Position numbers and translations under genes: made by a program. Shown piece by piece: positions 1 to 64,000 of a DNA stretch of 64,000 nt; the stretch's first letter is position 1, and each line of letters opens with the position of its first letter. Source of the stretch: an uncultured virus (IMG/VR IMGVR_UViG_3300044701_003393) (Duplodnaviria > Heunggongvirae > Uroviricota > Caudoviricetes); the IMG/VR virus record IMGVR_UViG_3300044701_003393. One strand, given 5' to 3'. Under the pieces are notes generated by a model, which was given only the letters and a program-made list of their open reading frames with translations, searched no databases and was not told the DNA's origin.

Positions 1-1
1 T

Positions 2-1678
2 AGGAACTCCACCATTTGCAGGTAATGCAGTTGCAATATTTGTTCCAGATCCAATATATTCAAGAGAATGTCCTGATGCAAGAACTCTACTTTGTTTGAA
101 GAAAGGAACAGTAGTACCAACTCCAACTGCATAGGGAACATTATCAGTAATTGTAATCGTACAAATTCCAGCAGAAACAGGTGTTGAATTTTGAATTACA
201 TAATAAGTTGGAATTAAATTTGCAGTACCTGTTGCAGTATTTATTCCAACATCAGGAGAGCTAAAAGTTACTGTAGGAGTTGAAGTATATCCTCTTCCAT
301 TTGAAATCATTTCGACGGAAACAATAGAACCATCTTTTACCTCAGCAACAGCAGTTGCGGGAATACCCCAAGGTGTAGATGGATTTCCAATCGTTAGATC
401 TGCATTTCCAGTATATCCAGTTCCACCAGAACCTACTGTAATACTTTCTACACTATAATAAAGTGTATCAAAATAAATGACTTGTCCGTCAAAAGGTCTG
501 ACTACATTTATTTTTGCAGTTCCACCAGATTGATATGTATGCGAAAGAGTAGAAACTCCAACATAAACTTCAAAGGAAGTTGGTGATGGAACACCAGCAA
601 CCTCAAAAATATAACCTTTATTACCTGATGGATAAGTTACAATTCCTGGACCAGAAGAGCAAGTAAATGCAAGTCCAGCAATTGAAACACCCATTCCAAC
701 ATTAAAGTTATGATTTGAACCTACAGTAATTGTTGTAAGTCCAGTTACATTATCATAAAGTGCATTCGTAACATTCAGAGTTGGAACATTTAAATCAAGA
801 ACAAAAGTATCTGCATTTTCTGCTGCAGATGCCGTTACAATACCTGTATATTTTAAAGGACCAACACTATCTGCCACTAGTCCATAATTTCCAAAAGAAG
901 AATTGGAGTTAGTTAAATCGCAAGCAGAACCAGAACCACAATAAACTGCGATTTCGTCGCAAATAGTAAAGAGGGAAACTAACTGTGCGTATCCTTCATT
1001 TGTAATAGAACACCCAATACCACCTTGATTATATTGAGTATAAGAATCAAGAACCATTGATTTTAATGGTCCAATACATTTTGAACCATCAATTTTGAGA
1101 CCAATACTATTTGGAATAAAATTCGTGCAATTTTGAATATATGGTGATTGGCTTGAATATCCTACTTGATTTGGATTAAATGCAAATATTGCTTTTCCTG
1201 GATTCAAAGTTCCAGTAAAAGACATTTCTGCAACATAATTACCTTCAAGAACATAAAATAAATCTTCATTTGCATTTTGAGGAGATACTGATACCTCTCT
1301 TAAACTATCTCCTACGATCGAAACTTGAGTTGGAAGTATTAATGGATTATTTTCTACATAAGATCCAGCACTAACTTTAATAACTGTTCCTGTTGTTGCT
1401 GCTGAGAGAGCTGCTCCGACTGTTCGTTTTGCGTCTCCAAGTTTTCTTCCTGTATTGGTGTCGTTTCCATCTTGAGTGACATATAAAATATTAGTAACCG
1501 TTGCTCCGGCACCCAGATTTACAATATCTGTTCCGATGCCTGCACGACTTCTTACGGAATACAAATCACCATCATAAGTATTAAGTCCAAGTTCTCCAGT
1601 TAGTAACTGGTTTACTGTTGGTTTCTTACCGGGAACTGCGGATCTTCTAATCCTGACGATAGGATTGGTATTTATCAT
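2..1678 (-). CDS. Tail fibre/virion structural protein, runs off the window start
   Basis: Hand translation from ATG 1678: MINTNPIVRIRRSAVPGKKPT...GELGLNTYDG...LYVTQDGNDTNTG...IVGDSLR, motifs typical of cyanophage fibre proteins. Confidence 0.75.
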   Translation of the reverse strand, partial: MINTNPIVRIRRSAVPGKKPTVNQLLTGELGLNTYDGDLYSVRSRAGIGTDIVNLGAGATVTNILYVTQDGNDTNTGRKLGDAKRTVGAALSAATTGTVIKVSAGSYVENNPLILPTQVSIVGDSLREVSVSPQNANEDLFYVLEGNYVAEMSFTGTLNPGKAIFAFNPNQVGYSSQSPYIQNCTNFIPNSIGLKIDGSKCIGPLKSMVLDSYTQYNQGGIGCSITNEGYAQLVSLFTICDEIAVYCGSGSACDLTNSNSSFGNYGLVADSVGPLKYTGIVTASAAENADTFVLDLNVPTLNVTNALYDNVTGLTTITVGSNHNFNVGMGVSIAGLAFTCSSGPGIVTYPSGNKGYIFEVAGVPSPTSFEVYVGVSTLSHTYQSGGTAKINVVRPFDGQVIYFDTLYYSVESITVGSGGTGYTGNADLTIGNPSTPWGIPATAVAEVKDGSIVSVEMISNGRGYTSTPTVTFSSPDVGINTATGTANLIPTYYVIQNSTPVSAGICTITITDNVPYAVGVGTTVPFFKQSRVLASGHSLEYIGSGTNIATALPANGGVP

Positions 1679-1736
1679 TCACTTAAGATGGTGGTATATA
1701 CCGTAAAACAACCCAATATTTATCGGGGGTTTTAGA

Positions 1737-1744
1737 TATTTATA
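1737..1744 (-). promoter_or_regulatory. T4-type late promoter TATAAATA
   Basis: Exact TATAAATA on the minus strand upstream of the fibre gene. Confidence 0.6.
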
Positions 1745-1745
1745 A

Positions 1746-3986
1746 TTAATATTCTCCGCAATCTATAATAATATTTTGTAAAAATCTTTCAGTTCCAATT
1801 GCAACAATGACTGTAGAAATTCCTGCAGTATCATTAAAAATTAAACTTCCACCAATGCCAACAGAACCTAAAACAGTTAATTGTTCTGTTGGATTTGTAG
1901 TGCCAATACCAACATAAGATAATGTATGAATACCAACACTAGTTTTAACCCAATAACTATCACCAGTTATTCCTTGAAGACCTTGAGTACCCTGGAGACC
2001 TTGAGTACCCTGGAGACCTTGAGACCCAGATCCTTGAAGACCTTGCAGACCTTGAAGACCCTGTGATCCTTGAGGTCCACGAATATTTCCTACATTCGTC
2101 CAAGAAACAGTATCATAAATCCATAAGTTTCCTGTATTTGTATCAATAACACCATCACCGGCACCTGCTGATGGGAATGCCGCATTTAATTCAGATTGCT
2201 CGTTTCCTGGAGTAAGAGCAAGAGAACCAATAATATTGAGAGATGTTCCTGTTTGACCCTGAAGACCTTGAGTACCTTGTAAACCTTGTGGACCCTGAAC
2301 TCCTTGAGAACCTTGTGAACCAGTATCTCCTTTATCACCAGTTCTTGCAAATGTAATAATAACATCTTCATTATTACTAAATGCTGTGGTGCTTCCAGAA
2401 ACATAAGCACAGAAGACCTGGAAATAACCACTCAGTTCTGTAATCGAAGATATTGTGAAGAGTGCAAAATCAGAACTGTCAAATTTATTGGATATTCTAA
2501 AGTGTCCTTTAATTGTTGATGTACTATCATCAATTGTTCTTAGGAAAGATTGGATATCAGTAGAACCGTCATTTTGATCATCAATATAAAGTTCAAGTGC
2601 AAGAGAAAGATCTAAATTATTAAACTTTAAGTACCCAATACCTGGATCAGAATTTGTAGTATCTGTGCTAAAAGTATAATCAAAAGTGGCACCACCAAAG
2701 TTTCCATCTTTACCTGATGTTCCCTGAACTCCTTGAAGACCTTGAGTTCCTTGAGTTCCTTGAAGGCCCTGAAGACCCTGAACTCCTTGGAGACCCTGAA
2801 CTCCTTGGAGACCTTGTGTACCTTGTCTCCCCTGAGTTCCCTGAAGACCTTGTAGACCTTGAGTTCCCTGAAGACCCTGTAGACCTTGAGTTCCTTGTAC
2901 TCCTTGTCTTCCCTGAGATCCTCTTTCGCCCTGAAGACCTTGAACCCCTTGGTTACTTAAACCCTGAATACCTTGATCGCCTTGAAGACCTTGAAGACCT
3001 TCTCTTCCTTGAATTCCTCTTTGCCCCTGTATTCCTTGAGTTCCTTGAAGACCCTGAGAACCTTGTGTTCCTTGAAGACCCTGAATTCCTTGATCTCCTT
3101 GAAGACCTCTAGTTCCTTGTAATCCTTGACGACCTTGTGTTCCCTGAAGACCCTGAAGACCTTGGGTTCCTTGAATAGAAAGACCTTGAGTTCCTTGAAG
3201 TCCTTGAGTTCCTTGCCTTCCTTGAAGACCCTGAAGACCTTGGGTTCCTTGAATAGAAAGTCCTTGAGTTCCCTGAAGACCTTGTGTACCTTGAAGTCCT
3301 TGTGTACCTTGAAGTCCTTGTGTTCCTTGAGTACCTTGAAGTCCTTGAGTTCCTTGTCTTCCTTGAAGACCTTGAGTGCCTTGAAGTCCTTGTGTACCTT
3401 GGGTTCCCTGAAGACCTTGAGTTCCTTGAGTACCTTGAAGTCCTTGGGTTCCTTGTCTTCCTTGAAGACCTTGAGTGCCTTGACGACCTTGAACTCCTTG
3501 AAGTCCTTGTGTACCTTGAAGACCTTGAGTTCCCTGAAGACCTTGAGTGCCCTGAAGACCTTGAGTTCCTTGAAGTCCCTGAGTTCCTTGTCTTCCTTGT
3601 GTTCCTTGTAAACCTTGAGTTCCTTGAGTTCCTTGATTACTTAAACCCTGAAGACCCTGAAGACCTTGATTACCTTGAGTTCCTTGGGTTCCTTGAAGTC
3701 CTTGAGATCCCTGTCTTCCTTGAGTACCCTGTCTTCCCTGAAGACCTTGAGTACCCTGATGCCCTTGAATACCAATTGTTCCTTGAATCCCCTGAAGACC
3801 TTGAGATCCTTGTCTTCCCTGAAGACCTTGAGATCCTTGATGACCTTGAGTTCCTTGAAAGTTGCTTAAAGGACCTTGAGTACCCTGAAGACCTTGCAGA
3901 CTTCCAGCCTCTCTCGTAAGTTTAAGAGAAGGTTTGTAACCTACAGTAACGTTATAACTGGTACTTCCAAGAGAAACTGAAGGCAT
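1746..3986 (-). CDS. Collagen-like (Gly-X-Gln) fibre protein with an inserted globular domain
   Basis: Long GTQ/GLQ/GRQ/GSQ triplet runs; C-terminal VGIGTTNP fibre motif. Confidence 0.85.
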   Translation of the reverse strand: MPSVSLGSTSYNVTVGYKPSLKLTREAGSLQGLQGTQGPLSNFQGTQGHQGSQGLQGRQGSQGLQGIQGTIGIQGHQGTQGLQGRQGTQGRQGSQGLQGTQGTQGNQGLQGLQGLSNQGTQGTQGLQGTQGRQGTQGLQGTQGLQGTQGLQGTQGLQGTQGLQGVQGRQGTQGLQGRQGTQGLQGTQGTQGLQGTQGTQGLQGTQGLQGRQGTQGLQGTQGTQGLQGTQGLQGTQGLQGTQGLSIQGTQGLQGLQGRQGTQGLQGTQGLSIQGTQGLQGLQGTQGRQGLQGTRGLQGDQGIQGLQGTQGSQGLQGTQGIQGQRGIQGREGLQGLQGDQGIQGLSNQGVQGLQGERGSQGRQGVQGTQGLQGLQGTQGLQGLQGTQGRQGTQGLQGVQGLQGVQGLQGLQGTQGTQGLQGVQGTSGKDGNFGGATFDYTFSTDTTNSDPGIGYLKFNNLDLSLALELYIDDQNDGSTDIQSFLRTIDDSTSTIKGHFRISNKFDSSDFALFTISSITELSGYFQVFCAYVSGSTTAFSNNEDVIITFARTGDKGDTGSQGSQGVQGPQGLQGTQGLQGQTGTSLNIIGSLALTPGNEQSELNAAFPSAGAGDGVIDTNTGNLWIYDTVSWTNVGNIRGPQGSQGLQGLQGLQGSGSQGLQGTQGLQGTQGLQGITGDSYWVKTSVGIHTLSYVGIGTTNPTEQLTVLGSVGIGGSLIFNDTAGISTVIVAIGTERFLQNIIIDCGEY
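2715..3900. repeat. Degenerate 9-bp tandem repeats encoding the collagen triplets
   Basis: Recurring units such as ccttgaaga and ccttgagtt. Confidence 0.9.
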
Positions 3987-4318
3987 TAGATTGACTCACT
4001 AGGATTTACAAGCACCATCCCATCAACAACTTTGGTTTTCTTTCCTTGAGAGGAGATGATAATCACATCATAATAATATCTTCCTGCTTTCAAATCATCA
4101 GAAACTGTATTTGCAAGAGATACTACAACTTGCCCTGCAGCAGATACAATACCAACATTAAATGAAGTTGATGTGGTTGATTCAGGAAACTTACGAATTT
4201 TTGCTACACCAGTATGTCCTGTTAAATCTAACGGACTTCCATCAGGATTATTAACAGTAAAGACTTCTTCGTAATCGGTTCCCTGTTCTACAACAATATT
4301 AACTGCTGGAACTGCCAT
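3986..4318 (-). CDS. Small virion structural protein (Ig-like; fibre/baseplate-associated)
   Basis: NIVVEQGTD...LDLTG...GRYYYDV pattern common beside phage fibre genes. Confidence 0.6.
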   Translation of the reverse strand: MAVPAVNIVVEQGTDYEEVFTVNNPDGSPLDLTGHTGVAKIRKFPESTTSTSFNVGIVSAAGQVVVSLANTVSDDLKAGRYYYDVIIISSQGKKTKVVDGMVLVNPSESI

Positions 4319-4376
4319 CTTTTTTTAGATTTTTAAGTATTTATGATAGAATAAATACTGCAGAATAACTATAAGT

Positions 4377-4967
4377 ATGAGTACGTTTGCTAAAAAGGGG
4401 TGGTACTATCTTCCCAATATTATCAGCAAAGAAGAAGCATTGGAGATTAAATATAAAAACCTCTGTGGTGCAGTAAGAGAACTTGGAAGTCTTAAAGGAC
4501 ATCACGATCCAGAAAGAGGAAGAGTGTTAACTTGTTATGCTCCACCAACCTGTACTTATATTATGTGGAGAGTCAAACCAATACTTGAGGAGTTGCTTGG
4601 TGAAGAACTTCTGCCGACTTATTGGTTCTCTACGACTTACCATAAAGGTGGTTGGATGAACTGTCATACTGACCGACCTTCCTGTGAAGTCTCAGTCACA
4701 ATGAATATTTGCGGTGATGCTGCTTGGCCGATTAAACTCAAAGATTTAGAAGGTAAGAATAGAGCAGTTGTAACACCTGTAGGACATGGAGTTGCGTATC
4801 TTGGAACTCAAGTAGAGCACTGGAGAAGTCCTCTAAGAACTCACGATAATGATCGTTTTATGCAATTATTCCTACACTTTGTAAGAAAAAACGGTCAATA
4901 CGTGGATTACGCATTTGACCGTAACGATAAGTGTTATCATTTATTAAATATGACTAAACCTTATTGA
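4377..4967 (+). CDS. 2OG-Fe(II) oxygenase
   Basis: HxD motif (HTDRPSCEVS) and distal His (EHWR); upstream ATAAATA at 4351. Confidence 0.8.
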   Translation: MSTFAKKGWYYLPNIISKEEALEIKYKNLCGAVRELGSLKGHHDPERGRVLTCYAPPTCTYIMWRVKPILEELLGEELLPTYWFSTTYHKGGWMNCHTDRPSCEVSVTMNICGDAAWPIKLKDLEGKNRAVVTPVGHGVAYLGTQVEHWRSPLRTHDNDRFMQLFLHFVRKNGQYVDYAFDRNDKCYHLLNMTKPY

Positions 4968-4971
4968 ATTA

Positions 4972-5517
4972 TTATACTGGAGGAAGTGGATCATTAATCA
5001 TTGGAACAGTTCTAATATCTGCAACATAAGCATCATAAATTGCTTGATCTATTGATACATTTGCTGGAGGTGCAGGAAGTTCAGTTGGAAAGGTTGGTGC
5101 TGCAGGAAGATCACGAAGAGATTGTCTCCAATCCTTAAATGCAGTTGTAAGATTAGTTCCTTGCTCTTTTGCTTTGATTACAATCCAATCAGTTTGAGAA
5201 AGAAGTTGATCTCTGTACTTACGAACAAGATTTAAACGTTTTGTTCCTTGTCTTGTATCATATGCTGCGATTTCATCATCCCATTGTTGTTGCGTAAGGA
5301 TTGCAAGACCCTCTACTTCATTAATCGTAGTAGTATCAGGACAGTTGGAAAGAAAGAATGTAATACCATTTACATCACTTAATGCATGAACTACTTCAAG
5401 ACCTTCAATATTTGGACCAATTGTACCGAACATTGGTCTTGAGAATTGTTCTGCTGTTGTTGCAAAAACTTCTGGATTATCTCTATCGACCAAATAATGT
5501 TTTATAAGTTGAGTCAT
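4972..5517 (-). CDS. Tail-fibre assembly chaperone-like protein
   Basis: C-terminal RDQLLSQTDW...WRQSLRDLP motif. Confidence 0.75.
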   Translation of the reverse strand: MTQLIKHYLVDRDNPEVFATTAEQFSRPMFGTIGPNIEGLEVVHALSDVNGITFFLSNCPDTTTINEVEGLAILTQQQWDDEIAAYDTRQGTKRLNLVRKYRDQLLSQTDWIVIKAKEQGTNLTTAFKDWRQSLRDLPAAPTFPTELPAPPANVSIDQAIYDAYVADIRTVPMINDPLPPV

Positions 5518-5545
5518 TTCTTATTTTGAGATACTTTCTTGATAT

Positions 5546-6205
5546 TTATGGAACCTTAATTCCATACTTCTGTTCTATTTCTTTATCTTGCTCTTCTTTT
5601 GTTTTAAACCCTTGAACTCTCATCCAAGTTACTAAAGTATATCTCTTACCTGAAAGTACAGGTTCTACGCAGTGCTTAAACCATCTAGAAGAAGGAAAAC
5701 AAACAAGAAGTCCTGGTTCTGGTTTGATTTTGATTCTTAGATCTGGAAAAGAAAAATAACCACCCTCAAAATCATCGTTGAGAAAAAGAACCGTAGAAAG
5801 ATCCCGATCTACACTCTTCTTCCACATTGTTGTTCCATCAGGATTCGTCCAAAGTGCTTCTGCATCATAATGAGGTTTATAGTGCCCTCCTTTTTCATAG
5901 TAAAGAAGTTGAGGCATTTCACTATCACGAATCTTAAAATTATAAAAAGGATTAATAACATGATCGATGATATTCTTCATCAAATCATGAACTTGAGGAA
6001 GAATAGGAGTTATATCAGCACACTTTACATCTCTAGATGTCTTATCTACTTTATGTTCTGATTTTTTTGTAAGATTTGTTTTATCAGGATCAAATACTCC
6101 CATCTGTTCCATATCTGCTTGATTAGCAAAATCAAGCAGATATTTACAGTTTTCCTTTGTGACTACTTTTGGTTGAATTAAAATATTGGATAATAAATCA
6201 TTCAT
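5546..6205 (-). CDS. Prolyl-4-hydroxylase-like 2OG-Fe(II) oxygenase
   Basis: YKPHYD, LFLNDDFEGG, HCVEPV and KRYTLVTW motifs. Confidence 0.85.
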   Translation of the reverse strand: MNDLLSNILIQPKVVTKENCKYLLDFANQADMEQMGVFDPDKTNLTKKSEHKVDKTSRDVKCADITPILPQVHDLMKNIIDHVINPFYNFKIRDSEMPQLLYYEKGGHYKPHYDAEALWTNPDGTTMWKKSVDRDLSTVLFLNDDFEGGYFSFPDLRIKIKPEPGLLVCFPSSRWFKHCVEPVLSGKRYTLVTWMRVQGFKTKEEQDKEIEQKYGIKVP

Positions 6206-6230
6206 ATCAATAATGATATAGTTACCTTAT

Positions 6231-9029
6231 TTAGTTTGCGTTTGAGACTGCTGCTAATTGATCTCTTGCTTGAGTAAGTTTTTGTGATGGGACTGATACT
6301 GTTTCTGTAAAGAAATCTAAACGATCGATTGTAGAAACAAGAGTAGGAGTACTACCACCACCAAAATAACCATAAGAACTACTTGATGTTGCTACTAAAC
6401 TACTTTTTTCTTGAGATAACTTAGGTGTTGGAGTACTTACGGTTTCTGTAGAGAAATCTAAACGGTCAATAGTGGAAGCATTTATTGTTGCTGGCGCTAG
6501 TAGTCCACCACCAAAGTAACCATAAGAATTACTTGATGTCCCCGCTAAATTTCTTTTTGCTGCAGATAATGTACTTGATACAGGTGTTACTGTTTCTGTA
6601 GAAAAATCTAAACGGTCTATGGTACAATCAATAATAGGAGTAGCCCCACCAGCAAAGTATCCAAAAGAACTACTTGAAGTTGCTACTAAACCATTTCTTA
6701 CCTTAGATAATTTAGGTGTTGGTACTGACACTGTTTCTGTAATAAAATCTAAACGATCGATTGTAGAAACAAGAGTAGGAGTACTACCACCACCAAAATA
6801 ACCATAAGAACTACTTGATGTTGCTGATATGTTATTTCTTGCTATAGATAATTTAGGTGTTGGTACTGACACTGTTTCTGTAATAAAATCTAAACGATCG
6901 ATTGTAGAAATATTACTTAGAGTAAATCCTCCACCAAAATAACCATAAAGAGTGCTTGAAAATGCTTTAAGACCAGTTCTTGCCTGAGATAACTTAGGTC
7001 CTGGTACTGATACTGTTTCGGTAGAGAAATCTAAACGGTTTATAGTACAAACATCAGTAGGAGTACCACCACCACCCCAATAACCATAAGTGGCAGAACC
7101 AACTCTTTGAGTCCCTCTTGCTCCTGATACTGCTCCTATTTCAGATCTTGCTTGAGATAATTTAGGTCCTGGTGTTGATACTGTTTCTGTAGAAAAATCT
7201 AAACGGTCTATGGTGGAGGTGAATCCAGGTGTTCTTCCTCCACCAAAGTAACCATAAGAATTACTTGAAACTGCTCCTTTGGATTTAACTCTTATTGAAG
7301 ATAACTTAGTTGATGTTGTAGTTACTGTTTCTGTAGTAAAATCTAAACGGTCTATGGTGGAAACAGGAGTGGGAGTATAACCACCACCAAAATATCCATA
7401 AGAACTACTTGAAACTGCTCCTAAACTATTTTTTACTTGAGATAACCTAGAGGTTAGTGTTGATACTATTTCTGTTGAAAAATCTAAACGGTCGATGGTA
7501 GAAAAAAGAGTAGTGGGGGAAACACCACCACCAAAGTATCCATAAAAAGCATTTGAAGCTGATGCAAACTTATTTTTTGCGGAACTTAAATAAGATGTCG
7601 GTGTCGTTACGGTTTCTGTAGAGAAATCTAGACGGTTAATATTAGAAAAAGTAGCTCCAGTTTCTGGTCCCCCACCTGCATAATATCCATAAAAATCACT
7701 TGAAACTGCATTTACAATTGCTGCTTTAGATAACTTAGATGTTGGATATAATATTGTTTCTGATGAAAAATCTAAACGATCTATGGTGCAATAAAAAACA
7801 CTAGGAGAACTAGCACCACCGGCAAAGTATCCATAAGAACTGCTTGATGTTACATCCAAACTATATCTTGCTGGGGATATTTTAGTTTGTGGTGTAGTTA
7901 TTGTTTCTGTGGATAAATCTAAACGATCAAATGTAGTAACTGGATTAGGTCCAGCTGGAATATCACCACCACCAAAATAACCAACATTAGCACTCTCAGG
8001 CCAGTTAGTAAACTTAGGAGAACCTCTGAAGATTTGCTGACGATTGACTTGGACTCCTGTTGATTGATCTTTTGCTTGAGACAATTTTGGTGATGGAACT
8101 GATACTGTTTCTGTCGAGAAATCTAAACGATCTATCGTACAGACATAAGTAGGAGCAGTAGTACCACCACCAAAGTAACCATAAGAACTACTTGAGACTG
8201 CTGCTAAACCAGATCTTGCTTGAGATAACTTAGGTGTTGGTGTTGTGACGGTTTCTGTGGAAAAATCTAGACGATCAATGGTGCAAACTCTAATAGTACC
8301 ATCAAAACCACCACCAAAGTAACCATAAGAATTACTTGATGTTGCTTCTAAAGTACCTCTTGCTTGAGATAATTTTGGGGTTGGTACTGATACTGTTTCT
8401 GTAGAGAAATCTAAACGATCTATAGTACAAACACGAATACCAGGAGAATTAATACCACCACCAAAGTAACCATAAGAACTACTTGAGACTGCCCCTAAAC
8501 TAAATCTTGCCTGAGATAACTGATAGGATCCAGGCGTTGATACGGTTTCTGCGGAAAAATCTAAACGATCTATAGTACAAACCAATGATGTGGTTGGAGT
8601 AACACTAATATCACCACCACCAAAATAACCATAAGAACTACTTGAGACTGCTGCCAAACCAGGTTTTGATTGAGATAACTTAGATGTTGGTACTGATACT
8701 GTTTCTGTAGAAAAATCTAGGCGATCTATAGTTGAGTAAGATACCGTAGGGGGAGTTCCAACTTGACGTTCTCCTCCACAAAAATAACCATAAGAACTAT
8801 TTGATACTGCTGCTAAACCAAATCTTCCTTGAGATAACTTAGGGGTTGGAGTACTTACGGTTTCTGTAGAGAAGTCTAAACGATCAATAGTAGAAATAAA
8901 ATCACTAGTAGCAATATCACCCCCACCAAAATAACCATAAAGAAGACCAGGAATATCTAGTGTTAGTCCTTCATTAACATTTGTTAGTTGTTCTGTTCTA
9001 ACTTCTCTAAGTGAAAATATCCCAGCCAT
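6231..9029 (-). CDS. Kelch-like beta-propeller repeat protein A (18 blades, 3 x 6)
   Basis: 18 repeats of YGYFGGG-loop-TIDRLDFSTETV-PTPKLSQAR; linkers after blades 6 and 12; ends AVSNAN. Confidence 0.8.
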   Translation of the reverse strand: MAGIFSLREVRTEQLTNVNEGLTLDIPGLLYGYFGGGDIATSDFISTIDRLDFSTETVSTPTPKLSQGRFGLAAVSNSSYGYFCGGERQVGTPPTVSYSTIDRLDFSTETVSVPTSKLSQSKPGLAAVSSSSYGYFGGGDISVTPTTSLVCTIDRLDFSAETVSTPGSYQLSQARFSLGAVSSSSYGYFGGGINSPGIRVCTIDRLDFSTETVSVPTPKLSQARGTLEATSSNSYGYFGGGFDGTIRVCTIDRLDFSTETVTTPTPKLSQARSGLAAVSSSSYGYFGGGTTAPTYVCTIDRLDFSTETVSVPSPKLSQAKDQSTGVQVNRQQIFRGSPKFTNWPESANVGYFGGGDIPAGPNPVTTFDRLDLSTETITTPQTKISPARYSLDVTSSSSYGYFAGGASSPSVFYCTIDRLDFSSETILYPTSKLSKAAIVNAVSSDFYGYYAGGGPETGATFSNINRLDFSTETVTTPTSYLSSAKNKFASASNAFYGYFGGGVSPTTLFSTIDRLDFSTEIVSTLTSRLSQVKNSLGAVSSSSYGYFGGGYTPTPVSTIDRLDFTTETVTTTSTKLSSIRVKSKGAVSSNSYGYFGGGRTPGFTSTIDRLDFSTETVSTPGPKLSQARSEIGAVSGARGTQRVGSATYGYWGGGGTPTDVCTINRLDFSTETVSVPGPKLSQARTGLKAFSSTLYGYFGGGFTLSNISTIDRLDFITETVSVPTPKLSIARNNISATSSSSYGYFGGGSTPTLVSTIDRLDFITETVSVPTPKLSKVRNGLVATSSSSFGYFAGGATPIIDCTIDRLDFSTETVTPVSSTLSAAKRNLAGTSSNSYGYFGGGLLAPATINASTIDRLDFSTETVSTPTPKLSQEKSSLVATSSSSYGYFGGGSTPTLVSTIDRLDFFTETVSVPSQKLTQARDQLAAVSNAN

Positions 9030-9856
9030 TAGATTCCAAATATAGAATACTTCGGAGTTGTTTTATGCCAGAACTCCATTTCTTTATATTTATCTGTTAT
9101 ATACTTACTAAGATACTTTGAGTTATCACGATGTATCTTTTGTACCTTATTTCTCACAGTATGCATATTCTCAAGACCATAAACGACATCATTTTCGTCA
9201 AACTTTGGTCGAACATTTGAGAAATCATAAGAATACTCAGGTATTCCCAGAAACGAATGAATACGATTGAGTTCTTTTTGTGGATTACTGACTAAGTTTT
9301 CATACTCAACAAACAACAAATATTTCTGATGACCTTTACGAAATGCTTCTGAAAGTGCGTGATAAGATTGACCGATAATACCTTGAGGAGACATTAGAAA
9401 ATCACATCGATTATCATTCGTGAGTTCTAAGTTTCTTTCTATCAGTGCGTTATCAATAAAAGATAAAGTCTTACTGCGTTCGATCAGTGCAAGAAAAGAA
9501 CTCATAATGTCCCGAATGTTTCTTACAGGGCAGATGATCTTTGGTTCTGGAGTAATATAATCTTGAATGTGTTGAATCTGATTCACCCAACCTCTTGATT
9601 TATCAATAATAATCGGTTCTGGTGTATCAAAGTAATAGTTATGAGGTATTGATGATAAAACCTTATGTGCTGCTTCTGGTTTTGGGTGTGCCTTATATTG
9701 CTCTGAGTTATATAACAAATACTCCTCAGTATAATGTATCGTATCTAAAAGAGGAGAGTTTGTAGATGCGTGGATCTGTGGATTTTGATTCAGAAGTGCA
9801 GTCAGAAGTGTCGAACCAGATCTTGGAAGACCTGACATAAAGTGAAAGGTTTTCAT
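9029..9856 (-). CDS. Sulfotransferase family protein
   Basis: PAPS-binding loop GLPRSGSTLL, DKSRGW, RNIRDIMSS, YENLV. Confidence 0.85.
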   Translation of the reverse strand: MKTFHFMSGLPRSGSTLLTALLNQNPQIHASTNSPLLDTIHYTEEYLLYNSEQYKAHPKPEAAHKVLSSIPHNYYFDTPEPIIIDKSRGWVNQIQHIQDYITPEPKIICPVRNIRDIMSSFLALIERSKTLSFIDNALIERNLELTNDNRCDFLMSPQGIIGQSYHALSEAFRKGHQKYLLFVEYENLVSNPQKELNRIHSFLGIPEYSYDFSNVRPKFDENDVVYGLENMHTVRNKVQKIHRDNSKYLSKYITDKYKEMEFWHKTTPKYSIFGI

Positions 9857-9876
9857 AATATAGAGTTTTGATGTAT

Positions 9877-12684
9877 TTAGTTTGCGTTTGAGACTGCTGC
9901 TAAAGATTGTTTTTCTTGTGTGAGTTTTTGTAATGGTACTGATACTGTTTCTGTAGAGAAATCTAAACGATCTATGGTGGAATAACGAGTAGCAGGAGGA
10001 GTAAGACCACCACCAAAGTAACCATAAGAACTACTTGATGTTGCTGTTAGTCTCTCCTTTGCTAGAGATAACTTAGGTGTTGGTGTTGATACTGTTTCTG
10101 TAGAGAAATCTAAACGATCTATGGTGGAAACGACAGTAGGATTAGGAATAGTACTACCACCACCAAAGTATCCATAAGAACTACTTGAGGTTGCTGTTAA
10201 CCCTCTTCTTACTGAAGATAACTTAGATGTTGGAACTGTTATGGTTTCTGTAGTGAAATCTAACCGGTCTATAGTGGAATAACGAGTAGAGGGAGTAGGA
10301 ATGTAACCACCACCAAAATAACCATAAGAATTACTTGAGACTGCTTCTAATTGATTTTTTGCTGTCGATAACTGATAGATTCCTGGTGCTGAAACCGTTT
10401 CTGTAGAAAAATCTAAACGATCTATAGTACAAACACTAATAGTAGTAAACCCACCACCAAAATATCCATAAGAACTACTTGAGGTTGCTGTTAAACTAGT
10501 TCTTGCTTGAGATAATTTAGGTGTTGGTGTTGTTACTGTTTCTGTAGAGAAATCTAAACGATCTATGGCACATAAATTAACAGAAGCAGAAGTACCACCA
10601 CCAAAGTAACCATAAGAACTGCTTGAGGTTGCTGCTAAACCATCTCTTGCTTGAGATAACTTAGGTGTTGGTACTGATACGGTTTCTGTGGAGAAATCTA
10701 AACGATCTATTGTGGATACTGTTGTGGGACCTCCTCCACCCCAATAACCATAAGTCGCAGTACCAACTCTTTGAGTTCCGGTTCCTCCGGATACTGCTGC
10801 TAAACCTTGATTTGCTTGAGATAATTGAGGTGTTGGTGTTGATACGGTTTCTGTAGAGAAATCTAGACGGTCTATGGTAGAAAGAATACTAGGACCAGTA
10901 ATAGCACCACCACCAAAGTAACCATAAGAACTACTTGAGACTGCTGCTAAATTAGTTTTTGCTTGAGATAACTTAGGTGTTGGTACTGATACTGTTTCTG
11001 TAGAGAAATCTAAACGATCTATGATAGATGTAGTATTGGGATTATTTCCACTAGCAAAATAACCATAAGAACTATTAGAAATTGCACCAATATATCTTCT
11101 TGCTTGAGATAAATTAGGTGTTGGTACTGATACTGTTTCTGTGGAGAAATCTAGACGATCTATAGTACAAACCAAAGTAGCAGGAGGTAAATATCCACCA
11201 CCAAAGTAACCATAAGAACTGCTTGATACTGCTGCTAAACCAAATCTTGCTTGAGATAACTTAGGTGTTGGTGTTGATACTGTTTCTGTAGAGAAATCTA
11301 AACGGTTTATGGTAGAAATAGTAGACGGAGTTCCACCAGCAAAGTAACCATAAGAACTGCTTGATGCTGCTGCTAAGAAATATCTTGCTGAAGATAACTT
11401 TGGTGTTGGTACTGATACGGTTTCTGTGGAGAAATCTAAACGATCAATAGTTGTAACTTGAGTTGGAGCTGAAATATAACCACCACCAAAATAACCATAA
11501 GAACTGCTAGAAGTTGCAGATAAAGTTGTTTTTGCTTGAGATAACTTAGGTGTTGGTGTTGATACTGTTTCTGTGGAGAAATCTAAACGATTAAAAGTAG
11601 AAATAACAGAGGGAGCAGAACCACCACCAAAGTAACCAGTATTAGCACTTTCAGGCCAGTTGGTGTATATTGGAGAATTTTTTATTTTTCTTTGTCGGTT
11701 GATTTGAACTGCTGATGAAGCAGTTCTTACCGTAGATAACTTAGGTGTTGGAGTTGTTACTGTTTCTGTATAAAAATCCAAACGATCAATGGTTGAAATA
11801 AAAGTAGTAGGGGAAGTAAGACCACCACCAAAGTAACCATAAGAACTACTTGAGGTTGCTGCTAAGGCATTTCTTGCTCCAGATAACTTAGGTGTTGGTA
11901 CTGATATTGTTTCTGTAGAGAACTCTAAACGATCAATGGTAGAAACACGAGTAGTGGGGGCAGTAAGACCTCCTGCAATATAACCATAAGACCTACTTGA
12001 AGTTCCATCTATACTATTTCTTCCTGTAGATAATTTAGATGATGGTACTGATCTTGTTTCCGTGTAAAAATCCAAACGATCTATAGTAGAAAAATTATTA
12101 GTTCCATCCCAACCACCAATAAAGTATGAATAAGAATTATCTGAAACTGATGCTAAACGACTTCTTGCTTGAGATAACTTAGGTGTTGGTGTTGTTACTG
12201 TTTCCGTAGAGAAATCTAAACGGTCTATAGTGGAAAGATAAGTGCTATTAAAACCACCACCAAAGTAACCATAAGAACTATTCGAAGATGCTATCAAAGC
12301 AATTTTTTCTGCAGATAATTTGGCAGATATAACTGGTATTTGTACGGTCTCTGTAGAGAAATCTAAACGATCAATAGTAGAAAATAAAGTTAATGGAGGA
12401 ACATCATCAAGTCCACCACCCCCAAAATAACCATAAGAACTATTTGAAACTGTTCCAAAACTATTTCTTGCCCGGGATAACTTAGGTGTTGGGGTTGTTA
12501 CGGTTTCTGTAGAGAAATCTAAACGATCTATGGTACATACATTAATATTCGGAGTACCAGGAATAGCACCCCCACCAAAGTAACCATAAAGAGAAGCATA
12601 AACAGAAGTAACTTCTATTCCTGATGCTATGTTTTCAACTTGTTTGTCGTAAACACGATCTAGACCGAATATGTCTCCAGGCAT
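9877..12684 (-). CDS. Kelch-like beta-propeller repeat protein B (18 blades)
   Basis: Same architecture, linkers (TNWPESAN; GTQRVG) and AVSNAN end as protein A. Confidence 0.8.
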   Translation of the reverse strand: MPGDIFGLDRVYDKQVENIASGIEVTSVYASLYGYFGGGAIPGTPNINVCTIDRLDFSTETVTTPTPKLSRARNSFGTVSNSSYGYFGGGGLDDVPPLTLFSTIDRLDFSTETVQIPVISAKLSAEKIALIASSNSSYGYFGGGFNSTYLSTIDRLDFSTETVTTPTPKLSQARSRLASVSDNSYSYFIGGWDGTNNFSTIDRLDFYTETRSVPSSKLSTGRNSIDGTSSRSYGYIAGGLTAPTTRVSTIDRLEFSTETISVPTPKLSGARNALAATSSSSYGYFGGGLTSPTTFISTIDRLDFYTETVTTPTPKLSTVRTASSAVQINRQRKIKNSPIYTNWPESANTGYFGGGSAPSVISTFNRLDFSTETVSTPTPKLSQAKTTLSATSSSSYGYFGGGYISAPTQVTTIDRLDFSTETVSVPTPKLSSARYFLAAASSSSYGYFAGGTPSTISTINRLDFSTETVSTPTPKLSQARFGLAAVSSSSYGYFGGGYLPPATLVCTIDRLDFSTETVSVPTPNLSQARRYIGAISNSSYGYFASGNNPNTTSIIDRLDFSTETVSVPTPKLSQAKTNLAAVSSSSYGYFGGGAITGPSILSTIDRLDFSTETVSTPTPQLSQANQGLAAVSGGTGTQRVGTATYGYWGGGGPTTVSTIDRLDFSTETVSVPTPKLSQARDGLAATSSSSYGYFGGGTSASVNLCAIDRLDFSTETVTTPTPKLSQARTSLTATSSSSYGYFGGGFTTISVCTIDRLDFSTETVSAPGIYQLSTAKNQLEAVSSNSYGYFGGGYIPTPSTRYSTIDRLDFTTETITVPTSKLSSVRRGLTATSSSSYGYFGGGSTIPNPTVVSTIDRLDFSTETVSTPTPKLSLAKERLTATSSSSYGYFGGGLTPPATRYSTIDRLDFSTETVSVPLQKLTQEKQSLAAVSNAN

Positions 12685-12690
12685 TTGTTT

Positions 12691-13551
12691 TTATGCTTCC
12701 TGTTTGAGTTGTTCGTTGAATAATGAAACTCCCTCAGTTCCTGTTGCTGGATCTAAAATCTTCTGTTCTTCTTGCTGTTTTCCTTCAAGAACATTATACA
12801 TTCCACTAATTTCTTCAATACCTTTTGCAACATGATCTTGAAGTGCATTCAGGAATGACATAGGATTCGTAGGATCCCCAAATGTTCCCTTCGTTCTATT
12901 GACATCATCAGGAAGAACGGTAGGAGCACTTGCTCTTCTCATAGAACGAATATTACCAGCATTTACACCAGTCTTTGCAGCAAGTAAATCATCCAGAGAC
13001 TGATTCGCAAGTCTTCTTTCCCAATAGTTTGGTTGATCTTCATCATATTGTTCTTTACTTACTAGTTTTCCACCATTTAATTCAATTAGTCTTGAAATCA
13101 ACTTATCAAAGAACTCAAGTTCATCAACTGCTGCTTGGAAACCTTGATTAAGTCCGTGAATGAGACGATGGAAATTGAACTCATCAATATCATACCAACA
13201 AAGGTCTTCTCCACCTCTACCATTCTTCCACCAAATTGGTTGAGATTTATCTTTTCCATCCCACTTAAAATGAAATTCTCTAGCAATTCTTTTTGCTTCT
13301 TGAATGCCTTGAAGAAGTCCTTCTGCAACACTCTTACGGTTGATAATTGCTGCTTTAAATGCCGAAGGAAGAGTAAAGTTGTCGTGAATAATGAATTTTT
13401 CAATCTGAAAATTGGAACGACTACCAGCAAGTTCTTTCTCACTCTCCTCCCACTTCATGCATTCATTATAAACCTTAAACATAAATTCATTGCTATCATC
13501 TAAAACATCATCTGCTTTAGCAAGTGCAATATCCTTATAAGCTTCAGACAT
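12691..13551 (-). CDS. Hypothetical alpha-helical/coiled-coil protein
   Basis: Likely start MSEAYK at 13551 with GAGGA upstream; no catalytic motif recognised. Confidence 0.7.
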   Translation of the reverse strand: MSEAYKDIALAKADDVLDDSNEFMFKVYNECMKWEESEKELAGSRSNFQIEKFIIHDNFTLPSAFKAAIINRKSVAEGLLQGIQEAKRIAREFHFKWDGKDKSQPIWWKNGRGGEDLCWYDIDEFNFHRLIHGLNQGFQAAVDELEFFDKLISRLIELNGGKLVSKEQYDEDQPNYWERRLANQSLDDLLAAKTGVNAGNIRSMRRASAPTVLPDDVNRTKGTFGDPTNPMSFLNALQDHVAKGIEEISGMYNVLEGKQQEEQKILDPATGTEGVSLFNEQLKQEA

Positions 13552-13585
13552 AGAATCCTCTTTAAACAATTCAGTTCATTTCTTT

Positions 13586-16048
13586 TTATTTAGGTAATAT
13601 ATTTTGACGAACGAAGTGATAATCACCATCACAGTTGTGTCCGCCATTATATCCAATATGATGGAAGAGTGCAAATCCAATTGAATTCATAAATTGTTTT
13701 ACATCTTCCAACATTGGTGCTCCAGTGCTAAACTCTTTATTTTGAACCTCAAGAATCAAGTGATTACAATTCTCAAGAACTGAAGAAGAACCTTTGAGAA
13801 TATTCACTTCTGCACCTTGAACGTCAATCTTAATCAGATCTGGTTTCATCCATCCTTTCTCATTTACAAGTTCATCAAGAGTTTTTGTTTGACGAATTGT
13901 TTTTCTTAGATGTTCGTTATGAAAAACTCTTGCATCATCATAATTTTCATTCACAGGATACATCGTACAAAGTCCAGGGCACATTGGATTTTCCCAAAAT
14001 TCAATCTGTTCTTTTCTATCACTTAGAAGTTCAATCGCATAGTCAACATTATATCTTGGATAAGTATTTGCAAACTCAGAGCAAGCATCGACACAATAAA
14101 TCTTTGCATCTCTCCAAACATTTGATGCTAACTTATACCAAGAAAGATAGTTGGAACCAATATCATAAATGACCTTTGGATGAAAGTTATTCCAATACTT
14201 CAATCTAAAAAGATAATCAACATGATCATCATACATCTTATCATATTTAATTTGCCAGTCATAAAACTCTTGCAAGTCACTGGTCTTCTTATCTAATAGA
14301 GTATTCATAGGTTTCTTTGAATTAATTTCAATTGCAATCTTAAAAGGTCCATATTGCTTATTAATATCTATAATGCGACTGTGATAGTCATTTACATCCA
14401 ACTCCCCCTTTACCAAATATTCTCCGATCTTTTCTCCATTTACTTTAGTAAAAATGCATTGAATAATTGGATATGAGTTTTCATAGTTATGATAAATTTT
14501 TTGAATGAGTTGAATTTCATCAGAGTGACATTTAATAGATTCGTGGATTTGATTCTCTCCTCCTATTCCATCATAAACAGGATCTCTCAAGTAGAAAAAC
14601 TTGACGGGAACTTGAAGTTCATAAAGTAGAATAGAAATAAAATAATCATCATGTAAGAATACATCATCTAAAGATTTAATATTAGTATTCTTAGAAAGAA
14701 AGTTAATATAATGTTCTTCAAAATTAGATGAATTTAATTTTTCTAATATCTTACGATTAAAGAAGAAAGAACCAACACCTTGAAGTTTGGGAACAGAATT
14801 ACTCAGAAAGTGAAGATAATTTCCTTTTAAAGTTTCAGTTCCAGTAGACCATGCACACTCACCATCAACTTCAAAAGATTTCAGATAACATTCGATTAAT
14901 CTTTCATCATAGACAACATCATCATCACATACAATCACATTTGAGTTTGGATACATCTCTAGTGATTTCAATGCTCCATAAATTTTAGTTGCTGGCCCAT
15001 AATCCATATCAACATAAAGTAAATCAACTAGTCCTGAATATTTTTTGCAGATATTTTCTATCTCTTCTGGTTGATATGAAAACTTATGATATTGCTTTGG
15101 GATAGTAACAATAATTTTATTTGGTCTTAGTGTTTGAGATAAGAATGATCGGATAATCATTTCAAGATTATTAAACCTTGAGGGAATGATTGAAAATGAA
15201 ACATTGATAGGATGGTCGGTATAAGTTTCTTGAGGAAAAATGTTGATAATTAATTTACGAAGATCTTCTGGATACTTAGTAAATGAATAATCAATAAAGT
15301 CATCACCAAACTCTTCACCTCTTCTTAAAAAATGTTTCTTACTTTTGATAAGATCTTCGATATTCTGTTCGTTCTTATATTCATCGCGGTTGTATTCCTG
15401 ATGTGCGTAACACTCTAACTTATGTTTAATTCTTTCAACTCCACCAAAGTATGTAAAATGCCATCCTGCATTTGGAATAGGAGTTAGTGAGAACCGATTG
15501 CTTCTAAAATAATCACAACCTTTTTTGATTGCATTTGAAACGGTAGAAAATACTGTACCAGGCCAGTAATTCGGACAATAAGACTTAAAGTTATAGTAGA
15601 ACATCTCACAAGATGCTACATTTTCAACAAAGTTATTATTAAGTAATGATGTAATGATTTCCTTTCTTGGAATTTCATCAACATCACTCACCATAAAAAA
15701 GTCATCTAAAGAAAAATGAGAAAGATGTTGAGTAATCAAATCTCTTTGTTCTCTTTCTAACTTCCAATAGTCATTATCATAGTTCTTAACCTCTCCTTCA
15801 ATCACAACTTCAGGAAGTTTAAATTTTGAGATATCAGGTTCATACTTTAATCTAATGATTTTCCTTTGAATTTCTTTCGGAATTTCATTCCAAATTTCAT
15901 CTAGGTAATAAGGTTTTGGTTTTCCCGAATGTGTGTAATTACTTTCTACAATGATAAAGTGATCTACAATATCATTCAAATAAGACAAACGAAGTTTGAG
16001 AACATCAAACTCGTTGAAGAACATAAAACTATCAATGACTTTTTTCAT
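13586..16048 (-). CDS. Fusion: GT17-like glycosyltransferase + GT-A domain + FkbM methyltransferase
   Basis: FFNEFDVLKLRL, SDVDEIP and GWHFTY (GT17-like); DYGPATK and CDDD (GT-A); YDIGS and IKIDVQGAE (FkbM). Confidence 0.8.
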   Translation of the reverse strand: MKKVIDSFMFFNEFDVLKLRLSYLNDIVDHFIIVESNYTHSGKPKPYYLDEIWNEIPKEIQRKIIRLKYEPDISKFKLPEVVIEGEVKNYDNDYWKLEREQRDLITQHLSHFSLDDFFMVSDVDEIPRKEIITSLLNNNFVENVASCEMFYYNFKSYCPNYWPGTVFSTVSNAIKKGCDYFRSNRFSLTPIPNAGWHFTYFGGVERIKHKLECYAHQEYNRDEYKNEQNIEDLIKSKKHFLRRGEEFGDDFIDYSFTKYPEDLRKLIINIFPQETYTDHPINVSFSIIPSRFNNLEMIIRSFLSQTLRPNKIIVTIPKQYHKFSYQPEEIENICKKYSGLVDLLYVDMDYGPATKIYGALKSLEMYPNSNVIVCDDDVVYDERLIECYLKSFEVDGECAWSTGTETLKGNYLHFLSNSVPKLQGVGSFFFNRKILEKLNSSNFEEHYINFLSKNTNIKSLDDVFLHDDYFISILLYELQVPVKFFYLRDPVYDGIGGENQIHESIKCHSDEIQLIQKIYHNYENSYPIIQCIFTKVNGEKIGEYLVKGELDVNDYHSRIIDINKQYGPFKIAIEINSKKPMNTLLDKKTSDLQEFYDWQIKYDKMYDDHVDYLFRLKYWNNFHPKVIYDIGSNYLSWYKLASNVWRDAKIYCVDACSEFANTYPRYNVDYAIELLSDRKEQIEFWENPMCPGLCTMYPVNENYDDARVFHNEHLRKTIRQTKTLDELVNEKGWMKPDLIKIDVQGAEVNILKGSSSVLENCNHLILEVQNKEFSTGAPMLEDVKQFMNSIGFALFHHIGYNGGHNCDGDYHFVRQNILPK

Positions 16049-16053
16049 AAAAA

Positions 16054-17730
16054 TTATTTCGATCTAAAGAAGTGGTAATCTCCGTCAGCACAACTTGGAT
16101 TTTGTACGAAGTGTGAAATAAGAATATATCCTTTATTCTCTAAGTATTGAATAACCTCTTGATTAAGAGGGGCATCTTTCATATACTGCTTATTTTGCAA
16201 TTCTAATATCAGATGATTACAATATTCAAGAGTTCTTTCTGCTCCTTTGAGAACATCCAATTCGCATCCTTGAATATCCATTTTAATTAAATCCGGAAGT
16301 TTCCAATTTCTTTCTGCAACTACTGCATCTAAAGTTTTTGTTCTAACTGTTCTTTCTCTGTAAAAAGGACTGGTCTTAAATGCTAGATTGTGTGGAAACT
16401 CTTGGAAATTCATTTCATAATATGAGGAACTTCCACTATCCTTAACATTCTCATAGAAAGTAACTTCTTTTTCCCTATCACTTAGAACTTCAATTGCATA
16501 GTTTATTCTATTCTTTTGGTATAACGAATGATATCCATCAAATCCATCAATATGATAGAACTCTGCTTCATTCCACACACAAGAAGCAAACTTAGACCAA
16601 TGAAGAACTGCCGAACCAATGTCATAAACCACTTTTGGTTCAAAATTATGATGATACTTTAGTCTGTAAAGATAGTCAATGTGTTGTGCTGGAACCATAT
16701 TGATACTTGAAGACCACTCATAATATTCCTCTAAGGTCTTCATTCTTCCTTCAAAGAGGTCTATCTTTTGAGTCAGACTATTGATTTCATTTTCCCATAA
16801 CTTTGCAACTCTTCTCCAATTATAAGTTTCTATTGCAAACTTTGAGATTGCTGAGGATGCTTGTTCGTATTCATCTCTAGCAACATCAAAGAAATGAAGT
16901 GCTCTTATGATTTCTTCTGCAAAGTTCTGGTGGAATGTGTCATCAGTAATCCAACCTCTGGGAGTATTTTGCCCTGACATTGGAATATACTTACCCATTC
17001 CGTTTGATGTTTCTGGAAGTGCTCCCATATCTGTAGTGATAGGAAAGCATCCGCAACTCATTGCTTCTGCAAGAGAAACACAGAAGGTTTCTTCCCACAC
17101 ATTTGAATGAATATAAAAAGCAGCATCTTGAATATGAAGTAGTAGTTCTTCACGGTCAATACAAGGTGAATACTCCACACCTGGAAGTGCTTGAAGTTCC
17201 TTGTAGATAGGAATGAATGGTGAAGGTTCTAGTCCCTTATCAGTTGTGATAGTCTCATTTTCTCCTTCTCCTGGTTGAATTGCACCATACAGAGACATTG
17301 AAGAAAACACTTTGAGTTTTGCATCTGGATGATGTTTGATGACTTCTTTCCAGATGGGTACTAATGGTGTGATACCCTTATGTGGTGCGGAGAAAAAGAT
17401 ACAGGTTTTTGATTTTGGTTTTCCTGATGGTCGGAACATATCATCCACACCATTTGGAATGACCGTCAGTTTCTCTGCGGGTGCTCGGTTATACTTGATG
17501 TATTGCTCTCGTTCCCAGTTTGATACACAGACAATTTTATCAATCTTGTCTATGTGCTGTGGAAGGTCTCGGTGTCCTGCTTGGTCGCAATTATCGTGTG
17601 CCCAGATGACCTTATATTGCTTATCTGATTGTATGATTTCGTGTGTGGTTCTTCTTACATCTACATTTTCAGGAAATGTATAATATTGCGAAAGATAATA
17701 AAAAGAACTTTCAGTTGCTCCAGACTTCAT
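16054..17730 (-). CDS. GT-B (GT4-like) glycosyltransferase + FkbM methyltransferase fusion
   Basis: VIPNGVD, ETFCVSLAEAMSCG, GALPE; C-terminal YDIGS and IKMDIQGCE. Confidence 0.85.
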   Translation of the reverse strand: MKSGATESSFYYLSQYYTFPENVDVRRTTHEIIQSDKQYKVIWAHDNCDQAGHRDLPQHIDKIDKIVCVSNWEREQYIKYNRAPAEKLTVIPNGVDDMFRPSGKPKSKTCIFFSAPHKGITPLVPIWKEVIKHHPDAKLKVFSSMSLYGAIQPGEGENETITTDKGLEPSPFIPIYKELQALPGVEYSPCIDREELLLHIQDAAFYIHSNVWEETFCVSLAEAMSCGCFPITTDMGALPETSNGMGKYIPMSGQNTPRGWITDDTFHQNFAEEIIRALHFFDVARDEYEQASSAISKFAIETYNWRRVAKLWENEINSLTQKIDLFEGRMKTLEEYYEWSSSINMVPAQHIDYLYRLKYHHNFEPKVVYDIGSAVLHWSKFASCVWNEAEFYHIDGFDGYHSLYQKNRINYAIEVLSDREKEVTFYENVKDSGSSSYYEMNFQEFPHNLAFKTSPFYRERTVRTKTLDAVVAERNWKLPDLIKMDIQGCELDVLKGAERTLEYCNHLILELQNKQYMKDAPLNQEVIQYLENKGYILISHFVQNPSCADGDYHFFRSK

Positions 17731-17755
17731 ATCAAAATGATGTAGTTAAAGTTAT

Positions 17756-20572
17756 TTAGTTTGCGTTTGAGACTGCAGCTGGAGCAGATCTTTCTGAAGT
17801 GAGTTTTTGTGATGGAACTGATACGGTTTCTGTGGAGAAATCTAAACGATCAATTGTTGAATAAACGGCAGGAGTAGGAGCAAAACCACCACCAAAGTAA
17901 CCATAAGAACTGCTTGAGGTTGCTGATAAACTTTCTCTTGCTTGAGATAACTTAGGTGTTGGTACTGATACTGTTTCTGTGGAGAAATCTAAACGATCAA
18001 TGGTGCAAACAACAGTAGTTGGGCTAGTAGCACCACCACCAAAGTAACCATAAAAACTACTTGAGGTTGCTGATAAACTTTCTCTTGCTTGAGATAACTT
18101 AGGTGTTGGTACTGATACTGTTTCTGTGGAGAAATCTAAACGATCTATAGTAGAAACACGACCTGGAAAAAAAGCATAACCACCACCAAAGTAACCATAA
18201 GAACTACTTGCAGTTGCTGCCACTCCCCTTTTCAAATCAGATAACTTAGGTGTTGGGACTGATACTGTTTCTATTGAGAAATCTAAACGATCTATAGTAG
18301 AAACAGCAGTAGGAATAGCACCACCACCAAAGTAACCATAAGAACTACTTGAGGTTGCTGCTAATTGTTGTCTTGTTTGAGATAACTTAGGTGTTGGGAC
18401 TGATACTGTTTCTGTAGAGAAATCTAAACGATCTATAGTGGAACTGGGAGTAAGACCACCACCACCAAAGTAACCATAAGAACTACTTGAGGTTGCTGCT
18501 AATTGTTGTCTTGCTTGAGATAACTTAGGAGATGGTGTTGTTACTGTTTCTGTAGAGAAATCTAAACGGTTTATGGTAGAAACAGCAGTAGGAATAGCAC
18601 CACCACCATAATAACCATAAGTCGCAGAACCAACTCTACGAGTTCCTATTGCTCCTGATACTCCAGTTCCACCATATCTAAAACTAGATAATGTAGATGT
18701 TAGATCTCCTATTGTTTCCGTTGAGAAATCTAAACGATTTATACTGGAAGTATCGGGAGGAGTATTACCACCAGCAAAATAACCATAAGAACTACTTGAA
18801 GCTCCCGATGTTGAGGTTCTAGATGTAGTGAACCTAGATCCTAACAAATTTGCAGTTTCGGTAGAAAAATCAAAACGTTCTATAGTAGATAGTGCTCCTG
18901 GTCCAATAAAATTACCTCCACCACCAAAATAACCATAATAAGAATTTGAAACAGTTGTGGAATCGGCTCTTATTGAAGAAAGATTAGATCCTAATGTTGC
19001 CACAGTTTCTGTAGAAAAATCTAAACGATCTATACCAAGTTGATAAATATCCGATGGAACAGCATAAATTGAACCACCAGCAAAGTAACCATAAGAACTA
19101 GTTGATACAGTATTATATCCACTTCTATCACCAGCCAACTTAGGTGTTGGTGTTGTTATTGTTTCTGTAGAGAAATCTAATCGATCTATAGTGGAAACCC
19201 TAATATTAGGACTAGGTAAAGTAATACCAGCACAAAAGTAACCATAAGAACTACTTGATACTGAATTCAAAAACCTTCTTGATATAGATAATGAACTACC
19301 GAGTCTTATTGTATTTTCTGTAGAAAAATCTAATCGTTCAGTAGTAGAACGAATAAAAGGAGAAGGAAGAGGTGAGGTTGCTCCTCCACCAAAATAACCA
19401 TACTGATTATTTGACAATGATGTCAAATGATATCTTGCTTCAGTTAATTTAGGTGCTGGTGTTGCCACAGTTTCTGTAGAAAAATCTAATCGATTAAAAC
19501 TACTTAATACTATAACTCCAGGAGGAGTTGCTCCTCCACCAAAGTAACCAACATTAGCACTCTCAGGCCAGTTAGTGAACTTAGGAGATGACTGGAAGAT
19601 TGGATTGCGGTTGACTTGGACTGCTGTTGAAGCCGCTCTTCTTTGAGATAACTGAGGTCCTGGTACTGATACGGTTTCTGTAGAGAAATCTAGACGGTCA
19701 ATAGTGCAAACAAAAACAAGAGGAGCATAAAAACCACCACCAAAGTATCCAAAAAAATTACTCGAAGTTCCTGCTAAAGCATATCTTGCTTGAGGTAACT
19801 TAGGTGCTGGTGTTGATAGGGTTTCTGTGGAGAAATCTAAACGATTTATAGTACAGACATATCCAAGAGGAGTAACACCACCACCAAAATAACCATAAAG
19901 ATCATTTTTTACTGTCCCAGGATAAACCGTAGATGTTGGTAATTGTTGGGGAGGAACTGAAAATGTATCTATGGAAAAATCTAAACGATCAATAGTACAA
20001 TAATACGTAACAAATCCTGGAGAAGTTCCACCAGCAAAGTAACCATAAGAACTACTTGAGGTTGCTGCTAAATATCCTCGCGAAATAGATATATTTGGAA
20101 GTGGTGTTGTCGTTTCAGTATCAAAATCTAAACGATCTACAGTGGAGGATCCAGCACCTCCACCAAAGTAACCATAAGAACTGCTTGAAGTCGCTGCTAA
20201 ATAACCTCTTGATTGAGATAACTTAGGTGTTGGTGTTGATAGGGTTTCTGAGGAGAAATCTAGACGATCTATGGTGCAAACACTTGTTGATGGTGAAGTA
20301 AGTCCGCCACCAAAGTAACCATAAGAACTACTTGAGGTTGCTGCTACATATGATTTTGCTACCGGTAGATCGATCGATGATGTTACAGTTTCTGTCGTGA
20401 AATCTAAACGATCTATAGTGGAATAAAATATACTAGCAGTAGGAGTAGGAGGAATAAAATATCCACCACCAAAGTAACCATAAAAAAGACCCTCAATATC
20501 CAGTTGCAATCCAGGATCAGTATTTTCGATCTGTTTTTTATAGACTTTTTTAAGACCGAATACTCCTGCCAT
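17756..20572 (-). CDS. Kelch-like beta-propeller repeat protein C (18 blades)
   Basis: Start re-set to MAGVFGL (20572) by similarity to the MAGIFSL/MPGDIFGL starts of the paralogs; same 6+6+6 layout. Confidence 0.8.
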   Translation of the reverse strand: MAGVFGLKKVYKKQIENTDPGLQLDIEGLFYGYFGGGYFIPPTPTASIFYSTIDRLDFTTETVTSSIDLPVAKSYVAATSSSSYGYFGGGLTSPSTSVCTIDRLDFSSETLSTPTPKLSQSRGYLAATSSSSYGYFGGGAGSSTVDRLDFDTETTTPLPNISISRGYLAATSSSSYGYFAGGTSPGFVTYYCTIDRLDFSIDTFSVPPQQLPTSTVYPGTVKNDLYGYFGGGVTPLGYVCTINRLDFSTETLSTPAPKLPQARYALAGTSSNFFGYFGGGFYAPLVFVCTIDRLDFSTETVSVPGPQLSQRRAASTAVQVNRNPIFQSSPKFTNWPESANVGYFGGGATPPGVIVLSSFNRLDFSTETVATPAPKLTEARYHLTSLSNNQYGYFGGGATSPLPSPFIRSTTERLDFSTENTIRLGSSLSISRRFLNSVSSSSYGYFCAGITLPSPNIRVSTIDRLDFSTETITTPTPKLAGDRSGYNTVSTSSYGYFAGGSIYAVPSDIYQLGIDRLDFSTETVATLGSNLSSIRADSTTVSNSYYGYFGGGGNFIGPGALSTIERFDFSTETANLLGSRFTTSRTSTSGASSSSYGYFAGGNTPPDTSSINRLDFSTETIGDLTSTLSSFRYGGTGVSGAIGTRRVGSATYGYYGGGAIPTAVSTINRLDFSTETVTTPSPKLSQARQQLAATSSSSYGYFGGGGLTPSSTIDRLDFSTETVSVPTPKLSQTRQQLAATSSSSYGYFGGGAIPTAVSTIDRLDFSIETVSVPTPKLSDLKRGVAATASSSYGYFGGGYAFFPGRVSTIDRLDFSTETVSVPTPKLSQARESLSATSSSFYGYFGGGATSPTTVVCTIDRLDFSTETVSVPTPKLSQARESLSATSSSSYGYFGGGFAPTPAVYSTIDRLDFSTETVSVPSQKLTSERSAPAAVSNAN

Positions 20573-20577
20573 TTGAT

Positions 20578-21240
20578 TTACTCTTCTTGATAAACATGAG
20601 AACCAACATGACACAGACGAATACTTGTATCTAACCAAGATTTGTATCCTACACTTGATGCTCTTTCAAAGAATGAAAAATCTTCAGGTAGAAAAGACAT
20701 ATCTTTTTTCATTTCAAGAAAGTAATGATATGAGTTATGATATTCCTGTTCTGTTGGTGGATAACTAGAATTATTTAGTGCAGGATAATACTTTAATTCT
20801 TCACCATAACGATTTTGAATTTCCCGAAATACTTGCCGTTTAATACAACAAAATCCAAATCCAATATTTTCAATCTGAACTAATCCTTCTTCTGCAACTG
20901 GAGGAGATGAGATATTATAATTGTAACGAAGTGGAATACCCTTCATTGGATATGCACCACAAACAATATCCTTATCTGCAAGAATAACCTTCAGGGCATC
21001 TTCTGGTGTAAATCCAACATCAGCATCAATAAACAAAATCTTCTCATACTCGGTATTATTCATATAGAAGTTAGCAATTCTTGATCTTGCTTTCGTAACA
21101 AGACTTTCATTTGCCATAGTCAAAAGACCGTGATCGATTCCGTTTTTATTCAGTGCCTTTCCTAAATTGAATAATCCCTTTGCGGTTTTATCACTTACCA
21201 TTCCCCCATAACAGGGCATTGCGATTAATACTGAAGTCAT
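20578..21240 (-). CDS. GT-A fold glycosyltransferase-like protein
   Basis: IAMPCYGG, ESLVTKAR, FIDAD (DxD), EDFSF, HVG. Confidence 0.75.
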   Translation of the reverse strand: MTSVLIAMPCYGGMVSDKTAKGLFNLGKALNKNGIDHGLLTMANESLVTKARSRIANFYMNNTEYEKILFIDADVGFTPEDALKVILADKDIVCGAYPMKGIPLRYNYNISSPPVAEEGLVQIENIGFGFCCIKRQVFREIQNRYGEELKYYPALNNSSYPPTEQEYHNSYHYFLEMKKDMSFLPEDFSFFERASSVGYKSWLDTSIRLCHVGSHVYQEE

Positions 21241-21815
21241 ACAAGTAACTCTACATTAAATGAGATTGAAATACGATTTTCGTTAATTGGATTTGGATTC
21301 ACAAAATGAGGTAACCAAGAAGGAAATAATACCAACTCTCCAACCTTTGGAGTGTGATTATGATAGTTTGTATCTCTTAAACAACTACCTTGAAAGTCCA
21401 TAATCTTTGAAGGTCTTGGATCTTCAAAGGTAATACCAGGAGCACCTTCTGGAAGTGCAACATAATAAACGGCACTCATCCAACCACTGGGATGAACGTG
21501 TGTGAAATTATAACCACCTTGAGGATTGACATTTCCCCACATTGCACGAATGACGAACTCTGGTTTGTTGGTAGAAAGGTCTGCAATGATTGATTGAACG
21601 ATTGTAGAAGACTTTTCTAACAATGGTTTAAAGGTCTCATTCTGCCAAAGTGTAATATCACTCTGCCATCCATTACGATTACTTTTAATTTCTCCAGGAC
21701 TTTCTTTTGAAAGTTTTAAAAGTTCTTGTTTATAACTTTCGTTTTCTTTTTGATCGTAAATATCAACAAAGTACAAATCAGTCGGGAAAAGACCACGACA
21801 TTTAATATTAAACAT
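21237..21815 (-). CDS. 2OG-Fe(II) oxygenase (HxH type, TIGR02466-like)
   Basis: SNRNGWQS, HVHP, LFPSWLPHFV, RISISFN. Confidence 0.85.
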   Translation of the reverse strand: MFNIKCRGLFPTDLYFVDIYDQKENESYKQELLKLSKESPGEIKSNRNGWQSDITLWQNETFKPLLEKSSTIVQSIIADLSTNKPEFVIRAMWGNVNPQGGYNFTHVHPSGWMSAVYYVALPEGAPGITFEDPRPSKIMDFQGSCLRDTNYHNHTPKVGELVLFPSWLPHFVNPNPINENRISISFNVELLV

Positions 21816-21842
21816 AAGATTTTTTCAAATAAATTAATTCTA

Positions 21843-22775
21843 TCAGACTATATATTTACCTGCAAGAACAATGCCTACAGAGTTTGCTGGAGTTGTTGTG
21901 ACAAGAATGGAGTCACCAACTGAGAGTTGTTTTGGTTTCTGACATATTTCAACGACACTATTTTTTGGAATAGTGAGATTATATGCTAGATATCCCAACC
22001 TCACACCTGTTGTACTAATTCCCCCGACAGTTCCACCTCGAAAAACAGAAACAGTTACATCAACATCTACATTATTATTATAATTTGCAAGATTAATCGA
22101 TTGAATAACTGATGAATAGGTTACAGATGTAAAAATTTCCTGATCTGTTGTTCTTACTGTTGTTCCAATTCCAACATAAGTTGTATCAGTTTTTCTTGAA
22201 ATCGTAATGAATGCATCAAGACCACCATCCATTCCTGATGCATCTGTTCCAAGTCCAGTAAGTGCTTGTAGACGAATAATATCTGAAGGGTTTGCGACTC
22301 TTGGTTGTTCCAGAAGTTCAAGAGCACCTTGATATGGTATTAGGACTTTATTGCAAATTGGTGTATTCTGTCCTCCATTAAAATCGTGTCTTCCTGAGAG
22401 ATATAAATTTGCTCCAGATTTATTTGTAACGTGCATAGATTCGATTATATATTCATATCCAGCAGTTGATGGGAAGGAATATGCAATTCCCGGACCTATG
22501 AATATATCATTGTTTCTAAAAATTTGAGATGCAGTAATTTGTGCGGCAGTTGTACCAATACCAGTAGCAATACCAGAAGTTACTGAAACATATATGGATG
22601 TCGTAATTCCAGTATCAAAAGTTCCCGATCCTCCTGCTGCGGCCCAGGTAACACCAACACCCGTCGATTGAAGAACTTGACCCGATGTTCCTGTTGTTGA
22701 ACCTGCAGAAATTGTAACTGGAATAAACTGTCTAGTATCATCAATAACATTAATATTATTAACCTTGATAGCCAT
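21843..22775 (-). CDS. Virion structural protein
   Basis: MAIKV...IDD start, GTSGQVLQSTGVGVTW fibre motif, beta-rich. Confidence 0.6.
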   Translation of the reverse strand: MAIKVNNINVIDDTRQFIPVTISAGSTTGTSGQVLQSTGVGVTWAAAGGSGTFDTGITTSIYVSVTSGIATGIGTTAAQITASQIFRNNDIFIGPGIAYSFPSTAGYEYIIESMHVTNKSGANLYLSGRHDFNGGQNTPICNKVLIPYQGALELLEQPRVANPSDIIRLQALTGLGTDASGMDGGLDAFITISRKTDTTYVGIGTTVRTTDQEIFTSVTYSSVIQSINLANYNNNVDVDVTVSVFRGGTVGGISTTGVRLGYLAYNLTIPKNSVVEICQKPKQLSVGDSILVTTTPANSVGIVLAGKYIV

Positions 22776-22794
22776 CTTCGTTTACACTCGGCTT

Positions 22795-24111
22795 TTACTT
22801 ATTTAGTTGCTGTTTGAGTTGCTCTACTTCAGCAGATAGTTCTTTAACTGCTTCAATTAGAACTCCAATCAGACCATTATAGTTAACTGATTTTACTTCA
22901 CCATCGTTAACAAGTTGAGGTAATACTTCTTCGATTTCCTGAGCTATAACACCCAAAGAAGATTTTCCATCATTTTTCCAAGTAAAATTCACTCCACGAA
23001 TATTATTAATTGTCTCTAAACTATTTTCAATCGTATAAATGTTCTCTTTAACTGATATATCTGATGTTGAATTAAAATTTGATGCTGTAATTGTTCCTGC
23101 AGTAAAATCTCCAGAAGGATCACGAGCAACAACTGTATTAGCAGTGTTTAAAGTTGTTGCTGCAACAGAAACTGTAATCGCAGCAGATCCATTATAAGTC
23201 GTTCCAGAGCTATAGTTAATATATGAACCTGCTATCAAATTGTTTAAATTAGCACCAAGAGAAACTCCAGAAATAGTAGAATTTGCAAGGTTTGCATTTG
23301 TAATTCCAGCAGAACCAGACAAATTAGAATTTGTTAGTCCACTAATTGTATTGGAACCAGCAGAAATATTCTTGTTAGTTAAAGTATCTGTGGTGTTTCT
23401 TGCAACTAAAGTATCACTTGTGCTAATTGTAGGAAGAGTTGCAATACCAGTAGCAACTGCAGATGCTCTTAATGTTGTTGATCCTGAAGTAGATCCAGAA
23501 AATGCAATACCAGCAGAAGAAACTACTGGAGAGGTTAATACTGGTGATGTTAAAGTTTTATTTGTAAGAGTTTGAGTATCTGTTGTTCCTACAATATCTC
23601 CAGATGGTGGTAATTTTCCTCTTAAATAATCTGCGTTTAAGTTTGTAACAAGAGTAGTTGAAGTAACAGTTAATGGAGAAGTTCCTGATGCTACTGTAGA
23701 AACAAATCGAGAAGCAGTGATGATACCACTACTAATTGAGATTCCATTTGCACTTATATTACTTCCAGTAATTGTACCAGTTGCAGTAATATTTCCAATA
23801 ACATCAAGTTTTTGTGCTGGTATTGTACTACCAATACCAACATTACCAGTAGAACGATAGATATCAGACCCAGAAAAATCCCAAGTCTGAAGAGCAGCAC
23901 TTACTAATTGACTTCCGTTCAGATAATATCCAGTTGCAGAAACAACACCAGATATGTTTGTATCTCCAATGACTGTAAATTTTACAGATGGATTTGTAGT
24001 TCCTATACCAACATAAGGAGTTGCTGTCGTAGCAATACCAATATTTCTTGTTGTATTGTCAACATAGAGAAAAGAACCAAATTGTGATAGTTCCCTGTTT
24101 GGAATTGGCAT
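22795..24111 (-). CDS. Tail fibre with C-terminal intramolecular chaperone (peptidase S74-like)
   Basis: VGIGTTNP repeats; SDISVKENI...GVIAQEIE...LIEAVKEL. Confidence 0.85.
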   Translation of the reverse strand: MPIPNRELSQFGSFLYVDNTTRNIGIATTATPYVGIGTTNPSVKFTVIGDTNISGVVSATGYYLNGSQLVSAALQTWDFSGSDIYRSTGNVGIGSTIPAQKLDVIGNITATGTITGSNISANGISISSGIITASRFVSTVASGTSPLTVTSTTLVTNLNADYLRGKLPPSGDIVGTTDTQTLTNKTLTSPVLTSPVVSSAGIAFSGSTSGSTTLRASAVATGIATLPTISTSDTLVARNTTDTLTNKNISAGSNTISGLTNSNLSGSAGITNANLANSTISGVSLGANLNNLIAGSYINYSSGTTYNGSAAITVSVAATTLNTANTVVARDPSGDFTAGTITASNFNSTSDISVKENIYTIENSLETINNIRGVNFTWKNDGKSSLGVIAQEIEEVLPQLVNDGEVKSVNYNGLIGVLIEAVKELSAEVEQLKQQLNK

Positions 24112-24122
24112 TTATCTTCTCC

Positions 24123-24599
24123 TTAGATTGATGAATATACAACAAGTTCGACAGTTTCATCACCAAAACAAGCATCATTCAAAATAACCGACGTTCCATT
24201 TGTTGCAGTAAATTCACTTGGAATTAAACGAATACCATTGATATAAACATCTACCAATCCAACAGTATAATTTACACTAAATGTTGTTTGACCTGAAGTT
24301 GCAGTAAAAACAGTAGAAACTCTTGGAGAAATCCAAGTTACTCCAACTCCAGTGGAAACCAAATAATTTCCAGTGGATCCTGTGGAAGTATTTGCTTTTA
24401 GAGTTCCTTGAATAACCAAATTATTAACTGTGGTTATTCCTGAAATAACCGCAGTTGTTGCACCAATGCCACCATTAACGTGTAGAGTATAATTTGCGAC
24501 GGTTGTTGCAATACCAACTTTGTTTGTACCTTGATCCGCAAAAATTAGATTAGTATCAACCTCTAACCCGTGCTTAACTACAAAGTTTTTATTTGCCAT
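24123..24599 (-). CDS. Fibre/baseplate-associated structural protein
   Basis: KNFVVKHGLEV start; ATSGQTTF...VYINGIRL. Confidence 0.65.
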   Translation of the reverse strand: MANKNFVVKHGLEVDTNLIFADQGTNKVGIATTVANYTLHVNGGIGATTAVISGITTVNNLVIQGTLKANTSTGSTGNYLVSTGVGVTWISPRVSTVFTATSGQTTFSVNYTVGLVDVYINGIRLIPSEFTATNGTSVILNDACFGDETVELVVYSSI

Positions 24600-24677
24600 T
24601 CGGTTTCCCTATCCACCGATAATTTGCTTCTATTATTTATGTATTCTAAATAATAAAAAAGATAACACTATAAAAAA

Positions 24678-25328
24678 ATGGCAACTGAAGTACTTACTGG
24701 ATATTTTGCAAAAAATGAGGATTTTACATTATATGCAAATAATACAGGACAGAACGTAAGAGTTATATTCAATTATCTTTCTCTTGAGGGAACTGGTACA
24801 AGTGAGGTTCGTATTGTAACTCCAGCACAGACCAATCAAACTCCATCATATGATAACGCAGGTAATGCAATCGTTACAGAAACAGTTGTTCCGGCATCAT
24901 ACGTCCAAATTCCAAACATTCCAGATATAGATACGGACTGGATGGAAGGTATTGTAGGAAAACAACTTTCATCTACTTCATTTAATTATAGTTGGTACTG
25001 GGGAAGATGGAGAAACTTCCCTTCTCTGTGGTGGAATAATGCCGTTAGTGCAAGACCTGGAAATAATGGATATATGTTTATCTATTCTTCAGAAGTCGTA
25101 ACAGGTTCAAGTTATTATTTCTTTGGAAGTTCTGACAACTGGTGGAGAAAAAATAATAGAATTATGGAAGTTCCTTTCCCTGTTGAACTTTATCTAAAAC
25201 CAAATCAGTCTTTACAGTTTCTAACGAGAAAGAAAACTTCAAAGACTGATAGAAAAAATACTACAATTTCTCCAACGGTTCAGCAAATCACTTATAATGT
25301 ATTAGTTATGCCAGAAGGTGGTTGCTAA
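24678..25328 (+). CDS. Hypothetical protein (possibly structural)
   Basis: 216-aa ORF after CTAAATA late-like promoter; Trp-rich middle. Confidence 0.6.
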   Translation: MATEVLTGYFAKNEDFTLYANNTGQNVRVIFNYLSLEGTGTSEVRIVTPAQTNQTPSYDNAGNAIVTETVVPASYVQIPNIPDIDTDWMEGIVGKQLSSTSFNYSWYWGRWRNFPSLWWNNAVSARPGNNGYMFIYSSEVVTGSSYYFFGSSDNWWRKNNRIMEVPFPVELYLKPNQSLQFLTRKKTSKTDRKNTTISPTVQQITYNVLVMPEGGC

Positions 25329-25332
25329 TTCC

Positions 25333-28300
25333 TCAGAGAGGAATAGCAAATCCACGAGTTGAATATGGGAATGGAGCATATTCTTGAGTTACAATAACTT
25401 CATAGTCGATTTTTTGTGTTGCTTCATTAAAGGTAACATTAATTCCACACTGATCTCCAATTAAAGTCTTAACCTTATTCACAACTCTCGCATCAGTATA
25501 ATACTTATTCGTATTTCCTTCTGGAAGATCATCAGTTGTTGCCAATGAAAGGGCATTCTTAATTGAGGTCCAACCAAGAACTCCTGGTGTTACAGAATAT
25601 AGAATGCTATTTGCTGCTCCAACTACATTTGGTAGAGACCAGACAACGTTTGATGCGATAGTTTCTTGTGCCTTAAATGCAACATAGTTTGTTCTAGTAG
25701 AATTATAATAACGAATTTCTCCAGTTACTCCAGCATTACCAACAACATCCAGAGAAATACCAGAAGCAACAGTAAGAGTATTAATACCAACACTTCCTGA
25801 TGCATCAATAATGAATGGTGAGGTGTCATCTAAGGAACTATCAATTCTTACAACAGGACCTCCACCATACGTTGATCTAATTCTCAGGGAAGTTTCATCA
25901 GTAGAAGTAATATCAAGTCTTGCTTGAGGTATTGCTCTTCCAATTCCGACACCACCATTGTTTGAAATTACAAATGGAGATGCATCATTTGTTTCATCTT
26001 GAACTAAAAGTGCATTTCCAGTTCCAGTTTGAGTAACTACTAATGCTGAAGATGATGTAGAAATTGCAACATTCAGTGTTGAGGCAACATTAAGTTGATT
26101 AATTACTGAATCATAGGAAGAACCCGTGACTCCACCAAAGAGAACTCCATTTAAATTATATTGAAGTTCTCCAATATTTCCACCAGGAGGAGCAATATCT
26201 GGCAATTCATTAAGAGATAAACCATCAAAACTAATCGTAGCAATTCCAGAAGAAACATCAAAATCAGAAGTAACGGTAATACCAATACCAACGAAATTAA
26301 GTTGTGTGGCAGTTCCAATAAAATTATTAGTTACATTCCTAGAGACTTCAATCTTATTGACATTAGAAATAGTCAATGAAGTAATACCAACAATATCATC
26401 ATGTTCTGTTGATATTTCAACATCTCCAACTGCCTTAAAGTCAATTAACGTAGAAAGTCCTACAAAATTTCCATTAGAAGAAATTCCAATTCTGATGGAT
26501 GGATCTTTTCCTTCATCACCAATAGTTCCAAACTGTTCCCAACGATTGTTTGTAGTATAAACCCACCCAACACTATTACCACTTTGTGGTTCCGTGCGTG
26601 TAACTATATCTCCGGGATTTCCTGCTTGAGTTGGAGTTGAAATACCAACAGTTAATTTTCTAGAAACAAATGCATCACCTTGAAGATATAGAGACGCTGC
26701 TTCAATTCCCTTAGATGAAGTAGAAGTAATCTTATTATTAAAGACAACAGGACCATCAAACTCAGAAATTAATGTTGAATCTGGTCCACCCTCAACTCTA
26801 ATAGATCTATTAACTGAAATTTCGAGAGGAGTGAGAACGTCAAATCCAATATTTACAACACTTACACTTGGCTCTTCGCCAGTAACAGTTGGAACTGGTG
26901 CATCAAAGATTTCTTCTTGACCTGTTGAAGAGTTAATCTTCTTGTTTCCAGTGTAGAAATCTCCATCACTATTCATACCAGTGAAGATTGCAACACCACC
27001 ATCAACTTTTGTTGCCTGCGAAAGAATTTCTTCCTGACCTGTGATAATGCGATTTTGTCTTTCTGGAAGTGCTGTTGAGTAGTTTCCAGGACCAAATCCC
27101 ATATACTCAAAGGTGTGTCCCGATGCGCGAATAATTGAGTTTCTGCGGAATTCAATTGGAATTGGTTTAACCTTTCTAACAACTGAGTTGTCTAAGTGAG
27201 TTTGTTTCTGAGTTCCAAGAACTGATCTAAAAACATAAACTTGATCGCTTGTAACAGCAGAGCGAATACGGAAAATTTCATTATCAATCTGAATATAATC
27301 ACCCATTCTCAGTCCACAAGCAACTGCGTTCTGAATAGTAAGTGGATCATTATTTGTTGATGTAATATCAATTAATGCTGTAGAAACAGTTGTAATTCCA
27401 GCATACTGCGCCACAAGTCGAGAAGAGGTCTTTTCATTTTCTAGTGTTAAATCTCCACCATAAGAATTTAAGAAGAGTGGATATGCAGTTAGAGTTCCTC
27501 CATAAATTGGAGATGCATTTTTAACACCAGTGTTTATTGTAAGTTGTGTAGATGCAACAGCAACAGAAGGTGTAGTCTTTACAATAAATTCATTATTAAA
27601 AATACTGTCCGATGCTCCACCAATCCTAATCTTATCATTTACTCTAAATCCGTGTGCTCTACTGAAAGATACTGTAGAAATACCAGTTGCAGCATCATAT
27701 GTGATGCTTGATATGCCGATTGATGATCCACTTACAACTACATTTGCAGAAGATGTTGCAGTAACTCCAATACCAGTTGTTGATGGACTTGAAATAGAGT
27801 TTGCAGATCCAACTAAAATTGCTTTTGTAGACCCAATGGGTACTTGAGTAATATTATAAACACCATTATATTGAGAAGAACTTACTCCAGAAACAACTAA
27901 AGTATCACCGACATTGTTCTGAATTTGTTGAACCGTTACATAAGCAGCAATTGATCCAGCATTTCTTGGAACATCTAGGATAGCAAGAGTATTTCCTATT
28001 CCATAAGCACTACCTCTATTCATTATAACAACTTTACTGATAGTTCCGGCAACACTTACAGTTACGGCAGCAGTTGCATAATCACCTGTAGTAGAACCAG
28101 CAGCTCCGACAAGAGGAACGTTATAATATGTTCCTGTGGCATAAGTAGATCCAGCACCAGTAATACTTACTGAAGTAATACCAGCAAATCCATGATCATA
28201 CGTAGTATAAATTGTATGCGCTGTTCCTGCAGAATTTGATGCAATATTTGTGATTCCAAATCCAACGTTAATATCATCTAAAAGATTTCCAAGTGCTTCT

Positions 28301-31300
28301 TTTGTAAGTGATTTTTGAGGTTCATTAATAACAACCTTACCAATAATGTCGGATACTGCAAAAGATTTTGATGCTTCTGGATCTGACGTTGGATTGTCTC
28401 TATTAAACTGAGGATAAAGATATTGTATTGGTTGAGAGAATTTTAAATCAGTGAATGGTTCTATTGACGGTGAATTTGAAGCGTCAATAAGTAAAAGATG
28501 ATAAACACCATCTTGTACGTTTGGAATATACTCTTGAACTTCTTGACTTCTGTAAAGTTGATATGTACCAGTTAAAGATTTTCTCGAAAACCTTGGAAGA
28601 TCCGCATCTCTAATTGAAGTATTATTAAAGAAAGCACCTGGATTATCAGAAAGTTGATAAGTAAACTGTCTGGTGTTTTTAATTGCAGTAACAGTAAATG
28701 TACCATTAAATCCAGTATTTGCAATTCCTGTTAAATTGTTTGGGCTACTCTGAACGCTGACAATCTCAACGGTATTCCCAACTTTTAAGTCATGAGGAAG
28801 TTCTGTTGTAACAGTAGTAATGCCAGAAGAAGACCAGGTACAAGTTGCAATAAATCTTGGATTTCTAAGTTCGTTTTCATTAGATAAAGATAATGTATTT
28901 GTTAGATCAAAATACTTAGAAATTTCTGCGGTTCCAGTACCAATACCAGAACTTGCATCCTGAAGAACAAATGCATCAAGAGGAGGTCTTGCAGTAACTG
29001 AAGAAGACTTTGGAATTACATAACGAACTTTGTAAATAGTGTCTGAAAGATTTCTAAAATCCGTTTTTCTTTTAATATAAGTTCTTGGGGTGGCATACCC
29101 AAGAGAAGTAGTTCCCAAACCAACAACTGTATCGTAAATTGTATTTTCAGTAGATGCAGTTGCAACATTAATATACCACTGCCCTTCTGAAGAATCCCAT
29201 TGAACTGGATGTCCTACATCTCCAGAATTCTTATCAGATACTCTACTTAAAACTGTAAGATTTCCGCCCTTTTTACTTGGTGAAATTGCAATATCTTGGA
29301 AAGCGTCCGTAAATGTTTGAGCTATTTTAATCTGAGTAGATCCTATGCCAACTCCAGCAAGATCATTTGCAATTACATAATAGACTTTTGATGGGGAAAT
29401 TGAACTGGGGAGATTACCATCATCACTAATAATTCTTATTGATTCTCCAGTCTTAAATGAGTGTGGTACACCAAATGATACAATTTTATCAACAATACTA
29501 TTTTCTGACGCAGAAGTCTTTAGGACGTTAAATGATTTTTGATACGAAGTTTCATTTGAAGAAAACTCCGTACTTGGCATAATAATTCGAGCAGAATATT
29601 CTGATGAAATGCCACTCGATACAACCTGAACGTATAGTTCATCATCTACTTTAGCACCAATTCTAAATCCATCAATGACATTTGTTGGTGGATTATTTAA
29701 ATCAGTATAATTATACAAATAAAGTCTATTTGTACTTGCAACTCCTACAGTTTTATCAACATCAATCGCAATGAACTCAACCGATCCCTCTTCTGCTTCG
29801 ATTTCCTGTGGAGCAATAACATGAGTAATATATCCAGTATTATCTCTTAAAAATGCCTCCCTCTTAAATCCAGATGAAACAAGTGCTTTAGAACCAAAAT
29901 TAGAATTGGAGTTGTTGATGGACATATCTCCACCATTCTCCGCAACAAAATGTTGTGCGTATCCAATAGCAAATACAGATACTAACTGAAGGTAAGCATC
30001 GTTTGTTGCCTTAATATGGAAGTTTTCATATGCCGGTTTATATTTTGCATTAGAATCTGCAAATAAGTTAGTAAAGTTTGATGTAGAATCTTTATATGTT
30101 CCAGTTGAGCTATCGTATTTTACGAATGCATTATCATCCTTCTGCAAACCTACCCCAGTAAATTGGGAAACAACCATACTCTTAAATCCAGTTGCTTTAT
30201 CTCCATCAGCAAGCAATCCACACATTCCATAAACAGAACGTAGAGAAATATTAAAGATATATGGAGATGCTGAGGTTACAGTATCAACTGATATACTTGC
30301 AGTGGCACTTGAAACTGATCCTATTGGACTATTTGGAATGGTGGATGCTTTATATACAAATTCAGTATCACTTGTAATAGAGAAAATAACAAATTTACCA
30401 TCATAACCAACTTCACTTACACCAGAAATTTGAATTGGAGTATCAACACTAATTCCTTCAAGACTTTCTGCAGTTGTTACTGTAATTGTATTTGTTGCAG
30501 TGATTCCATCCCCAGCACGAATGCTTGTAATTCCTACTTCAGAACCTCTGGAACCTACAATCCTATACTCATCAATAACTGGTTCAATATCAACAACAGA
30601 TGAAGGTGGATAATCGTTTGATATTTCTCTACCAGATGATTGACCGTAAACTAATCCAACTCTTTCATAATACATATCGAGGTCTGTACGACCATAATCA
30701 GTCTTTGAAATAAAATCATCATCAATTACAACATTATTAACACCATCAGCATATTCAAATGCAGTTAATTTGTGGTGAGAAAAATTAGGAACAACCTTAT
30801 TAATCGTATAATCATAATAACACTGTCCATTTGGATCTGCATCAAGAACAGTAAATTGCCATAAGTAACAAGCACCAGTTAGACGGAAAATACAAGATCT
30901 TTCAATATTATCATTCTCTGGATTTGGAACGTATGTTGGACGAACTTTTGTCTTACGAAGATCTAATCCGACGATTGAAGTTCCTCTAGGTACTATGACA
31001 CCACCATGAACCGAATTTAATTTATAAAGTACGTTATTTTCTGCAGTAACATCAAAATTGGATGTTAGGTCCCAATCAGAAAAATCAGTAGAAGTTTGAC
31101 TACTTCTTAATTGATATTGTCCGCTGCCTATGGGAATCCATCCAGGACGATTATCTACAATATGCTCGCCAGGATATAGTAAAATAGTGGTCTTTCCAAA
31201 TCTATCGTTATCTTTTCCCCTTTGATACGAAAATCTTGCTGCCTCTATTAATGCCCTTTGAATGGTTTTAAATGGCCTTGCAAGAGAATTTCCCTGATTT

Positions 31301-31395
31301 TCTATACTATCGGTTGAATCTAAAGCGTTTGGATCAACATAAAGAATTGTTCCTCTTGCTGACTTCAGAAAATTATCTAATCTGGAGAGACCCAT
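25333..31395 (-). CDS. Large cyanophage virion structural/tail-fibre protein (2020 aa)
   Basis: MGLSRLDNFLK...PFKTIQRALIEAAR...PRGTSIVGLDLRKT, recognised as a conserved cyanomyophage structural family. Confidence 0.8.
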   Translation of the reverse strand: MGLSRLDNFLKSARGTILYVDPNALDSTDSIENQGNSLARPFKTIQRALIEAARFSYQRGKDNDRFGKTTILLYPGEHIVDNRPGWIPIGSGQYQLRSSQTSTDFSDWDLTSNFDVTAENNVLYKLNSVHGGVIVPRGTSIVGLDLRKTKVRPTYVPNPENDNIERSCIFRLTGACYLWQFTVLDADPNGQCYYDYTINKVVPNFSHHKLTAFEYADGVNNVVIDDDFISKTDYGRTDLDMYYERVGLVYGQSSGREISNDYPPSSVVDIEPVIDEYRIVGSRGSEVGITSIRAGDGITATNTITVTTAESLEGISVDTPIQISGVSEVGYDGKFVIFSITSDTEFVYKASTIPNSPIGSVSSATASISVDTVTSASPYIFNISLRSVYGMCGLLADGDKATGFKSMVVSQFTGVGLQKDDNAFVKYDSSTGTYKDSTSNFTNLFADSNAKYKPAYENFHIKATNDAYLQLVSVFAIGYAQHFVAENGGDMSINNSNSNFGSKALVSSGFKREAFLRDNTGYITHVIAPQEIEAEEGSVEFIAIDVDKTVGVASTNRLYLYNYTDLNNPPTNVIDGFRIGAKVDDELYVQVVSSGISSEYSARIIMPSTEFSSNETSYQKSFNVLKTSASENSIVDKIVSFGVPHSFKTGESIRIISDDGNLPSSISPSKVYYVIANDLAGVGIGSTQIKIAQTFTDAFQDIAISPSKKGGNLTVLSRVSDKNSGDVGHPVQWDSSEGQWYINVATASTENTIYDTVVGLGTTSLGYATPRTYIKRKTDFRNLSDTIYKVRYVIPKSSSVTARPPLDAFVLQDASSGIGTGTAEISKYFDLTNTLSLSNENELRNPRFIATCTWSSSGITTVTTELPHDLKVGNTVEIVSVQSSPNNLTGIANTGFNGTFTVTAIKNTRQFTYQLSDNPGAFFNNTSIRDADLPRFSRKSLTGTYQLYRSQEVQEYIPNVQDGVYHLLLIDASNSPSIEPFTDLKFSQPIQYLYPQFNRDNPTSDPEASKSFAVSDIIGKVVINEPQKSLTKEALGNLLDDINVGFGITNIASNSAGTAHTIYTTYDHGFAGITSVSITGAGSTYATGTYYNVPLVGAAGSTTGDYATAAVTVSVAGTISKVVIMNRGSAYGIGNTLAILDVPRNAGSIAAYVTVQQIQNNVGDTLVVSGVSSSQYNGVYNITQVPIGSTKAILVGSANSISSPSTTGIGVTATSSANVVVSGSSIGISSITYDAATGISTVSFSRAHGFRVNDKIRIGGASDSIFNNEFIVKTTPSVAVASTQLTINTGVKNASPIYGGTLTAYPLFLNSYGGDLTLENEKTSSRLVAQYAGITTVSTALIDITSTNNDPLTIQNAVACGLRMGDYIQIDNEIFRIRSAVTSDQVYVFRSVLGTQKQTHLDNSVVRKVKPIPIEFRRNSIIRASGHTFEYMGFGPGNYSTALPERQNRIITGQEEILSQATKVDGGVAIFTGMNSDGDFYTGNKKINSSTGQEEIFDAPVPTVTGEEPSVSVVNIGFDVLTPLEISVNRSIRVEGGPDSTLISEFDGPVVFNNKITSTSSKGIEAASLYLQGDAFVSRKLTVGISTPTQAGNPGDIVTRTEPQSGNSVGWVYTTNNRWEQFGTIGDEGKDPSIRIGISSNGNFVGLSTLIDFKAVGDVEISTEHDDIVGITSLTISNVNKIEVSRNVTNNFIGTATQLNFVGIGITVTSDFDVSSGIATISFDGLSLNELPDIAPPGGNIGELQYNLNGVLFGGVTGSSYDSVINQLNVASTLNVAISTSSSALVVTQTGTGNALLVQDETNDASPFVISNNGGVGIGRAIPQARLDITSTDETSLRIRSTYGGGPVVRIDSSLDDTSPFIIDASGSVGINTLTVASGISLDVVGNAGVTGEIRYYNSTRTNYVAFKAQETIASNVVWSLPNVVGAANSILYSVTPGVLGWTSIKNALSLATTDDLPEGNTNKYYTDARVVNKVKTLIGDQCGINVTFNEATQKIDYEVIVTQEYAPFPYSTRGFAIPL

Positions 31396-31435
31396 CTTAT
31401 TAATACTTATAGTTCCGTTATGGATTATTTATCAT

Positions 31436-31463
31436 ACAACAAAACCCTCACAAAGGAGGGTTC
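31436..31463 (-). terminator. Intrinsic terminator-like hairpin before the late promoter of the large fibre gene
   Basis: AACCCTC-N6-GAGGGTT followed by TTGTTGT; GATAAATA just downstream. Confidence 0.55.
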
Positions 31464-31485
31464 TGAAGCACACGGAAGGGACTGG

Positions 31486-32121
31486 TTAAGTATCGCCTTG
31501 ACTATTATACCACTTCTCCTCTTTCCAAGTCAAGCGTTTCTTGAGTTCTTTATCAAAGATCATCAAATACCTGTGTTTACGACTTCTTTCTCTCCACTCA
31601 CCTTCAGCACCCTTCACACTTCCCCTTGAATGCTTTGTACCATCAGCATAGTAAAAGTCTTTTTTGGGTGCTGTTAGACCGTAGTAAGTAAAATTACAAG
31701 CTCTGTATATAACTCCAGAGTGGTGATTAGCATCAGCGTAACTAAGAATAGCACGAACGCGGGCATCTTTTCGGAACCTCTTTATACAACGACTGACGAA
31801 CCAAGAGGTAATGTTATACTCTGTTTTCTGAATATCAGGATGAATACAAAGTCTTGAAAGTTCATAAAGACCTTCCTGTTCGTGTCTTTGTAATCCAAAT
31901 GCCCCAACTGCTATCTCTGGGACGGGGATCTTAGTAAAGACACAACAACCCAAGCACTTATCAATATGAAGGACATCAGTAACAGATGATCGGAAAAGAC
32001 CGTAATTATTCCCACTTTTAAAATCTTTTGATTCGTCTTTAAGATAATGATAGGTATAAAGAAGATTTTTGATTTCTTCTTTACCTACTCTATCTATAAA
32101 GTACTGAGTATTTTTACTCAT
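31486..32121 (-). CDS. Mom-like (GNAT fold) DNA adenine modification protein
   Basis: YHYL, ELSRL and LSYAD...H.GVIYRACNF.YYG motifs resembling phage Mu Mom. Confidence 0.7.
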   Translation of the reverse strand: MSKNTQYFIDRVGKEEIKNLLYTYHYLKDESKDFKSGNNYGLFRSSVTDVLHIDKCLGCCVFTKIPVPEIAVGAFGLQRHEQEGLYELSRLCIHPDIQKTEYNITSWFVSRCIKRFRKDARVRAILSYADANHHSGVIYRACNFTYYGLTAPKKDFYYADGTKHSRGSVKGAEGEWRERSRKHRYLMIFDKELKKRLTWKEEKWYNSQGDT

Positions 32122-32288
32122 TCTTGTGAGGATTTCATCATATATTCTACGGTATTTGCAACGTCATTCATTGCTGTACGAAGATCTGGTTGCTGACCTG
32201 ATTCTTGCTTAAGAATAGGTCTTGAGTCGTCGGTAAGAGTCCAACGCCATTGTTGCATATCTTTGCAGTACCAGAGATTTATCTTCAT
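32118..32288 (-). CDS. Small hypothetical protein (56 aa)
   Basis: Hand translation MKINLWYCKDMQQWRWTLTDD...KSSQE; overlaps the next start (ATGA). Confidence 0.7.
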   Translation of the reverse strand: MKINLWYCKDMQQWRWTLTDDSRPILKQESGQQPDLRTAMNDVANTVEYMMKSSQE

Positions 32289-32308
32289 TTTAAAACTTAG
32301 GTTTTAAG

Positions 32309-32380
32309 AGCCCCCGACAAGAGTCGAACTTGCGACAAATGGTTTACAAAACCATTGCTCTACCACTGAGCTACAAGGGC
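32309..32380 (-). tRNA. tRNA-Thr(UGU)
   Basis: GCCCTTG acceptor stem, TAGCTCAGTGGTAGAGC D arm, ATGGT-TTTGTAA-ACCAT anticodon arm, GTTCGAC T loop; CCA not encoded. Confidence 0.93.
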
Positions 32381-32381
32381 A

Positions 32382-32651
32382 TTAATCTGCAGGCATCATT
32401 TCTGGATTTTCCAGATCGACTTCAAACATCAGAGGATGACATTCTTCCATCATAAGATAGTAAGATGCTTGATATAAATCCTCTGGTTCAAATCGTCTTT
32501 CGTTGTCTGCACATTCAAGGACTTCCGGATCGTAAATGTAACTATCAGGAACATCGTCAAAAGTAAAAGGTAAACTTTGTATGAAATACATCAGAACAAG
32601 TTGTGTTCCTCTGTTGTACCAAACATATCTGGCATCTATTCTGTATTTCAT
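32382..32651 (-). CDS. Cyanophage hypothetical protein
   Basis: 89-aa ORF between the two tRNAs. Confidence 0.65.
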   Translation of the reverse strand: MKYRIDARYVWYNRGTQLVLMYFIQSLPFTFDDVPDSYIYDPEVLECADNERRFEPEDLYQASYYLMMEECHPLMFEVDLENPEMMPAD

Positions 32652-32703
32652 AGAATAGTTCCTTATACTTTTGTTTTATTTAGAAGTCGTTTATAACCTC
32701 TAA

Positions 32704-32787
32704 TGGGCATGGGGGGACTCGAACCCCCACGGGATTACTCCCAACGAATTTTAAGTTCGGTACGGCTACCAATTACGTCACACGCCC
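32704..32787 (-). tRNA. tRNA-Leu(UAA)
   Basis: GGGCGTG acceptor stem, CGAA-CTTAAAA-TTCG anticodon arm, long variable arm GGGA-GTAA-TCCC, GGTTCGAGTCC T arm. Confidence 0.92.
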
Positions 32788-32796
32788 ATAAAAAAC

Positions 32797-32976
32797 TCAG
32801 AGAAGACTGAGTTGACTATCAGATTCTACCGTATAAGTCGGAGGATGTAAAGTGCAGTATTCATTAAACGTAATCTTCATTTCTTTGTTTGTAAGATTAC
32901 AGTTTGCTGCTGCTTTTGGAACATTCCATTTTGCTGAGAACAGCATTTCCATTGATTCTCTTGTTTCTGGACGCAT
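32797..32976 (-). CDS. Small hypothetical protein
   Basis: Likely start MRPETRESMEMLFSAKWN at 32976. Confidence 0.6.
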   Translation of the reverse strand: MRPETRESMEMLFSAKWNVPKAAANCNLTNKEMKITFNEYCTLHPPTYTVESDSQLSLL

Positions 32977-33034
32977 TTGAAAAAAGTAATAAGGGCAATT
33001 TTTACCGGGAAAATTTTTCCACCCTAAATGAAAC

Positions 33035-33217
33035 TTAAAGTGGATTTGCGTATGAAAGTGTTTTCTCATCCACCGTCGAACGTACGAATTCTAGCACGTT
33101 CATAAACTCATCAACCGTATCACAGACCACTTCACGTTCTGACCCCTCACTGGAGTAAAGATACACGGTTCGTTTAATTGGATCAACGACACATCGCGTC
33201 AGGTACTCATCTTGCAT
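33035..33217 (-). CDS. Small hypothetical protein
   Basis: Likely start MQDEYLTRCVVD, downstream of a sigma70-type promoter. Confidence 0.65.
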   Translation of the reverse strand: MQDEYLTRCVVDPIKRTVYLYSSEGSEREVVCDTVDEFMNVLEFVRSTVDEKTLSYANPL

Positions 33218-33243
33218 TCGGTTCGTTCCGTGATTACCCAAGT

Positions 33244-33272
33244 ATCATAGCACGGTAGGGGGCTGGCGTCAA
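33244..33272 (-). promoter_or_regulatory. Sigma70-type early promoter
   Basis: TTGACG-17 nt-TATGAT. Confidence 0.7.
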
Positions 33273-33275
33273 GGG

Positions 33276-34346
33276 TTATGTCAGAGTAATATTTGCAGTC
33301 CTCATAACACCATCAGTTCCTCTTACTCTTATCCTCAAGTTAGTGTTACTTGTAAGATCAAAAGAAAGTTGAGAATTTGCTGGTGAGGAAGTGGTTCCCA
33401 ATCCAACAGTAGCAATACCAGTGATTAGAGTATTGCCAACAACATGAAGTTTTGCTTGAGGAACTGTTGTTCCGATGCCGACAAGACCATCAGCAGTCGT
33501 AATAATTGTAGTTCCAGCAACTCCAACCAGTAGAGTACTAACACCAACTGGAGAAGAACTTAGATACGTATTTAACCAAGTATAGTCACAAAATTCAGTG
33601 ACATTCAAGCATCCATTTATCTCAAGATTTCCATCAATATATGCATCTCCGGTAACAGAATCTACTCCAAATTTATTTGCATTTACTACTAAATCTCCAT
33701 TAACATAAGTATCTCCAGTTGAAGAATCTACGGTAAATTGATTTACATTGACAGTAAAATCACCAAAAACATTTGTATCTCCTCTACCAAAAGTAATACT
33801 ACTATACCCAACAACACTCGTTGTTCCATATCCAACTATAGTATTATAAGCAGTAGTATACCCAACATTAAGAGTATTTACATTAAAAGTAAAAACATCG
33901 ACAGGAAGAATAGAATATGAAAGTATACTTTTTATATCAGAAGAAGCTATTGCTATATTACTGCTTGTAATTCCAGGAGAAACAATACTTGTTTGGATTT
34001 TTTCCAGTTTTACATAATTTGTATCTGATTTTTCAAGACGTAAATTTATGTAATCAAATGGATTATTATATAGAACCATTGATACATTATCATCCCTAAA
34101 GAAATTCATGTTCGCAAGATCATCTCGATTGTATAATTCTGGACTAAAATTATTATTATCAAGGTAATCTTGACTCAGATAATCATTATCATCAAAAGAA
34201 TTCAATCCAGAGTTAGGAATTCCTACGAAAGATCCACTTGTCTTTACAGCATTGGTCCAAAGATTATTTAATAGTACAGTGTCTTCAGAAACCTTATAAT
34301 AAGTACTCTCATCAAACTTATCTTCAAATTGATTATCCTTATCCAT
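33276..34346 (-). CDS. Fibre-like structural protein
   Basis: VGIGTTVPQAKLHV motif; C-terminal VRGTDGVMRTANITL. Confidence 0.6.
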   Translation of the reverse strand: MDKDNQFEDKFDESTYYKVSEDTVLLNNLWTNAVKTSGSFVGIPNSGLNSFDDNDYLSQDYLDNNNFSPELYNRDDLANMNFFRDDNVSMVLYNNPFDYINLRLEKSDTNYVKLEKIQTSIVSPGITSSNIAIASSDIKSILSYSILPVDVFTFNVNTLNVGYTTAYNTIVGYGTTSVVGYSSITFGRGDTNVFGDFTVNVNQFTVDSSTGDTYVNGDLVVNANKFGVDSVTGDAYIDGNLEINGCLNVTEFCDYTWLNTYLSSSPVGVSTLLVGVAGTTIITTADGLVGIGTTVPQAKLHVVGNTLITGIATVGLGTTSSPANSQLSFDLTSNTNLRIRVRGTDGVMRTANITLT

Positions 34347-35040
34347 TTTCCTTATCTACCTCAATTTTTAATTTTTCAACATCTTTTCTTTCACCATAAA
34401 CATGATAAAAGCAATCTATAGGCATTCCACCTCTAGATTGTAAATGTATTTGATTTTCTCCTATTCTTTTTATAATTATATCTTGATGTGCTCCGATTGG
34501 TTGTAATTGAACTGTGATACTATTTTCATGTACTAGTTCAGTCCAATAGTCGGGAAGGTCAATTACATTTTTATTTCTCAATCTACCCCTGAAATAAACC
34601 CCGTTTTCTGGTCCTTCTAAACAAGAGTGAACCAGATCTTTATCCTTTTTGAGGGGATGAGGTATCTGAAAGTTTTTGATACTTGCTCTCAGAATTACAG
34701 TTTTAATCTCAACTGCACGAAGTTTAGTAGTACGAATTCTAAAGGCACGAAGAAACTTAGTTTTAATTAAAATATCGACTCTCAAATAACTTTGTATTCT
34801 AGCATAAAAACGAAGCCATAAAGAATATAAAGGTTTGACAGTATCACTATTTTCAAGAGGAGCAAGCATCATAGTTGCTTTTATATCATTGTATTCTTCA
34901 TCATCTCCTCCATGAACTGGTCCTTGGAGATATGAAGAACCACGAATTGCAGCTGCACCTCTACCTAAAGATTCTGGTTTTACTTCATCCTTTGCAATAA
35001 AACATCTTTGAATATATTCAGAATCACTGAATGACGACAT
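34339..35040 (-). CDS. Baseplate spike/short-fibre-associated protein
   Basis: KNFQIPHP...CLEGPENGVYFRG...VYGERKD motif; lies downstream of gp5. Confidence 0.6.
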   Translation of the reverse strand: MSSFSDSEYIQRCFIAKDEVKPESLGRGAAAIRGSSYLQGPVHGGDDEEYNDIKATMMLAPLENSDTVKPLYSLWLRFYARIQSYLRVDILIKTKFLRAFRIRTTKLRAVEIKTVILRASIKNFQIPHPLKKDKDLVHSCLEGPENGVYFRGRLRNKNVIDLPDYWTELVHENSITVQLQPIGAHQDIIIKRIGENQIHLQSRGGMPIDCFYHVYGERKDVEKLKIEVDKENG

Positions 35041-35055
35041 AAGTATATCTCCTTA

Positions 35056-35652
35056 TTAAATTGATCCAGGTTTTACAGATCCAAGTGCTCTTGGATTGAT
35101 AGAAAGTACAGGAGGTTTTAATGAACTTGATGTACTCAATTTTTGAAATGCTCCTGCAGTCATTTTCATAATATTTTTTGCTGTAGTATTTAGTTCCCCA
35201 TCAGAAAACAAACTCATTGCTTCTTCAGCATTGAGATTAATTTGTTTTGACTTTAACTTAATTTCTTCATTTGATTGTAATGTTATTCTTCCAGTACTAT
35301 TATCAGTTCCAGTGGCAATCAATTGAATATCTCTTGCATTAACTTTAAATACTCCCTTTGTAATGATCTCAATATTTCCTCTACTTAATCCTTTGTCACC
35401 GCAAGAATTAAGATACATTGCTACATCACCATCAGGAATATTATCTCCGCAAATAACTTGATATCTTCCCCTGCACCTCGACGTAATCCATCCATTTCTA
35501 GGTGCAGTTTGGTCTATGGTAATATACTCCAATCCACCCTGACCCTGCATCATAATCGATGACTTTACTTGGTCCAGGTGAATATGACCTAACCTCAAAT
35601 TTCCATCTTTAGTTCTTATATCTTTTGTTTCTAAATTTAAAGATTTTCCCAT
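35056..35652 (-). CDS. gp5 C-terminal beta-helix-like protein
   Basis: Short beta-strand periodicity (GNIEII, ARDIQLIA, GRITLQS); position in the gp5 cluster. Confidence 0.5.
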   Translation of the reverse strand: MGKSLNLETKDIRTKDGNLRLGHIHLDQVKSSIMMQGQGGLEYITIDQTAPRNGWITSRCRGRYQVICGDNIPDGDVAMYLNSCGDKGLSRGNIEIITKGVFKVNARDIQLIATGTDNSTGRITLQSNEEIKLKSKQINLNAEEAMSLFSDGELNTTAKNIMKMTAGAFQKLSTSSSLKPPVLSINPRALGSVKPGSI

Positions 35653-35657
35653 TTTAA

Positions 35658-36812
35658 TTACCTCGGCACATTAAAAGTACTTGTTTGTGGAATTTTACCT
35701 ACACAATCAATAACTGTCACTAAACGAACTTCTTGAGGAACAACACTTATTTGTTCCACTGTTGTAGAAGGTGTAACGGGAGAAACCTGAGATTCTATTG
35801 GCTTAGTTGGATCAATTCGTGTAACCTTAAAGATTGGACTAAATGTAGCATTAAATCCTGTAGGAGAATTTGTTCTAATTTCAGGCAAATCATCATATCC
35901 ACATCCACCTTGAATAATTTTTACTGAGGTAATACTCCCAAACTCATTGATTACTAATTCGGTTTTAGTTCCATTATCAGGAGTGATAATTAGTTCATCT
36001 CCAGGTCTATAACCAAATCCTTGATCTAAAACCTTTATCTCTTCAATGCAAAGAATAACCGAATATGGTGTTCCAAATGATGTAGGATCTTTTGGTTTTA
36101 CTGGAACTAATGGTAAGGTAATGACCTCATCTCGTTCCAGAACTCTCGGTGAACCATTTGGTGGATAATAAGTACTTCCCGATTTTACTCCTATAGGCCT
36201 TAAAGGTTGAACGACGTGATATCCACTAATTGGAGTTCTGACATAACCCTCATCAGGTTCTTTCCATACTCTCTCATTTCCACCTAGACTGCCATCAGGA
36301 GCAGCAAGATATCCATCACCAGGTGCATTGATAGTTATATTTTTAACCGACTTACCATCGGAATTCATATTTACAGTAAGATTTCCTCCAGCACCTTTAC
36401 CACAGTTATCAATTAACTCTGCATTTGGAGGTGATTCAAATCCCTTTCCCGGATTTACAATATCAAATCCAATTACAGAAGATGAGATTGGACTAATCAC
36501 AGCATTCGCAGCAGCACCAAATCCAGCCCCACCCCCAAAAAACTTAACCAATGGTGGCCCACAAACTTGAGGTTGTGTAGGACAATCAGAAGTTGTTGGA
36601 AGTAAATCTTTTTCTGGAGTTAATTGATTGACTTCTACTATTGTAAGTTCTTCTTCAGTTCCATCACCATTTTGAAAGTAAAATAGTTTTGTAGGATCTA
36701 TCTGATGAACTCTATTAGCTTCTTCGACAGTTAATCCACCTACTTTCTTCCCATCATCATCAAAGAAAGCAACCTTAATAGCAGTATCTTGAGGAATATT
36801 TCTAGAAAACAT
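35658..36812 (-). CDS. gp5-associated structural protein
   Basis: CGPPLVKFFGG, DNCGKGAG, VIDCVG motifs of cyanophage gp5 mid regions. Confidence 0.55.
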   Translation of the reverse strand: MFSRNIPQDTAIKVAFFDDDGKKVGGLTVEEANRVHQIDPTKLFYFQNGDGTEEELTIVEVNQLTPEKDLLPTTSDCPTQPQVCGPPLVKFFGGGAGFGAAANAVISPISSSVIGFDIVNPGKGFESPPNAELIDNCGKGAGGNLTVNMNSDGKSVKNITINAPGDGYLAAPDGSLGGNERVWKEPDEGYVRTPISGYHVVQPLRPIGVKSGSTYYPPNGSPRVLERDEVITLPLVPVKPKDPTSFGTPYSVILCIEEIKVLDQGFGYRPGDELIITPDNGTKTELVINEFGSITSVKIIQGGCGYDDLPEIRTNSPTGFNATFSPIFKVTRIDPTKPIESQVSPVTPSTTVEQISVVPQEVRLVTVIDCVGKIPQTSTFNVPR

Positions 36813-36814
36813 AA

Positions 36815-38686
36815 TTAGAATAAAGTAAATGTCGATGTTCCACTGTTATCATCCTCCGGACTTTGTATCTGTTCTCTTATCTTTGGGGCAGTTGGAGCAG
36901 TTGGAGTAACAGTGGTGCTTCTACTATTTACAATATTTCCAGAAGGTGCTTGAGAAGCAACTGCACCCTTACCTGTAGGAGATTCATTTGCGGCACCTGG
37001 AACTGGTGAAGCATCTCCACCAGGAAGAGCAGGATATCCGTAAGCCAATTCATTATATTTTACTGGACTTTCTATATCATCGCAAGCAAAGAATTGCTTA
37101 ATTCCATTTACATATTCCAGAGAATTAAACATATTTCCACCAATACCACCAATAGAATCTAAAGCCCCACTGACAGAACCCAGAACACCCCCTGCTTGAT
37201 TGATTGCGCCACCTGCCGCGCCTAAAGTACCAGCAATAGATCCAAGTGTAGAATTAAATGTTGAAAAAACATCATCCATAATTCCAGTAACTTCATTCAG
37301 AACATTATCTAAAATATTAGAAACCATACTTTCAATAGCACACAAAGGAGTATTAATCATATTATCTAAAGTATCTTTAATAATAGAATTCAATAAATTA
37401 GGCATATTAGAAGTAATTTTATTAAAAGCACAATTTAAAGATTTTATCCCTTTTTCCACTTTTCTATAGAACCTAGGTATTTCTGATGGGAAAAGATTGG
37501 GTGTTACTTTTTTAGTAGCATCAGAAAGTTTGGTTAGTGTATAGGCACGAATACCTCCCATTATATTTTTAGTAAATCCAGAAAGTTCTGTAACAGCTCC
37601 ACTAATTTCATTTTGAATTTGACTAGAAAATTCAGTTACATCAGATGCAAAAGCAGAGACTTGATTGTAAGTCTTTTTAAGTTCTTCTACACTATTAATT
37701 AAATTTTTCATAGTACGTTGAATTCCTTTCATATCACTATTATTCTTTTTAGTGACATCAAGTAAAGGAATTTTTATTTTACTGGACTTATCGTGCTGGT
37801 CTTGTGACTTAACCCCAATATGAAGTGCTTCGATAGTTGATAAAGGAGTTCCTCCAATGATTCTATCGTCAGGAACTTTTGCTGCAGTTTGAGGACTCCC
37901 ATCAGTATAGGTATTATTAAACTGTTGATATCCTTTATTGCAATTTGCACTTCCACCAGCATCAGCACCTGGTTGTCTTGATGCTTTTACTGTTGCTGCA
38001 AGAACCAGTCTTTCAACTTCATTTGTAGGGAGTCCTGCTGCTTTTGCTTTTTGCCTTGCCTCCGATGCTGCTTTAAAAACTGCAGAAGATGGAGTCTTAG
38101 ATGGATCTAAAAGTTTTTTTAATTGGTCTGTACTCAGTTGGTCTACATTGTCGGGTACTGGTTTAGTTGCTAAACTACCAGGACCTGTTGGTGGTGTAGG
38201 TGGATTGACTACAGTTGGTGTTGGTTTTCCTCCGGTTGTTGATGTTGGAGGAACAGTTGTTGTTGGTTGATTTGGTGCAGGTTCTGCTCTTTCTTTGGGG
38301 ACATTATTGTTAGAGTTTCCAAGAAGTCCTACAATATATCCTTCCTGTCCTGCCATTCCATCCATAAAGAACCCGAATACCACGGATCCAGATTCGATAG
38401 CAGGAGTAATTGATGCTCCACCATGCCCGGAACCAGCAGTTACCGGCATCAAAACCTGACAAAATGCAACTTGATCTGGTTGAAGTTTATTTACATCCCC
38501 AGTGTGCCAATTAAAAACTCTTACTTTATATCTTTGACCCCAACCCTTTATTTCTGCTACACTATTAAAAGTTTCACCTTTAATATTATCTTTCCATACT
38601 TCTTTATCCTCAACTCTTCCAATCCACCAAGGAGGATTCATAAAGAATTGAGGATTAAAAGCAGATCCTGTAGTTACATCAGACAT
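36815..38686 (-). CDS. Baseplate hub/spike gp5-like protein, N-terminal OB-fold part
   Basis: WWIGRVED, RYKVRVF, VFGFFMDG. Confidence 0.75.
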   Translation of the reverse strand: MSDVTTGSAFNPQFFMNPPWWIGRVEDKEVWKDNIKGETFNSVAEIKGWGQRYKVRVFNWHTGDVNKLQPDQVAFCQVLMPVTAGSGHGGASITPAIESGSVVFGFFMDGMAGQEGYIVGLLGNSNNNVPKERAEPAPNQPTTTVPPTSTTGGKPTPTVVNPPTPPTGPGSLATKPVPDNVDQLSTDQLKKLLDPSKTPSSAVFKAASEARQKAKAAGLPTNEVERLVLAATVKASRQPGADAGGSANCNKGYQQFNNTYTDGSPQTAAKVPDDRIIGGTPLSTIEALHIGVKSQDQHDKSSKIKIPLLDVTKKNNSDMKGIQRTMKNLINSVEELKKTYNQVSAFASDVTEFSSQIQNEISGAVTELSGFTKNIMGGIRAYTLTKLSDATKKVTPNLFPSEIPRFYRKVEKGIKSLNCAFNKITSNMPNLLNSIIKDTLDNMINTPLCAIESMVSNILDNVLNEVTGIMDDVFSTFNSTLGSIAGTLGAAGGAINQAGGVLGSVSGALDSIGGIGGNMFNSLEYVNGIKQFFACDDIESPVKYNELAYGYPALPGGDASPVPGAANESPTGKGAVASQAPSGNIVNSRSTTVTPTAPTAPKIREQIQSPEDDNSGTSTFTLF

Positions 38687-38688
38687 AA

Positions 38689-38904
38689 TTAATCTTCATA
38701 AACTCTACATTCAAGAGCATCGGGATGAGTGTCACAATATAATTCCAAAGAAGTTGGATCGTGATTTTCGTCTGGATGATTAACTTGATACTGTTCTAAA
38801 GCATCAAGTTCATCTTCTAAGTGACGACGACGTTGACCACTGGTATTTGGGTTATCCAGTTCATCTCTATCATCGTTAATATGTTGTTGAAGTGTTCTGT
38901 CCAT
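38689..38904 (-). CDS. cp12: CP12 (phage type)
   Basis: C-terminal LELYCDTHPDALECRVYED signature. Confidence 0.9.
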   Translation of the reverse strand: MDRTLQQHINDDRDELDNPNTSGQRRRHLEDELDALEQYQVNHPDENHDPTSLELYCDTHPDALECRVYED

Positions 38905-38938
38905 ATGAACACACTAAAATAGTTTTTATTATTTATTA

Positions 38939-40465
38939 CTAATCTTTAGGATCAAGTCTTCCTGTAACTGGATTATATTCAAATTCACTACCAGCATCTG
39001 CAGGATATCCTTCATCATCATATTTAGTTCCATCTGGAGGAGTTTCTGCTATTGCCTGTTCTTGCTGAGACATAAGTTGATTTTCGTTGTTTAATTCGCT
39101 TGCAATATCTTCATCAGTAACACCCTTATTATTTGCAGATGCTCCATCAGACGCTTTTTGTACTGATGATTTTTGATTTCCTGCTGCAGTGGCAGAAGCT
39201 GCCATTGGTTTTCTACCATAAGAATCACGAATCAATTCCAACGATGTATAGCACTGTTTAATAGGATCAATACGATGACATAGTGCAGAAATCATATAGA
39301 CACCGCTCATCCTAGGATTTGCCTCCTTAGTTGATTTAGTGGATTGTTCGGGAAAATCGCAATAAATTAATTGACCCGCTTCTAAACTAAAGTCACCAAA
39401 AATAGTGATATTTACTTTAACAGTATACGCTTGATTGTATCTTGCTGTAGAAGATGAAAGATACTTTGCTTTATCAGTATCCAATTCGTGAGACTGATCT
39501 ACAGGAGTATATCCACCTATTGATTGATTACCAGTAAAAAATCTTGAAGGTTTTGTTATAAAATCTTTAAATAAATTCTTACCATACTCAGTTCCAGCTG
39601 CAGTAATTGCAGATTCCTGAGTGGAAATATCTAAAGGATTACAACCAAAAGCACTCTCAAAAGAGTTAAAAAGATTTACGGAGGTATTGAATGTACCCAT
39701 CATCATCTGATCTTTCATATCAGCACTATCAACAAAATTATATTCTAAAATTTTTCCATCATATCCAGTGGGTATTTTAGTAGATACTGTATTATTATAG
39801 ATATATTTTTTAACTGGTGTTTGTCCAAATAAAGTATCAATAGATTTAAACTTATACCCAGATTTAGTTTCAAAGAAGAAATATCCGGCACTCAATCCAA
39901 GAGCACTTGTATCCTCACGAATGGATTGTCCTGCTAACCACATAATAAACCAAAAAGGTTTCTTTAAAGTTCCAATAAATGAACGTGAATTTTTTGTAGA
40001 TTCTATATCTAATTTCTTTTGCGTGCTTAGAACTTCTTTAAGAATTTTAGTTAGAGAATCCGATATTTTTCCATCATATCTCTTATCAACTCTCACACTT
40101 TCATTTTTCAGGTACTCTTTCGATACCAACTCTAAGAATTCAATATCTTTTAATTTTTCAGTAATTCTTTCTCTTCCAGTAATATGAAGTTCATTTGTAC
40201 TCGTAGTGAAAGAAATCTTTTGTTTTTGAGTATCTTCCAATTCAATATGAACCTTTTCAGTTCCGGTGAGTTTTACACTCTCCGATCCTGTTGTTCCTTG
40301 ATCTCCTTGACCGGTATCAACAACACTTATCGACATTCTTACAGTCTCAGATAATATATTTTCATAATAATGCAACTCAGCAACTCCACCATTGAATGGA
40401 AGTTCTTTTCCAGTTGCATTTGAATATACTTTAAAAATAGGTATATTACTTTCGTTTACAGACAT
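38939..40465 (-). CDS. Baseplate hub protein (gp27-like)
   Basis: YYENIL, FFFETKSGYKFKSID, SGVYMISALCH, LIRDSYG. Confidence 0.65.
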   Translation of the reverse strand: MSVNESNIPIFKVYSNATGKELPFNGGVAELHYYENILSETVRMSISVVDTGQGDQGTTGSESVKLTGTEKVHIELEDTQKQKISFTTSTNELHITGRERITEKLKDIEFLELVSKEYLKNESVRVDKRYDGKISDSLTKILKEVLSTQKKLDIESTKNSRSFIGTLKKPFWFIMWLAGQSIREDTSALGLSAGYFFFETKSGYKFKSIDTLFGQTPVKKYIYNNTVSTKIPTGYDGKILEYNFVDSADMKDQMMMGTFNTSVNLFNSFESAFGCNPLDISTQESAITAAGTEYGKNLFKDFITKPSRFFTGNQSIGGYTPVDQSHELDTDKAKYLSSSTARYNQAYTVKVNITIFGDFSLEAGQLIYCDFPEQSTKSTKEANPRMSGVYMISALCHRIDPIKQCYTSLELIRDSYGRKPMAASATAAGNQKSSVQKASDGASANNKGVTDEDIASELNNENQLMSQQEQAIAETPPDGTKYDDEGYPADAGSEFEYNPVTGRLDPKD

Positions 40466-40466
40466 A

Positions 40467-43415
40467 TTATCCTATTTGAGCAAGTGTTTGTTCCATACTA
40501 CTATTTACATAATCATCTCCACCACCTCCACCAGCAATTATGGTAGAACCTCCACTACCCATAGGAAGTGGTAGATATTCAACTGGACTAGGAACATAAA
40601 CAACCTCTGGTTCTGGTCTTTCATAATCAGTATATCCAGAAATTAATTTAAGTTTTTCAATAATTGATGGTGCTTTTGCAACTAGTTGTGCTTTATTTTC
40701 TACATTAATAATATCTTCAATAAAGTCTCTTCCAAATAAATCTACAGAGTCTTTATCAACTACTTTATACATCTCACCTTTATGAAGTTTTAAAGTCATT
40801 CCATCTTTATTCGCATATCCAATTCCACCATGAAACTTCGATGCAATTTGAGTTGATCCTCCACCCATAAATTCTTTTAGAAGTCTTCTAACCTTTGCCG
40901 ATCCAGCATAATCTCTTGCGCCAATTGCTCCAGATCCACCCCATTGTGCTCCGGGAATATCAAAAGCAAGTCCGGAATAGTGATATGATCCAGAAGCATG
41001 ACCTCCAACAGGACCATAACCCTTAAATTCTGTAACTTGAATGCCCTTAGATTTAAAGAAATTGTAAGCTCTGACAGCAGTGCTTCTATCTTTAAACGCA
41101 ATGTGGTCATGATAATTATCTGTAGTTCCATGACCCGCTCTATCGAATCTCCCAAATGGAGTATTTGGATCTCCAGTAATGTACTCTACAACTGATCCAC
41201 CAATACTACCTCTTGTTGCACCAGATGGTCCACGCCCCATACCTGCTGCGAGTTCTTGTTGAGAATATCCACCACGCTTAACTTTAGAAAGTGCTGATTT
41301 AACTTTTTCCGGAGTCATTGCGCTTCTTTGACCTGGATAATAAAATTTACCATCTGCATTTGGAAGAGAAGCAAATTCTTGAGATAAACCTTGCATAAAT
41401 TGTTCGTCACTTATTTCTCCCTTCAACCACTTTTCCCCACCCCTTCCTTTAATATTAACATTAATAATAATTTTTTCTTGATTTTCTGGACTATAAAGAT
41501 CTTTATCTGGATTAAGACCCGCAGCTCTTGCTCTATTAACAAGATATTGAGGTAATTGTTGATATTTTCCAACTGCTCCAGTAGCTCTCCGTGCAACTTC
41601 AGAGATTGTCATTTTTGTTGCTCCGGGTAAAGTTGTGCTTGGATACATTGCCTCATAATTTCCACCGGATTCCTTTCCAGCAATCAGATCTAATAGTGGA
41701 CCCCACTGCCCGCCAGTCATTCCTCCCCCATCAACTCCACCACCACCCTCTTCTTTTAGTGTTGGATCTGTTTTATCTGGTTCTTTTTTCGTAGGTTGTT
41801 TTAAATTTAATTGCCTCATCAAATCTTGAATGGTTTTATCAACCTGTGGAGTTACAGAATCTTGCAATGACTTTGCAATCACATCGCTATAATCTTCCCC
41901 AGATACAATGCTCTCAATTTTAACTTCACCACCACCAGCATATCCATAAGTTCCGGTTGCAACTGATTGATTCATCCAGTTATTCACACCAATTCCAGCA
42001 TTCTTATAGTCTGCATATGATGGTCTATCTCCCATCAATGGTTTAATTGCAAGAGCAATAAGAGAACCAAGACCAGAAGATTTAGAAAAACCATCATAAG
42101 CATTTTTTAAAACATCAAAAGGACTCATCTTTGTTTTATCTTTTGTTTCTGGGAAAAGTTGTTTTACTTTATTCTCTCCACCAACAGCAGATCCTGGTTT
42201 TAATTTTTTAGGAGTAACAGTAAGTGTTCTAGGAGTTTTCTTTTTCTTAACAGATCTCTTTGCAGGACCACCAACTAATTTTCCTCCGCGAGTTGTTGGT
42301 TGCCCTCCACCTGCTGCCTTTGCAACTTTACCTTTCTGTGTCTTCTTACCACCAAAGAACAAGTCATATAAAGCACCACCAGCCATATCGCCTAAAGCAC
42401 CACCAGCAAGACCCCCGAGAGCAGCAGTAGCAATTGCTAAAGGACCACCAGCAAGACCCAATGCTCCTGCTAATCCAGTACCAATAGAACCTAATATACC
42501 AGCACCAATTGCCCTAAATGCTGCTCTACCTGGATCTTCTCCAAGAGCCCAAGATAATCCAAAGTCAATTAATGCACCAATAACAGGTATGGGTATTCTT
42601 TTTAAGAATGGTCTTACAAAGGAAAGAATACCTTTAGTACCTGTAATTTTAGGACCAGTTCCAGGTATTCTGAATTTAAATTTTCCACCAGACCCCGTTG
42701 TTACCTTCGGTTTTGATCCCAACGCAGGTTTTGTTTTTGAAGTAGGACCACCAGAACCTCCAAAATCATCACCCATACTTGCAGCAGACAATGCTGCAAT
42801 AACAGCAACATCTAGCATCGTGCTTAATGCACCAGCAAACTTATCAAAGTTCTGTGCGAGACCTTCACCACCAAGTTGCTTAGTAAACTTGCGAGTATTA
42901 TCTACTACATCATATGCCTTATCAACAAAAGTCACTAATCCATCTAAAAGTTTTCCTCCCATATCAATGAAGAAATCACTAACTTTAACAATTACAGGTA
43001 AGACTTTTAAAAGTTTTGGAAGATGATCGATTAATCTTACCGCAAGAAATCCTAAAACAGTCTGAACGATGAAGTTTCTAATCCACCCTAAAATACCAAC
43101 TCCAGGTAAAGAAGGAACTTTAACACCACTTGGTAATTTTGCTTTTTTATTTTCTAATTCCTTTTCTCTTTGTTCGAATTTCTTCTCTTCTTTTTTTACT
43201 CTACCTTTTTCATTTTCCTTTTTAGAAAGTAATAAAGAATCCTTCAAAAGACTATCAATCTTAATAAACTTTCTTTCAATTTTTAATAAAGGACTTTCAG
43301 AAAGTTTAGTGAAATCTTTTCCAGAAGAAATAAAAGAAGTCTTTATCCTTGGTAAAAATTTGTCTGCTTTAATAATAGCATTATTTGTTTTTTTATAGGG
43401 AACTAGGTTAGCCAT
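40467..43415 (-). CDS. Tail (tape-measure-like) protein with lysozyme-like and peptidase-M15-like domains
   Basis: LLDLIAGKESGGNY...AVGKYQ...EFASLP; HASGSYHYSGLAFDI; Gly/Ala-rich helical region. Confidence 0.65.
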   Translation of the reverse strand: MANLVPYKKTNNAIIKADKFLPRIKTSFISSGKDFTKLSESPLLKIERKFIKIDSLLKDSLLLSKKENEKGRVKKEEKKFEQREKELENKKAKLPSGVKVPSLPGVGILGWIRNFIVQTVLGFLAVRLIDHLPKLLKVLPVIVKVSDFFIDMGGKLLDGLVTFVDKAYDVVDNTRKFTKQLGGEGLAQNFDKFAGALSTMLDVAVIAALSAASMGDDFGGSGGPTSKTKPALGSKPKVTTGSGGKFKFRIPGTGPKITGTKGILSFVRPFLKRIPIPVIGALIDFGLSWALGEDPGRAAFRAIGAGILGSIGTGLAGALGLAGGPLAIATAALGGLAGGALGDMAGGALYDLFFGGKKTQKGKVAKAAGGGQPTTRGGKLVGGPAKRSVKKKKTPRTLTVTPKKLKPGSAVGGENKVKQLFPETKDKTKMSPFDVLKNAYDGFSKSSGLGSLIALAIKPLMGDRPSYADYKNAGIGVNNWMNQSVATGTYGYAGGGEVKIESIVSGEDYSDVIAKSLQDSVTPQVDKTIQDLMRQLNLKQPTKKEPDKTDPTLKEEGGGGVDGGGMTGGQWGPLLDLIAGKESGGNYEAMYPSTTLPGATKMTISEVARRATGAVGKYQQLPQYLVNRARAAGLNPDKDLYSPENQEKIIINVNIKGRGGEKWLKGEISDEQFMQGLSQEFASLPNADGKFYYPGQRSAMTPEKVKSALSKVKRGGYSQQELAAGMGRGPSGATRGSIGGSVVEYITGDPNTPFGRFDRAGHGTTDNYHDHIAFKDRSTAVRAYNFFKSKGIQVTEFKGYGPVGGHASGSYHYSGLAFDIPGAQWGGSGAIGARDYAGSAKVRRLLKEFMGGGSTQIASKFHGGIGYANKDGMTLKLHKGEMYKVVDKDSVDLFGRDFIEDIINVENKAQLVAKAPSIIEKLKLISGYTDYERPEPEVVYVPSPVEYLPLPMGSGGSTIIAGGGGGDDYVNSSMEQTLAQIG

Positions 43416-45853
43416 TATTTCTTCTTAACCCCCAGTGCTGCTTGTGCGGTTCTTGTCCCCTTCTTATGAGTGGGTGAGAAACTTGGTGGTTTGGAAGGAG
43501 ATGTAGGTCTTGCTCCACTACTTCTTCCTCCACCTCCACCACGTCCAATAACATCTGCCTTTGTTCTTGGCTTTGGTAACGGTTTTACTCCTTTCTTTAA
43601 TTCTGCTTGTCTTCTTGCAATTGTTGCTTGACTTGCACCTCTTGCTTTTAAAGAAGCAATTGAACCAGCAGATGCTTGCTGATATTTTCTTTGTGCTGCT
43701 GCAGCATCACTTGCTTTATATGCATTTGGATTTATTGTTCTTCCAATCCTTTCAAAAATATTTGTAGTTCCAGTTCCAGGTTTTGGACCCTGAACGTAAG
43801 TTAATTTACCACCTTTCATTGCCTTATAACCAACTACATTCTGCCCCTTATCATTCTTTATGATTTGAGATGAAGGTGCATCACCAAAAGATTGCTGCTT
43901 CAAACCATATCCACCGACCATTTTTGCGCCAGCACCTCTATAAATTCCACTTGGTTTTGATAATCCTCCACCACCACCCATAAGTTGAGATTTAGTTCTT
44001 CCAGAACTTACTGAAGCACCTGTTATTCCTTGAGCTCTTCTAAAAGCAGAATCACGGGAACCAGAAAATCTTGATTGATACGGAGTGTATCCTGTTCCCG
44101 ATGCTTTCGATTGTCTTGCAAGATAATCTTTTTTAAACTTTTGGTAATTATAATTCTCATCAAATGCTGCTTTTTGATAGAGTGGATTGGTAGGATCACT
44201 GAATGCTTTGCTCCATTCTCTTCTTATTGCATCATCAGAAGATCTTCTCTGCTGACCTCTTTGCATAATTCTATTTCGTTCAGCATTATCTTGTGCTATT
44301 CTTCTCTGCTGCTCTGGCGTAAATTGTGCTTTTCTACTTGCAGAAGAAGGTTTAAATGGAGAAGTTATGCCTGATGCATTTATTCCAATTGGAACACTCA
44401 ATCCATTTATGGATGTTGTTTTTGTTCCTTGACCTACTCTTGATTTACTTTCCTGATGATATCTGCTACCAGTTTTTATTGGTGGTAGCATATTTGGAAC
44501 TAAAGGTGCTGCATTTGCTGCTGCCGCTCTTCTTGCAGATTCTCTAGCATATGCACCAGAACCATATCTTGCATCGTATCTTGCTCCAGGTTCACCTCTT
44601 CCAATCCATCCACCACCCTCAGCATAAGTCATTCCATTTGTTATTTGGGGAACATTAGTTCCTCCCCCAGCAGCATTCATTGCTTCGAAAGTATCAACAC
44701 CATACTTTTTAACTGCGCCAGCAGACACAACAAACTCACCATCAGTAAGCATCGCAGGAACTTTATCTCTTCCCTTTGGTCCCTTTACAAGACCACTAAA
44801 CATCTTTCCAAAGAAATTACCAAATCCTTTATTCCACCCACCACCAGAAAACCCAGGAACTTTTACATCACCATTAGAAAGTCCTTCAATTGTTTTTGAA
44901 GCGCCCATCGTCAATGCAACATCAGTGCCGATTGCTAATCCTGCACCCAAAAGTTTTCCACCACGACCACCAAGAAATCTACCAAGTCTTCCTGCACCTT
45001 TAAGACCTGCTCGGGCAGCAAGATTTGCAGTGATTGCTCCTAACTTTATTGCACCTTTAATTAATATACTACTTAACTTACCAACAAATCTACCTATACC
45101 AGTTCCAAATCTCAAATACAATGCCAGTAAAGTAGGCCAATGATCCTTAAAAAATCTAACTAGACTTCTGATTTTCTTTTGATTTTCTGGATTAGCAAAC
45201 CAATCAATTAATTTTAATACAATTCTCCCAAGAATAATATTAGTAATAAATTGTACTATTCTATCCCAGATAGATTGAAATGGTTTTGTAATTGCAGATA
45301 TTGCCTTCTTGAGACCTTCAATTGGTTTCGATTCTAATTCCTTTTCTCTTGATGATCTTTTTCTACTCTCAGCATCTTTTCTTTCTCTTTCAATTCTATT
45401 TCTATTTTCTCTATTAATAGAAACTAAAGTTGATAATATTGAATCAAGAGTTTGACTGATGCGCGACAAAACATCAGTATCGGATCCTTTTCCTTTAGAT
45501 ACAACTTCAGTTTGTTTTGGAATTCCTCCAACAGGAACCAACATCAATCGTTGCTGAGTGCCTTTTACTTGTTTTCGTATTCCACCAAGACCAAGACCAC
45601 TTGCAGTTATCTTAGTTTTTTTAATTCGAAATCTTCCTTTTTTTCCTCTCACTCTTTTGAATTCATCCTTCACAAAAGAGAACTCAGTATCACCGATTTT
45701 TCTTTTTGATGCAGTGACTTCTACTAAAAGTTCTCTTAGGAGTGATTTATAAGTATCATAGTCAAGTTCATCAACTTCATTAGGTTCTAAGGCCAGTAAT
45801 CTTAAAATTACCTCATCTATATTCTCTGTAGGTAAAGTAGGATTACCAGCCAT
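43415..45853 (-). CDS. Tape-measure-like tail protein
   Basis: Helical N-terminus; GLVKGPKG.DKVPAMLTDGEFVV motif; follows gp26/gp51. Confidence 0.55.
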   Translation of the reverse strand: MAGNPTLPTENIDEVILRLLALEPNEVDELDYDTYKSLLRELLVEVTASKRKIGDTEFSFVKDEFKRVRGKKGRFRIKKTKITASGLGLGGIRKQVKGTQQRLMLVPVGGIPKQTEVVSKGKGSDTDVLSRISQTLDSILSTLVSINRENRNRIERERKDAESRKRSSREKELESKPIEGLKKAISAITKPFQSIWDRIVQFITNIILGRIVLKLIDWFANPENQKKIRSLVRFFKDHWPTLLALYLRFGTGIGRFVGKLSSILIKGAIKLGAITANLAARAGLKGAGRLGRFLGGRGGKLLGAGLAIGTDVALTMGASKTIEGLSNGDVKVPGFSGGGWNKGFGNFFGKMFSGLVKGPKGRDKVPAMLTDGEFVVSAGAVKKYGVDTFEAMNAAGGGTNVPQITNGMTYAEGGGWIGRGEPGARYDARYGSGAYARESARRAAAANAAPLVPNMLPPIKTGSRYHQESKSRVGQGTKTTSINGLSVPIGINASGITSPFKPSSASRKAQFTPEQQRRIAQDNAERNRIMQRGQQRRSSDDAIRREWSKAFSDPTNPLYQKAAFDENYNYQKFKKDYLARQSKASGTGYTPYQSRFSGSRDSAFRRAQGITGASVSSGRTKSQLMGGGGGLSKPSGIYRGAGAKMVGGYGLKQQSFGDAPSSQIIKNDKGQNVVGYKAMKGGKLTYVQGPKPGTGTTNIFERIGRTINPNAYKASDAAAAQRKYQQASAGSIASLKARGASQATIARRQAELKKGVKPLPKPRTKADVIGRGGGGGRSSGARPTSPSKPPSFSPTHKKGTRTAQAALGVKKK

Positions 45854-46016
45854 TACTTTGTTGCTTTTGTTTAAACTCTTCTTCTTCTATATGTTGCTTG
45901 AGAAGTTCAACATAAATGTCTCTTTCCCAAGGAATCATATTTTCAATTTCCGTCAATGAGTATTTATGATACTGCATCAACGAAAAATTAAGACGAAAAT
46001 AGTTTTCAAGATCCAT
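45843..46016 (-). CDS. Baseplate hub assembly protein gp51-like (57 aa)
   Basis: Hand translation MDLENYFRLNFSLMQYHKYSLTEIENMIPWERDIYV...; not in the ORF track. Confidence 0.8.
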   Translation of the reverse strand: MDLENYFRLNFSLMQYHKYSLTEIENMIPWERDIYVELLKQHIEEEEFKQKQQSNGW

Positions 46017-46027
46017 ATGGATCAGTG

Positions 46028-46747
46028 CTATGCGAAAAAACTTGAGAGACCCTCTAATACGACTTCACTTTCAACTTCTGTCTTTGGATTTTTCACCATA
46101 ACTTTATGAGAAAGTTTAGGCATTGTCTCAAAGAACTTTTCAATCTGTTTAAATTGAGTCGTATTCATTTGATCCAAAAACTCCATAAGTTCTTTCTTCG
46201 TTACATCTGCAGCAGACCAAACATCTTCTTCATTATAAATTTTATCTACACATGATGCAACAAGTTCAAAAGATTGTTCCAATGCATTATTGTTGGATAA
46301 ATCAAAATTATTTTTAATGAATTGATCCAATGAAGGATACTTCATTTCCATCATCAAATGAGAATCTAATTTAATTTTATTATTATGATCTTCATTCTTT
46401 TGAACTTTGATATCATCAACATTAATTTTAATAGGAACTGTAGTCTCCCCATCATCAGGACAGATAATATTAACTTCTATCTCTTCTCCAACGGACTTAC
46501 CACGAATATTTAAAAACAAATATTCAATATCAAATGTTGGAAGAGTTTCTACTTTAATTCCCTTCGTCTCAATACAGTTTTTAATAACCGTCTTTATTGC
46601 TGTAGTAATCTGTTTCGTATCTTCAGATTCTAGGGCAATGACTAAAAGTTTTTCTTCTTTAACTAAGAATGGACGATACTTAATTGTTTCCCCAGTCGAA
46701 GGTAATTCCAACTCATATGTTGGAGTTGCAATTTTTGGTAAAGGCAT
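46028..46747 (-). CDS. Baseplate hub subunit gp26-like
   Basis: MPLPKI..P.YELELPS, YRPFLVKEEK, FDIEYLFLNIRGKSVGE. Confidence 0.9.
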   Translation of the reverse strand: MPLPKIATPTYELELPSTGETIKYRPFLVKEEKLLVIALESEDTKQITTAIKTVIKNCIETKGIKVETLPTFDIEYLFLNIRGKSVGEEIEVNIICPDDGETTVPIKINVDDIKVQKNEDHNNKIKLDSHLMMEMKYPSLDQFIKNNFDLSNNNALEQSFELVASCVDKIYNEEDVWSAADVTKKELMEFLDQMNTTQFKQIEKFFETMPKLSHKVMVKNPKTEVESEVVLEGLSSFFA

Positions 46748-46788
46748 AATCTCCTAAAACAATTCAGGTGTGACTATTTATTAAAAGA

Positions 46789-47694
46789 TCAAAAGAGGTT
46801 TAAAGCACCGCTATCTGCAGGAACTCCATTTAACTGAAGTTGTCTCTCAGCATCTATTGCACTAGTAATCTCGGATTGAGTAAATGCTGGTTGCCTATTT
46901 AATTGATTTGGAGAAACATTATTTAAAGTATTTGTAACATCTTTAGTAAGTGATGCATCTCCAGTAAATGCATTTTGATCCACACCACTGGAATAAGTAA
47001 CATCATTTGGATTAGGAACACCAGTTGCTAGTGATTGTGATGGGTCTCCTGTAGGCGATTTATCCTTCACATTACCCACAAAATACCTATCATAAGTAAA
47101 GGAAACAGTACACTTTAAAAGTTGAGAACTATCATAAGAAACGGGGATTGAAGTTATAGAAATTGGAAATGCATTTACAAATGTATAAACTAAGGTTTTA
47201 TTATTAGGAGAACTTTTTGATCCAAGATCTCTTTCAAATTTAGTAATATAGATTGCACTTGCTTTATAATTTTTTGGGTAATTTACTCTATATGATACGG
47301 TATTACTTTCCCCAAATGATGCTTGTTCTCCGGCAATATACCTCATCCAAATTTCAAATAATCTTATCTGAAGGTAATCTCTATTTACATAAAAAGTAAA
47401 ATCTGCCCTATCATCATATAATCTTCTATATGCATGTCTTTGTGTAACACCAGTAAAATCATTATTTAATTCATGAGTTGTAAGAGATGAACCTGGAAGA
47501 GACGCATCAGAACAAGAAATTGTTAATGTCTCTGTAGTAAAAGGAGATGATCCAGATATTCCATTATATCCAAGCTGCTTGTTTACTTCTGGTGGTATGA
47601 CAAAATGACATTCAAAATTCGAAGTTAATGCAGGTTGCATTATCTTCGTTTTTAAAAACGATACGTCCCTTACTCTTGGAGTTGGAGCTGGCAT
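46789..47694 (-). CDS. Tail-tube-like/tube initiator (gp19/gp54 family)
   Basis: CSDASLPG, ITKFE, AFPISI, TVSFTY. Confidence 0.7.
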   Translation of the reverse strand: MPAPTPRVRDVSFLKTKIMQPALTSNFECHFVIPPEVNKQLGYNGISGSSPFTTETLTISCSDASLPGSSLTTHELNNDFTGVTQRHAYRRLYDDRADFTFYVNRDYLQIRLFEIWMRYIAGEQASFGESNTVSYRVNYPKNYKASAIYITKFERDLGSKSSPNNKTLVYTFVNAFPISITSIPVSYDSSQLLKCTVSFTYDRYFVGNVKDKSPTGDPSQSLATGVPNPNDVTYSSGVDQNAFTGDASLTKDVTNTLNNVSPNQLNRQPAFTQSEITSAIDAERQLQLNGVPADSGALNLF

Positions 47695-47695
47695 T

Positions 47696-47703
47696 TATAA
47701 ATA
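47696..47703 (+). promoter_or_regulatory. Late promoter TATAAATA
   Basis: Exact match 30 nt upstream of the gp4 start. Confidence 0.65.
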
Positions 47704-47732
47704 TTTTTACTGTTATATTATGTATGCTGGAA

Positions 47733-48176
47733 ATGGCAGAAAGTATTAAAAGTATCTACAAACCATCGTATCCAGAAAAATATCAAGGTGACGCAAACAA
47801 TATTATCTGCAGAAGCAGTTGGGAACGTAGGTTCTGTTATTGGTGCGACCACAATCCAAGCATAATTTCTTGGGCTTCTGAAGAGTTTTGTATAGGGTAT
47901 GTGTCTCCGGTTGATAATAGAGTGCATAGATATTTTCCAGATTACTTAATCAAAGTTAAAGAAGCGTCTGGAAAAATTAAAACTTACGTGATTGAGGTAA
48001 AACCGAAAAAACAAACCGTCCCACCAAAACAAAAGTCAAGAGTAACTAAATCTTATCTGCACGAATGTAAAACTTATGCGGTAAATCAAGCAAAGTGGAA
48101 AGCGGCACAAGAGTGGTGTGCGGATAGAATGTTAGAATTCAAAGTAATCACCGAAGAAGACTTAGGTATTAAGTAA
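47733..48176 (+). CDS. Head completion protein gp4
   Basis: RSSWE, WASEE, HRYFPD, IEVKPKKQT, NQAKW; start re-set to MAESIK. Confidence 0.9.
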   Translation: MAESIKSIYKPSYPEKYQGDANNIICRSSWERRFCYWCDHNPSIISWASEEFCIGYVSPVDNRVHRYFPDYLIKVKEASGKIKTYVIEVKPKKQTVPPKQKSRVTKSYLHECKTYAVNQAKWKAAQEWCADRMLEFKVITEEDLGIK

Positions 48177-48565
48177 TGGCAGAAGGTTTTGGAAAGTACG
48201 TAGGAACTGGAACAGTAAGAACAAAAGAACTCTTAAAAAAAGTAGAGCAATTGGGAAGTGGAGATCCAGAAGATATCATGTTAATTATTATGGATATCTT
48301 CAAAGAAGAAGTTCTATATCCAGAACCAGGAAAGTTTTATACTTTCATCTATAACCCAAAAACACCAGATATTGAATACGATCAACATCCATTAATTGCT
48401 TGCACTGAACTTTATGGATGGGGATTTAAAGGATTTAATTTTCACTGGAGACAGGCAAGACAATATACTTGGGAGGAAGTTATCGGAAAACTTCACGTCG
48501 TTAAGTATAACGAGTTGGACGAATTAGTCTCATTGCAATATGGAAAATTCCGTCTAAATAAATAA
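48176..48565 (+). CDS. DNA end protector gp2-like protein
   Basis: PGKFYTFIYNPKT...YDQHPLI...GFNFH. Confidence 0.7.
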   Translation: MAEGFGKYVGTGTVRTKELLKKVEQLGSGDPEDIMLIIMDIFKEEVLYPEPGKFYTFIYNPKTPDIEYDQHPLIACTELYGWGFKGFNFHWRQARQYTWEEVIGKLHVVKYNELDELVSLQYGKFRLNK

Positions 48566-48644
48566 AAGTCCTCTCCATATAAATGTCTCATACTCTACAA
48601 AAAATTGAGATCTTTAATCCTTCAGAAATTTGGAGGAGAGGTTG

Positions 48645-50018
48645 ATGCCTAGTAGCCAACAATGGAATTCTGAAGGTTCTAAAACAAGTACTAGCAAACC
48701 ATTTCCGTTAAAAATAGGAAACTCTACAACAATTTATACAGTAAAGACAGAAACCAATATAACAAACAGTCAAGTAGGAGCGTCAAAATTAACTCTTCAG
48801 GACAGTGTTACTGCAAGAAGCGGAAAGACTGATAGAGCATTAGCTACTTCTACTGATGGAGGAAAATCATGGTCTCCCACAAAAGACGCAAGTGGAAATA
48901 ATATTTTAACACAAGATCAATTAAAATCACTTCAACCAGGAGGTGCTTTAAATAATGCAGTAAAAAGCACCGCTCAGATAGATGCAAAGGCAAATGGTGC
49001 TTCTCCCCAACAGTTAAATCAACTAAGTAATGGGAATGCAGCAGCAACTGCAGAAGGTACTGGAGCAACGAATGAACCTCAACAAACAGTAGATTTAAAT
49101 CAGGCTCAAGATAATTTGAAAAAATTAACAATTGGAGACAGCAGTGAAACAAGAAAAGTTTCTGAATATCCAGCAGGTCTATACTTAAAGTACCCAATAG
49201 GTTTAGATACAAATAAACAAGATTATATAAGATTTACAATGTTGGAATATGCTCCAAAAAATATAAATTTAACTGGAATTGCAAAAGGAGACCCTTTCGG
49301 AGAAAGATCAACTGAAGGAAAAAGAAGAGGAAGTTCAGTAATTCTCCCAATTCAACCAAGTATTTCAGATTCAAATACAGTTCAATGGGGATCTGATGAA
49401 ATGAACGCCGCACAGGCAATCGCTGCAGCAGGTGCTTTAGGAACAATTACGGGAGGAGCAGAAGGAGCTGGTCAAGCAATTCAAGCATCTGCAGATCTTT
49501 TAACTGGAGCATCTCAAGATATAAAAACTGCATTTGCTGCAGGTTTTGCAGATAAAGCAGCAGGAACAAAAGGTCTTCTAACAAGAACCACTGGTGGAAT
49601 TATAAATCCAAATATGGAACTTTTATTCCAAGGTCCAAATTTAAGAGGGTTTAACTTTACATTCAGTTTATCTGCTAGAGAACCAGATGAAGCAAAAAGA
49701 ATTAGAAATATTATTAGATTTTTTAAACAAGGAATGTCAGTAAAAAGAGCAAGCACTGGACTATTCTTGAAATCACCTAACACATTTGAGATTAAATATA
49801 TGATAGGAACAAAAGAACATCCTTGGATTAACAAAATCAAAGAATGTGCTCTCACTTCATTCAATGTCAATTATACTCCTGCAGGAAACTATGCAACTTT
49901 TTATGATGGTGCAATGACGCAATACGATATATCAATGCAATTCTCAGAACTTGAACCGGTTTATGATGATGACTATGGTAAGGGATCAACAACATTTGAA
50001 TCAGAAATAGGTTACTAA
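48645..50018 (+). CDS. Baseplate tail tube cap gp48
   Basis: NPNMELLFQGP.LRGFNF, FSELEP; GGAGG RBS before ATG 48645. Confidence 0.85.
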   Translation: MPSSQQWNSEGSKTSTSKPFPLKIGNSTTIYTVKTETNITNSQVGASKLTLQDSVTARSGKTDRALATSTDGGKSWSPTKDASGNNILTQDQLKSLQPGGALNNAVKSTAQIDAKANGASPQQLNQLSNGNAAATAEGTGATNEPQQTVDLNQAQDNLKKLTIGDSSETRKVSEYPAGLYLKYPIGLDTNKQDYIRFTMLEYAPKNINLTGIAKGDPFGERSTEGKRRGSSVILPIQPSISDSNTVQWGSDEMNAAQAIAAAGALGTITGGAEGAGQAIQASADLLTGASQDIKTAFAAGFADKAAGTKGLLTRTTGGIINPNMELLFQGPNLRGFNFTFSLSAREPDEAKRIRNIIRFFKQGMSVKRASTGLFLKSPNTFEIKYMIGTKEHPWINKIKECALTSFNVNYTPAGNYATFYDGAMTQYDISMQFSELEPVYDDDYGKGSTTFESEIGY

Positions 50019-50020
50019 AA

Positions 50021-50686
50021 ATGGCATTCTACTTCAGATCAGTTCCAAACTTCGCTTATATTAATCGAGTAAAAGATGAAAAAAATCTTTCAGATTACAC
50101 TGTTGTAAAAAATCTTTTCAAAAGAGCAAAACTTCGTGATGATATTTTTCAAAATCTAGCATACTTTGAAAAATATCAAATTATTGGAGATGAAAGACCC
50201 GATAATGTTGCATTCAAAATTTATGATGATGAAACCCTAGATTGGATAGTTCTTCTTTCCAATAACATACTTGACGTAAAAACAGAATGGCCCATGACTC
50301 AAAGAACATTTGATAAGTATGTCCTAGACAAATACAATGACTATAATACTCTTTATAATGGAATTAAATATTATAAGACTACAGAAATTATAGACTCCAA
50401 TGGAACTATAATTATTCCAGAAGGTCTAATTGTTGATGAAAAATTCAGTCTTCAATACTATGATAACGGTGAATATAAGGATGCAAAAGATTTTGCGATT
50501 CCAGTCACAAATTACGAGTATGAAGTTGAGTTGGAAGAAAAGAAAAGAAATATCTACGTTCTCAAATCAAGATACTTAAGTATTGTATTTGATGATATTG
50601 CAGAGATTATGCCATACAAAAAAGGTTCTCAGCAGTATGTTGCTGAGAACCTTAAGAAAGGAGATAATATTAGACTCTTTGAATAA
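50021..50686 (+). CDS. Baseplate wedge gp53
   Basis: KNLFKR, ERPDNVA, WIVLLSN, VTNYEYE. Confidence 0.88.
   Translation: MAFYFRSVPNFAYINRVKDEKNLSDYTVVKNLFKRAKLRDDIFQNLAYFEKYQIIGDERPDNVAFKIYDDETLDWIVLLSNNILDVKTEWPMTQRTFDKYVLDKYNDYNTLYNGIKYYKTTEIIDSNGTIIIPEGLIVDEKFSLQYYDNGEYKDAKDFAIPVTNYEYEVELEEKKRNIYVLKSRYLSIVFDDIAEIMPYKKGSQQYVAENLKKGDNIRLFE
50618..50653 (-). terminator. Intrinsic terminator for gp32, embedded in the gp53 coding end
   Basis: 13-bp perfect inverted repeat AAGGTTCTCAGCA/TGCTGAGAACCTT followed by a T run on the minus strand. Confidence 0.7.
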
Positions 50687-51631
50687 TCACTCTTCAGCAA
50701 GACGCTGGAAGTAAGAGAGAGCATCATCCTCATCATCATCCTGAGCGATCTTAGGAAGTGAAGGAGACTTAGAACGAGCATAAGATTGCTCCAGTTCCTC
50801 TACGACACGACTCTCAGCAGTCGGTTTTTCTGCATAAGATTCATACTCATCTTCCTCCTCCATTACAGCACGGGAACGTGCAGGAGAAGAAGTTTGAAGA
50901 CCCAGAACAACGTTCATACGTGCTTCCAGTTCTTCATAGGACTTAAACTGATCGGGAGCAGTTACTGCTGCCAGAGAATACTCTTTCTTCCAGATGGCTT
51001 CCAGAGCATCGTCATCATCCAGTAGTGGTTCAACAGAACCAAATTCTGACTTGTCGTAATTCCAGTACCCATCTTTCTTAACGATTTTGAGTTTGAAATT
51101 CGCACCCTGCCAGAAGTCAAAAGGATTGATAGGAGTTTCATCCTCAAACTCAGGTTGCATTGCTTCCATAATCTTGTCAAAGATCTTCTTGCCGTATTTA
51201 AACAGGAAGACTTTACCTTCGTTTTGAGGATTGGTAGGGTCTTTTACAACATAAATGTTGCTGTAATAAGACAGTTTACGCTTCTGCTTACGAACAGTTT
51301 CTTTATCTTTATCGCTACCACTGTTCCACAGTTTGCGATTGTATTCGGAAACAGGATCTTTCTGACCTAGAGTAGTCAGAGAGTTTTCAATGTACCAACC
51401 ACCAGGACCTTGAAAACCATGAGAATAAATCTTTGCCCAGGGAACATCTTCACCCTCAGGAGCAGGAAGGAAACGAATCACTGCAAAACCGTTTCCAGTT
51501 TTATCAAGTTCGGGTTTCCAGAGACGATCATCTTCACCACCGCTGGTGGCACTCATTTTTTCAACTTCTTTGACTAGTTTAGCAGTCAAAGAACCAAGTT
51601 TGGATTGCTTTTTTAGATCTGAAAAAGACAT
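50687..51631 (-). CDS. Single-stranded DNA-binding protein gp32
   Basis: AVIRFLP, WYIENSLTT, FKYGKKIFDKI, NYDKSEF, acidic tail; start MSFSDLKK. Confidence 0.95.
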   Translation of the reverse strand: MSFSDLKKQSKLGSLTAKLVKEVEKMSATSGGEDDRLWKPELDKTGNGFAVIRFLPAPEGEDVPWAKIYSHGFQGPGGWYIENSLTTLGQKDPVSEYNRKLWNSGSDKDKETVRKQKRKLSYYSNIYVVKDPTNPQNEGKVFLFKYGKKIFDKIMEAMQPEFEDETPINPFDFWQGANFKLKIVKKDGYWNYDKSEFGSVEPLLDDDDALEAIWKKEYSLAAVTAPDQFKSYEELEARMNVVLGLQTSSPARSRAVMEEEDEYESYAEKPTAESRVVEELEQSYARSKSPSLPKIAQDDDEDDALSYFQRLAEE

Positions 51632-51695
51632 TAGATTTCTCCGTATTAATTGGATTTGGCTTTTGGGACTTTGCTTAAGGGATCGTCCAGCCCAT

Positions 51696-51724
51696 ATTCT
51701 ATCAGTCTGGGTCGTGCTTGTCAA
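51696..51724 (-). promoter_or_regulatory. Sigma70-type promoter for gp32
   Basis: TTGACA-17 nt-TAGAAT. Confidence 0.75.
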
Positions 51725-52043
51725 TCTGTTCCTTCATCATCTCAAGCATCCTAGACATATTGTTAAGAATGATATTCATATCAGTACCCGGAGGCATACC
51801 CATCATCATTGCAGATTCAACAATACGATCTTTCATCTGCTGTGCTTCGGGGTCATCAGACAAACTCATTCTCGTATAGAGAACTTTTTGTTTTTCTAAA
51901 AGACGTTCAAGAAGTTCAACATGATCCAGTCGTTCTTCCTTAGTCATTGTAGGAAACTTGAAGATGTTCGAATAAATTTCTTCTTGCATCTCTGATATTT
52001 CAGTCATCTCAGCACGGACAACTTCTGAACTAAAGAAACTCAT
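51702..52043 (-). CDS. DUF1825-like protein
   Basis: MSFFSSEVV...R.SLSDDP.A motif. Confidence 0.7.
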   Translation of the reverse strand: MSFFSSEVVRAEMTEISEMQEEIYSNIFKFPTMTKEERLDHVELLERLLEKQKVLYTRMSLSDDPEAQQMKDRIVESAMMMGMPPGTDMNIILNNMSRMLEMMKEQIDKHDPD

Positions 52044-52636
52044 GAACCCTCCAAAACGATTTCTTTTAAAATTTTACGAAACCGAAATACATCAATATTT
52101 AGAAATGGATTATATTTTTTAACCCTACGACTGACGGTTTCCCACACTGGATCCTTAAGTTTCTTATCAAAATTCTTTGAGTAAGAAAAGATTTTATCGT
52201 AGATGACAAGTGTTTCCAAACTTACTTTACCAGTTAGAAACTTTTTAAGAAGAGGAGGATGTCCTTTGGAACAACTAAAAACTTCTTGAAATTTATTTTC
52301 TTCAAATAAAGATTCACTTTCTTCTTTAAAGAGATAAGAAAGAGATTGAATTTTCTTTTGCCAATTTTGATATCTATCTTCTCCTTCTTTAATCATCTCA
52401 CCAATCCAGAGAGTTTCTGGATCATTACAGGAGACGAAATTAGCAACAAAAAAATCTACAACTTCCTGATCTGTTTTTTGTCTTGCAACTTTCTCAAACC
52501 ACATTCGGTCTTTTCGTTTGTAAAAAGATTGAAGAGTGGCACGACTTTTACCACAATATTTAAAGTAATCATAACTGTCCTTGGTGAAATGATTCTTCAA
52601 GGACAGATAAGTTTTATAAGAATCGAATGGCATCAT
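52040..52636 (-). CDS. Helicase loader gp59
   Basis: YLSLKNHF, YDYFKY.GK, FYKRKD; synteny gp33-gp59-gp32. Confidence 0.85.
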   Translation of the reverse strand: MMPFDSYKTYLSLKNHFTKDSYDYFKYCGKSRATLQSFYKRKDRMWFEKVARQKTDQEVVDFFVANFVSCNDPETLWIGEMIKEGEDRYQNWQKKIQSLSYLFKEESESLFEENKFQEVFSCSKGHPPLLKKFLTGKVSLETLVIYDKIFSYSKNFDKKLKDPVWETVSRRVKKYNPFLNIDVFRFRKILKEIVLEGS

Positions 52637-52639
52637 TCA

Positions 52640-52897
52640 TCAAAGAGGTAGTTTTGCACGGGAACTCTTTTTTAAGAAGTTGAGTTCCATTGCTTCATAC
52701 TTAATTTTTTCTTTCAGGGGTTTTGAAATGAGTTTAGGAACTGATTCCAAATCGATATTATTATGTTCGCAAAAATGAATAATCGCGTCAATATAATTCA
52801 TTTCGATATTCACCTGAACGAGATTCTCAATCTCCTGAGCGAACCGCGAAGGACAGAAAAATTTACTTTCTAGTACTTTCTCTAACTCATTCTCCAT
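52640..52897 (-). CDS. Late transcription coactivator gp33
   Basis: YIDAI, LKEKIKYEA, LPL terminus. Confidence 0.85.
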   Translation of the reverse strand: MENELEKVLESKFFCPSRFAQEIENLVQVNIEMNYIDAIIHFCEHNNIDLESVPKLISKPLKEKIKYEAMELNFLKKSSRAKLPL

Positions 52898-53567
52898 CTG
52901 GCCTAGTACTGTGAGATACAAATTCTTTAATATAGCGAACTAGTAGTTTAATATACTCGCCTTTGTTTCTTTTGTCAAATACTTTCACTTCTCCACCAGG
53001 AGTCACCATTAATGTGATTAACTTTTTAATTGGTTTACCAGTCATTTCATAATAAGCAGATGCATAAAACATCTCTTGGACGAAATAGTTCTCAATCCAT
53101 TCTTCTGGTTTAATTTTTTCTGAAGTTTTAAAGTCTATAACCGCAAGTTCACCTTCATACTCAGCGATACAATCAACTCGTCCAGCAAGTCCAAAATACT
53201 GAGAGTATAAAGTTCTTTCAATTGCGTGAATATTATTTATCTTATCAAGTTCAGGTTTCAAATGATGAAACATAAACTTTGTCAGAGGTTGATAATCATC
53301 CCAGTTCAGTTCTTTGTTTTCAAGATAGTCTTGACAGACTTGGTGAAAATCAGTTCCTCTTGTTGTTGCTCTCTTCGTAATACGATTTGCTTCTTCTAGT
53401 CCAACTCTCTTTCGCCAGTTAATAAAGATCTGACGATTATAAAATGAAGTGACCGAAGTGATAGAAGGCACCCACTGCCCGTCAGGAAGATGGTAGAGGC
53501 GGATGCCATTCTGTTCTTTCTTTTCTAATTCAATATCACCTAGAAAATTATGATGAATAAATGTCAT
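52887..53567 (-). CDS. PD-(D/E)XK exonuclease
   Basis: PSITSV, RGT.FH, AGRVDC, IDFKTS, Q...Y. Confidence 0.85.
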   Translation of the reverse strand: MTFIHHNFLGDIELEKKEQNGIRLYHLPDGQWVPSITSVTSFYNRQIFINWRKRVGLEEANRITKRATTRGTDFHQVCQDYLENKELNWDDYQPLTKFMFHHLKPELDKINNIHAIERTLYSQYFGLAGRVDCIAEYEGELAVIDFKTSEKIKPEEWIENYFVQEMFYASAYYEMTGKPIKKLITLMVTPGGEVKVFDKRNKGEYIKLLVRYIKEFVSHSTRPDGE

Positions 53568-54319
53568 AGATTCATTTCCATTTTTGCAAGAATATATTCC
53601 TTCACGAATCCAGAGCGAACAATATCTTCAACACCAAATTCAATAATATCAATCGAGGGCATCACCCGAAGAATCTTCATAAAGTCAACGATGCCATTCT
53701 TCTCATTTGACTTAATCAAGTCTGATTGAGTTGCATCACCGCAGAACATAATCTTGGAGTTTTCTCCAACACGAGTGATGATAGAGTCAAGTTCATGGAA
53801 GTTAAGATTTTGGAATTCATCTACGATTATAATTGCATTATCCAGAGTAGTTCCGCGAATAAAAGAAGTACTCCAAAAACTAATCGTTCCTTGAGTTTTG
53901 AGGTTTCCATAGAGCATCTCAAAATCTGCGTCTGTGGGGAGTTGGAACATATACTTCACCATATTCTTATAAGGAATTTGGTAAAGAGAGGACTTGTCTT
54001 CATGATCTCCAGGAAGAAATCCAATCTCACGGGTGGCAACAAGAGACCTTACGATATAAATTTTTTCATAAGGACTTCTTTCGTCCAATACATCACAGAG
54101 AGCATTATAGAGTGTGATGAAAGTTTTACCTGTTCCAGCACATCCATAAGCAACGATATTTTGATTTGCTTCATATGCTTTGTAGAGAAGTTTTTGATTA
54201 TCCGTAAGAGGTTCAATCTCTCGTATCAAATCAGCATTGATTGGTTTCTTACGCTTCATTTGTTTTGCGGTAAGTCCAACACCAATTGGTTGGTCTTCTA
54301 CTCTTTTTCTTCTTGCCAT
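53564..54319 (-). CDS. phoH: PhoH family ATPase
   Basis: GCAGTGKT, GFLPG, RGTTL, DEFQN, GD..QSD. Confidence 0.95.
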   Translation of the reverse strand: MARRKRVEDQPIGVGLTAKQMKRKKPINADLIREIEPLTDNQKLLYKAYEANQNIVAYGCAGTGKTFITLYNALCDVLDERSPYEKIYIVRSLVATREIGFLPGDHEDKSSLYQIPYKNMVKYMFQLPTDADFEMLYGNLKTQGTISFWSTSFIRGTTLDNAIIIVDEFQNLNFHELDSIITRVGENSKIMFCGDATQSDLIKSNEKNGIVDFMKILRVMPSIDIIEFGVEDIVRSGFVKEYILAKMEMNL

Positions 54320-54325
54320 ATGTAA

Positions 54326-54568
54326 TTAGATTTTTTTGACTTTTGAACCAGGCATCTTGGCAGCACGACCAAGAACTTCATTCCATCCAGGATTTTTGGA
54401 GATTAGCTTATTTTGCCAATCTCCAACTTCTCCTGGACTCGCACATCCTTCAGACCAATCCCGTTGCCACTCTGGATTGTCTTTATACCATTGAGTAATT
54501 TCATGAACGCTCATTTCAATTACTTTCTTTTCACCCGTTTCTTTATGAATGATTGGATAAATTGCCAA
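54326..54568 (-). CDS. Conserved hypothetical protein
   Basis: 80-aa ORF between thyX and phoH, typical position in T4-like cyanophages. Confidence 0.7.
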   Translation of the reverse strand: MAIYPIIHKETGEKKVIEMSVHEITQWYKDNPEWQRDWSEGCASPGEVGDWQNKLISKNPGWNEVLGRAAKMPGSKVKKI

Positions 54569-54597
54569 CTCTATTCCTCCATTTTATATGTCAGTAT

Positions 54598-55320
54598 TTA
54601 GTCTATACGAACTGATGGTTGAATACTTTCACAATCAGCACAGTTATCACGATTCCAATTAAGAGCAGCAGAAACTGCTGGGAATTGACAAGTAAAAATA
54701 CAACGAATTGCCTCAGCAATATCCATATGTTCCTTCTGTGTACCATGACCTGCTCTCAAATCAATGTAGTGAATCCAAGACCTCACAGAACCCGTCATAT
54801 AGAGGCGTGTAGGGGTCGCTAAGGGTAGTACGAACCTAGCACACTCCTTTGCTACTCCCTTCTCCAGAAGGCGGTTGTAGACCCTCTGAGACTGTTCGAA
54901 TAGAACGCGGATATCTTCCAGTAGAGTAAGCTTCATGTAGTCTGGAAGGTCGTCAATTGAGTTCTGACGGTTCTTCGTATCTTGACGACGAAGTTCAGGA
55001 AGAGGGATAGATTCGTTTAGAAGATTGGTATCAGCGTAGCGTTGAGAAAACTCCTGAAAAGTGAATGACCTATGACGCAAAATCTGAGCTGCAATACCTC
55101 TTGTAGTATTGATTTCTACAGTCATAGATGCTTGCTCGAAGATACTCCAGTGCTGATGTTTAATACAATACTTAAGCAATCCATCAAAACTTTCATTGTC
55201 CTGATTCTTTGGGTTAGAAACGCGGGCACAATACGCCATGTGTTTCTCTGCATCTGGGGTAACAGACACCAGTTTTACCTCTGGTTTCATAAATTCGAAT
55301 TCTTCAAACATGTCCTTCAC
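54598..55320 (-). CDS. thyX: Flavin-dependent thymidylate synthase
   Basis: RHRSFTFQEFSQRY, ECARFVLP, HWSIFE. Confidence 0.95.
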   Translation of the reverse strand: MKDMFEEFEFMKPEVKLVSVTPDAEKHMAYCARVSNPKNQDNESFDGLLKYCIKHQHWSIFEQASMTVEINTTRGIAAQILRHRSFTFQEFSQRYADTNLLNESIPLPELRRQDTKNRQNSIDDLPDYMKLTLLEDIRVLFEQSQRVYNRLLEKGVAKECARFVLPLATPTRLYMTGSVRSWIHYIDLRAGHGTQKEHMDIAEAIRCIFTCQFPAVSAALNWNRDNCADCESIQPSVRID

Positions 55321-55556
55321 AGTCCATCTCCATCATCGTCGTTTGTTAGTTTGTATTTTTTGTTGACCCTTACTGATCCAAATACATCATCTTCCTCTTC
55401 ATCATAAAAGACTTCATCATAATCATCAATATAAGGAGCAATCTCCTCATACTGAGGTTTATATGAATTAACATCAGAATAGACTTCTGACTTCAAACAG
55501 TCTACAAGAGACTCTAGGTTTCTGATGATTAACTTAAGATTTTCTTTATCCATCAT
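55317..55556 (-). CDS. Acidic hypothetical protein
   Basis: ORF directly after a sigma70 promoter and RBS. Confidence 0.7.
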   Translation of the reverse strand: MMDKENLKLIIRNLESLVDCLKSEVYSDVNSYKPQYEEIAPYIDDYDEVFYDEEEDDVFGSVRVNKKYKLTNDDDGDGL

Positions 55557-55576
55557 GATTAACCCTCACAAAGGTA

Positions 55577-55605
55577 ATTATACATAAAAAAAGAGAGGGA
55601 GTCAA
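55577..55605 (-). promoter_or_regulatory. Sigma70 promoter overlapping a terminator
   Basis: TTGACT-17 nt-TATAAT. Confidence 0.8.
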
Positions 55606-55615
55606 GTCCCTCTCT
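55586..55615 (-). terminator. Intrinsic terminator
   Basis: AGAGAGGGA-N6-TCCCTCTCT followed by a T run. Confidence 0.8.
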
Positions 55616-55621
55616 GATTTA

Positions 55622-55723
55622 TTAAGCAACTTGTGGTTGCTTAGCCATATTCAATTGTGCGTTATGAAGGAGTTGTTCCTTCTTTGCTTTTTTCTTAAGG
55701 TAACGAACGAAGTAAGTGTTCAT
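55622..55723 (-). CDS. Small basic peptide (33 aa)
   Basis: MNTYFVRYLKKKAKKEQLLHNAQLNMAKQPQVA; GGAGG RBS; ATGA overlap with the upstream ORF. Confidence 0.6.
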   Translation of the reverse strand: MNTYFVRYLKKKAKKEQLLHNAQLNMAKQPQVA

Positions 55724-55857
55724 TTGTGTCCCTCCTTTACAAACTTAACACCACGATAGGTTTCGTTGTATTGTTGGGGTTGTTGCATCATTTGCTGTTG
55801 ATATGCAATACGCTTTTGCGTATCATATTCAACGCCACGATATACTACTTTAGACAT
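55720..55857 (-). CDS. DUF4278-like peptide (45 aa)
   Basis: MSKVVYRGVEY...TYRGVKF double YRG motif; AAGGAG RBS. Confidence 0.8.
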   Translation of the reverse strand: MSKVVYRGVEYDTQKRIAYQQQMMQQPQQYNETYRGVKFVKEGHK

Positions 55858-55887
55858 TAGGTTTTCTCCTTAGTTTTTTAGGTTAAA

Positions 55888-55976
55888 GAGCGTTCCTTCA
55901 GTCGGCGTTTGCGTCGGTTTCCCGATGAACGTTCCGTTCCGCGTCGGCTTACTTCCGTCCCATAGGGATGAACGTA
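55888..55976 (-). ncRNA. Tandem glutamine riboswitch (glnA-motif-like)
   Basis: Two CGTTCA-hairpin...GGAACG units with CGGAAGTA and GAAGGAACG segments, upstream of the DUF4278 ORF. Confidence 0.8.
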
Positions 55977-55981
55977 GGATC

Positions 55982-56032
55982 ATTATAGACCCGTTGGTTT
56001 ATATATGCAACTAACTTTGTAACATTTGTTAC
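55982..56032 (-). promoter_or_regulatory. Promoter TTGCAT-17-TATAAT with upstream NtcA-type box
   Basis: GTA-N8-TAC palindrome at 56019-56032. Confidence 0.6.
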
Positions 56033-56355
56033 CGTTCTATGTAACTCAATGTATGATTAGATGCATAAAGTTGCTGAATGATAATATCACAACCAATCTT
56101 TGGATTACAATCACCACAAGTATAAACATCCACTGCTGCTTTACCTTCCTCAGGCCATGTATGGATACTGATATGACTTTCAGACAACAAGCAAATCACA
56201 GTGACTCCCTGTGGATGAAACTTCTTTGAAATGGTCTGAACTACAGTAGCACCACTTGCAGCTGCTGCGTTTTCTAATAAGTCTATAAGACAACGCTCGT
56301 CGTCCAAAAGGACAAACGAGCATCCATACAAGTTAAGTAAGTAATGCTTCCCCAT
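56029..56355 (-). CDS. speD: S-adenosylmethionine decarboxylase
   Basis: LSESHISIHTWPE, DVYTCG. Confidence 0.95.
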   Translation of the reverse strand: MGKHYLLNLYGCSFVLLDDERCLIDLLENAAAASGATVVQTISKKFHPQGVTVICLLSESHISIHTWPEEGKAAVDVYTCGDCNPKIGCDIIIQQLYASNHTLSYIER

Positions 56356-56356
56356 T

Positions 56357-56569
56357 TTACAGTGGATTCTCCTCCGCTTCCTTAATCAATGAACTCACAA
56401 TCTCTTCTGTGCCGTCCATTGTTTTAACAGCATATAAAGGAGACTTCATATATTTTTTAATCTTTTTATATTTTTTTAGAACATGATCAATGTTATCTAA
56501 ATCAATAGTAATTTTTGCATCCTTTCCAAGTCTACCTTGATTAGGATCTCCACCAAATCCAGCACTCAT
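56357..56569 (-). CDS. Hypothetical protein
   Basis: In-operon ORF. Confidence 0.6.
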   Translation of the reverse strand: MSAGFGGDPNQGRLGKDAKITIDLDNIDHVLKKYKKIKKYMKSPLYAVKTMDGTEEIVSSLIKEAEENPL

Positions 56570-56904
56570 TTTCTTTTCTTTTTCTCAGGTTGTTTATATC
56601 CCCAAAGTTTGGGATTTATTCTGCCATATCCAAAATCAATTTTTTGAACTGCACCTGGACCATATTTGTCATAGTACATATCAAATAAATTTACTCTTTT
56701 GGGGCATCTGACAAGATCTATATGAGTTTCTCCATCAGAAGTATACCAAATTAAATATGCATCATTTGGAAAAGATGGATCCTTGACTTTATCAATAGTT
56801 GTTTTTTCAAGTAAAACTTCACATCCATACTCATGTGGCAGAACTTGATTTTCTTTTTTTGATGATCCTGCCATTTTTTTTCTTTCCCCCACAACTACTG
56901 TCAT
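56566..56904 (-). CDS. Conserved cyanophage hypothetical protein
   Basis: FDMYYDKY...GYGRINPKLWG; start uncertain. Confidence 0.65.
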   Translation of the reverse strand: MTVVVGERKKMAGSSKKENQVLPHEYGCEVLLEKTTIDKVKDPSFPNDAYLIWYTSDGETHIDLVRCPKRVNLFDMYYDKYGPGAVQKIDFGYGRINPKLWGYKQPEKKKRK

Positions 56905-57473
56905 GAACGTCCTCCCCATTGAATGTCTGGGTATGCTTCGCTCACGATTTCTTTAGTGATCTTATATTTATCAGTCAACTTCTTATCCTTAACAAGAACC
57001 AACAAATCAGCTTCTCTGGGATGAAGACCTCTAAGAAGATTAATAAACATCATTTCTCTACGGATAGAAGTAAGACTATTATTTCCACCTTTCACATAAT
57101 GATAAAGATTTTGCCATTCTTTACGAAGAGATGTTTTTCCTCTGCCATCAAGATCTTGACCTGTGGCTAACTCACCTCCAGATGCTTCCATCCTAAGATT
57201 TTCAGAAAGAGTTCCTGAATATACAGACTGTTCATCTACGTTTGCATAAGGAACTTCTCCTTCAGGAAGTAGAGAAATAACACTATCATCAAAATTCCAA
57301 ATAAAAATAGCCTTAAGAGAATCATGTTCGTATGTCTTAAGGACTTCTACTTTTTTTGCATTACTTCTTTGCTTTGAGGCAAATTCTAGAACCTCAAATG
57401 CAAATGGATTTACTGGAAGAGTATTAACTGAGTTTTCAGTTGTCTTCTTCCTCGTCTTCGTCGGTGTAGTCAT
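56901..57473 (-). CDS. Conserved T4-like hypothetical protein
   Basis: LPEGEVPY, RREMMFINLL.GLHP.EA. Confidence 0.7.
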   Translation of the reverse strand: MTTPTKTRKKTTENSVNTLPVNPFAFEVLEFASKQRSNAKKVEVLKTYEHDSLKAIFIWNFDDSVISLLPEGEVPYANVDEQSVYSGTLSENLRMEASGGELATGQDLDGRGKTSLRKEWQNLYHYVKGGNNSLTSIRREMMFINLLRGLHPREADLLVLVKDKKLTDKYKITKEIVSEAYPDIQWGGRS

Positions 57474-57666
57474 AATCGTTTTCAAATCTCACTGATACAA
57501 TTTCGTCCGGTATTACTTGTCCGTTTTCATCAAAAAACTCTGGATGTAAATATGGAGGTCTTGATTCAAGTAAATGCCTATATGTTAACCAACCTATTAT
57601 ACTACCTACCATAAAAAAGAGCAAGGTAAACATTACGGTGAATGTAATTACATATGCTGTTTCCAT
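57436..57666 (-). CDS. Small membrane protein
   Basis: N-terminal hydrophobic helix; HPEFFDENG; GGAG RBS. Confidence 0.7.
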   Translation of the reverse strand: METAYVITFTVMFTLLFFMVGSIIGWLTYRHLLESRPPYLHPEFFDENGQVIPDEIVSVRFENDYDYTDEDEEEDN

Positions 57667-57684
57667 TTGTTTTCTCCAGAGAGT

Positions 57685-57915
57685 TTATTTTTTCCTAACA
57701 TCAAAGTGAAATTCTATAAAAAAATGAAACTCTCTACGGAAAAGAGAAATCATTTTACCAAATTTCACTTGAAAAGTCTTTGGTTTTTCTGATTTTCTTC
57801 TCCTATTCCTAAGTAATAACTCAACACCTCTATTAATTTGAGGTTCTGAGTTATTTAGTTTTCTTTTTCCGCCGCCCTGGTTTTTTGTCATGGTCATATT
57901 TCCACGCATCTTCAA
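57685..57915 (-). CDS. Basic hypothetical protein (start uncertain)
   Basis: INRGVELLLRNRR...; 5' part overlaps the upstream gene. Confidence 0.4.
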   Translation of the reverse strand: MKMRGNMTMTKNQGGGKRKLNNSEPQINRGVELLLRNRRRKSEKPKTFQVKFGKMISLFRREFHFFIEFHFDVRKK

Positions 57916-58210
57916 GTATATTATAAAGATAATTTCTTATTTTTCTTGCTTCTGGCTTTGGAATATGTCCGTAACCTTCACGAAGTTGTTTATGGATCTC
58001 GTCAGATCCTCCCTCTAAGTAATCATCTAAGTCCATTACAAGACTACTTATTTCACTTGCGGTTGAGCTTTCAATAAACTCCTTTACTTCTATTCTTTTT
58101 GTTCCGCGAATTTTTAGATAATCATAAAACTTCAATACAAAATGTCCTTGAAAGGCATAGTCGATTGCCTTTTCTACGTCATTATAAATTTCATTAAGAG
58201 TGCTTTCCAT
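57851..58210 (-). CDS. Conserved cyanophage hypothetical protein
   Basis: YLEGG, LREGYGHIPKP.ARKI. Confidence 0.7.
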   Translation of the reverse strand: MESTLNEIYNDVEKAIDYAFQGHFVLKFYDYLKIRGTKRIEVKEFIESSTASEISSLVMDLDDYLEGGSDEIHKQLREGYGHIPKPEARKIRNYLYNILEDAWKYDHDKKPGRRKKKTK

Positions 58211-58446
58211 TAAACCAAATTTTGTTCCTTTAGATATTGAACCGTGTCAGTGCATCCGCCAATATGTTGATCGTTTACAATTACTTGAGGGAAAGTAGAT
58301 CCATGACCAAATTCTGCATAAAATTGATCTCTTGTAAAATCTTTATTAAGTTTATAAACAACATGATCAAGACTTGCTAATTGCAATACTTGTTGTACTT
58401 TAGTGCAATAAGGACAACCTTCTTTGGAATAAACTGTGAACTTCAT
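58210..58446 (-). CDS. Glutaredoxin
   Basis: CPYC, TFPQV, IGG. Confidence 0.92.
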   Translation of the reverse strand: MKFTVYSKEGCPYCTKVQQVLQLASLDHVVYKLNKDFTRDQFYAEFGHGSTFPQVIVNDQHIGGCTDTVQYLKEQNLV

Positions 58447-58466
58447 ATTTCTTATTAATCTGAAAA

Positions 58467-58799
58467 TTATTTAGGATTTACTGGAATTCGTTGATCTTCT
58501 GGTAATTGTTTTTTAACTGGTTGCAAAGGTTGTCTCCCCCTTAAATTATAAGGATCAATACCCTCTGGGATTGGATCATCCCATTTACCACCTAAGTCAA
58601 CAATTTCATTTGTTGGTAATGCTTTTGGTATTTCAATGTCTACCACGGGTCCCATCAAAAACTTATTTCTAGTATAAGTTCTGTTTTGTGGATCAAGAGC
58701 AACCATTGCGAGTGCATCTTCCTCTAATCCACAATCAACAATCTTTCTGCCAGTTTTGGTTTCAATTACAGAAAAATATTCTTCATTGTATTTTTTCAT
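58467..58799 (-). CDS. Hypothetical protein
   Basis: Likely start MKKYNEEYF. Confidence 0.6.
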   Translation of the reverse strand: MKKYNEEYFSVIETKTGRKIVDCGLEEDALAMVALDPQNRTYTRNKFLMGPVVDIEIPKALPTNEIVDLGGKWDDPIPEGIDPYNLRGRQPLQPVKKQLPEDQRIPVNPK

Positions 58800-58908
58800 T
58801 TTTAGAAGTCTTTTGGGTATTATAGGACGCTTGAGGTTTCCTGTAAAGACCAGGCCAAGTATCCCGAATAATCTCAGCAAGTTTATATGGTGTTGTTGAT
58901 GTAATCAT
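58783..58908 (-). CDS. Small hypothetical protein (41 aa)
   Basis: MITSTTPYKLAEIIRDTWPGLYR...; fills the gap after gnd. Confidence 0.55.
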   Translation of the reverse strand: MITSTTPYKLAEIIRDTWPGLYRKPQASYNTQKTSKNEKIQ

Positions 58909-59927
58909 CTAACGTGATGTCCTCCAAACATATACCTCATACCATTTAGAATCTTGGCTGCGAAAGTACCCAGATTGCGTGAATTAAATCTTTCATAAAG
59001 AGCAGTGGTGATAACAGGAGCGGGAACCCCCAGATCCACAGCAGCATTAACCGTCCAGCGACCTTCACCGCTGTCGGATACCCCTCCAGAGAAGTTAGAA
59101 AGCTGTGGGCTGTGGCGCAACACAGAAGCAGTAAGGTCAAGTAACCAAGAACCAACAACGCTACCACGACGCCATAACTCAGCAACCTCAGCAACATCAA
59201 TATCATAGCAGTAACTTTCTGGATCCGCCATAGGGGCAACTTCAGCGTCTCCTTCTCTAACATACTGTGCTCCATTATTAGCATTCTTGATAATGTTAAA
59301 TCCTTCTGCATATGCTTGCATAATACCATACTCAATGCCATTATGCACCATCTTTACAAAATGCCCTGCTCCTGGACCACCACAGTGCAACCAACCGTGC
59401 TCTGCTGAGGTTACAGGTGAGTCAAACTCAGTCCTCTCGGCAGCGTGTACTCCTGGAGCGAGGGCATTAAAAATGCTTTTACAAGTGGCGACTGCAGTAT
59501 CTCCACCGCCAACCATAAGACAGTATCCACGATCCAGACCATAAACACCCCCGCTAGTGCCACAATCAATATATTGGATACCCAACTTTGCCAAACGTTC
59601 TGCTCTCTTCCGACTGTCTTTAAAATTGCTATTGCCATGATCAATAATAATATCTCCTTCACCACAAAATCGTAGTAACTCATTGATTGTTTCCTCTACT
59701 GTTTCGGCAGGAACTACCATCTGGAAAATTCCTGGTTTATTCTCTGTTTTAACAACTCTAACTAAAGTTTCAATCGTTGTCGTAACCCCATTTACATATC
59801 CTTTCTCAAATGCTTCTTTTGCTTTCCCATAGTTCCTGCGGTATCCCCAAACTTCAATACCTGCCTTCATCATACGACGAGACATTCCTTCTCCCATCCG
59901 TCCCAGTCCGATCATTCCTACTTTCAT
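58905..59927 (-). CDS. gnd: 6-phosphogluconate dehydrogenase
   Basis: GLGRMG, GTSGG, KMVHNGIEYG, DSGEGRW. Confidence 0.95.
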   Translation of the reverse strand: MKVGMIGLGRMGEGMSRRMMKAGIEVWGYRRNYGKAKEAFEKGYVNGVTTTIETLVRVVKTENKPGIFQMVVPAETVEETINELLRFCGEGDIIIDHGNSNFKDSRKRAERLAKLGIQYIDCGTSGGVYGLDRGYCLMVGGGDTAVATCKSIFNALAPGVHAAERTEFDSPVTSAEHGWLHCGGPGAGHFVKMVHNGIEYGIMQAYAEGFNIIKNANNGAQYVREGDAEVAPMADPESYCYDIDVAEVAELWRRGSVVGSWLLDLTASVLRHSPQLSNFSGGVSDSGEGRWTVNAAVDLGVPAPVITTALYERFNSRNLGTFAAKILNGMRYMFGGHHVR

Positions 59928-59937
59928 AGTCTTTCTC

Positions 59938-61263
59938 CTATTTTAATTTGAGTGGATAATCCCACTTTGTAATTGCTTTTTCTTCTGGTCCCCAAACACC
60001 TTCCTTATAAGAATAAGGTCTTGTATTAATAGGGCAATAATCTCCCGTACAAAGAAGATCATCAACAATTCGCCAAGACTCCAGCACTTCATCCGCATGA
60101 ACAAAGTGTGATTGATCTTCATTAATCGCATCATAAAACAGTTTCACATAACCATCAATTGCTTTCTCTACAGGATAATGATACTGAAGAAGTGCTGGTT
60201 CTACCATATCATTTAGTCCTGGAGATTTAATATCAATACGCATATCTAGGTGTGGATCTGGTTGTAATCTCATTACAATTCGATCATTACATTCGTGACC
60301 CTCAAACAATTGTTGTGGAGGTGCTTTAAATTTAATCACAACTTCCACACATCCAACTGGCATTTTCTTACCAGTCATAAAGTGAAAAGGAACTCCTTTC
60401 CATCTCCAGTTATCGATATACAACTCACCAGCAACAAAGGTTGGTGTTTGTGAGTCATACTTCACACCTTCCTCACTCTTGTATCCATCATATTGTCCTA
60501 GGACCACATTATCACCTAATCTGGTGGCTGCTAGAACCTTAACTTTCTCTCTACGGATTTCCCTTGCATCATTTCTACAAGGTGGTTCCATAGCAATCAG
60601 TGCCAGAACCTGAAGCATATGGTTCTGGAGCATATCTCTTACGGCACCAGCAGTATCGTAATACTGTGCTCGACCTTCACATCCAATTGTTTCAGTTGCG
60701 AAGATTTGGACTTCCTCTATAAAATTTCGATTCCATAGTGGTTCCAAAAGAATATTGCTAAAACGAGTGGCAAGAATGTTATTAACAGTATCTTTACCAA
60801 GATAATGGTCAATGCGATAAACTTGTTTTTCGCGTAGATATCCAGAAACCACAGATTGTAAATAATTAGCAGATTGAAGATCGGTGCCAAAAGGTTTCTC
60901 AATAATAACTCTAGATTTTTCTGCGTCATCTAACTTACCTGCTTCTTTTAGGTTTGTAATAGCATCAGCATATCGTTCTGGAGGAACTGACAGAAAGTAT
61001 GTCATATCCCCATAATCGTGTAATGACTTAAGAGATTCGGCATCACTTAAATCACAGGGAACATATTCAAGTCTTTTGATAAACTCTTGAGAATAGCTTC
61101 CCAATACTTCTACCCAACTTTCTTTGGTGTGTTGGGTTCTGGAGGCACCGATGATCTTTAGTCCTTTTGGCAAAAGACTTTTCTTATGTAAAGAATACAA
61201 TGCTGGAATCAATTTCTTTTTACAAAGATCTCCAGTTGCTCCGAATATAACTAACCCCTTCAT
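59938..61263 (-). CDS. zwf: Glucose-6-phosphate dehydrogenase
   Basis: GATGDL, EKPFG, RIDHYLGK, RDMLQNH. Confidence 0.95.
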   Translation of the reverse strand: MKGLVIFGATGDLCKKKLIPALYSLHKKSLLPKGLKIIGASRTQHTKESWVEVLGSYSQEFIKRLEYVPCDLSDAESLKSLHDYGDMTYFLSVPPERYADAITNLKEAGKLDDAEKSRVIIEKPFGTDLQSANYLQSVVSGYLREKQVYRIDHYLGKDTVNNILATRFSNILLEPLWNRNFIEEVQIFATETIGCEGRAQYYDTAGAVRDMLQNHMLQVLALIAMEPPCRNDAREIRREKVKVLAATRLGDNVVLGQYDGYKSEEGVKYDSQTPTFVAGELYIDNWRWKGVPFHFMTGKKMPVGCVEVVIKFKAPPQQLFEGHECNDRIVMRLQPDPHLDMRIDIKSPGLNDMVEPALLQYHYPVEKAIDGYVKLFYDAINEDQSHFVHADEVLESWRIVDDLLCTGDYCPINTRPYSYKEGVWGPEEKAITKWDYPLKLK

Positions 61264-61760
61264 ACCAACTCCATTGCTTTTTTAAGTTCAATATAGTGGT
61301 TCATTTCATCTACAGCAATTTGAGAAATCTTTTCATCCTTTGGGTGGAACCAAAGATAGTTTAGATATGTTTCTGTTGCATGAAGTTCAACACCAGCATT
61401 CAGGTGATAAGCAGAAACAGGATCAAGAAGATAATAGACAACCATAACCCAATAGTAGATGAGAACCAAATGATAAGCGAAAAAGCGATCAAACCAGCGA
61501 TCTGCTCCACCACGTAACTCCATTTCCCTGAGGTGTTCCGTTTCATTGACTGTCTGCTCAAAGTGTTCTCTCATTAGATCATAATGCTCTTCTGTTCTAA
61601 GTCCCAGTGATTCTTTTAGATGAAGAACACTTAGAAAAGAAAAATAAGGCGCTCTTGCAATCGTTTCAAGAACCCAAAACCTTTCAATTGGTAATCCATA
61701 ATAAAGAAAATCAATAATTCCTATTGTAATGTTAAGAATAAAATTATTAAACTTCTTCAT
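61260..61760 (-). CDS. Plastoquinol terminal oxidase (PTOX)
   Basis: LETIARAPY, NETEHL, ELHATETY, DEMNH di-iron motifs. Confidence 0.92.
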   Translation of the reverse strand: MKKFNNFILNITIGIIDFLYYGLPIERFWVLETIARAPYFSFLSVLHLKESLGLRTEEHYDLMREHFEQTVNETEHLREMELRGGADRWFDRFFAYHLVLIYYWVMVVYYLLDPVSAYHLNAGVELHATETYLNYLWFHPKDEKISQIAVDEMNHYIELKKAMELV

Positions 61761-62409
61761 TTTTTAGTACCTCATTCCAATCTTTTTGAAACAATTCAAG
61801 ACCTTTTTCAGTCATAATGTTCTTATACATTCCCCAAAATACTGTCGGAGGAATCGTAACTACATCAGCACCAGCAAGAGCGGATTGTTCTACCTGCCTC
61901 ACATCACGAAGAGATGCTGCAAGAATCTGTGTGCTAGTCCCTGAGTAATCAAATGCTTTACGAATATTCTTGATGAGTTCAATACCATCAATCGAATTAT
62001 CCATCCAACGACCAACGAATGGTGAGATATACGTTGCTCCTGCCTTTGAAGCAAGTATTGCTTGTGCTACAGAGAACACCAGAGTTACATTTGTTTTGAT
62101 ACCTTGCTTTGATAAGAAGTTACACGCTTTCAGTCCTTCTACAGTACAAGGAACTTTGATTGTAACTGCTGGTGCAATTGAGTAATACTTTTGTGCTTGT
62201 GAAAGCATTTCCTCTGCTTCATCTGCGACAACTTCTGCGGAAATGCTTTCTAACTCTGGAAATGCTTGTGATATATTTTCGATAACTTCTTTTAATTGTC
62301 TTCCACTTTTAAGAATCAAAGTGGGATTTGTGGTGACTCCATCCAATAGTCCAGTATCATATGCTGAACCAATTAACGAAACATCTGCTGTGTCTAAAAA
62401 GATCTTCAT
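61747..62409 (-). CDS. talC: Transaldolase (TalC)
   Basis: MKIFLDTAD, GVTTNP, NVTLVFS, SPFVGR. Confidence 0.95.
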   Translation of the reverse strand: MKIFLDTADVSLIGSAYDTGLLDGVTTNPTLILKSGRQLKEVIENISQAFPELESISAEVVADEAEEMLSQAQKYYSIAPAVTIKVPCTVEGLKACNFLSKQGIKTNVTLVFSVAQAILASKAGATYISPFVGRWMDNSIDGIELIKNIRKAFDYSGTSTQILAASLRDVRQVEQSALAGADVVTIPPTVFWGMYKNIMTEKGLELFQKDWNEVLKNEEV

Positions 62410-62510
62410 AAAAGAAAAAGAACTCATAAGTAATTATAAGAAGTTATACCTATAATGCACTGTTATGTTTTGATCTGCAAATATATAATACTGAGTTTAA
62501 AGGAGTATCT

Positions 62511-62801
62511 ATGATTACACTCAAAGACTTCTTTTCAAAACTCAGACTTGGATGGTTATACGTATTTGCATCATTTAAATTGTGGTGCAATTATATGAAA
62601 AACGAATCTCAGTTTGACTTTTGGATAGATGGTTTTTATAACTTCGATAATGGTCCAGAAGAACTTGAATTATGTTGGAGTAACTATGAAATTGCAATGA
62701 AAAATCAGAAGAAACCAAGAGGTAGAGGGAAACCAAAATATCCCAATAATATGGAAGGTTTTTTAAAGTGGCAAAGTGAGCGTAAAAACCGTTCAACTTA
62801 A
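62511..62801 (+). CDS. Hypothetical protein
   Basis: AAGGAG RBS; 96 aa. Confidence 0.65.
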   Translation: MITLKDFFSKLRLGWLYVFASFKLWCNYMKNESQFDFWIDGFYNFDNGPEELELCWSNYEIAMKNQKKPRGRGKPKYPNNMEGFLKWQSERKNRST

Positions 62802-62830
62802 TATATAATCTGTACACTCTATTGAAAATT

Positions 62831-62974
62831 ATGAATTCAAAAACATTAGTACTTAAAGTACCAGACACTTACACTGCAGAACAAATTGCAACTTTACTTG
62901 CAAATACTAAATCTCAACTTCCAGAAGTATCAATTGTAGTAGTTCCTCGTGAAGTAGAAATTTCTTGGTTATAA
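62831..62974 (+). CDS. Small hypothetical protein (47 aa)
   Basis: MNSKTLVLKVPDTYTAEQIA...EISWL. Confidence 0.5.
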   Translation: MNSKTLVLKVPDTYTAEQIATLLANTKSQLPEVSIVVVPREVEISWL

Positions 62975-62994
62975 TCTTATTTACATAAATAATC

Positions 62995-63219
62995 TTGCGA
63001 GGAGCAATCCTCTCATTAGAGATAAGATGTATTACTAAAAGATTCCAAAAATGGTTCTTTCATTAATGCTTCATCTCTAATCGGGTAATACAGTCCGATT
63101 TCAAAGAGAAATAATCCCAGACGATTCACCTATGGTCGTCTGTGGGCTCGATTCGTCTGGCATTATGTCAGGGAGGAATTGGATTGTATTGCTCTCCGAT
63201 TAACCTTTAGGAGAAAAAA
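62995..63219 (+). promoter_or_regulatory. Long structured 5' leader / candidate cis-regulatory RNA
   Basis: Follows CATAAATA (62984-62991); multiple hairpins; unusually long apparently non-coding stretch for this window. Confidence 0.55.
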
Positions 63220-63999
63220 ATGGCAGATCCAGTTTATATGCCCGATCCTTGGGCAGCACTCTCAGCACAGCACTCAGACATCCGTAGAGAAGGTTCTGTA
63301 GAGCGTGGTGAGATCCGTTACGATGTTGCTACTCGTTCCGCTGACAACCGTTATGCTAATGCTATCGGTCAAGGCGATATTCGTAGAGAATTAGCAAATG
63401 GTTTTGGTGATACCAGATACGCTATTGCTGAGCATTCAGAAGCAACCAACCGTGATGTTCTGAACGTAGGACATAACACAGCAGTTAAAGTAGACGAAGC
63501 TGCTGATAAAATTCAGCAAAGAGCTACTGATTTCTATATTTCTGGTCAGGCAAGAGATTTTGATCAATCCCGTGATCTTGCTGCTTTAAGAGCAACTCAA
63601 GACCTTGCTGCTCAGAAACTCAGCAGTGAAATTCTTCTTGCCACTGAGAAGACTGCTACTGCTGCTGCACTTGAGTCCGCTAAGGTTGCTGCTGCTGTAG
63701 CACTTGGACAGTCACAACTCAGCAAAGAGATTGCTGAGAGCAAGTATGATCTCAGCAAGCAGGTTTCTTATGAAAATGAGAAGACCCGTGACCTCATCAA
63801 TTCTCTCAAGAATGATGAACTCAATCGTATGCTGATTGAGCGTAACACTGACCTCAACCACTGCCGCCACGACTATTGGGGTGCCAGAGATGGTCTCTTC
63901 AATAGCCAGTTCGCAGCACTGTCTTCACAAGTTAACTCTCAGTTAAATGCTTTAAACAGTCAGATTGCTGAGACCCGTCAGGGTATGGTTAACTTCGGA
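63220..63999 (+). CDS. Ala-rich coiled-coil protein, runs off the window end
   Basis: AGGAG RBS; MADPVYMPDPWAALSAQH...NEKTRDLINSLKNDELNRMLIER...; open to the window end. Confidence 0.8.
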   Translation, partial: MADPVYMPDPWAALSAQHSDIRREGSVERGEIRYDVATRSADNRYANAIGQGDIRRELANGFGDTRYAIAEHSEATNRDVLNVGHNTAVKVDEAADKIQQRATDFYISGQARDFDQSRDLAALRATQDLAAQKLSSEILLATEKTATAAALESAKVAAAVALGQSQLSKEIAESKYDLSKQVSYENEKTRDLINSLKNDELNRMLIERNTDLNHCRHDYWGARDGLFNSQFAALSSQVNSQLNALNSQIAETRQGMVNFG

Positions 64000-64000
64000 A

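Follow-up and report, generated by a model that had tools for sequence, protein, structure and literature searches.

How dozens of hypervariable loops in a phage genome came to be written largely in NNY codons is the question raised by three long paralogous genes, A, B and C, on the minus strand of a 64,000-nucleotide stretch of DNA (hereinafter the window) from an uncultured cyanophage (IMG/VR record IMGVR_UViG_3300044701_003393). The genes sit in the tail-fibre region and consist of repeated Kelch blades, each with a variable loop after a GGG motif. An earlier note, made from the sequence alone, read them as an antibody-like receptor-binding array produced by a DGR-like process or by slippage and recombination. 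In DGR variable regions, AAY template codons give rise to NNY codons. The observations of that note are partly confirmed and its interpretation is partly supported: the genes probably are germline-encoded binding arrays in which the NNY composition of the loops is the codon memory of an ancestral blade, not the product of a mutator.

Gene A (6231..9029, 932 aa) encodes an N-terminal segment of about 29 aa and, after it, 18 blades arranged as three six-bladed Kelch propellers; it matches Pfam PF24681 (E 1.5e-22) and PHROG 19111 (E 8e-257). Blade mapping places the first propeller (blades 1-6) at 8019..8942, the second (blades 7-12) at 7095..7988, where blade 7 follows a linker containing TNWPESAN, and the third (residues 647-932) at 6234..7091. 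Gene B (9877..12684, 935 aa) also comprises three propellers and 18 blades. Gene C (17756..20572), again with 18 blades, encodes 938 aa when read from the ATG at 20572; the open reading frame reaches a TTG at 20638, and the N-terminus MAGVFGLKKVYKKQ agrees with relatives that begin at the same ATG. The Pfam scores are above the respective cut-offs for all three genes (PF24681, 80.4 bits for A and 94.7 bits for B, cut-off 50; Kelch_3, 32 bits for C, cut-off 22), and the count of 18 repeats of about 48 aa in each paralog agrees with the blade number given previously. The number of repeats is polymorphic among Kelch genes. At least 227 related stretches are present in public viral contigs. Complete genes in relatives contain 4-28 blades by motif count, most of them at or near 12, 18 or 24, with two, three or four propellers per protein and three recurrent, conserved N-terminal types.

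Genes A and B are separated by a sulfotransferase gene (9029..9856, minus strand, PF13469, E 1e-19), the product of which is 83-91% identical in amino acid sequence to the counterparts of the four nearest relatives and 75-76% identical to those of two others. Genes B and C enclose three genes on the same strand, namely a conserved open reading frame (12691..13569, ATG at 13551; 72-92% amino acid identity in relatives) that has no match to Pfam or PHROG, a fusion of a glycosyltransferase family 17-like domain with an FkbM methyltransferase (13586..16048; PF04724, E 1.3e-21, and PF05050, E 9.6e-13), and a fusion of a GT4/GT1-type glycosyltransferase with another FkbM methyltransferase (16054..17730; PF05050, PF00534, PF13439). 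Two 2OG-Fe(II) oxygenases, also on the minus strand, complete the locus, one immediately downstream of gene A (5546..6205, PF13640, E 3.6e-16) and one upstream of gene C (21237..21815, PF13759, E 1.6e-25). Further neighbors, identified with Pfam and PHROG, encode tail-fibre and baseplate proteins and chaperones of fibre assembly (PF16778, PF13884). This genomic context is compatible with the possibility that the hydroxylases, the glycosyltransferase-methyltransferases and the sulfotransferase first modify the Kelch proteins. A comparable locus is the host recognition cluster of T4-like cyano- and pelagimyophages, a hypervariable island in the structural module that combines tail fibres with glycosyltransferases; there, the glycosyltransferases are attributed to modification of the host surface, and, unlike the locus described here, that account makes no mention of Kelch or propeller proteins (PMC7029224).

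An AlphaFold2 model of the third propeller of gene A (49-row alignment; pLDDT 92.9, pTM 0.90) is a closed propeller of six blades, each with four antiparallel strands. A fold of the whole gene A protein from a 13-row alignment was unusable (pLDDT 43.7), and the single propeller was used instead. A Foldseek comparison matches the model to the solved Kelch domains of Keap1 and KLHL20 and to the designed SAKe6 with TM scores of 0.89-0.92 (rmsd 1.6-2.0). The motif YGYFGGG, with the Gly doublet following strand B, is found in 53 of the 54 blades; in place of the Tyr/Trp pair that characterises Kelch repeats, the blades have Y/F, and no conserved W was seen. Since the order of elements in each blade is A-B-loop-C-D, the B-C loop lies on the same face as the D-A residues, the equivalent of the face to which the ligands of Keap1 bind (PMC12314335). 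Thus, the structure prediction agrees with the proposal that the variable loops lie on a single Kelch face, and the loops appear to form a diversified array there. This face would be lined by the B-C loop after GGG together with two D-A loop residues, yielding 54 different surface patches per phage, which, judging from the gene context, most likely serve host-surface binding by virion proteins associated with the tail fibres.

The variability of the loops is as extensive as originally described. The length of the loops after GGG ranges from 4 to 14 aa, with 52 distinct sequences among the 54; with the relatives included, 693 of 818 loops, from 64 distinct genes, are distinct. Between phages, loops that occupy the same blade index show no relationship to each other, and the flanking genes in these comparisons are mostly 74-95% identical at the amino acid level. 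Loops made up exclusively of NNY codons number 10/18 in gene A and 8/18 in gene B, precisely the figures obtained earlier by hand, and 5/18 in gene C; K, E, Q, M and W account for only 6 of 470 loop codons. NNY codons make up 82.5% of the loops, compared with 52.5% of the framework and 55% of 30,666 background codons. The bias persists in the amino-acid-matched test of third positions that the earlier note called for: across nine degenerate amino acids and the 53 of 54 loops that could be parsed, 295 of 370 codons are Y-ending, against 217 expected from the genome (z 8.6) and 161 expected from the framework (z 15). For the two residues after QAR the earlier claim holds in part. They are highly variable (3.4-3.7 bits), but their degenerate codons are Y-ending only at about the level of the genome (in the window 10/18 and 22/25; fractions of 0.62 and 0.69 across the clade), and K, E, Q, M and W reach 10-17% at these positions.

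NNY-only loops look like DGR variable regions, and the 115-kb contig that contains the window is only 58% complete according to CheckV, so a codon-phase-aware hypermutation system that targets the loops during infection, whether a DGR encoded elsewhere or a mechanism without reverse transcriptase, has to be considered. The evidence makes it very improbable. A search for reverse transcriptase (PF00078), with matches in 4 of 14 reference genomes as controls, gives no match in any of seven records, including the 115-kb contig, the complete genome of S-SKS1, a cultured relative that infects Synechococcus WH7803, and a 219-kb relative that is rated 100% complete and has loops with 93% Y-ending codons. 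Searches of the 115-kb contig with gene A (blastn and tblastn) for a blade-like template copy match the three Kelch genes only, and in the complete 219-kb relative a profile search gives eight propeller units, all within its own three genes. Moreover, the 54 loops come in 10 different lengths, which would require many templates, and adenine is the most frequent base at the first codon position of the loops (0.29).

The stability of the sequences points in the same direction. All three Kelch genes lie in a stretch of 22,656 nt that matches a second assembly with 100% identity, and another 37 gene pairs, drawn from different loci, likewise show 100% identity. Three near-identical pairs have 13 differences altogether, five of them in loops; all five belong to one pair, and three of the five are at third positions. 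These population data are assembled contigs, which hide rare variants; all 24 public runs that contain the sequence are stored in this form, the best of them with 0.42 of the sampled words. A comparison with four of these runs yields exactly matching pieces in X1 and X2, along with extensive cross-mapping from blade to blade and among related phages. Such runs cannot reveal rare variants. With neither reverse transcriptase nor template found in the searched genomes and with genes identical across assemblies, the DGR-like process put forward for this locus is not supported.

The distribution of codons along the blade suggests another origin of the bias. The earlier note described the framework next to the loops as using A-ending codons; on the contrary, the flanks SSS-YGYFGGG before the loop and ST.DR.DFS after it are T-ending. 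At four-fold sites, 255 of 316 loop codons and 373 of 439 codons in the flanking half-blade are Y-ending (Fisher p 0.14), compared with 224 of 726 in the other half-blade and 7299 of 12941 in the genome. The Y-ending bias therefore extends beyond the loops to invariant flanking codons, and only the other half of the blade is A-ending. Codon choice in the framework is position-specific: arginine is CGT in 49 of 54 blades within DRLDF and AGA in 29 of 30 within QAR. The two-half pattern is observed in all 11 lineages examined. Three candidate causes were rejected. RNA structure does not account for the T- and A-ending halves (z -0.16 for 861 nt of gene A; z +0.54 for the neighboring sulfotransferase gene); a T/P/S-rich context does not account for the T-ending codons, given that T, P, S, A and V codons flanked in this way in other genes are Y-ending at 0.55, 0.52, 0.69, 0.40 and 0.65, respectively; and no overlapping open reading frame of 100 aa or more is present in the other frames of the three genes to constrain synonymous sites.

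A further possibility is that T-ending codons are the translationally preferred set, which becomes visible where nucleotide-level constraint on the framework is absent. Indeed, the most Y-biased genes of the contig, encoding a gp32-like SSB, psbA, a porin-like protein and an nrdB-like protein (Y-ending fraction 0.68-0.79), share the loop codons GCT, CCT, ACT, GTT, GGT and CGT. However, no such bias is seen in structural genes belonging to the same cluster (0.46 for the tail tube, 0.56 for a 2020-aa fibre and 0.40-0.56 for baseplate genes), half of every blade in the Kelch genes themselves is A-ending, and the bias is missing in distant lineages, which together render translational preference quite unlikely.

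Differences between blades by codon position separate the loops from the framework. In the window, the differences at positions 1, 2 and 3 are 0.554, 0.543 and 0.352 in the loops and 0.122, 0.141 and 0.288 in the flanking framework. Hence, loop third positions diverge about as much as those of the framework (0.35 vs 0.29), and loop positions 1 and 2 diverge about four times more than in the framework. The corresponding values for the related lineage L017 are 0.430, 0.439 and 0.114 in the loops and 0.062, 0.033 and 0.120 in the framework; in L010, position 3 differs at 0.203 in the loops and 0.144 in the framework. As a crude proxy for selection, the ratio of loop differences at positions 1 and 2 to those at position 3 ranges from 1.1 to 3.8 in 17 lineages, with a value of 1.56 for the window, and by the same crude proxy framework positions 1 and 2 differ 2-4 times less than position 3 in these lineages. 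Best-match loop pairs between lineages show 282, 254 and 174 differences at positions 1, 2 and 3, a rough indication biased by the identity filter.

One observation that counts against codon memory is that in the L010, L017 and L024 groups the loops are Y-ending at 0.94-1.00, compared with 0.87-0.89 for the flanking framework. This excess, the elevation of loop Y-ending codons over amino-acid-matched genome usage already described (z 8.6), and the all-NNY composition of 173 of 381 distinct loops in the clade versus 4 of 204 in distant lineages would be expected if second-order selection held the loops in NNY space, an RT-free germline counterpart of the AAY design of DGR templates in which point mutations sample 15 amino acids, with no stops and no K, E, Q, M or W. 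The unclear erosion clock also favors such selection: in 13 lineages, loop T-ending and Y-ending fractions correlate with within-genome synonymous divergence of the framework only at Spearman rho -0.18 and -0.40, respectively, neither of which is significant, so that a simple clock is not demonstrated. For the memory model itself the correlation is neutral, lending no support and implying no exclusion. Nevertheless, we regard selection for NNY space as unlikely. The bias is common to invariant flanking codons, the third positions of the loops diverge about as fast as those of the framework, and the conserved scaffold codons of the loops (P, V, C/S), Y-ending at 0.90-0.98, are at least as biased as the most variable loop positions (0.81-0.90). 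In addition, the equally hypervariable loops of distant lineages are genome-like at third positions (Y-ending at 0.45-0.6), and the hypervariable D-A residues show no NNY enrichment above the genome level and admit K, E, Q, M and W at 10-17%. Similarly doubtful is a broader version in which the loops of the clade are actively kept NNY, either through evolvability selection or through a bias of repair or mutation that has escaped recognition, and the synonymously alike frameworks are recombination handles by which co-infecting phages exchange blades. If it were true, the 54 loops would correspond to a DGR variable region that is germline-encoded and needs no RT, in which each point mutation at position 1 or 2 gives one of 15 non-stop, mostly uncharged residues.

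Slippage or recombination, the second origin envisaged in the earlier note, is hinted at by an excess of repeated codons (152 adjacent identical codons vs 122 +/- 9 in shuffles), by a two-blade deletion in one relative and by the lack of positional orthology. The genes of lineages L005 and L006 are identical except for an exact 98-aa, two-blade deletion, which could also have been caused by assembly collapse, and between related phages the best framework match occurs at an equal blade index in just 0-3 of 18 blades. At synonymous sites, blades resemble each other more than their age would lead one to expect: those of the window and lineage L021 that are not orthologous differ at 0.25-0.26 of four-fold sites, and orthologous flanking genes differ at 0.22-0.44. 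Homogenization within genomes varies among lineages. Within genomes, four-fold differences of the framework are 0.05-0.14 in L017, L018, L010 and L034, compared with 0.30-0.42 between the window and other lineages, and blade differences within L010, L034 and L008 are 0.14, 0.12 and 0.18, respectively, vs 0.33-0.38 to the window. The blades of the window, which differ by 0.32 within the genome and by 0.31 from L021, are not more alike within than between phages.

Each gene encodes a short conserved N-terminal segment and three Kelch propellers in series. Under the preferred reading, codon memory in germline-encoded arrays, the loop diversity of these genes is stable and inherited and probably comes from three sources: amino-acid-changing substitutions at codon positions 1 and 2 under diversifying selection; insertions and deletions in whole-codon units; and recombination between conserved frameworks, through which blades are shuffled, lost and homogenised. 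The ancestral blade would have used T-ending codons over the half comprising strand B, the loop and strand C, and A-ending codons in the other half; subsequently, loop third positions would have drifted approximately neutrally while positions 1 and 2 were pushed apart. Because changes at positions 1 and 2 leave NNY codons NNY, K, E, Q, M and W remain rare as a by-product.

Like Keap1, KLHL12, KLHL20 and SAKe6, the phage propellers are predicted to have six four-strand blades, a GG doublet at the end of strand B and a C-terminal strand A that closes the propeller, but the sequence identity is only 14-21%, BTB and BACK domains are missing, and, unlike cellular Kelch proteins, there are three tandem propellers per chain in three genes, with blades that are far more alike and loops that are hypervariable. 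The WD40 repeats of the fungal Podospora het-d/het-e NLR proteins form a beta-propeller sensor and are described as near-identical and variable in number, evolving in concert through recombination, with hypervariable sites under diversifying selection (PMC11761791). The phage arrays resemble them in changes of blade number, in homogenization within the genomes of several lineages and in loop positions 1 and 2 outpacing position 3; they differ in adopting the Kelch fold in a viral structural-gene context rather than WD40 in an intracellular immune receptor, in loops of variable length instead of four fixed variable positions, and in the window blades being no more alike within the genome. With DGR targets, such as Mtd of Bordetella phage and the phage tentaclins, they share a receptor-binding context and variable residues that are mostly NNY, with few K, E, Q, M or W and no stops; unlike these targets, they are stable across samples, come without reverse transcriptase or template repeat in the genomes searched, and carry 54 short loops of differing lengths throughout the blades rather than one C-terminal C-type-lectin or Ig region. 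The structural neighbors in BFVD include six-bladed Kelch proteins of jumbo phages (CBB, phiPA3-like), for which single propellers are reported, and not tandem arrays, triplicate paralogs or hypervariable loops; one of these, CBB_552 of Pectobacterium phage CBB, has been found in virions by mass spectrometry (PMC5259590). A scan of the literature, mostly at the surface level, found no published description of the cyanophage arrays.

If the codon memory reading is correct, strong selection for changes in loop residues, starting from T-ending codons in the ancestor, suffices for the NNY look, and the NNY-only signature, usually taken as the footprint of a DGR, can arise without a retroelement. 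Sequence-only screens for diversity generators would then call for caution, given that NNY-only loops may mislead. For the cyanophages themselves, the 54 predicted surface patches per phage would represent a large, uncharacterised candidate repertoire for host recognition.

Genes A (6231-9029, minus strand, 932 aa), B (9877-12684, minus strand, 935 aa) and C (17756-20572, minus strand, 938 aa counted from the ATG) are paralogs of one another, each encoding 18 Kelch repeats of about 48 aa, the number given in the earlier note; a Pfam search of the three genes yields Kelch families above the cut-off. The blade has the form SSSSYGYFGGG-[loop]-STIDRLDFSTETVSVPTPKLSQARxxLAAV. In all three proteins, a 20-aa linker (..NRQ..TNWPESAN) precedes blade 7 and GTQRVGSAT precedes blade 13, so that each protein is divided into 6+6+6 blades. 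Complete genes of relatives contain 4-28 blades by motif, mostly at or near 12, 18 or 24, and three N-terminal types (MAGIFSLREVRTEQ.., M.GDVFGL.RVY.. and MAGVFGLKKVYKKQ..) recur across phages.

Fold prediction failed for whole gene A (pLDDT 43.7). A model of its blades 13-18, built on an alignment whose 49 rows are single propeller units, has four strands per blade (pLDDT 92.9, pTM 0.90), and Foldseek superposes it on the Kelch domains of Keap1, KLHL12/20 and the designed SAKe6 with TM of 0.89-0.92, rmsd of 1.6-2.0 and sequence identity of 14-21%. In the folded unit, strand B (YGYFG) comes first and strand A (LAAVS) last, a predicted arrangement that matches the closure by a C-terminal strand described for the Keap1 propeller (PMC12314335). 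The strand order of the blade is A-B-loop-C-D; therefore, the hypervariable B-C loop and the two D-A residues following QAR lie on one face. Keap1 ligands are described as binding the B-C/D-A loop face (PMC12314335), and the structure prediction together with the strand order supports the earlier proposal that the phage loops would occupy a ligand-binding face of this type.

The loops are diverse (4-14 aa long, 52 of the 54 distinct), as initially noticed, and K, E, Q, M and W are rare in them (6 of 470 codons). Under the loop definition of the earlier note, its hand counts of loops composed solely of NNY codons are reproduced (10/18 in gene A, 8/18 in gene B); the count for gene C is 5/18. 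The NNY share is 82.5% in loops (463 codons, this count having parsed 53 of the 54 loops), 52.5% in the framework and 55.0% in 110 other ORFs (30,666 codons). Of the 370 loop codons for the nine degenerate amino acids, 295 are Y-ending, above both the amino-acid-matched expectation from genome usage (217, z 8.6) and that from the framework (161, z 15). Thus, the excess is real, and the refuting outcome named in the earlier note, a loop frequency no higher than matched genome usage, does not occur. Glycine is exceptional in the window loops (GGA 13, GGT 9), which is not the case family-wide (GGT 124, GGA 41). A pattern search of viral contigs produced 240 matches, 227 of them coding for relatives; 57 loci were retained. 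The Y-ending share of degenerate loop codons is 0.80-0.96 in the nearest clade, 0.64-0.72 in several intermediate lineages and 0.42-0.60 in the most distant ones; all-NNY loops account for 173 of 381 distinct loops inside the clade versus 4 of 204 outside.

However, the Y-ending bias is not specific to the loops. Framework codon choice is set by position within the blade: T-ending codons border the loop on either side (AGT AGT TCT TAT GGT TAC TTT GGT GGT GGT / loop / TCT ACT ATA GAT CGT TTA GAT TTC TCT), and only the remainder of the blade uses A-ending codons (ACA GAA ACA GTA TCA ACA CCA ACA CCT AAG TTA TCT CAA GCA AGA .. .. TTA GCA GCA), contrary to the initial description of the adjacent framework as A-ending. 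At four-fold sites, loops carry Y in 255/316 cases and the flanking half-blade in 373/439 (Fisher p 0.14), against 224/726 in the other half-blade and 7299/12941 in the genome; the departure from genome usage is larger for the invariant flanking codons (odds ratio 4.4) than for the loops (3.2). This two-half pattern is present in 11 of 11 lineages examined, including TAT-GGT-TAC for Y-G-Y. In every blade within 6231-20572, the T-ending half comprises strand B, the loop and strand C, and the A-ending half strand D, the D-A loop and strand A; residues with obligate Y-ending codons (Y, F, D) gather in the former and those with obligate R-ending codons (E, K, Q) in the latter. The D-A residues, described in the earlier note as often NNY, have genome-like Y3 (0.62 and 0.69 in the clade) and 15-17% K/E/Q/M/W, with no NNY restriction; they are flanked by codons that are only 0-4% Y-ending. 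The octamer GNTGGTGG, which we take to be a Chi-like consensus, occurs at 65 sites in the window (3.75 expected), 40 of them on the coding strand of genes A, B and C, immediately 5' of a hypervariable loop, as a result of F/A-G-G-G being written TTT/GCT GGT GGT GGT; a role of this octamer in recombination is pure speculation.

A translational preference for T-ending codons could be invoked for the loop bias, given that the most Y3-biased genes (0.68-0.79; gp32-like SSB, psbA, porin-like and nrdB-like) use the same T-ending codons, but structural genes lack the bias (tail tube 0.46, fibres 0.55-0.62, baseplate genes 0.40-0.56) and half of every Kelch blade is A-ending, which makes this explanation highly improbable. 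Neither sequence context nor RNA structure accounts for the T-ending codons. Among window blades, differences at positions 1/2/3 amount to 0.554/0.543/0.352 in same-length loops and 0.122/0.141/0.288 in the flanking framework; in L017, a relative with nearly identical blades, the values are 0.430/0.439/0.114 and 0.062/0.033/0.120, respectively, and position 3 in another relative, L010, differs by 0.203 in loops and 0.144 in the framework. Thus, loop position 3 changes roughly at the near-neutral rate of the framework, and positions 1 and 2 are driven apart. The rarity of K/E/Q/M/W follows from codon ancestry because substitutions at positions 1 and 2 leave an NNY codon in the NNY class. In clade loops, the ratio of K+E+Q to N+D+H+K+E+Q, computed from residue frequencies, is about 0.22, not below the R-ending four-fold share of 0.14. 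Within loops, the Y-ending share is 0.90-0.98 at the conserved scaffold positions (P, V, final C/S) and 0.81-0.90 at the most variable ones, the opposite of what a process writing NNY while diversifying would predict. Active maintenance of NNY in loops is unlikely; it retains a small probability because loops of the L010, L017 and L024 groups show a slightly higher Y-ending share than the flanking codons and no clear fall of loop T3 with framework divergence is seen across 13 lineages.

The DGR-like process suggested in the earlier note finds no support. No reverse transcriptase (PF00078) was detected in any of seven records (the contig, the complete S-SKS1, a 219-kb relative rated 100% complete with loops at 93% Y3, and four partial relatives), and no blade-like DNA or protein copy outside genes A, B and C in the contig; in the 219-kb relative, all 8 propeller units lie within its three genes and none elsewhere. 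The genes are also identical across assemblies: window positions 29-22684 recur with 100% identity in a second assembly, and another 37 gene pairs, their members taken from different loci, match at 100% over 1.6-4.7 kb. The only public runs are stored as contigs, which hide rare variants. In three near-identical pairs, the loops hold 0/2, 0/4 and 5/7 of the differences.

Unique loops number 693 of 818 in 64 distinct genes. In the closest relatives, flanking genes are mostly 74-95% identical at the amino acid level (four-fold differences 0.22-0.51) and Kelch genes 63-72%. Loops that share a blade index in different phages show no relationship in sequence or length, and framework similarity reveals no positional orthology: only 0-3 of the 18 blades find their closest counterpart at the same index. 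Six of 52 window loops have a same-length match in other lineages with at least 85% nucleotide identity, against a rate of 0.002 for codon-shuffled loops. The B-type genes of two metagenome contigs (L005:7418-9922 and L006:2740-5538) are identical save that precisely two blades (98 aa) are missing in frame from one of them, through either unequal recombination or assembly collapse. Framework four-fold differences within genomes range from 0.05 (L017) up to 0.32 (the window), and several lineages show much smaller differences within a genome than between genomes. Taken together, these results point to recombination between frameworks combined with loop diversification, apparently the same mode as that described for the WD40 repeats of Podospora het-d/het-e (PMC11761791).

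The parent contig (115,333 bases, viral, completeness 58% by CheckV) is a cyanophage with T4-like modules, given the presence of psbA, gp32-like SSB, transaldolase and PTOX; parts of it are found in runs labelled freshwater metagenome. Its top Y3 gene (0.79; G000:C1:76880-78352, outside the window) encodes a 490-aa protein whose signal-like N-terminal segment and beta-rich C-terminal part suggest an outer-membrane porin of cyanobacterial type; a porin would be an unusual host-like gene for a phage. A query consisting of genes A and B with the intervening gene matches a single member of the phage collection, Synechococcus phage S-SKS1 (Llyrvirus, 208 kb), at 75% nucleotide identity across 25% of the query and about 50% at the protein level. 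The Kelch region of S-SKS1, which is a cultured phage, crosses the ends of the linear record (HQ633071.1, 201807-208004 and 12-1133), and its 11 profile matches over several short open frames, some with stops, suggest that the deposited sequence contains frameshifts, sequencing errors or decayed copies.

Interleaved with the Kelch genes are a sulfotransferase, two glycosyltransferase-FkbM methyltransferase fusions (GT4 and GT17) and a conserved ORF of unassigned family; two 2OG-Fe(II) oxygenases bracket the island, and the surroundings encode a collagen-repeat protein, tail-fibre proteins (one of 2020 aa), fibre-assembly chaperones and baseplate components. The island order is C - GT4 - GT17 - orf - B - sulfotransferase - A - 2OG in the window and differs in the close relative L007 (sulfotransferase - A - GT4 - GT17 - orf - B - 2OG); another relative, L021, lacks the GT17 fusion, and its C gene has 12 blades. 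The ORF at 31489-32121 (minus strand), beside the gene for the 2020-aa fibre, matches a Mom-like DNA modification PHROG (E 1e-29) and, more weakly, HNH/homing endonucleases; the ORF at 4377-4964 (plus strand), a neighbor of minus-strand fibre and chaperone genes, matches a PHROG with the annotation ferrochelatase (E 5.5e-54). According to a proposal by Iyer et al., collagen-like and tail-collar proteins encoded beside dioxygenases and sulfotransferases in bacteria and phages are hydroxylated and then sulfated (PMC2938197). T4-like cyano- and pelagimyophages are described as possessing a hypervariable 'host recognition cluster' with fibres and glycosyltransferases (PMC7029224), that paper making no mention of Kelch proteins, and a Kelch protein has been identified as a virion component of jumbo phage CBB (PMC5259590). 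From this context, we infer that the Kelch proteins may be located in the virion, bind the host and be modified by the enzymes encoded by the neighboring genes.
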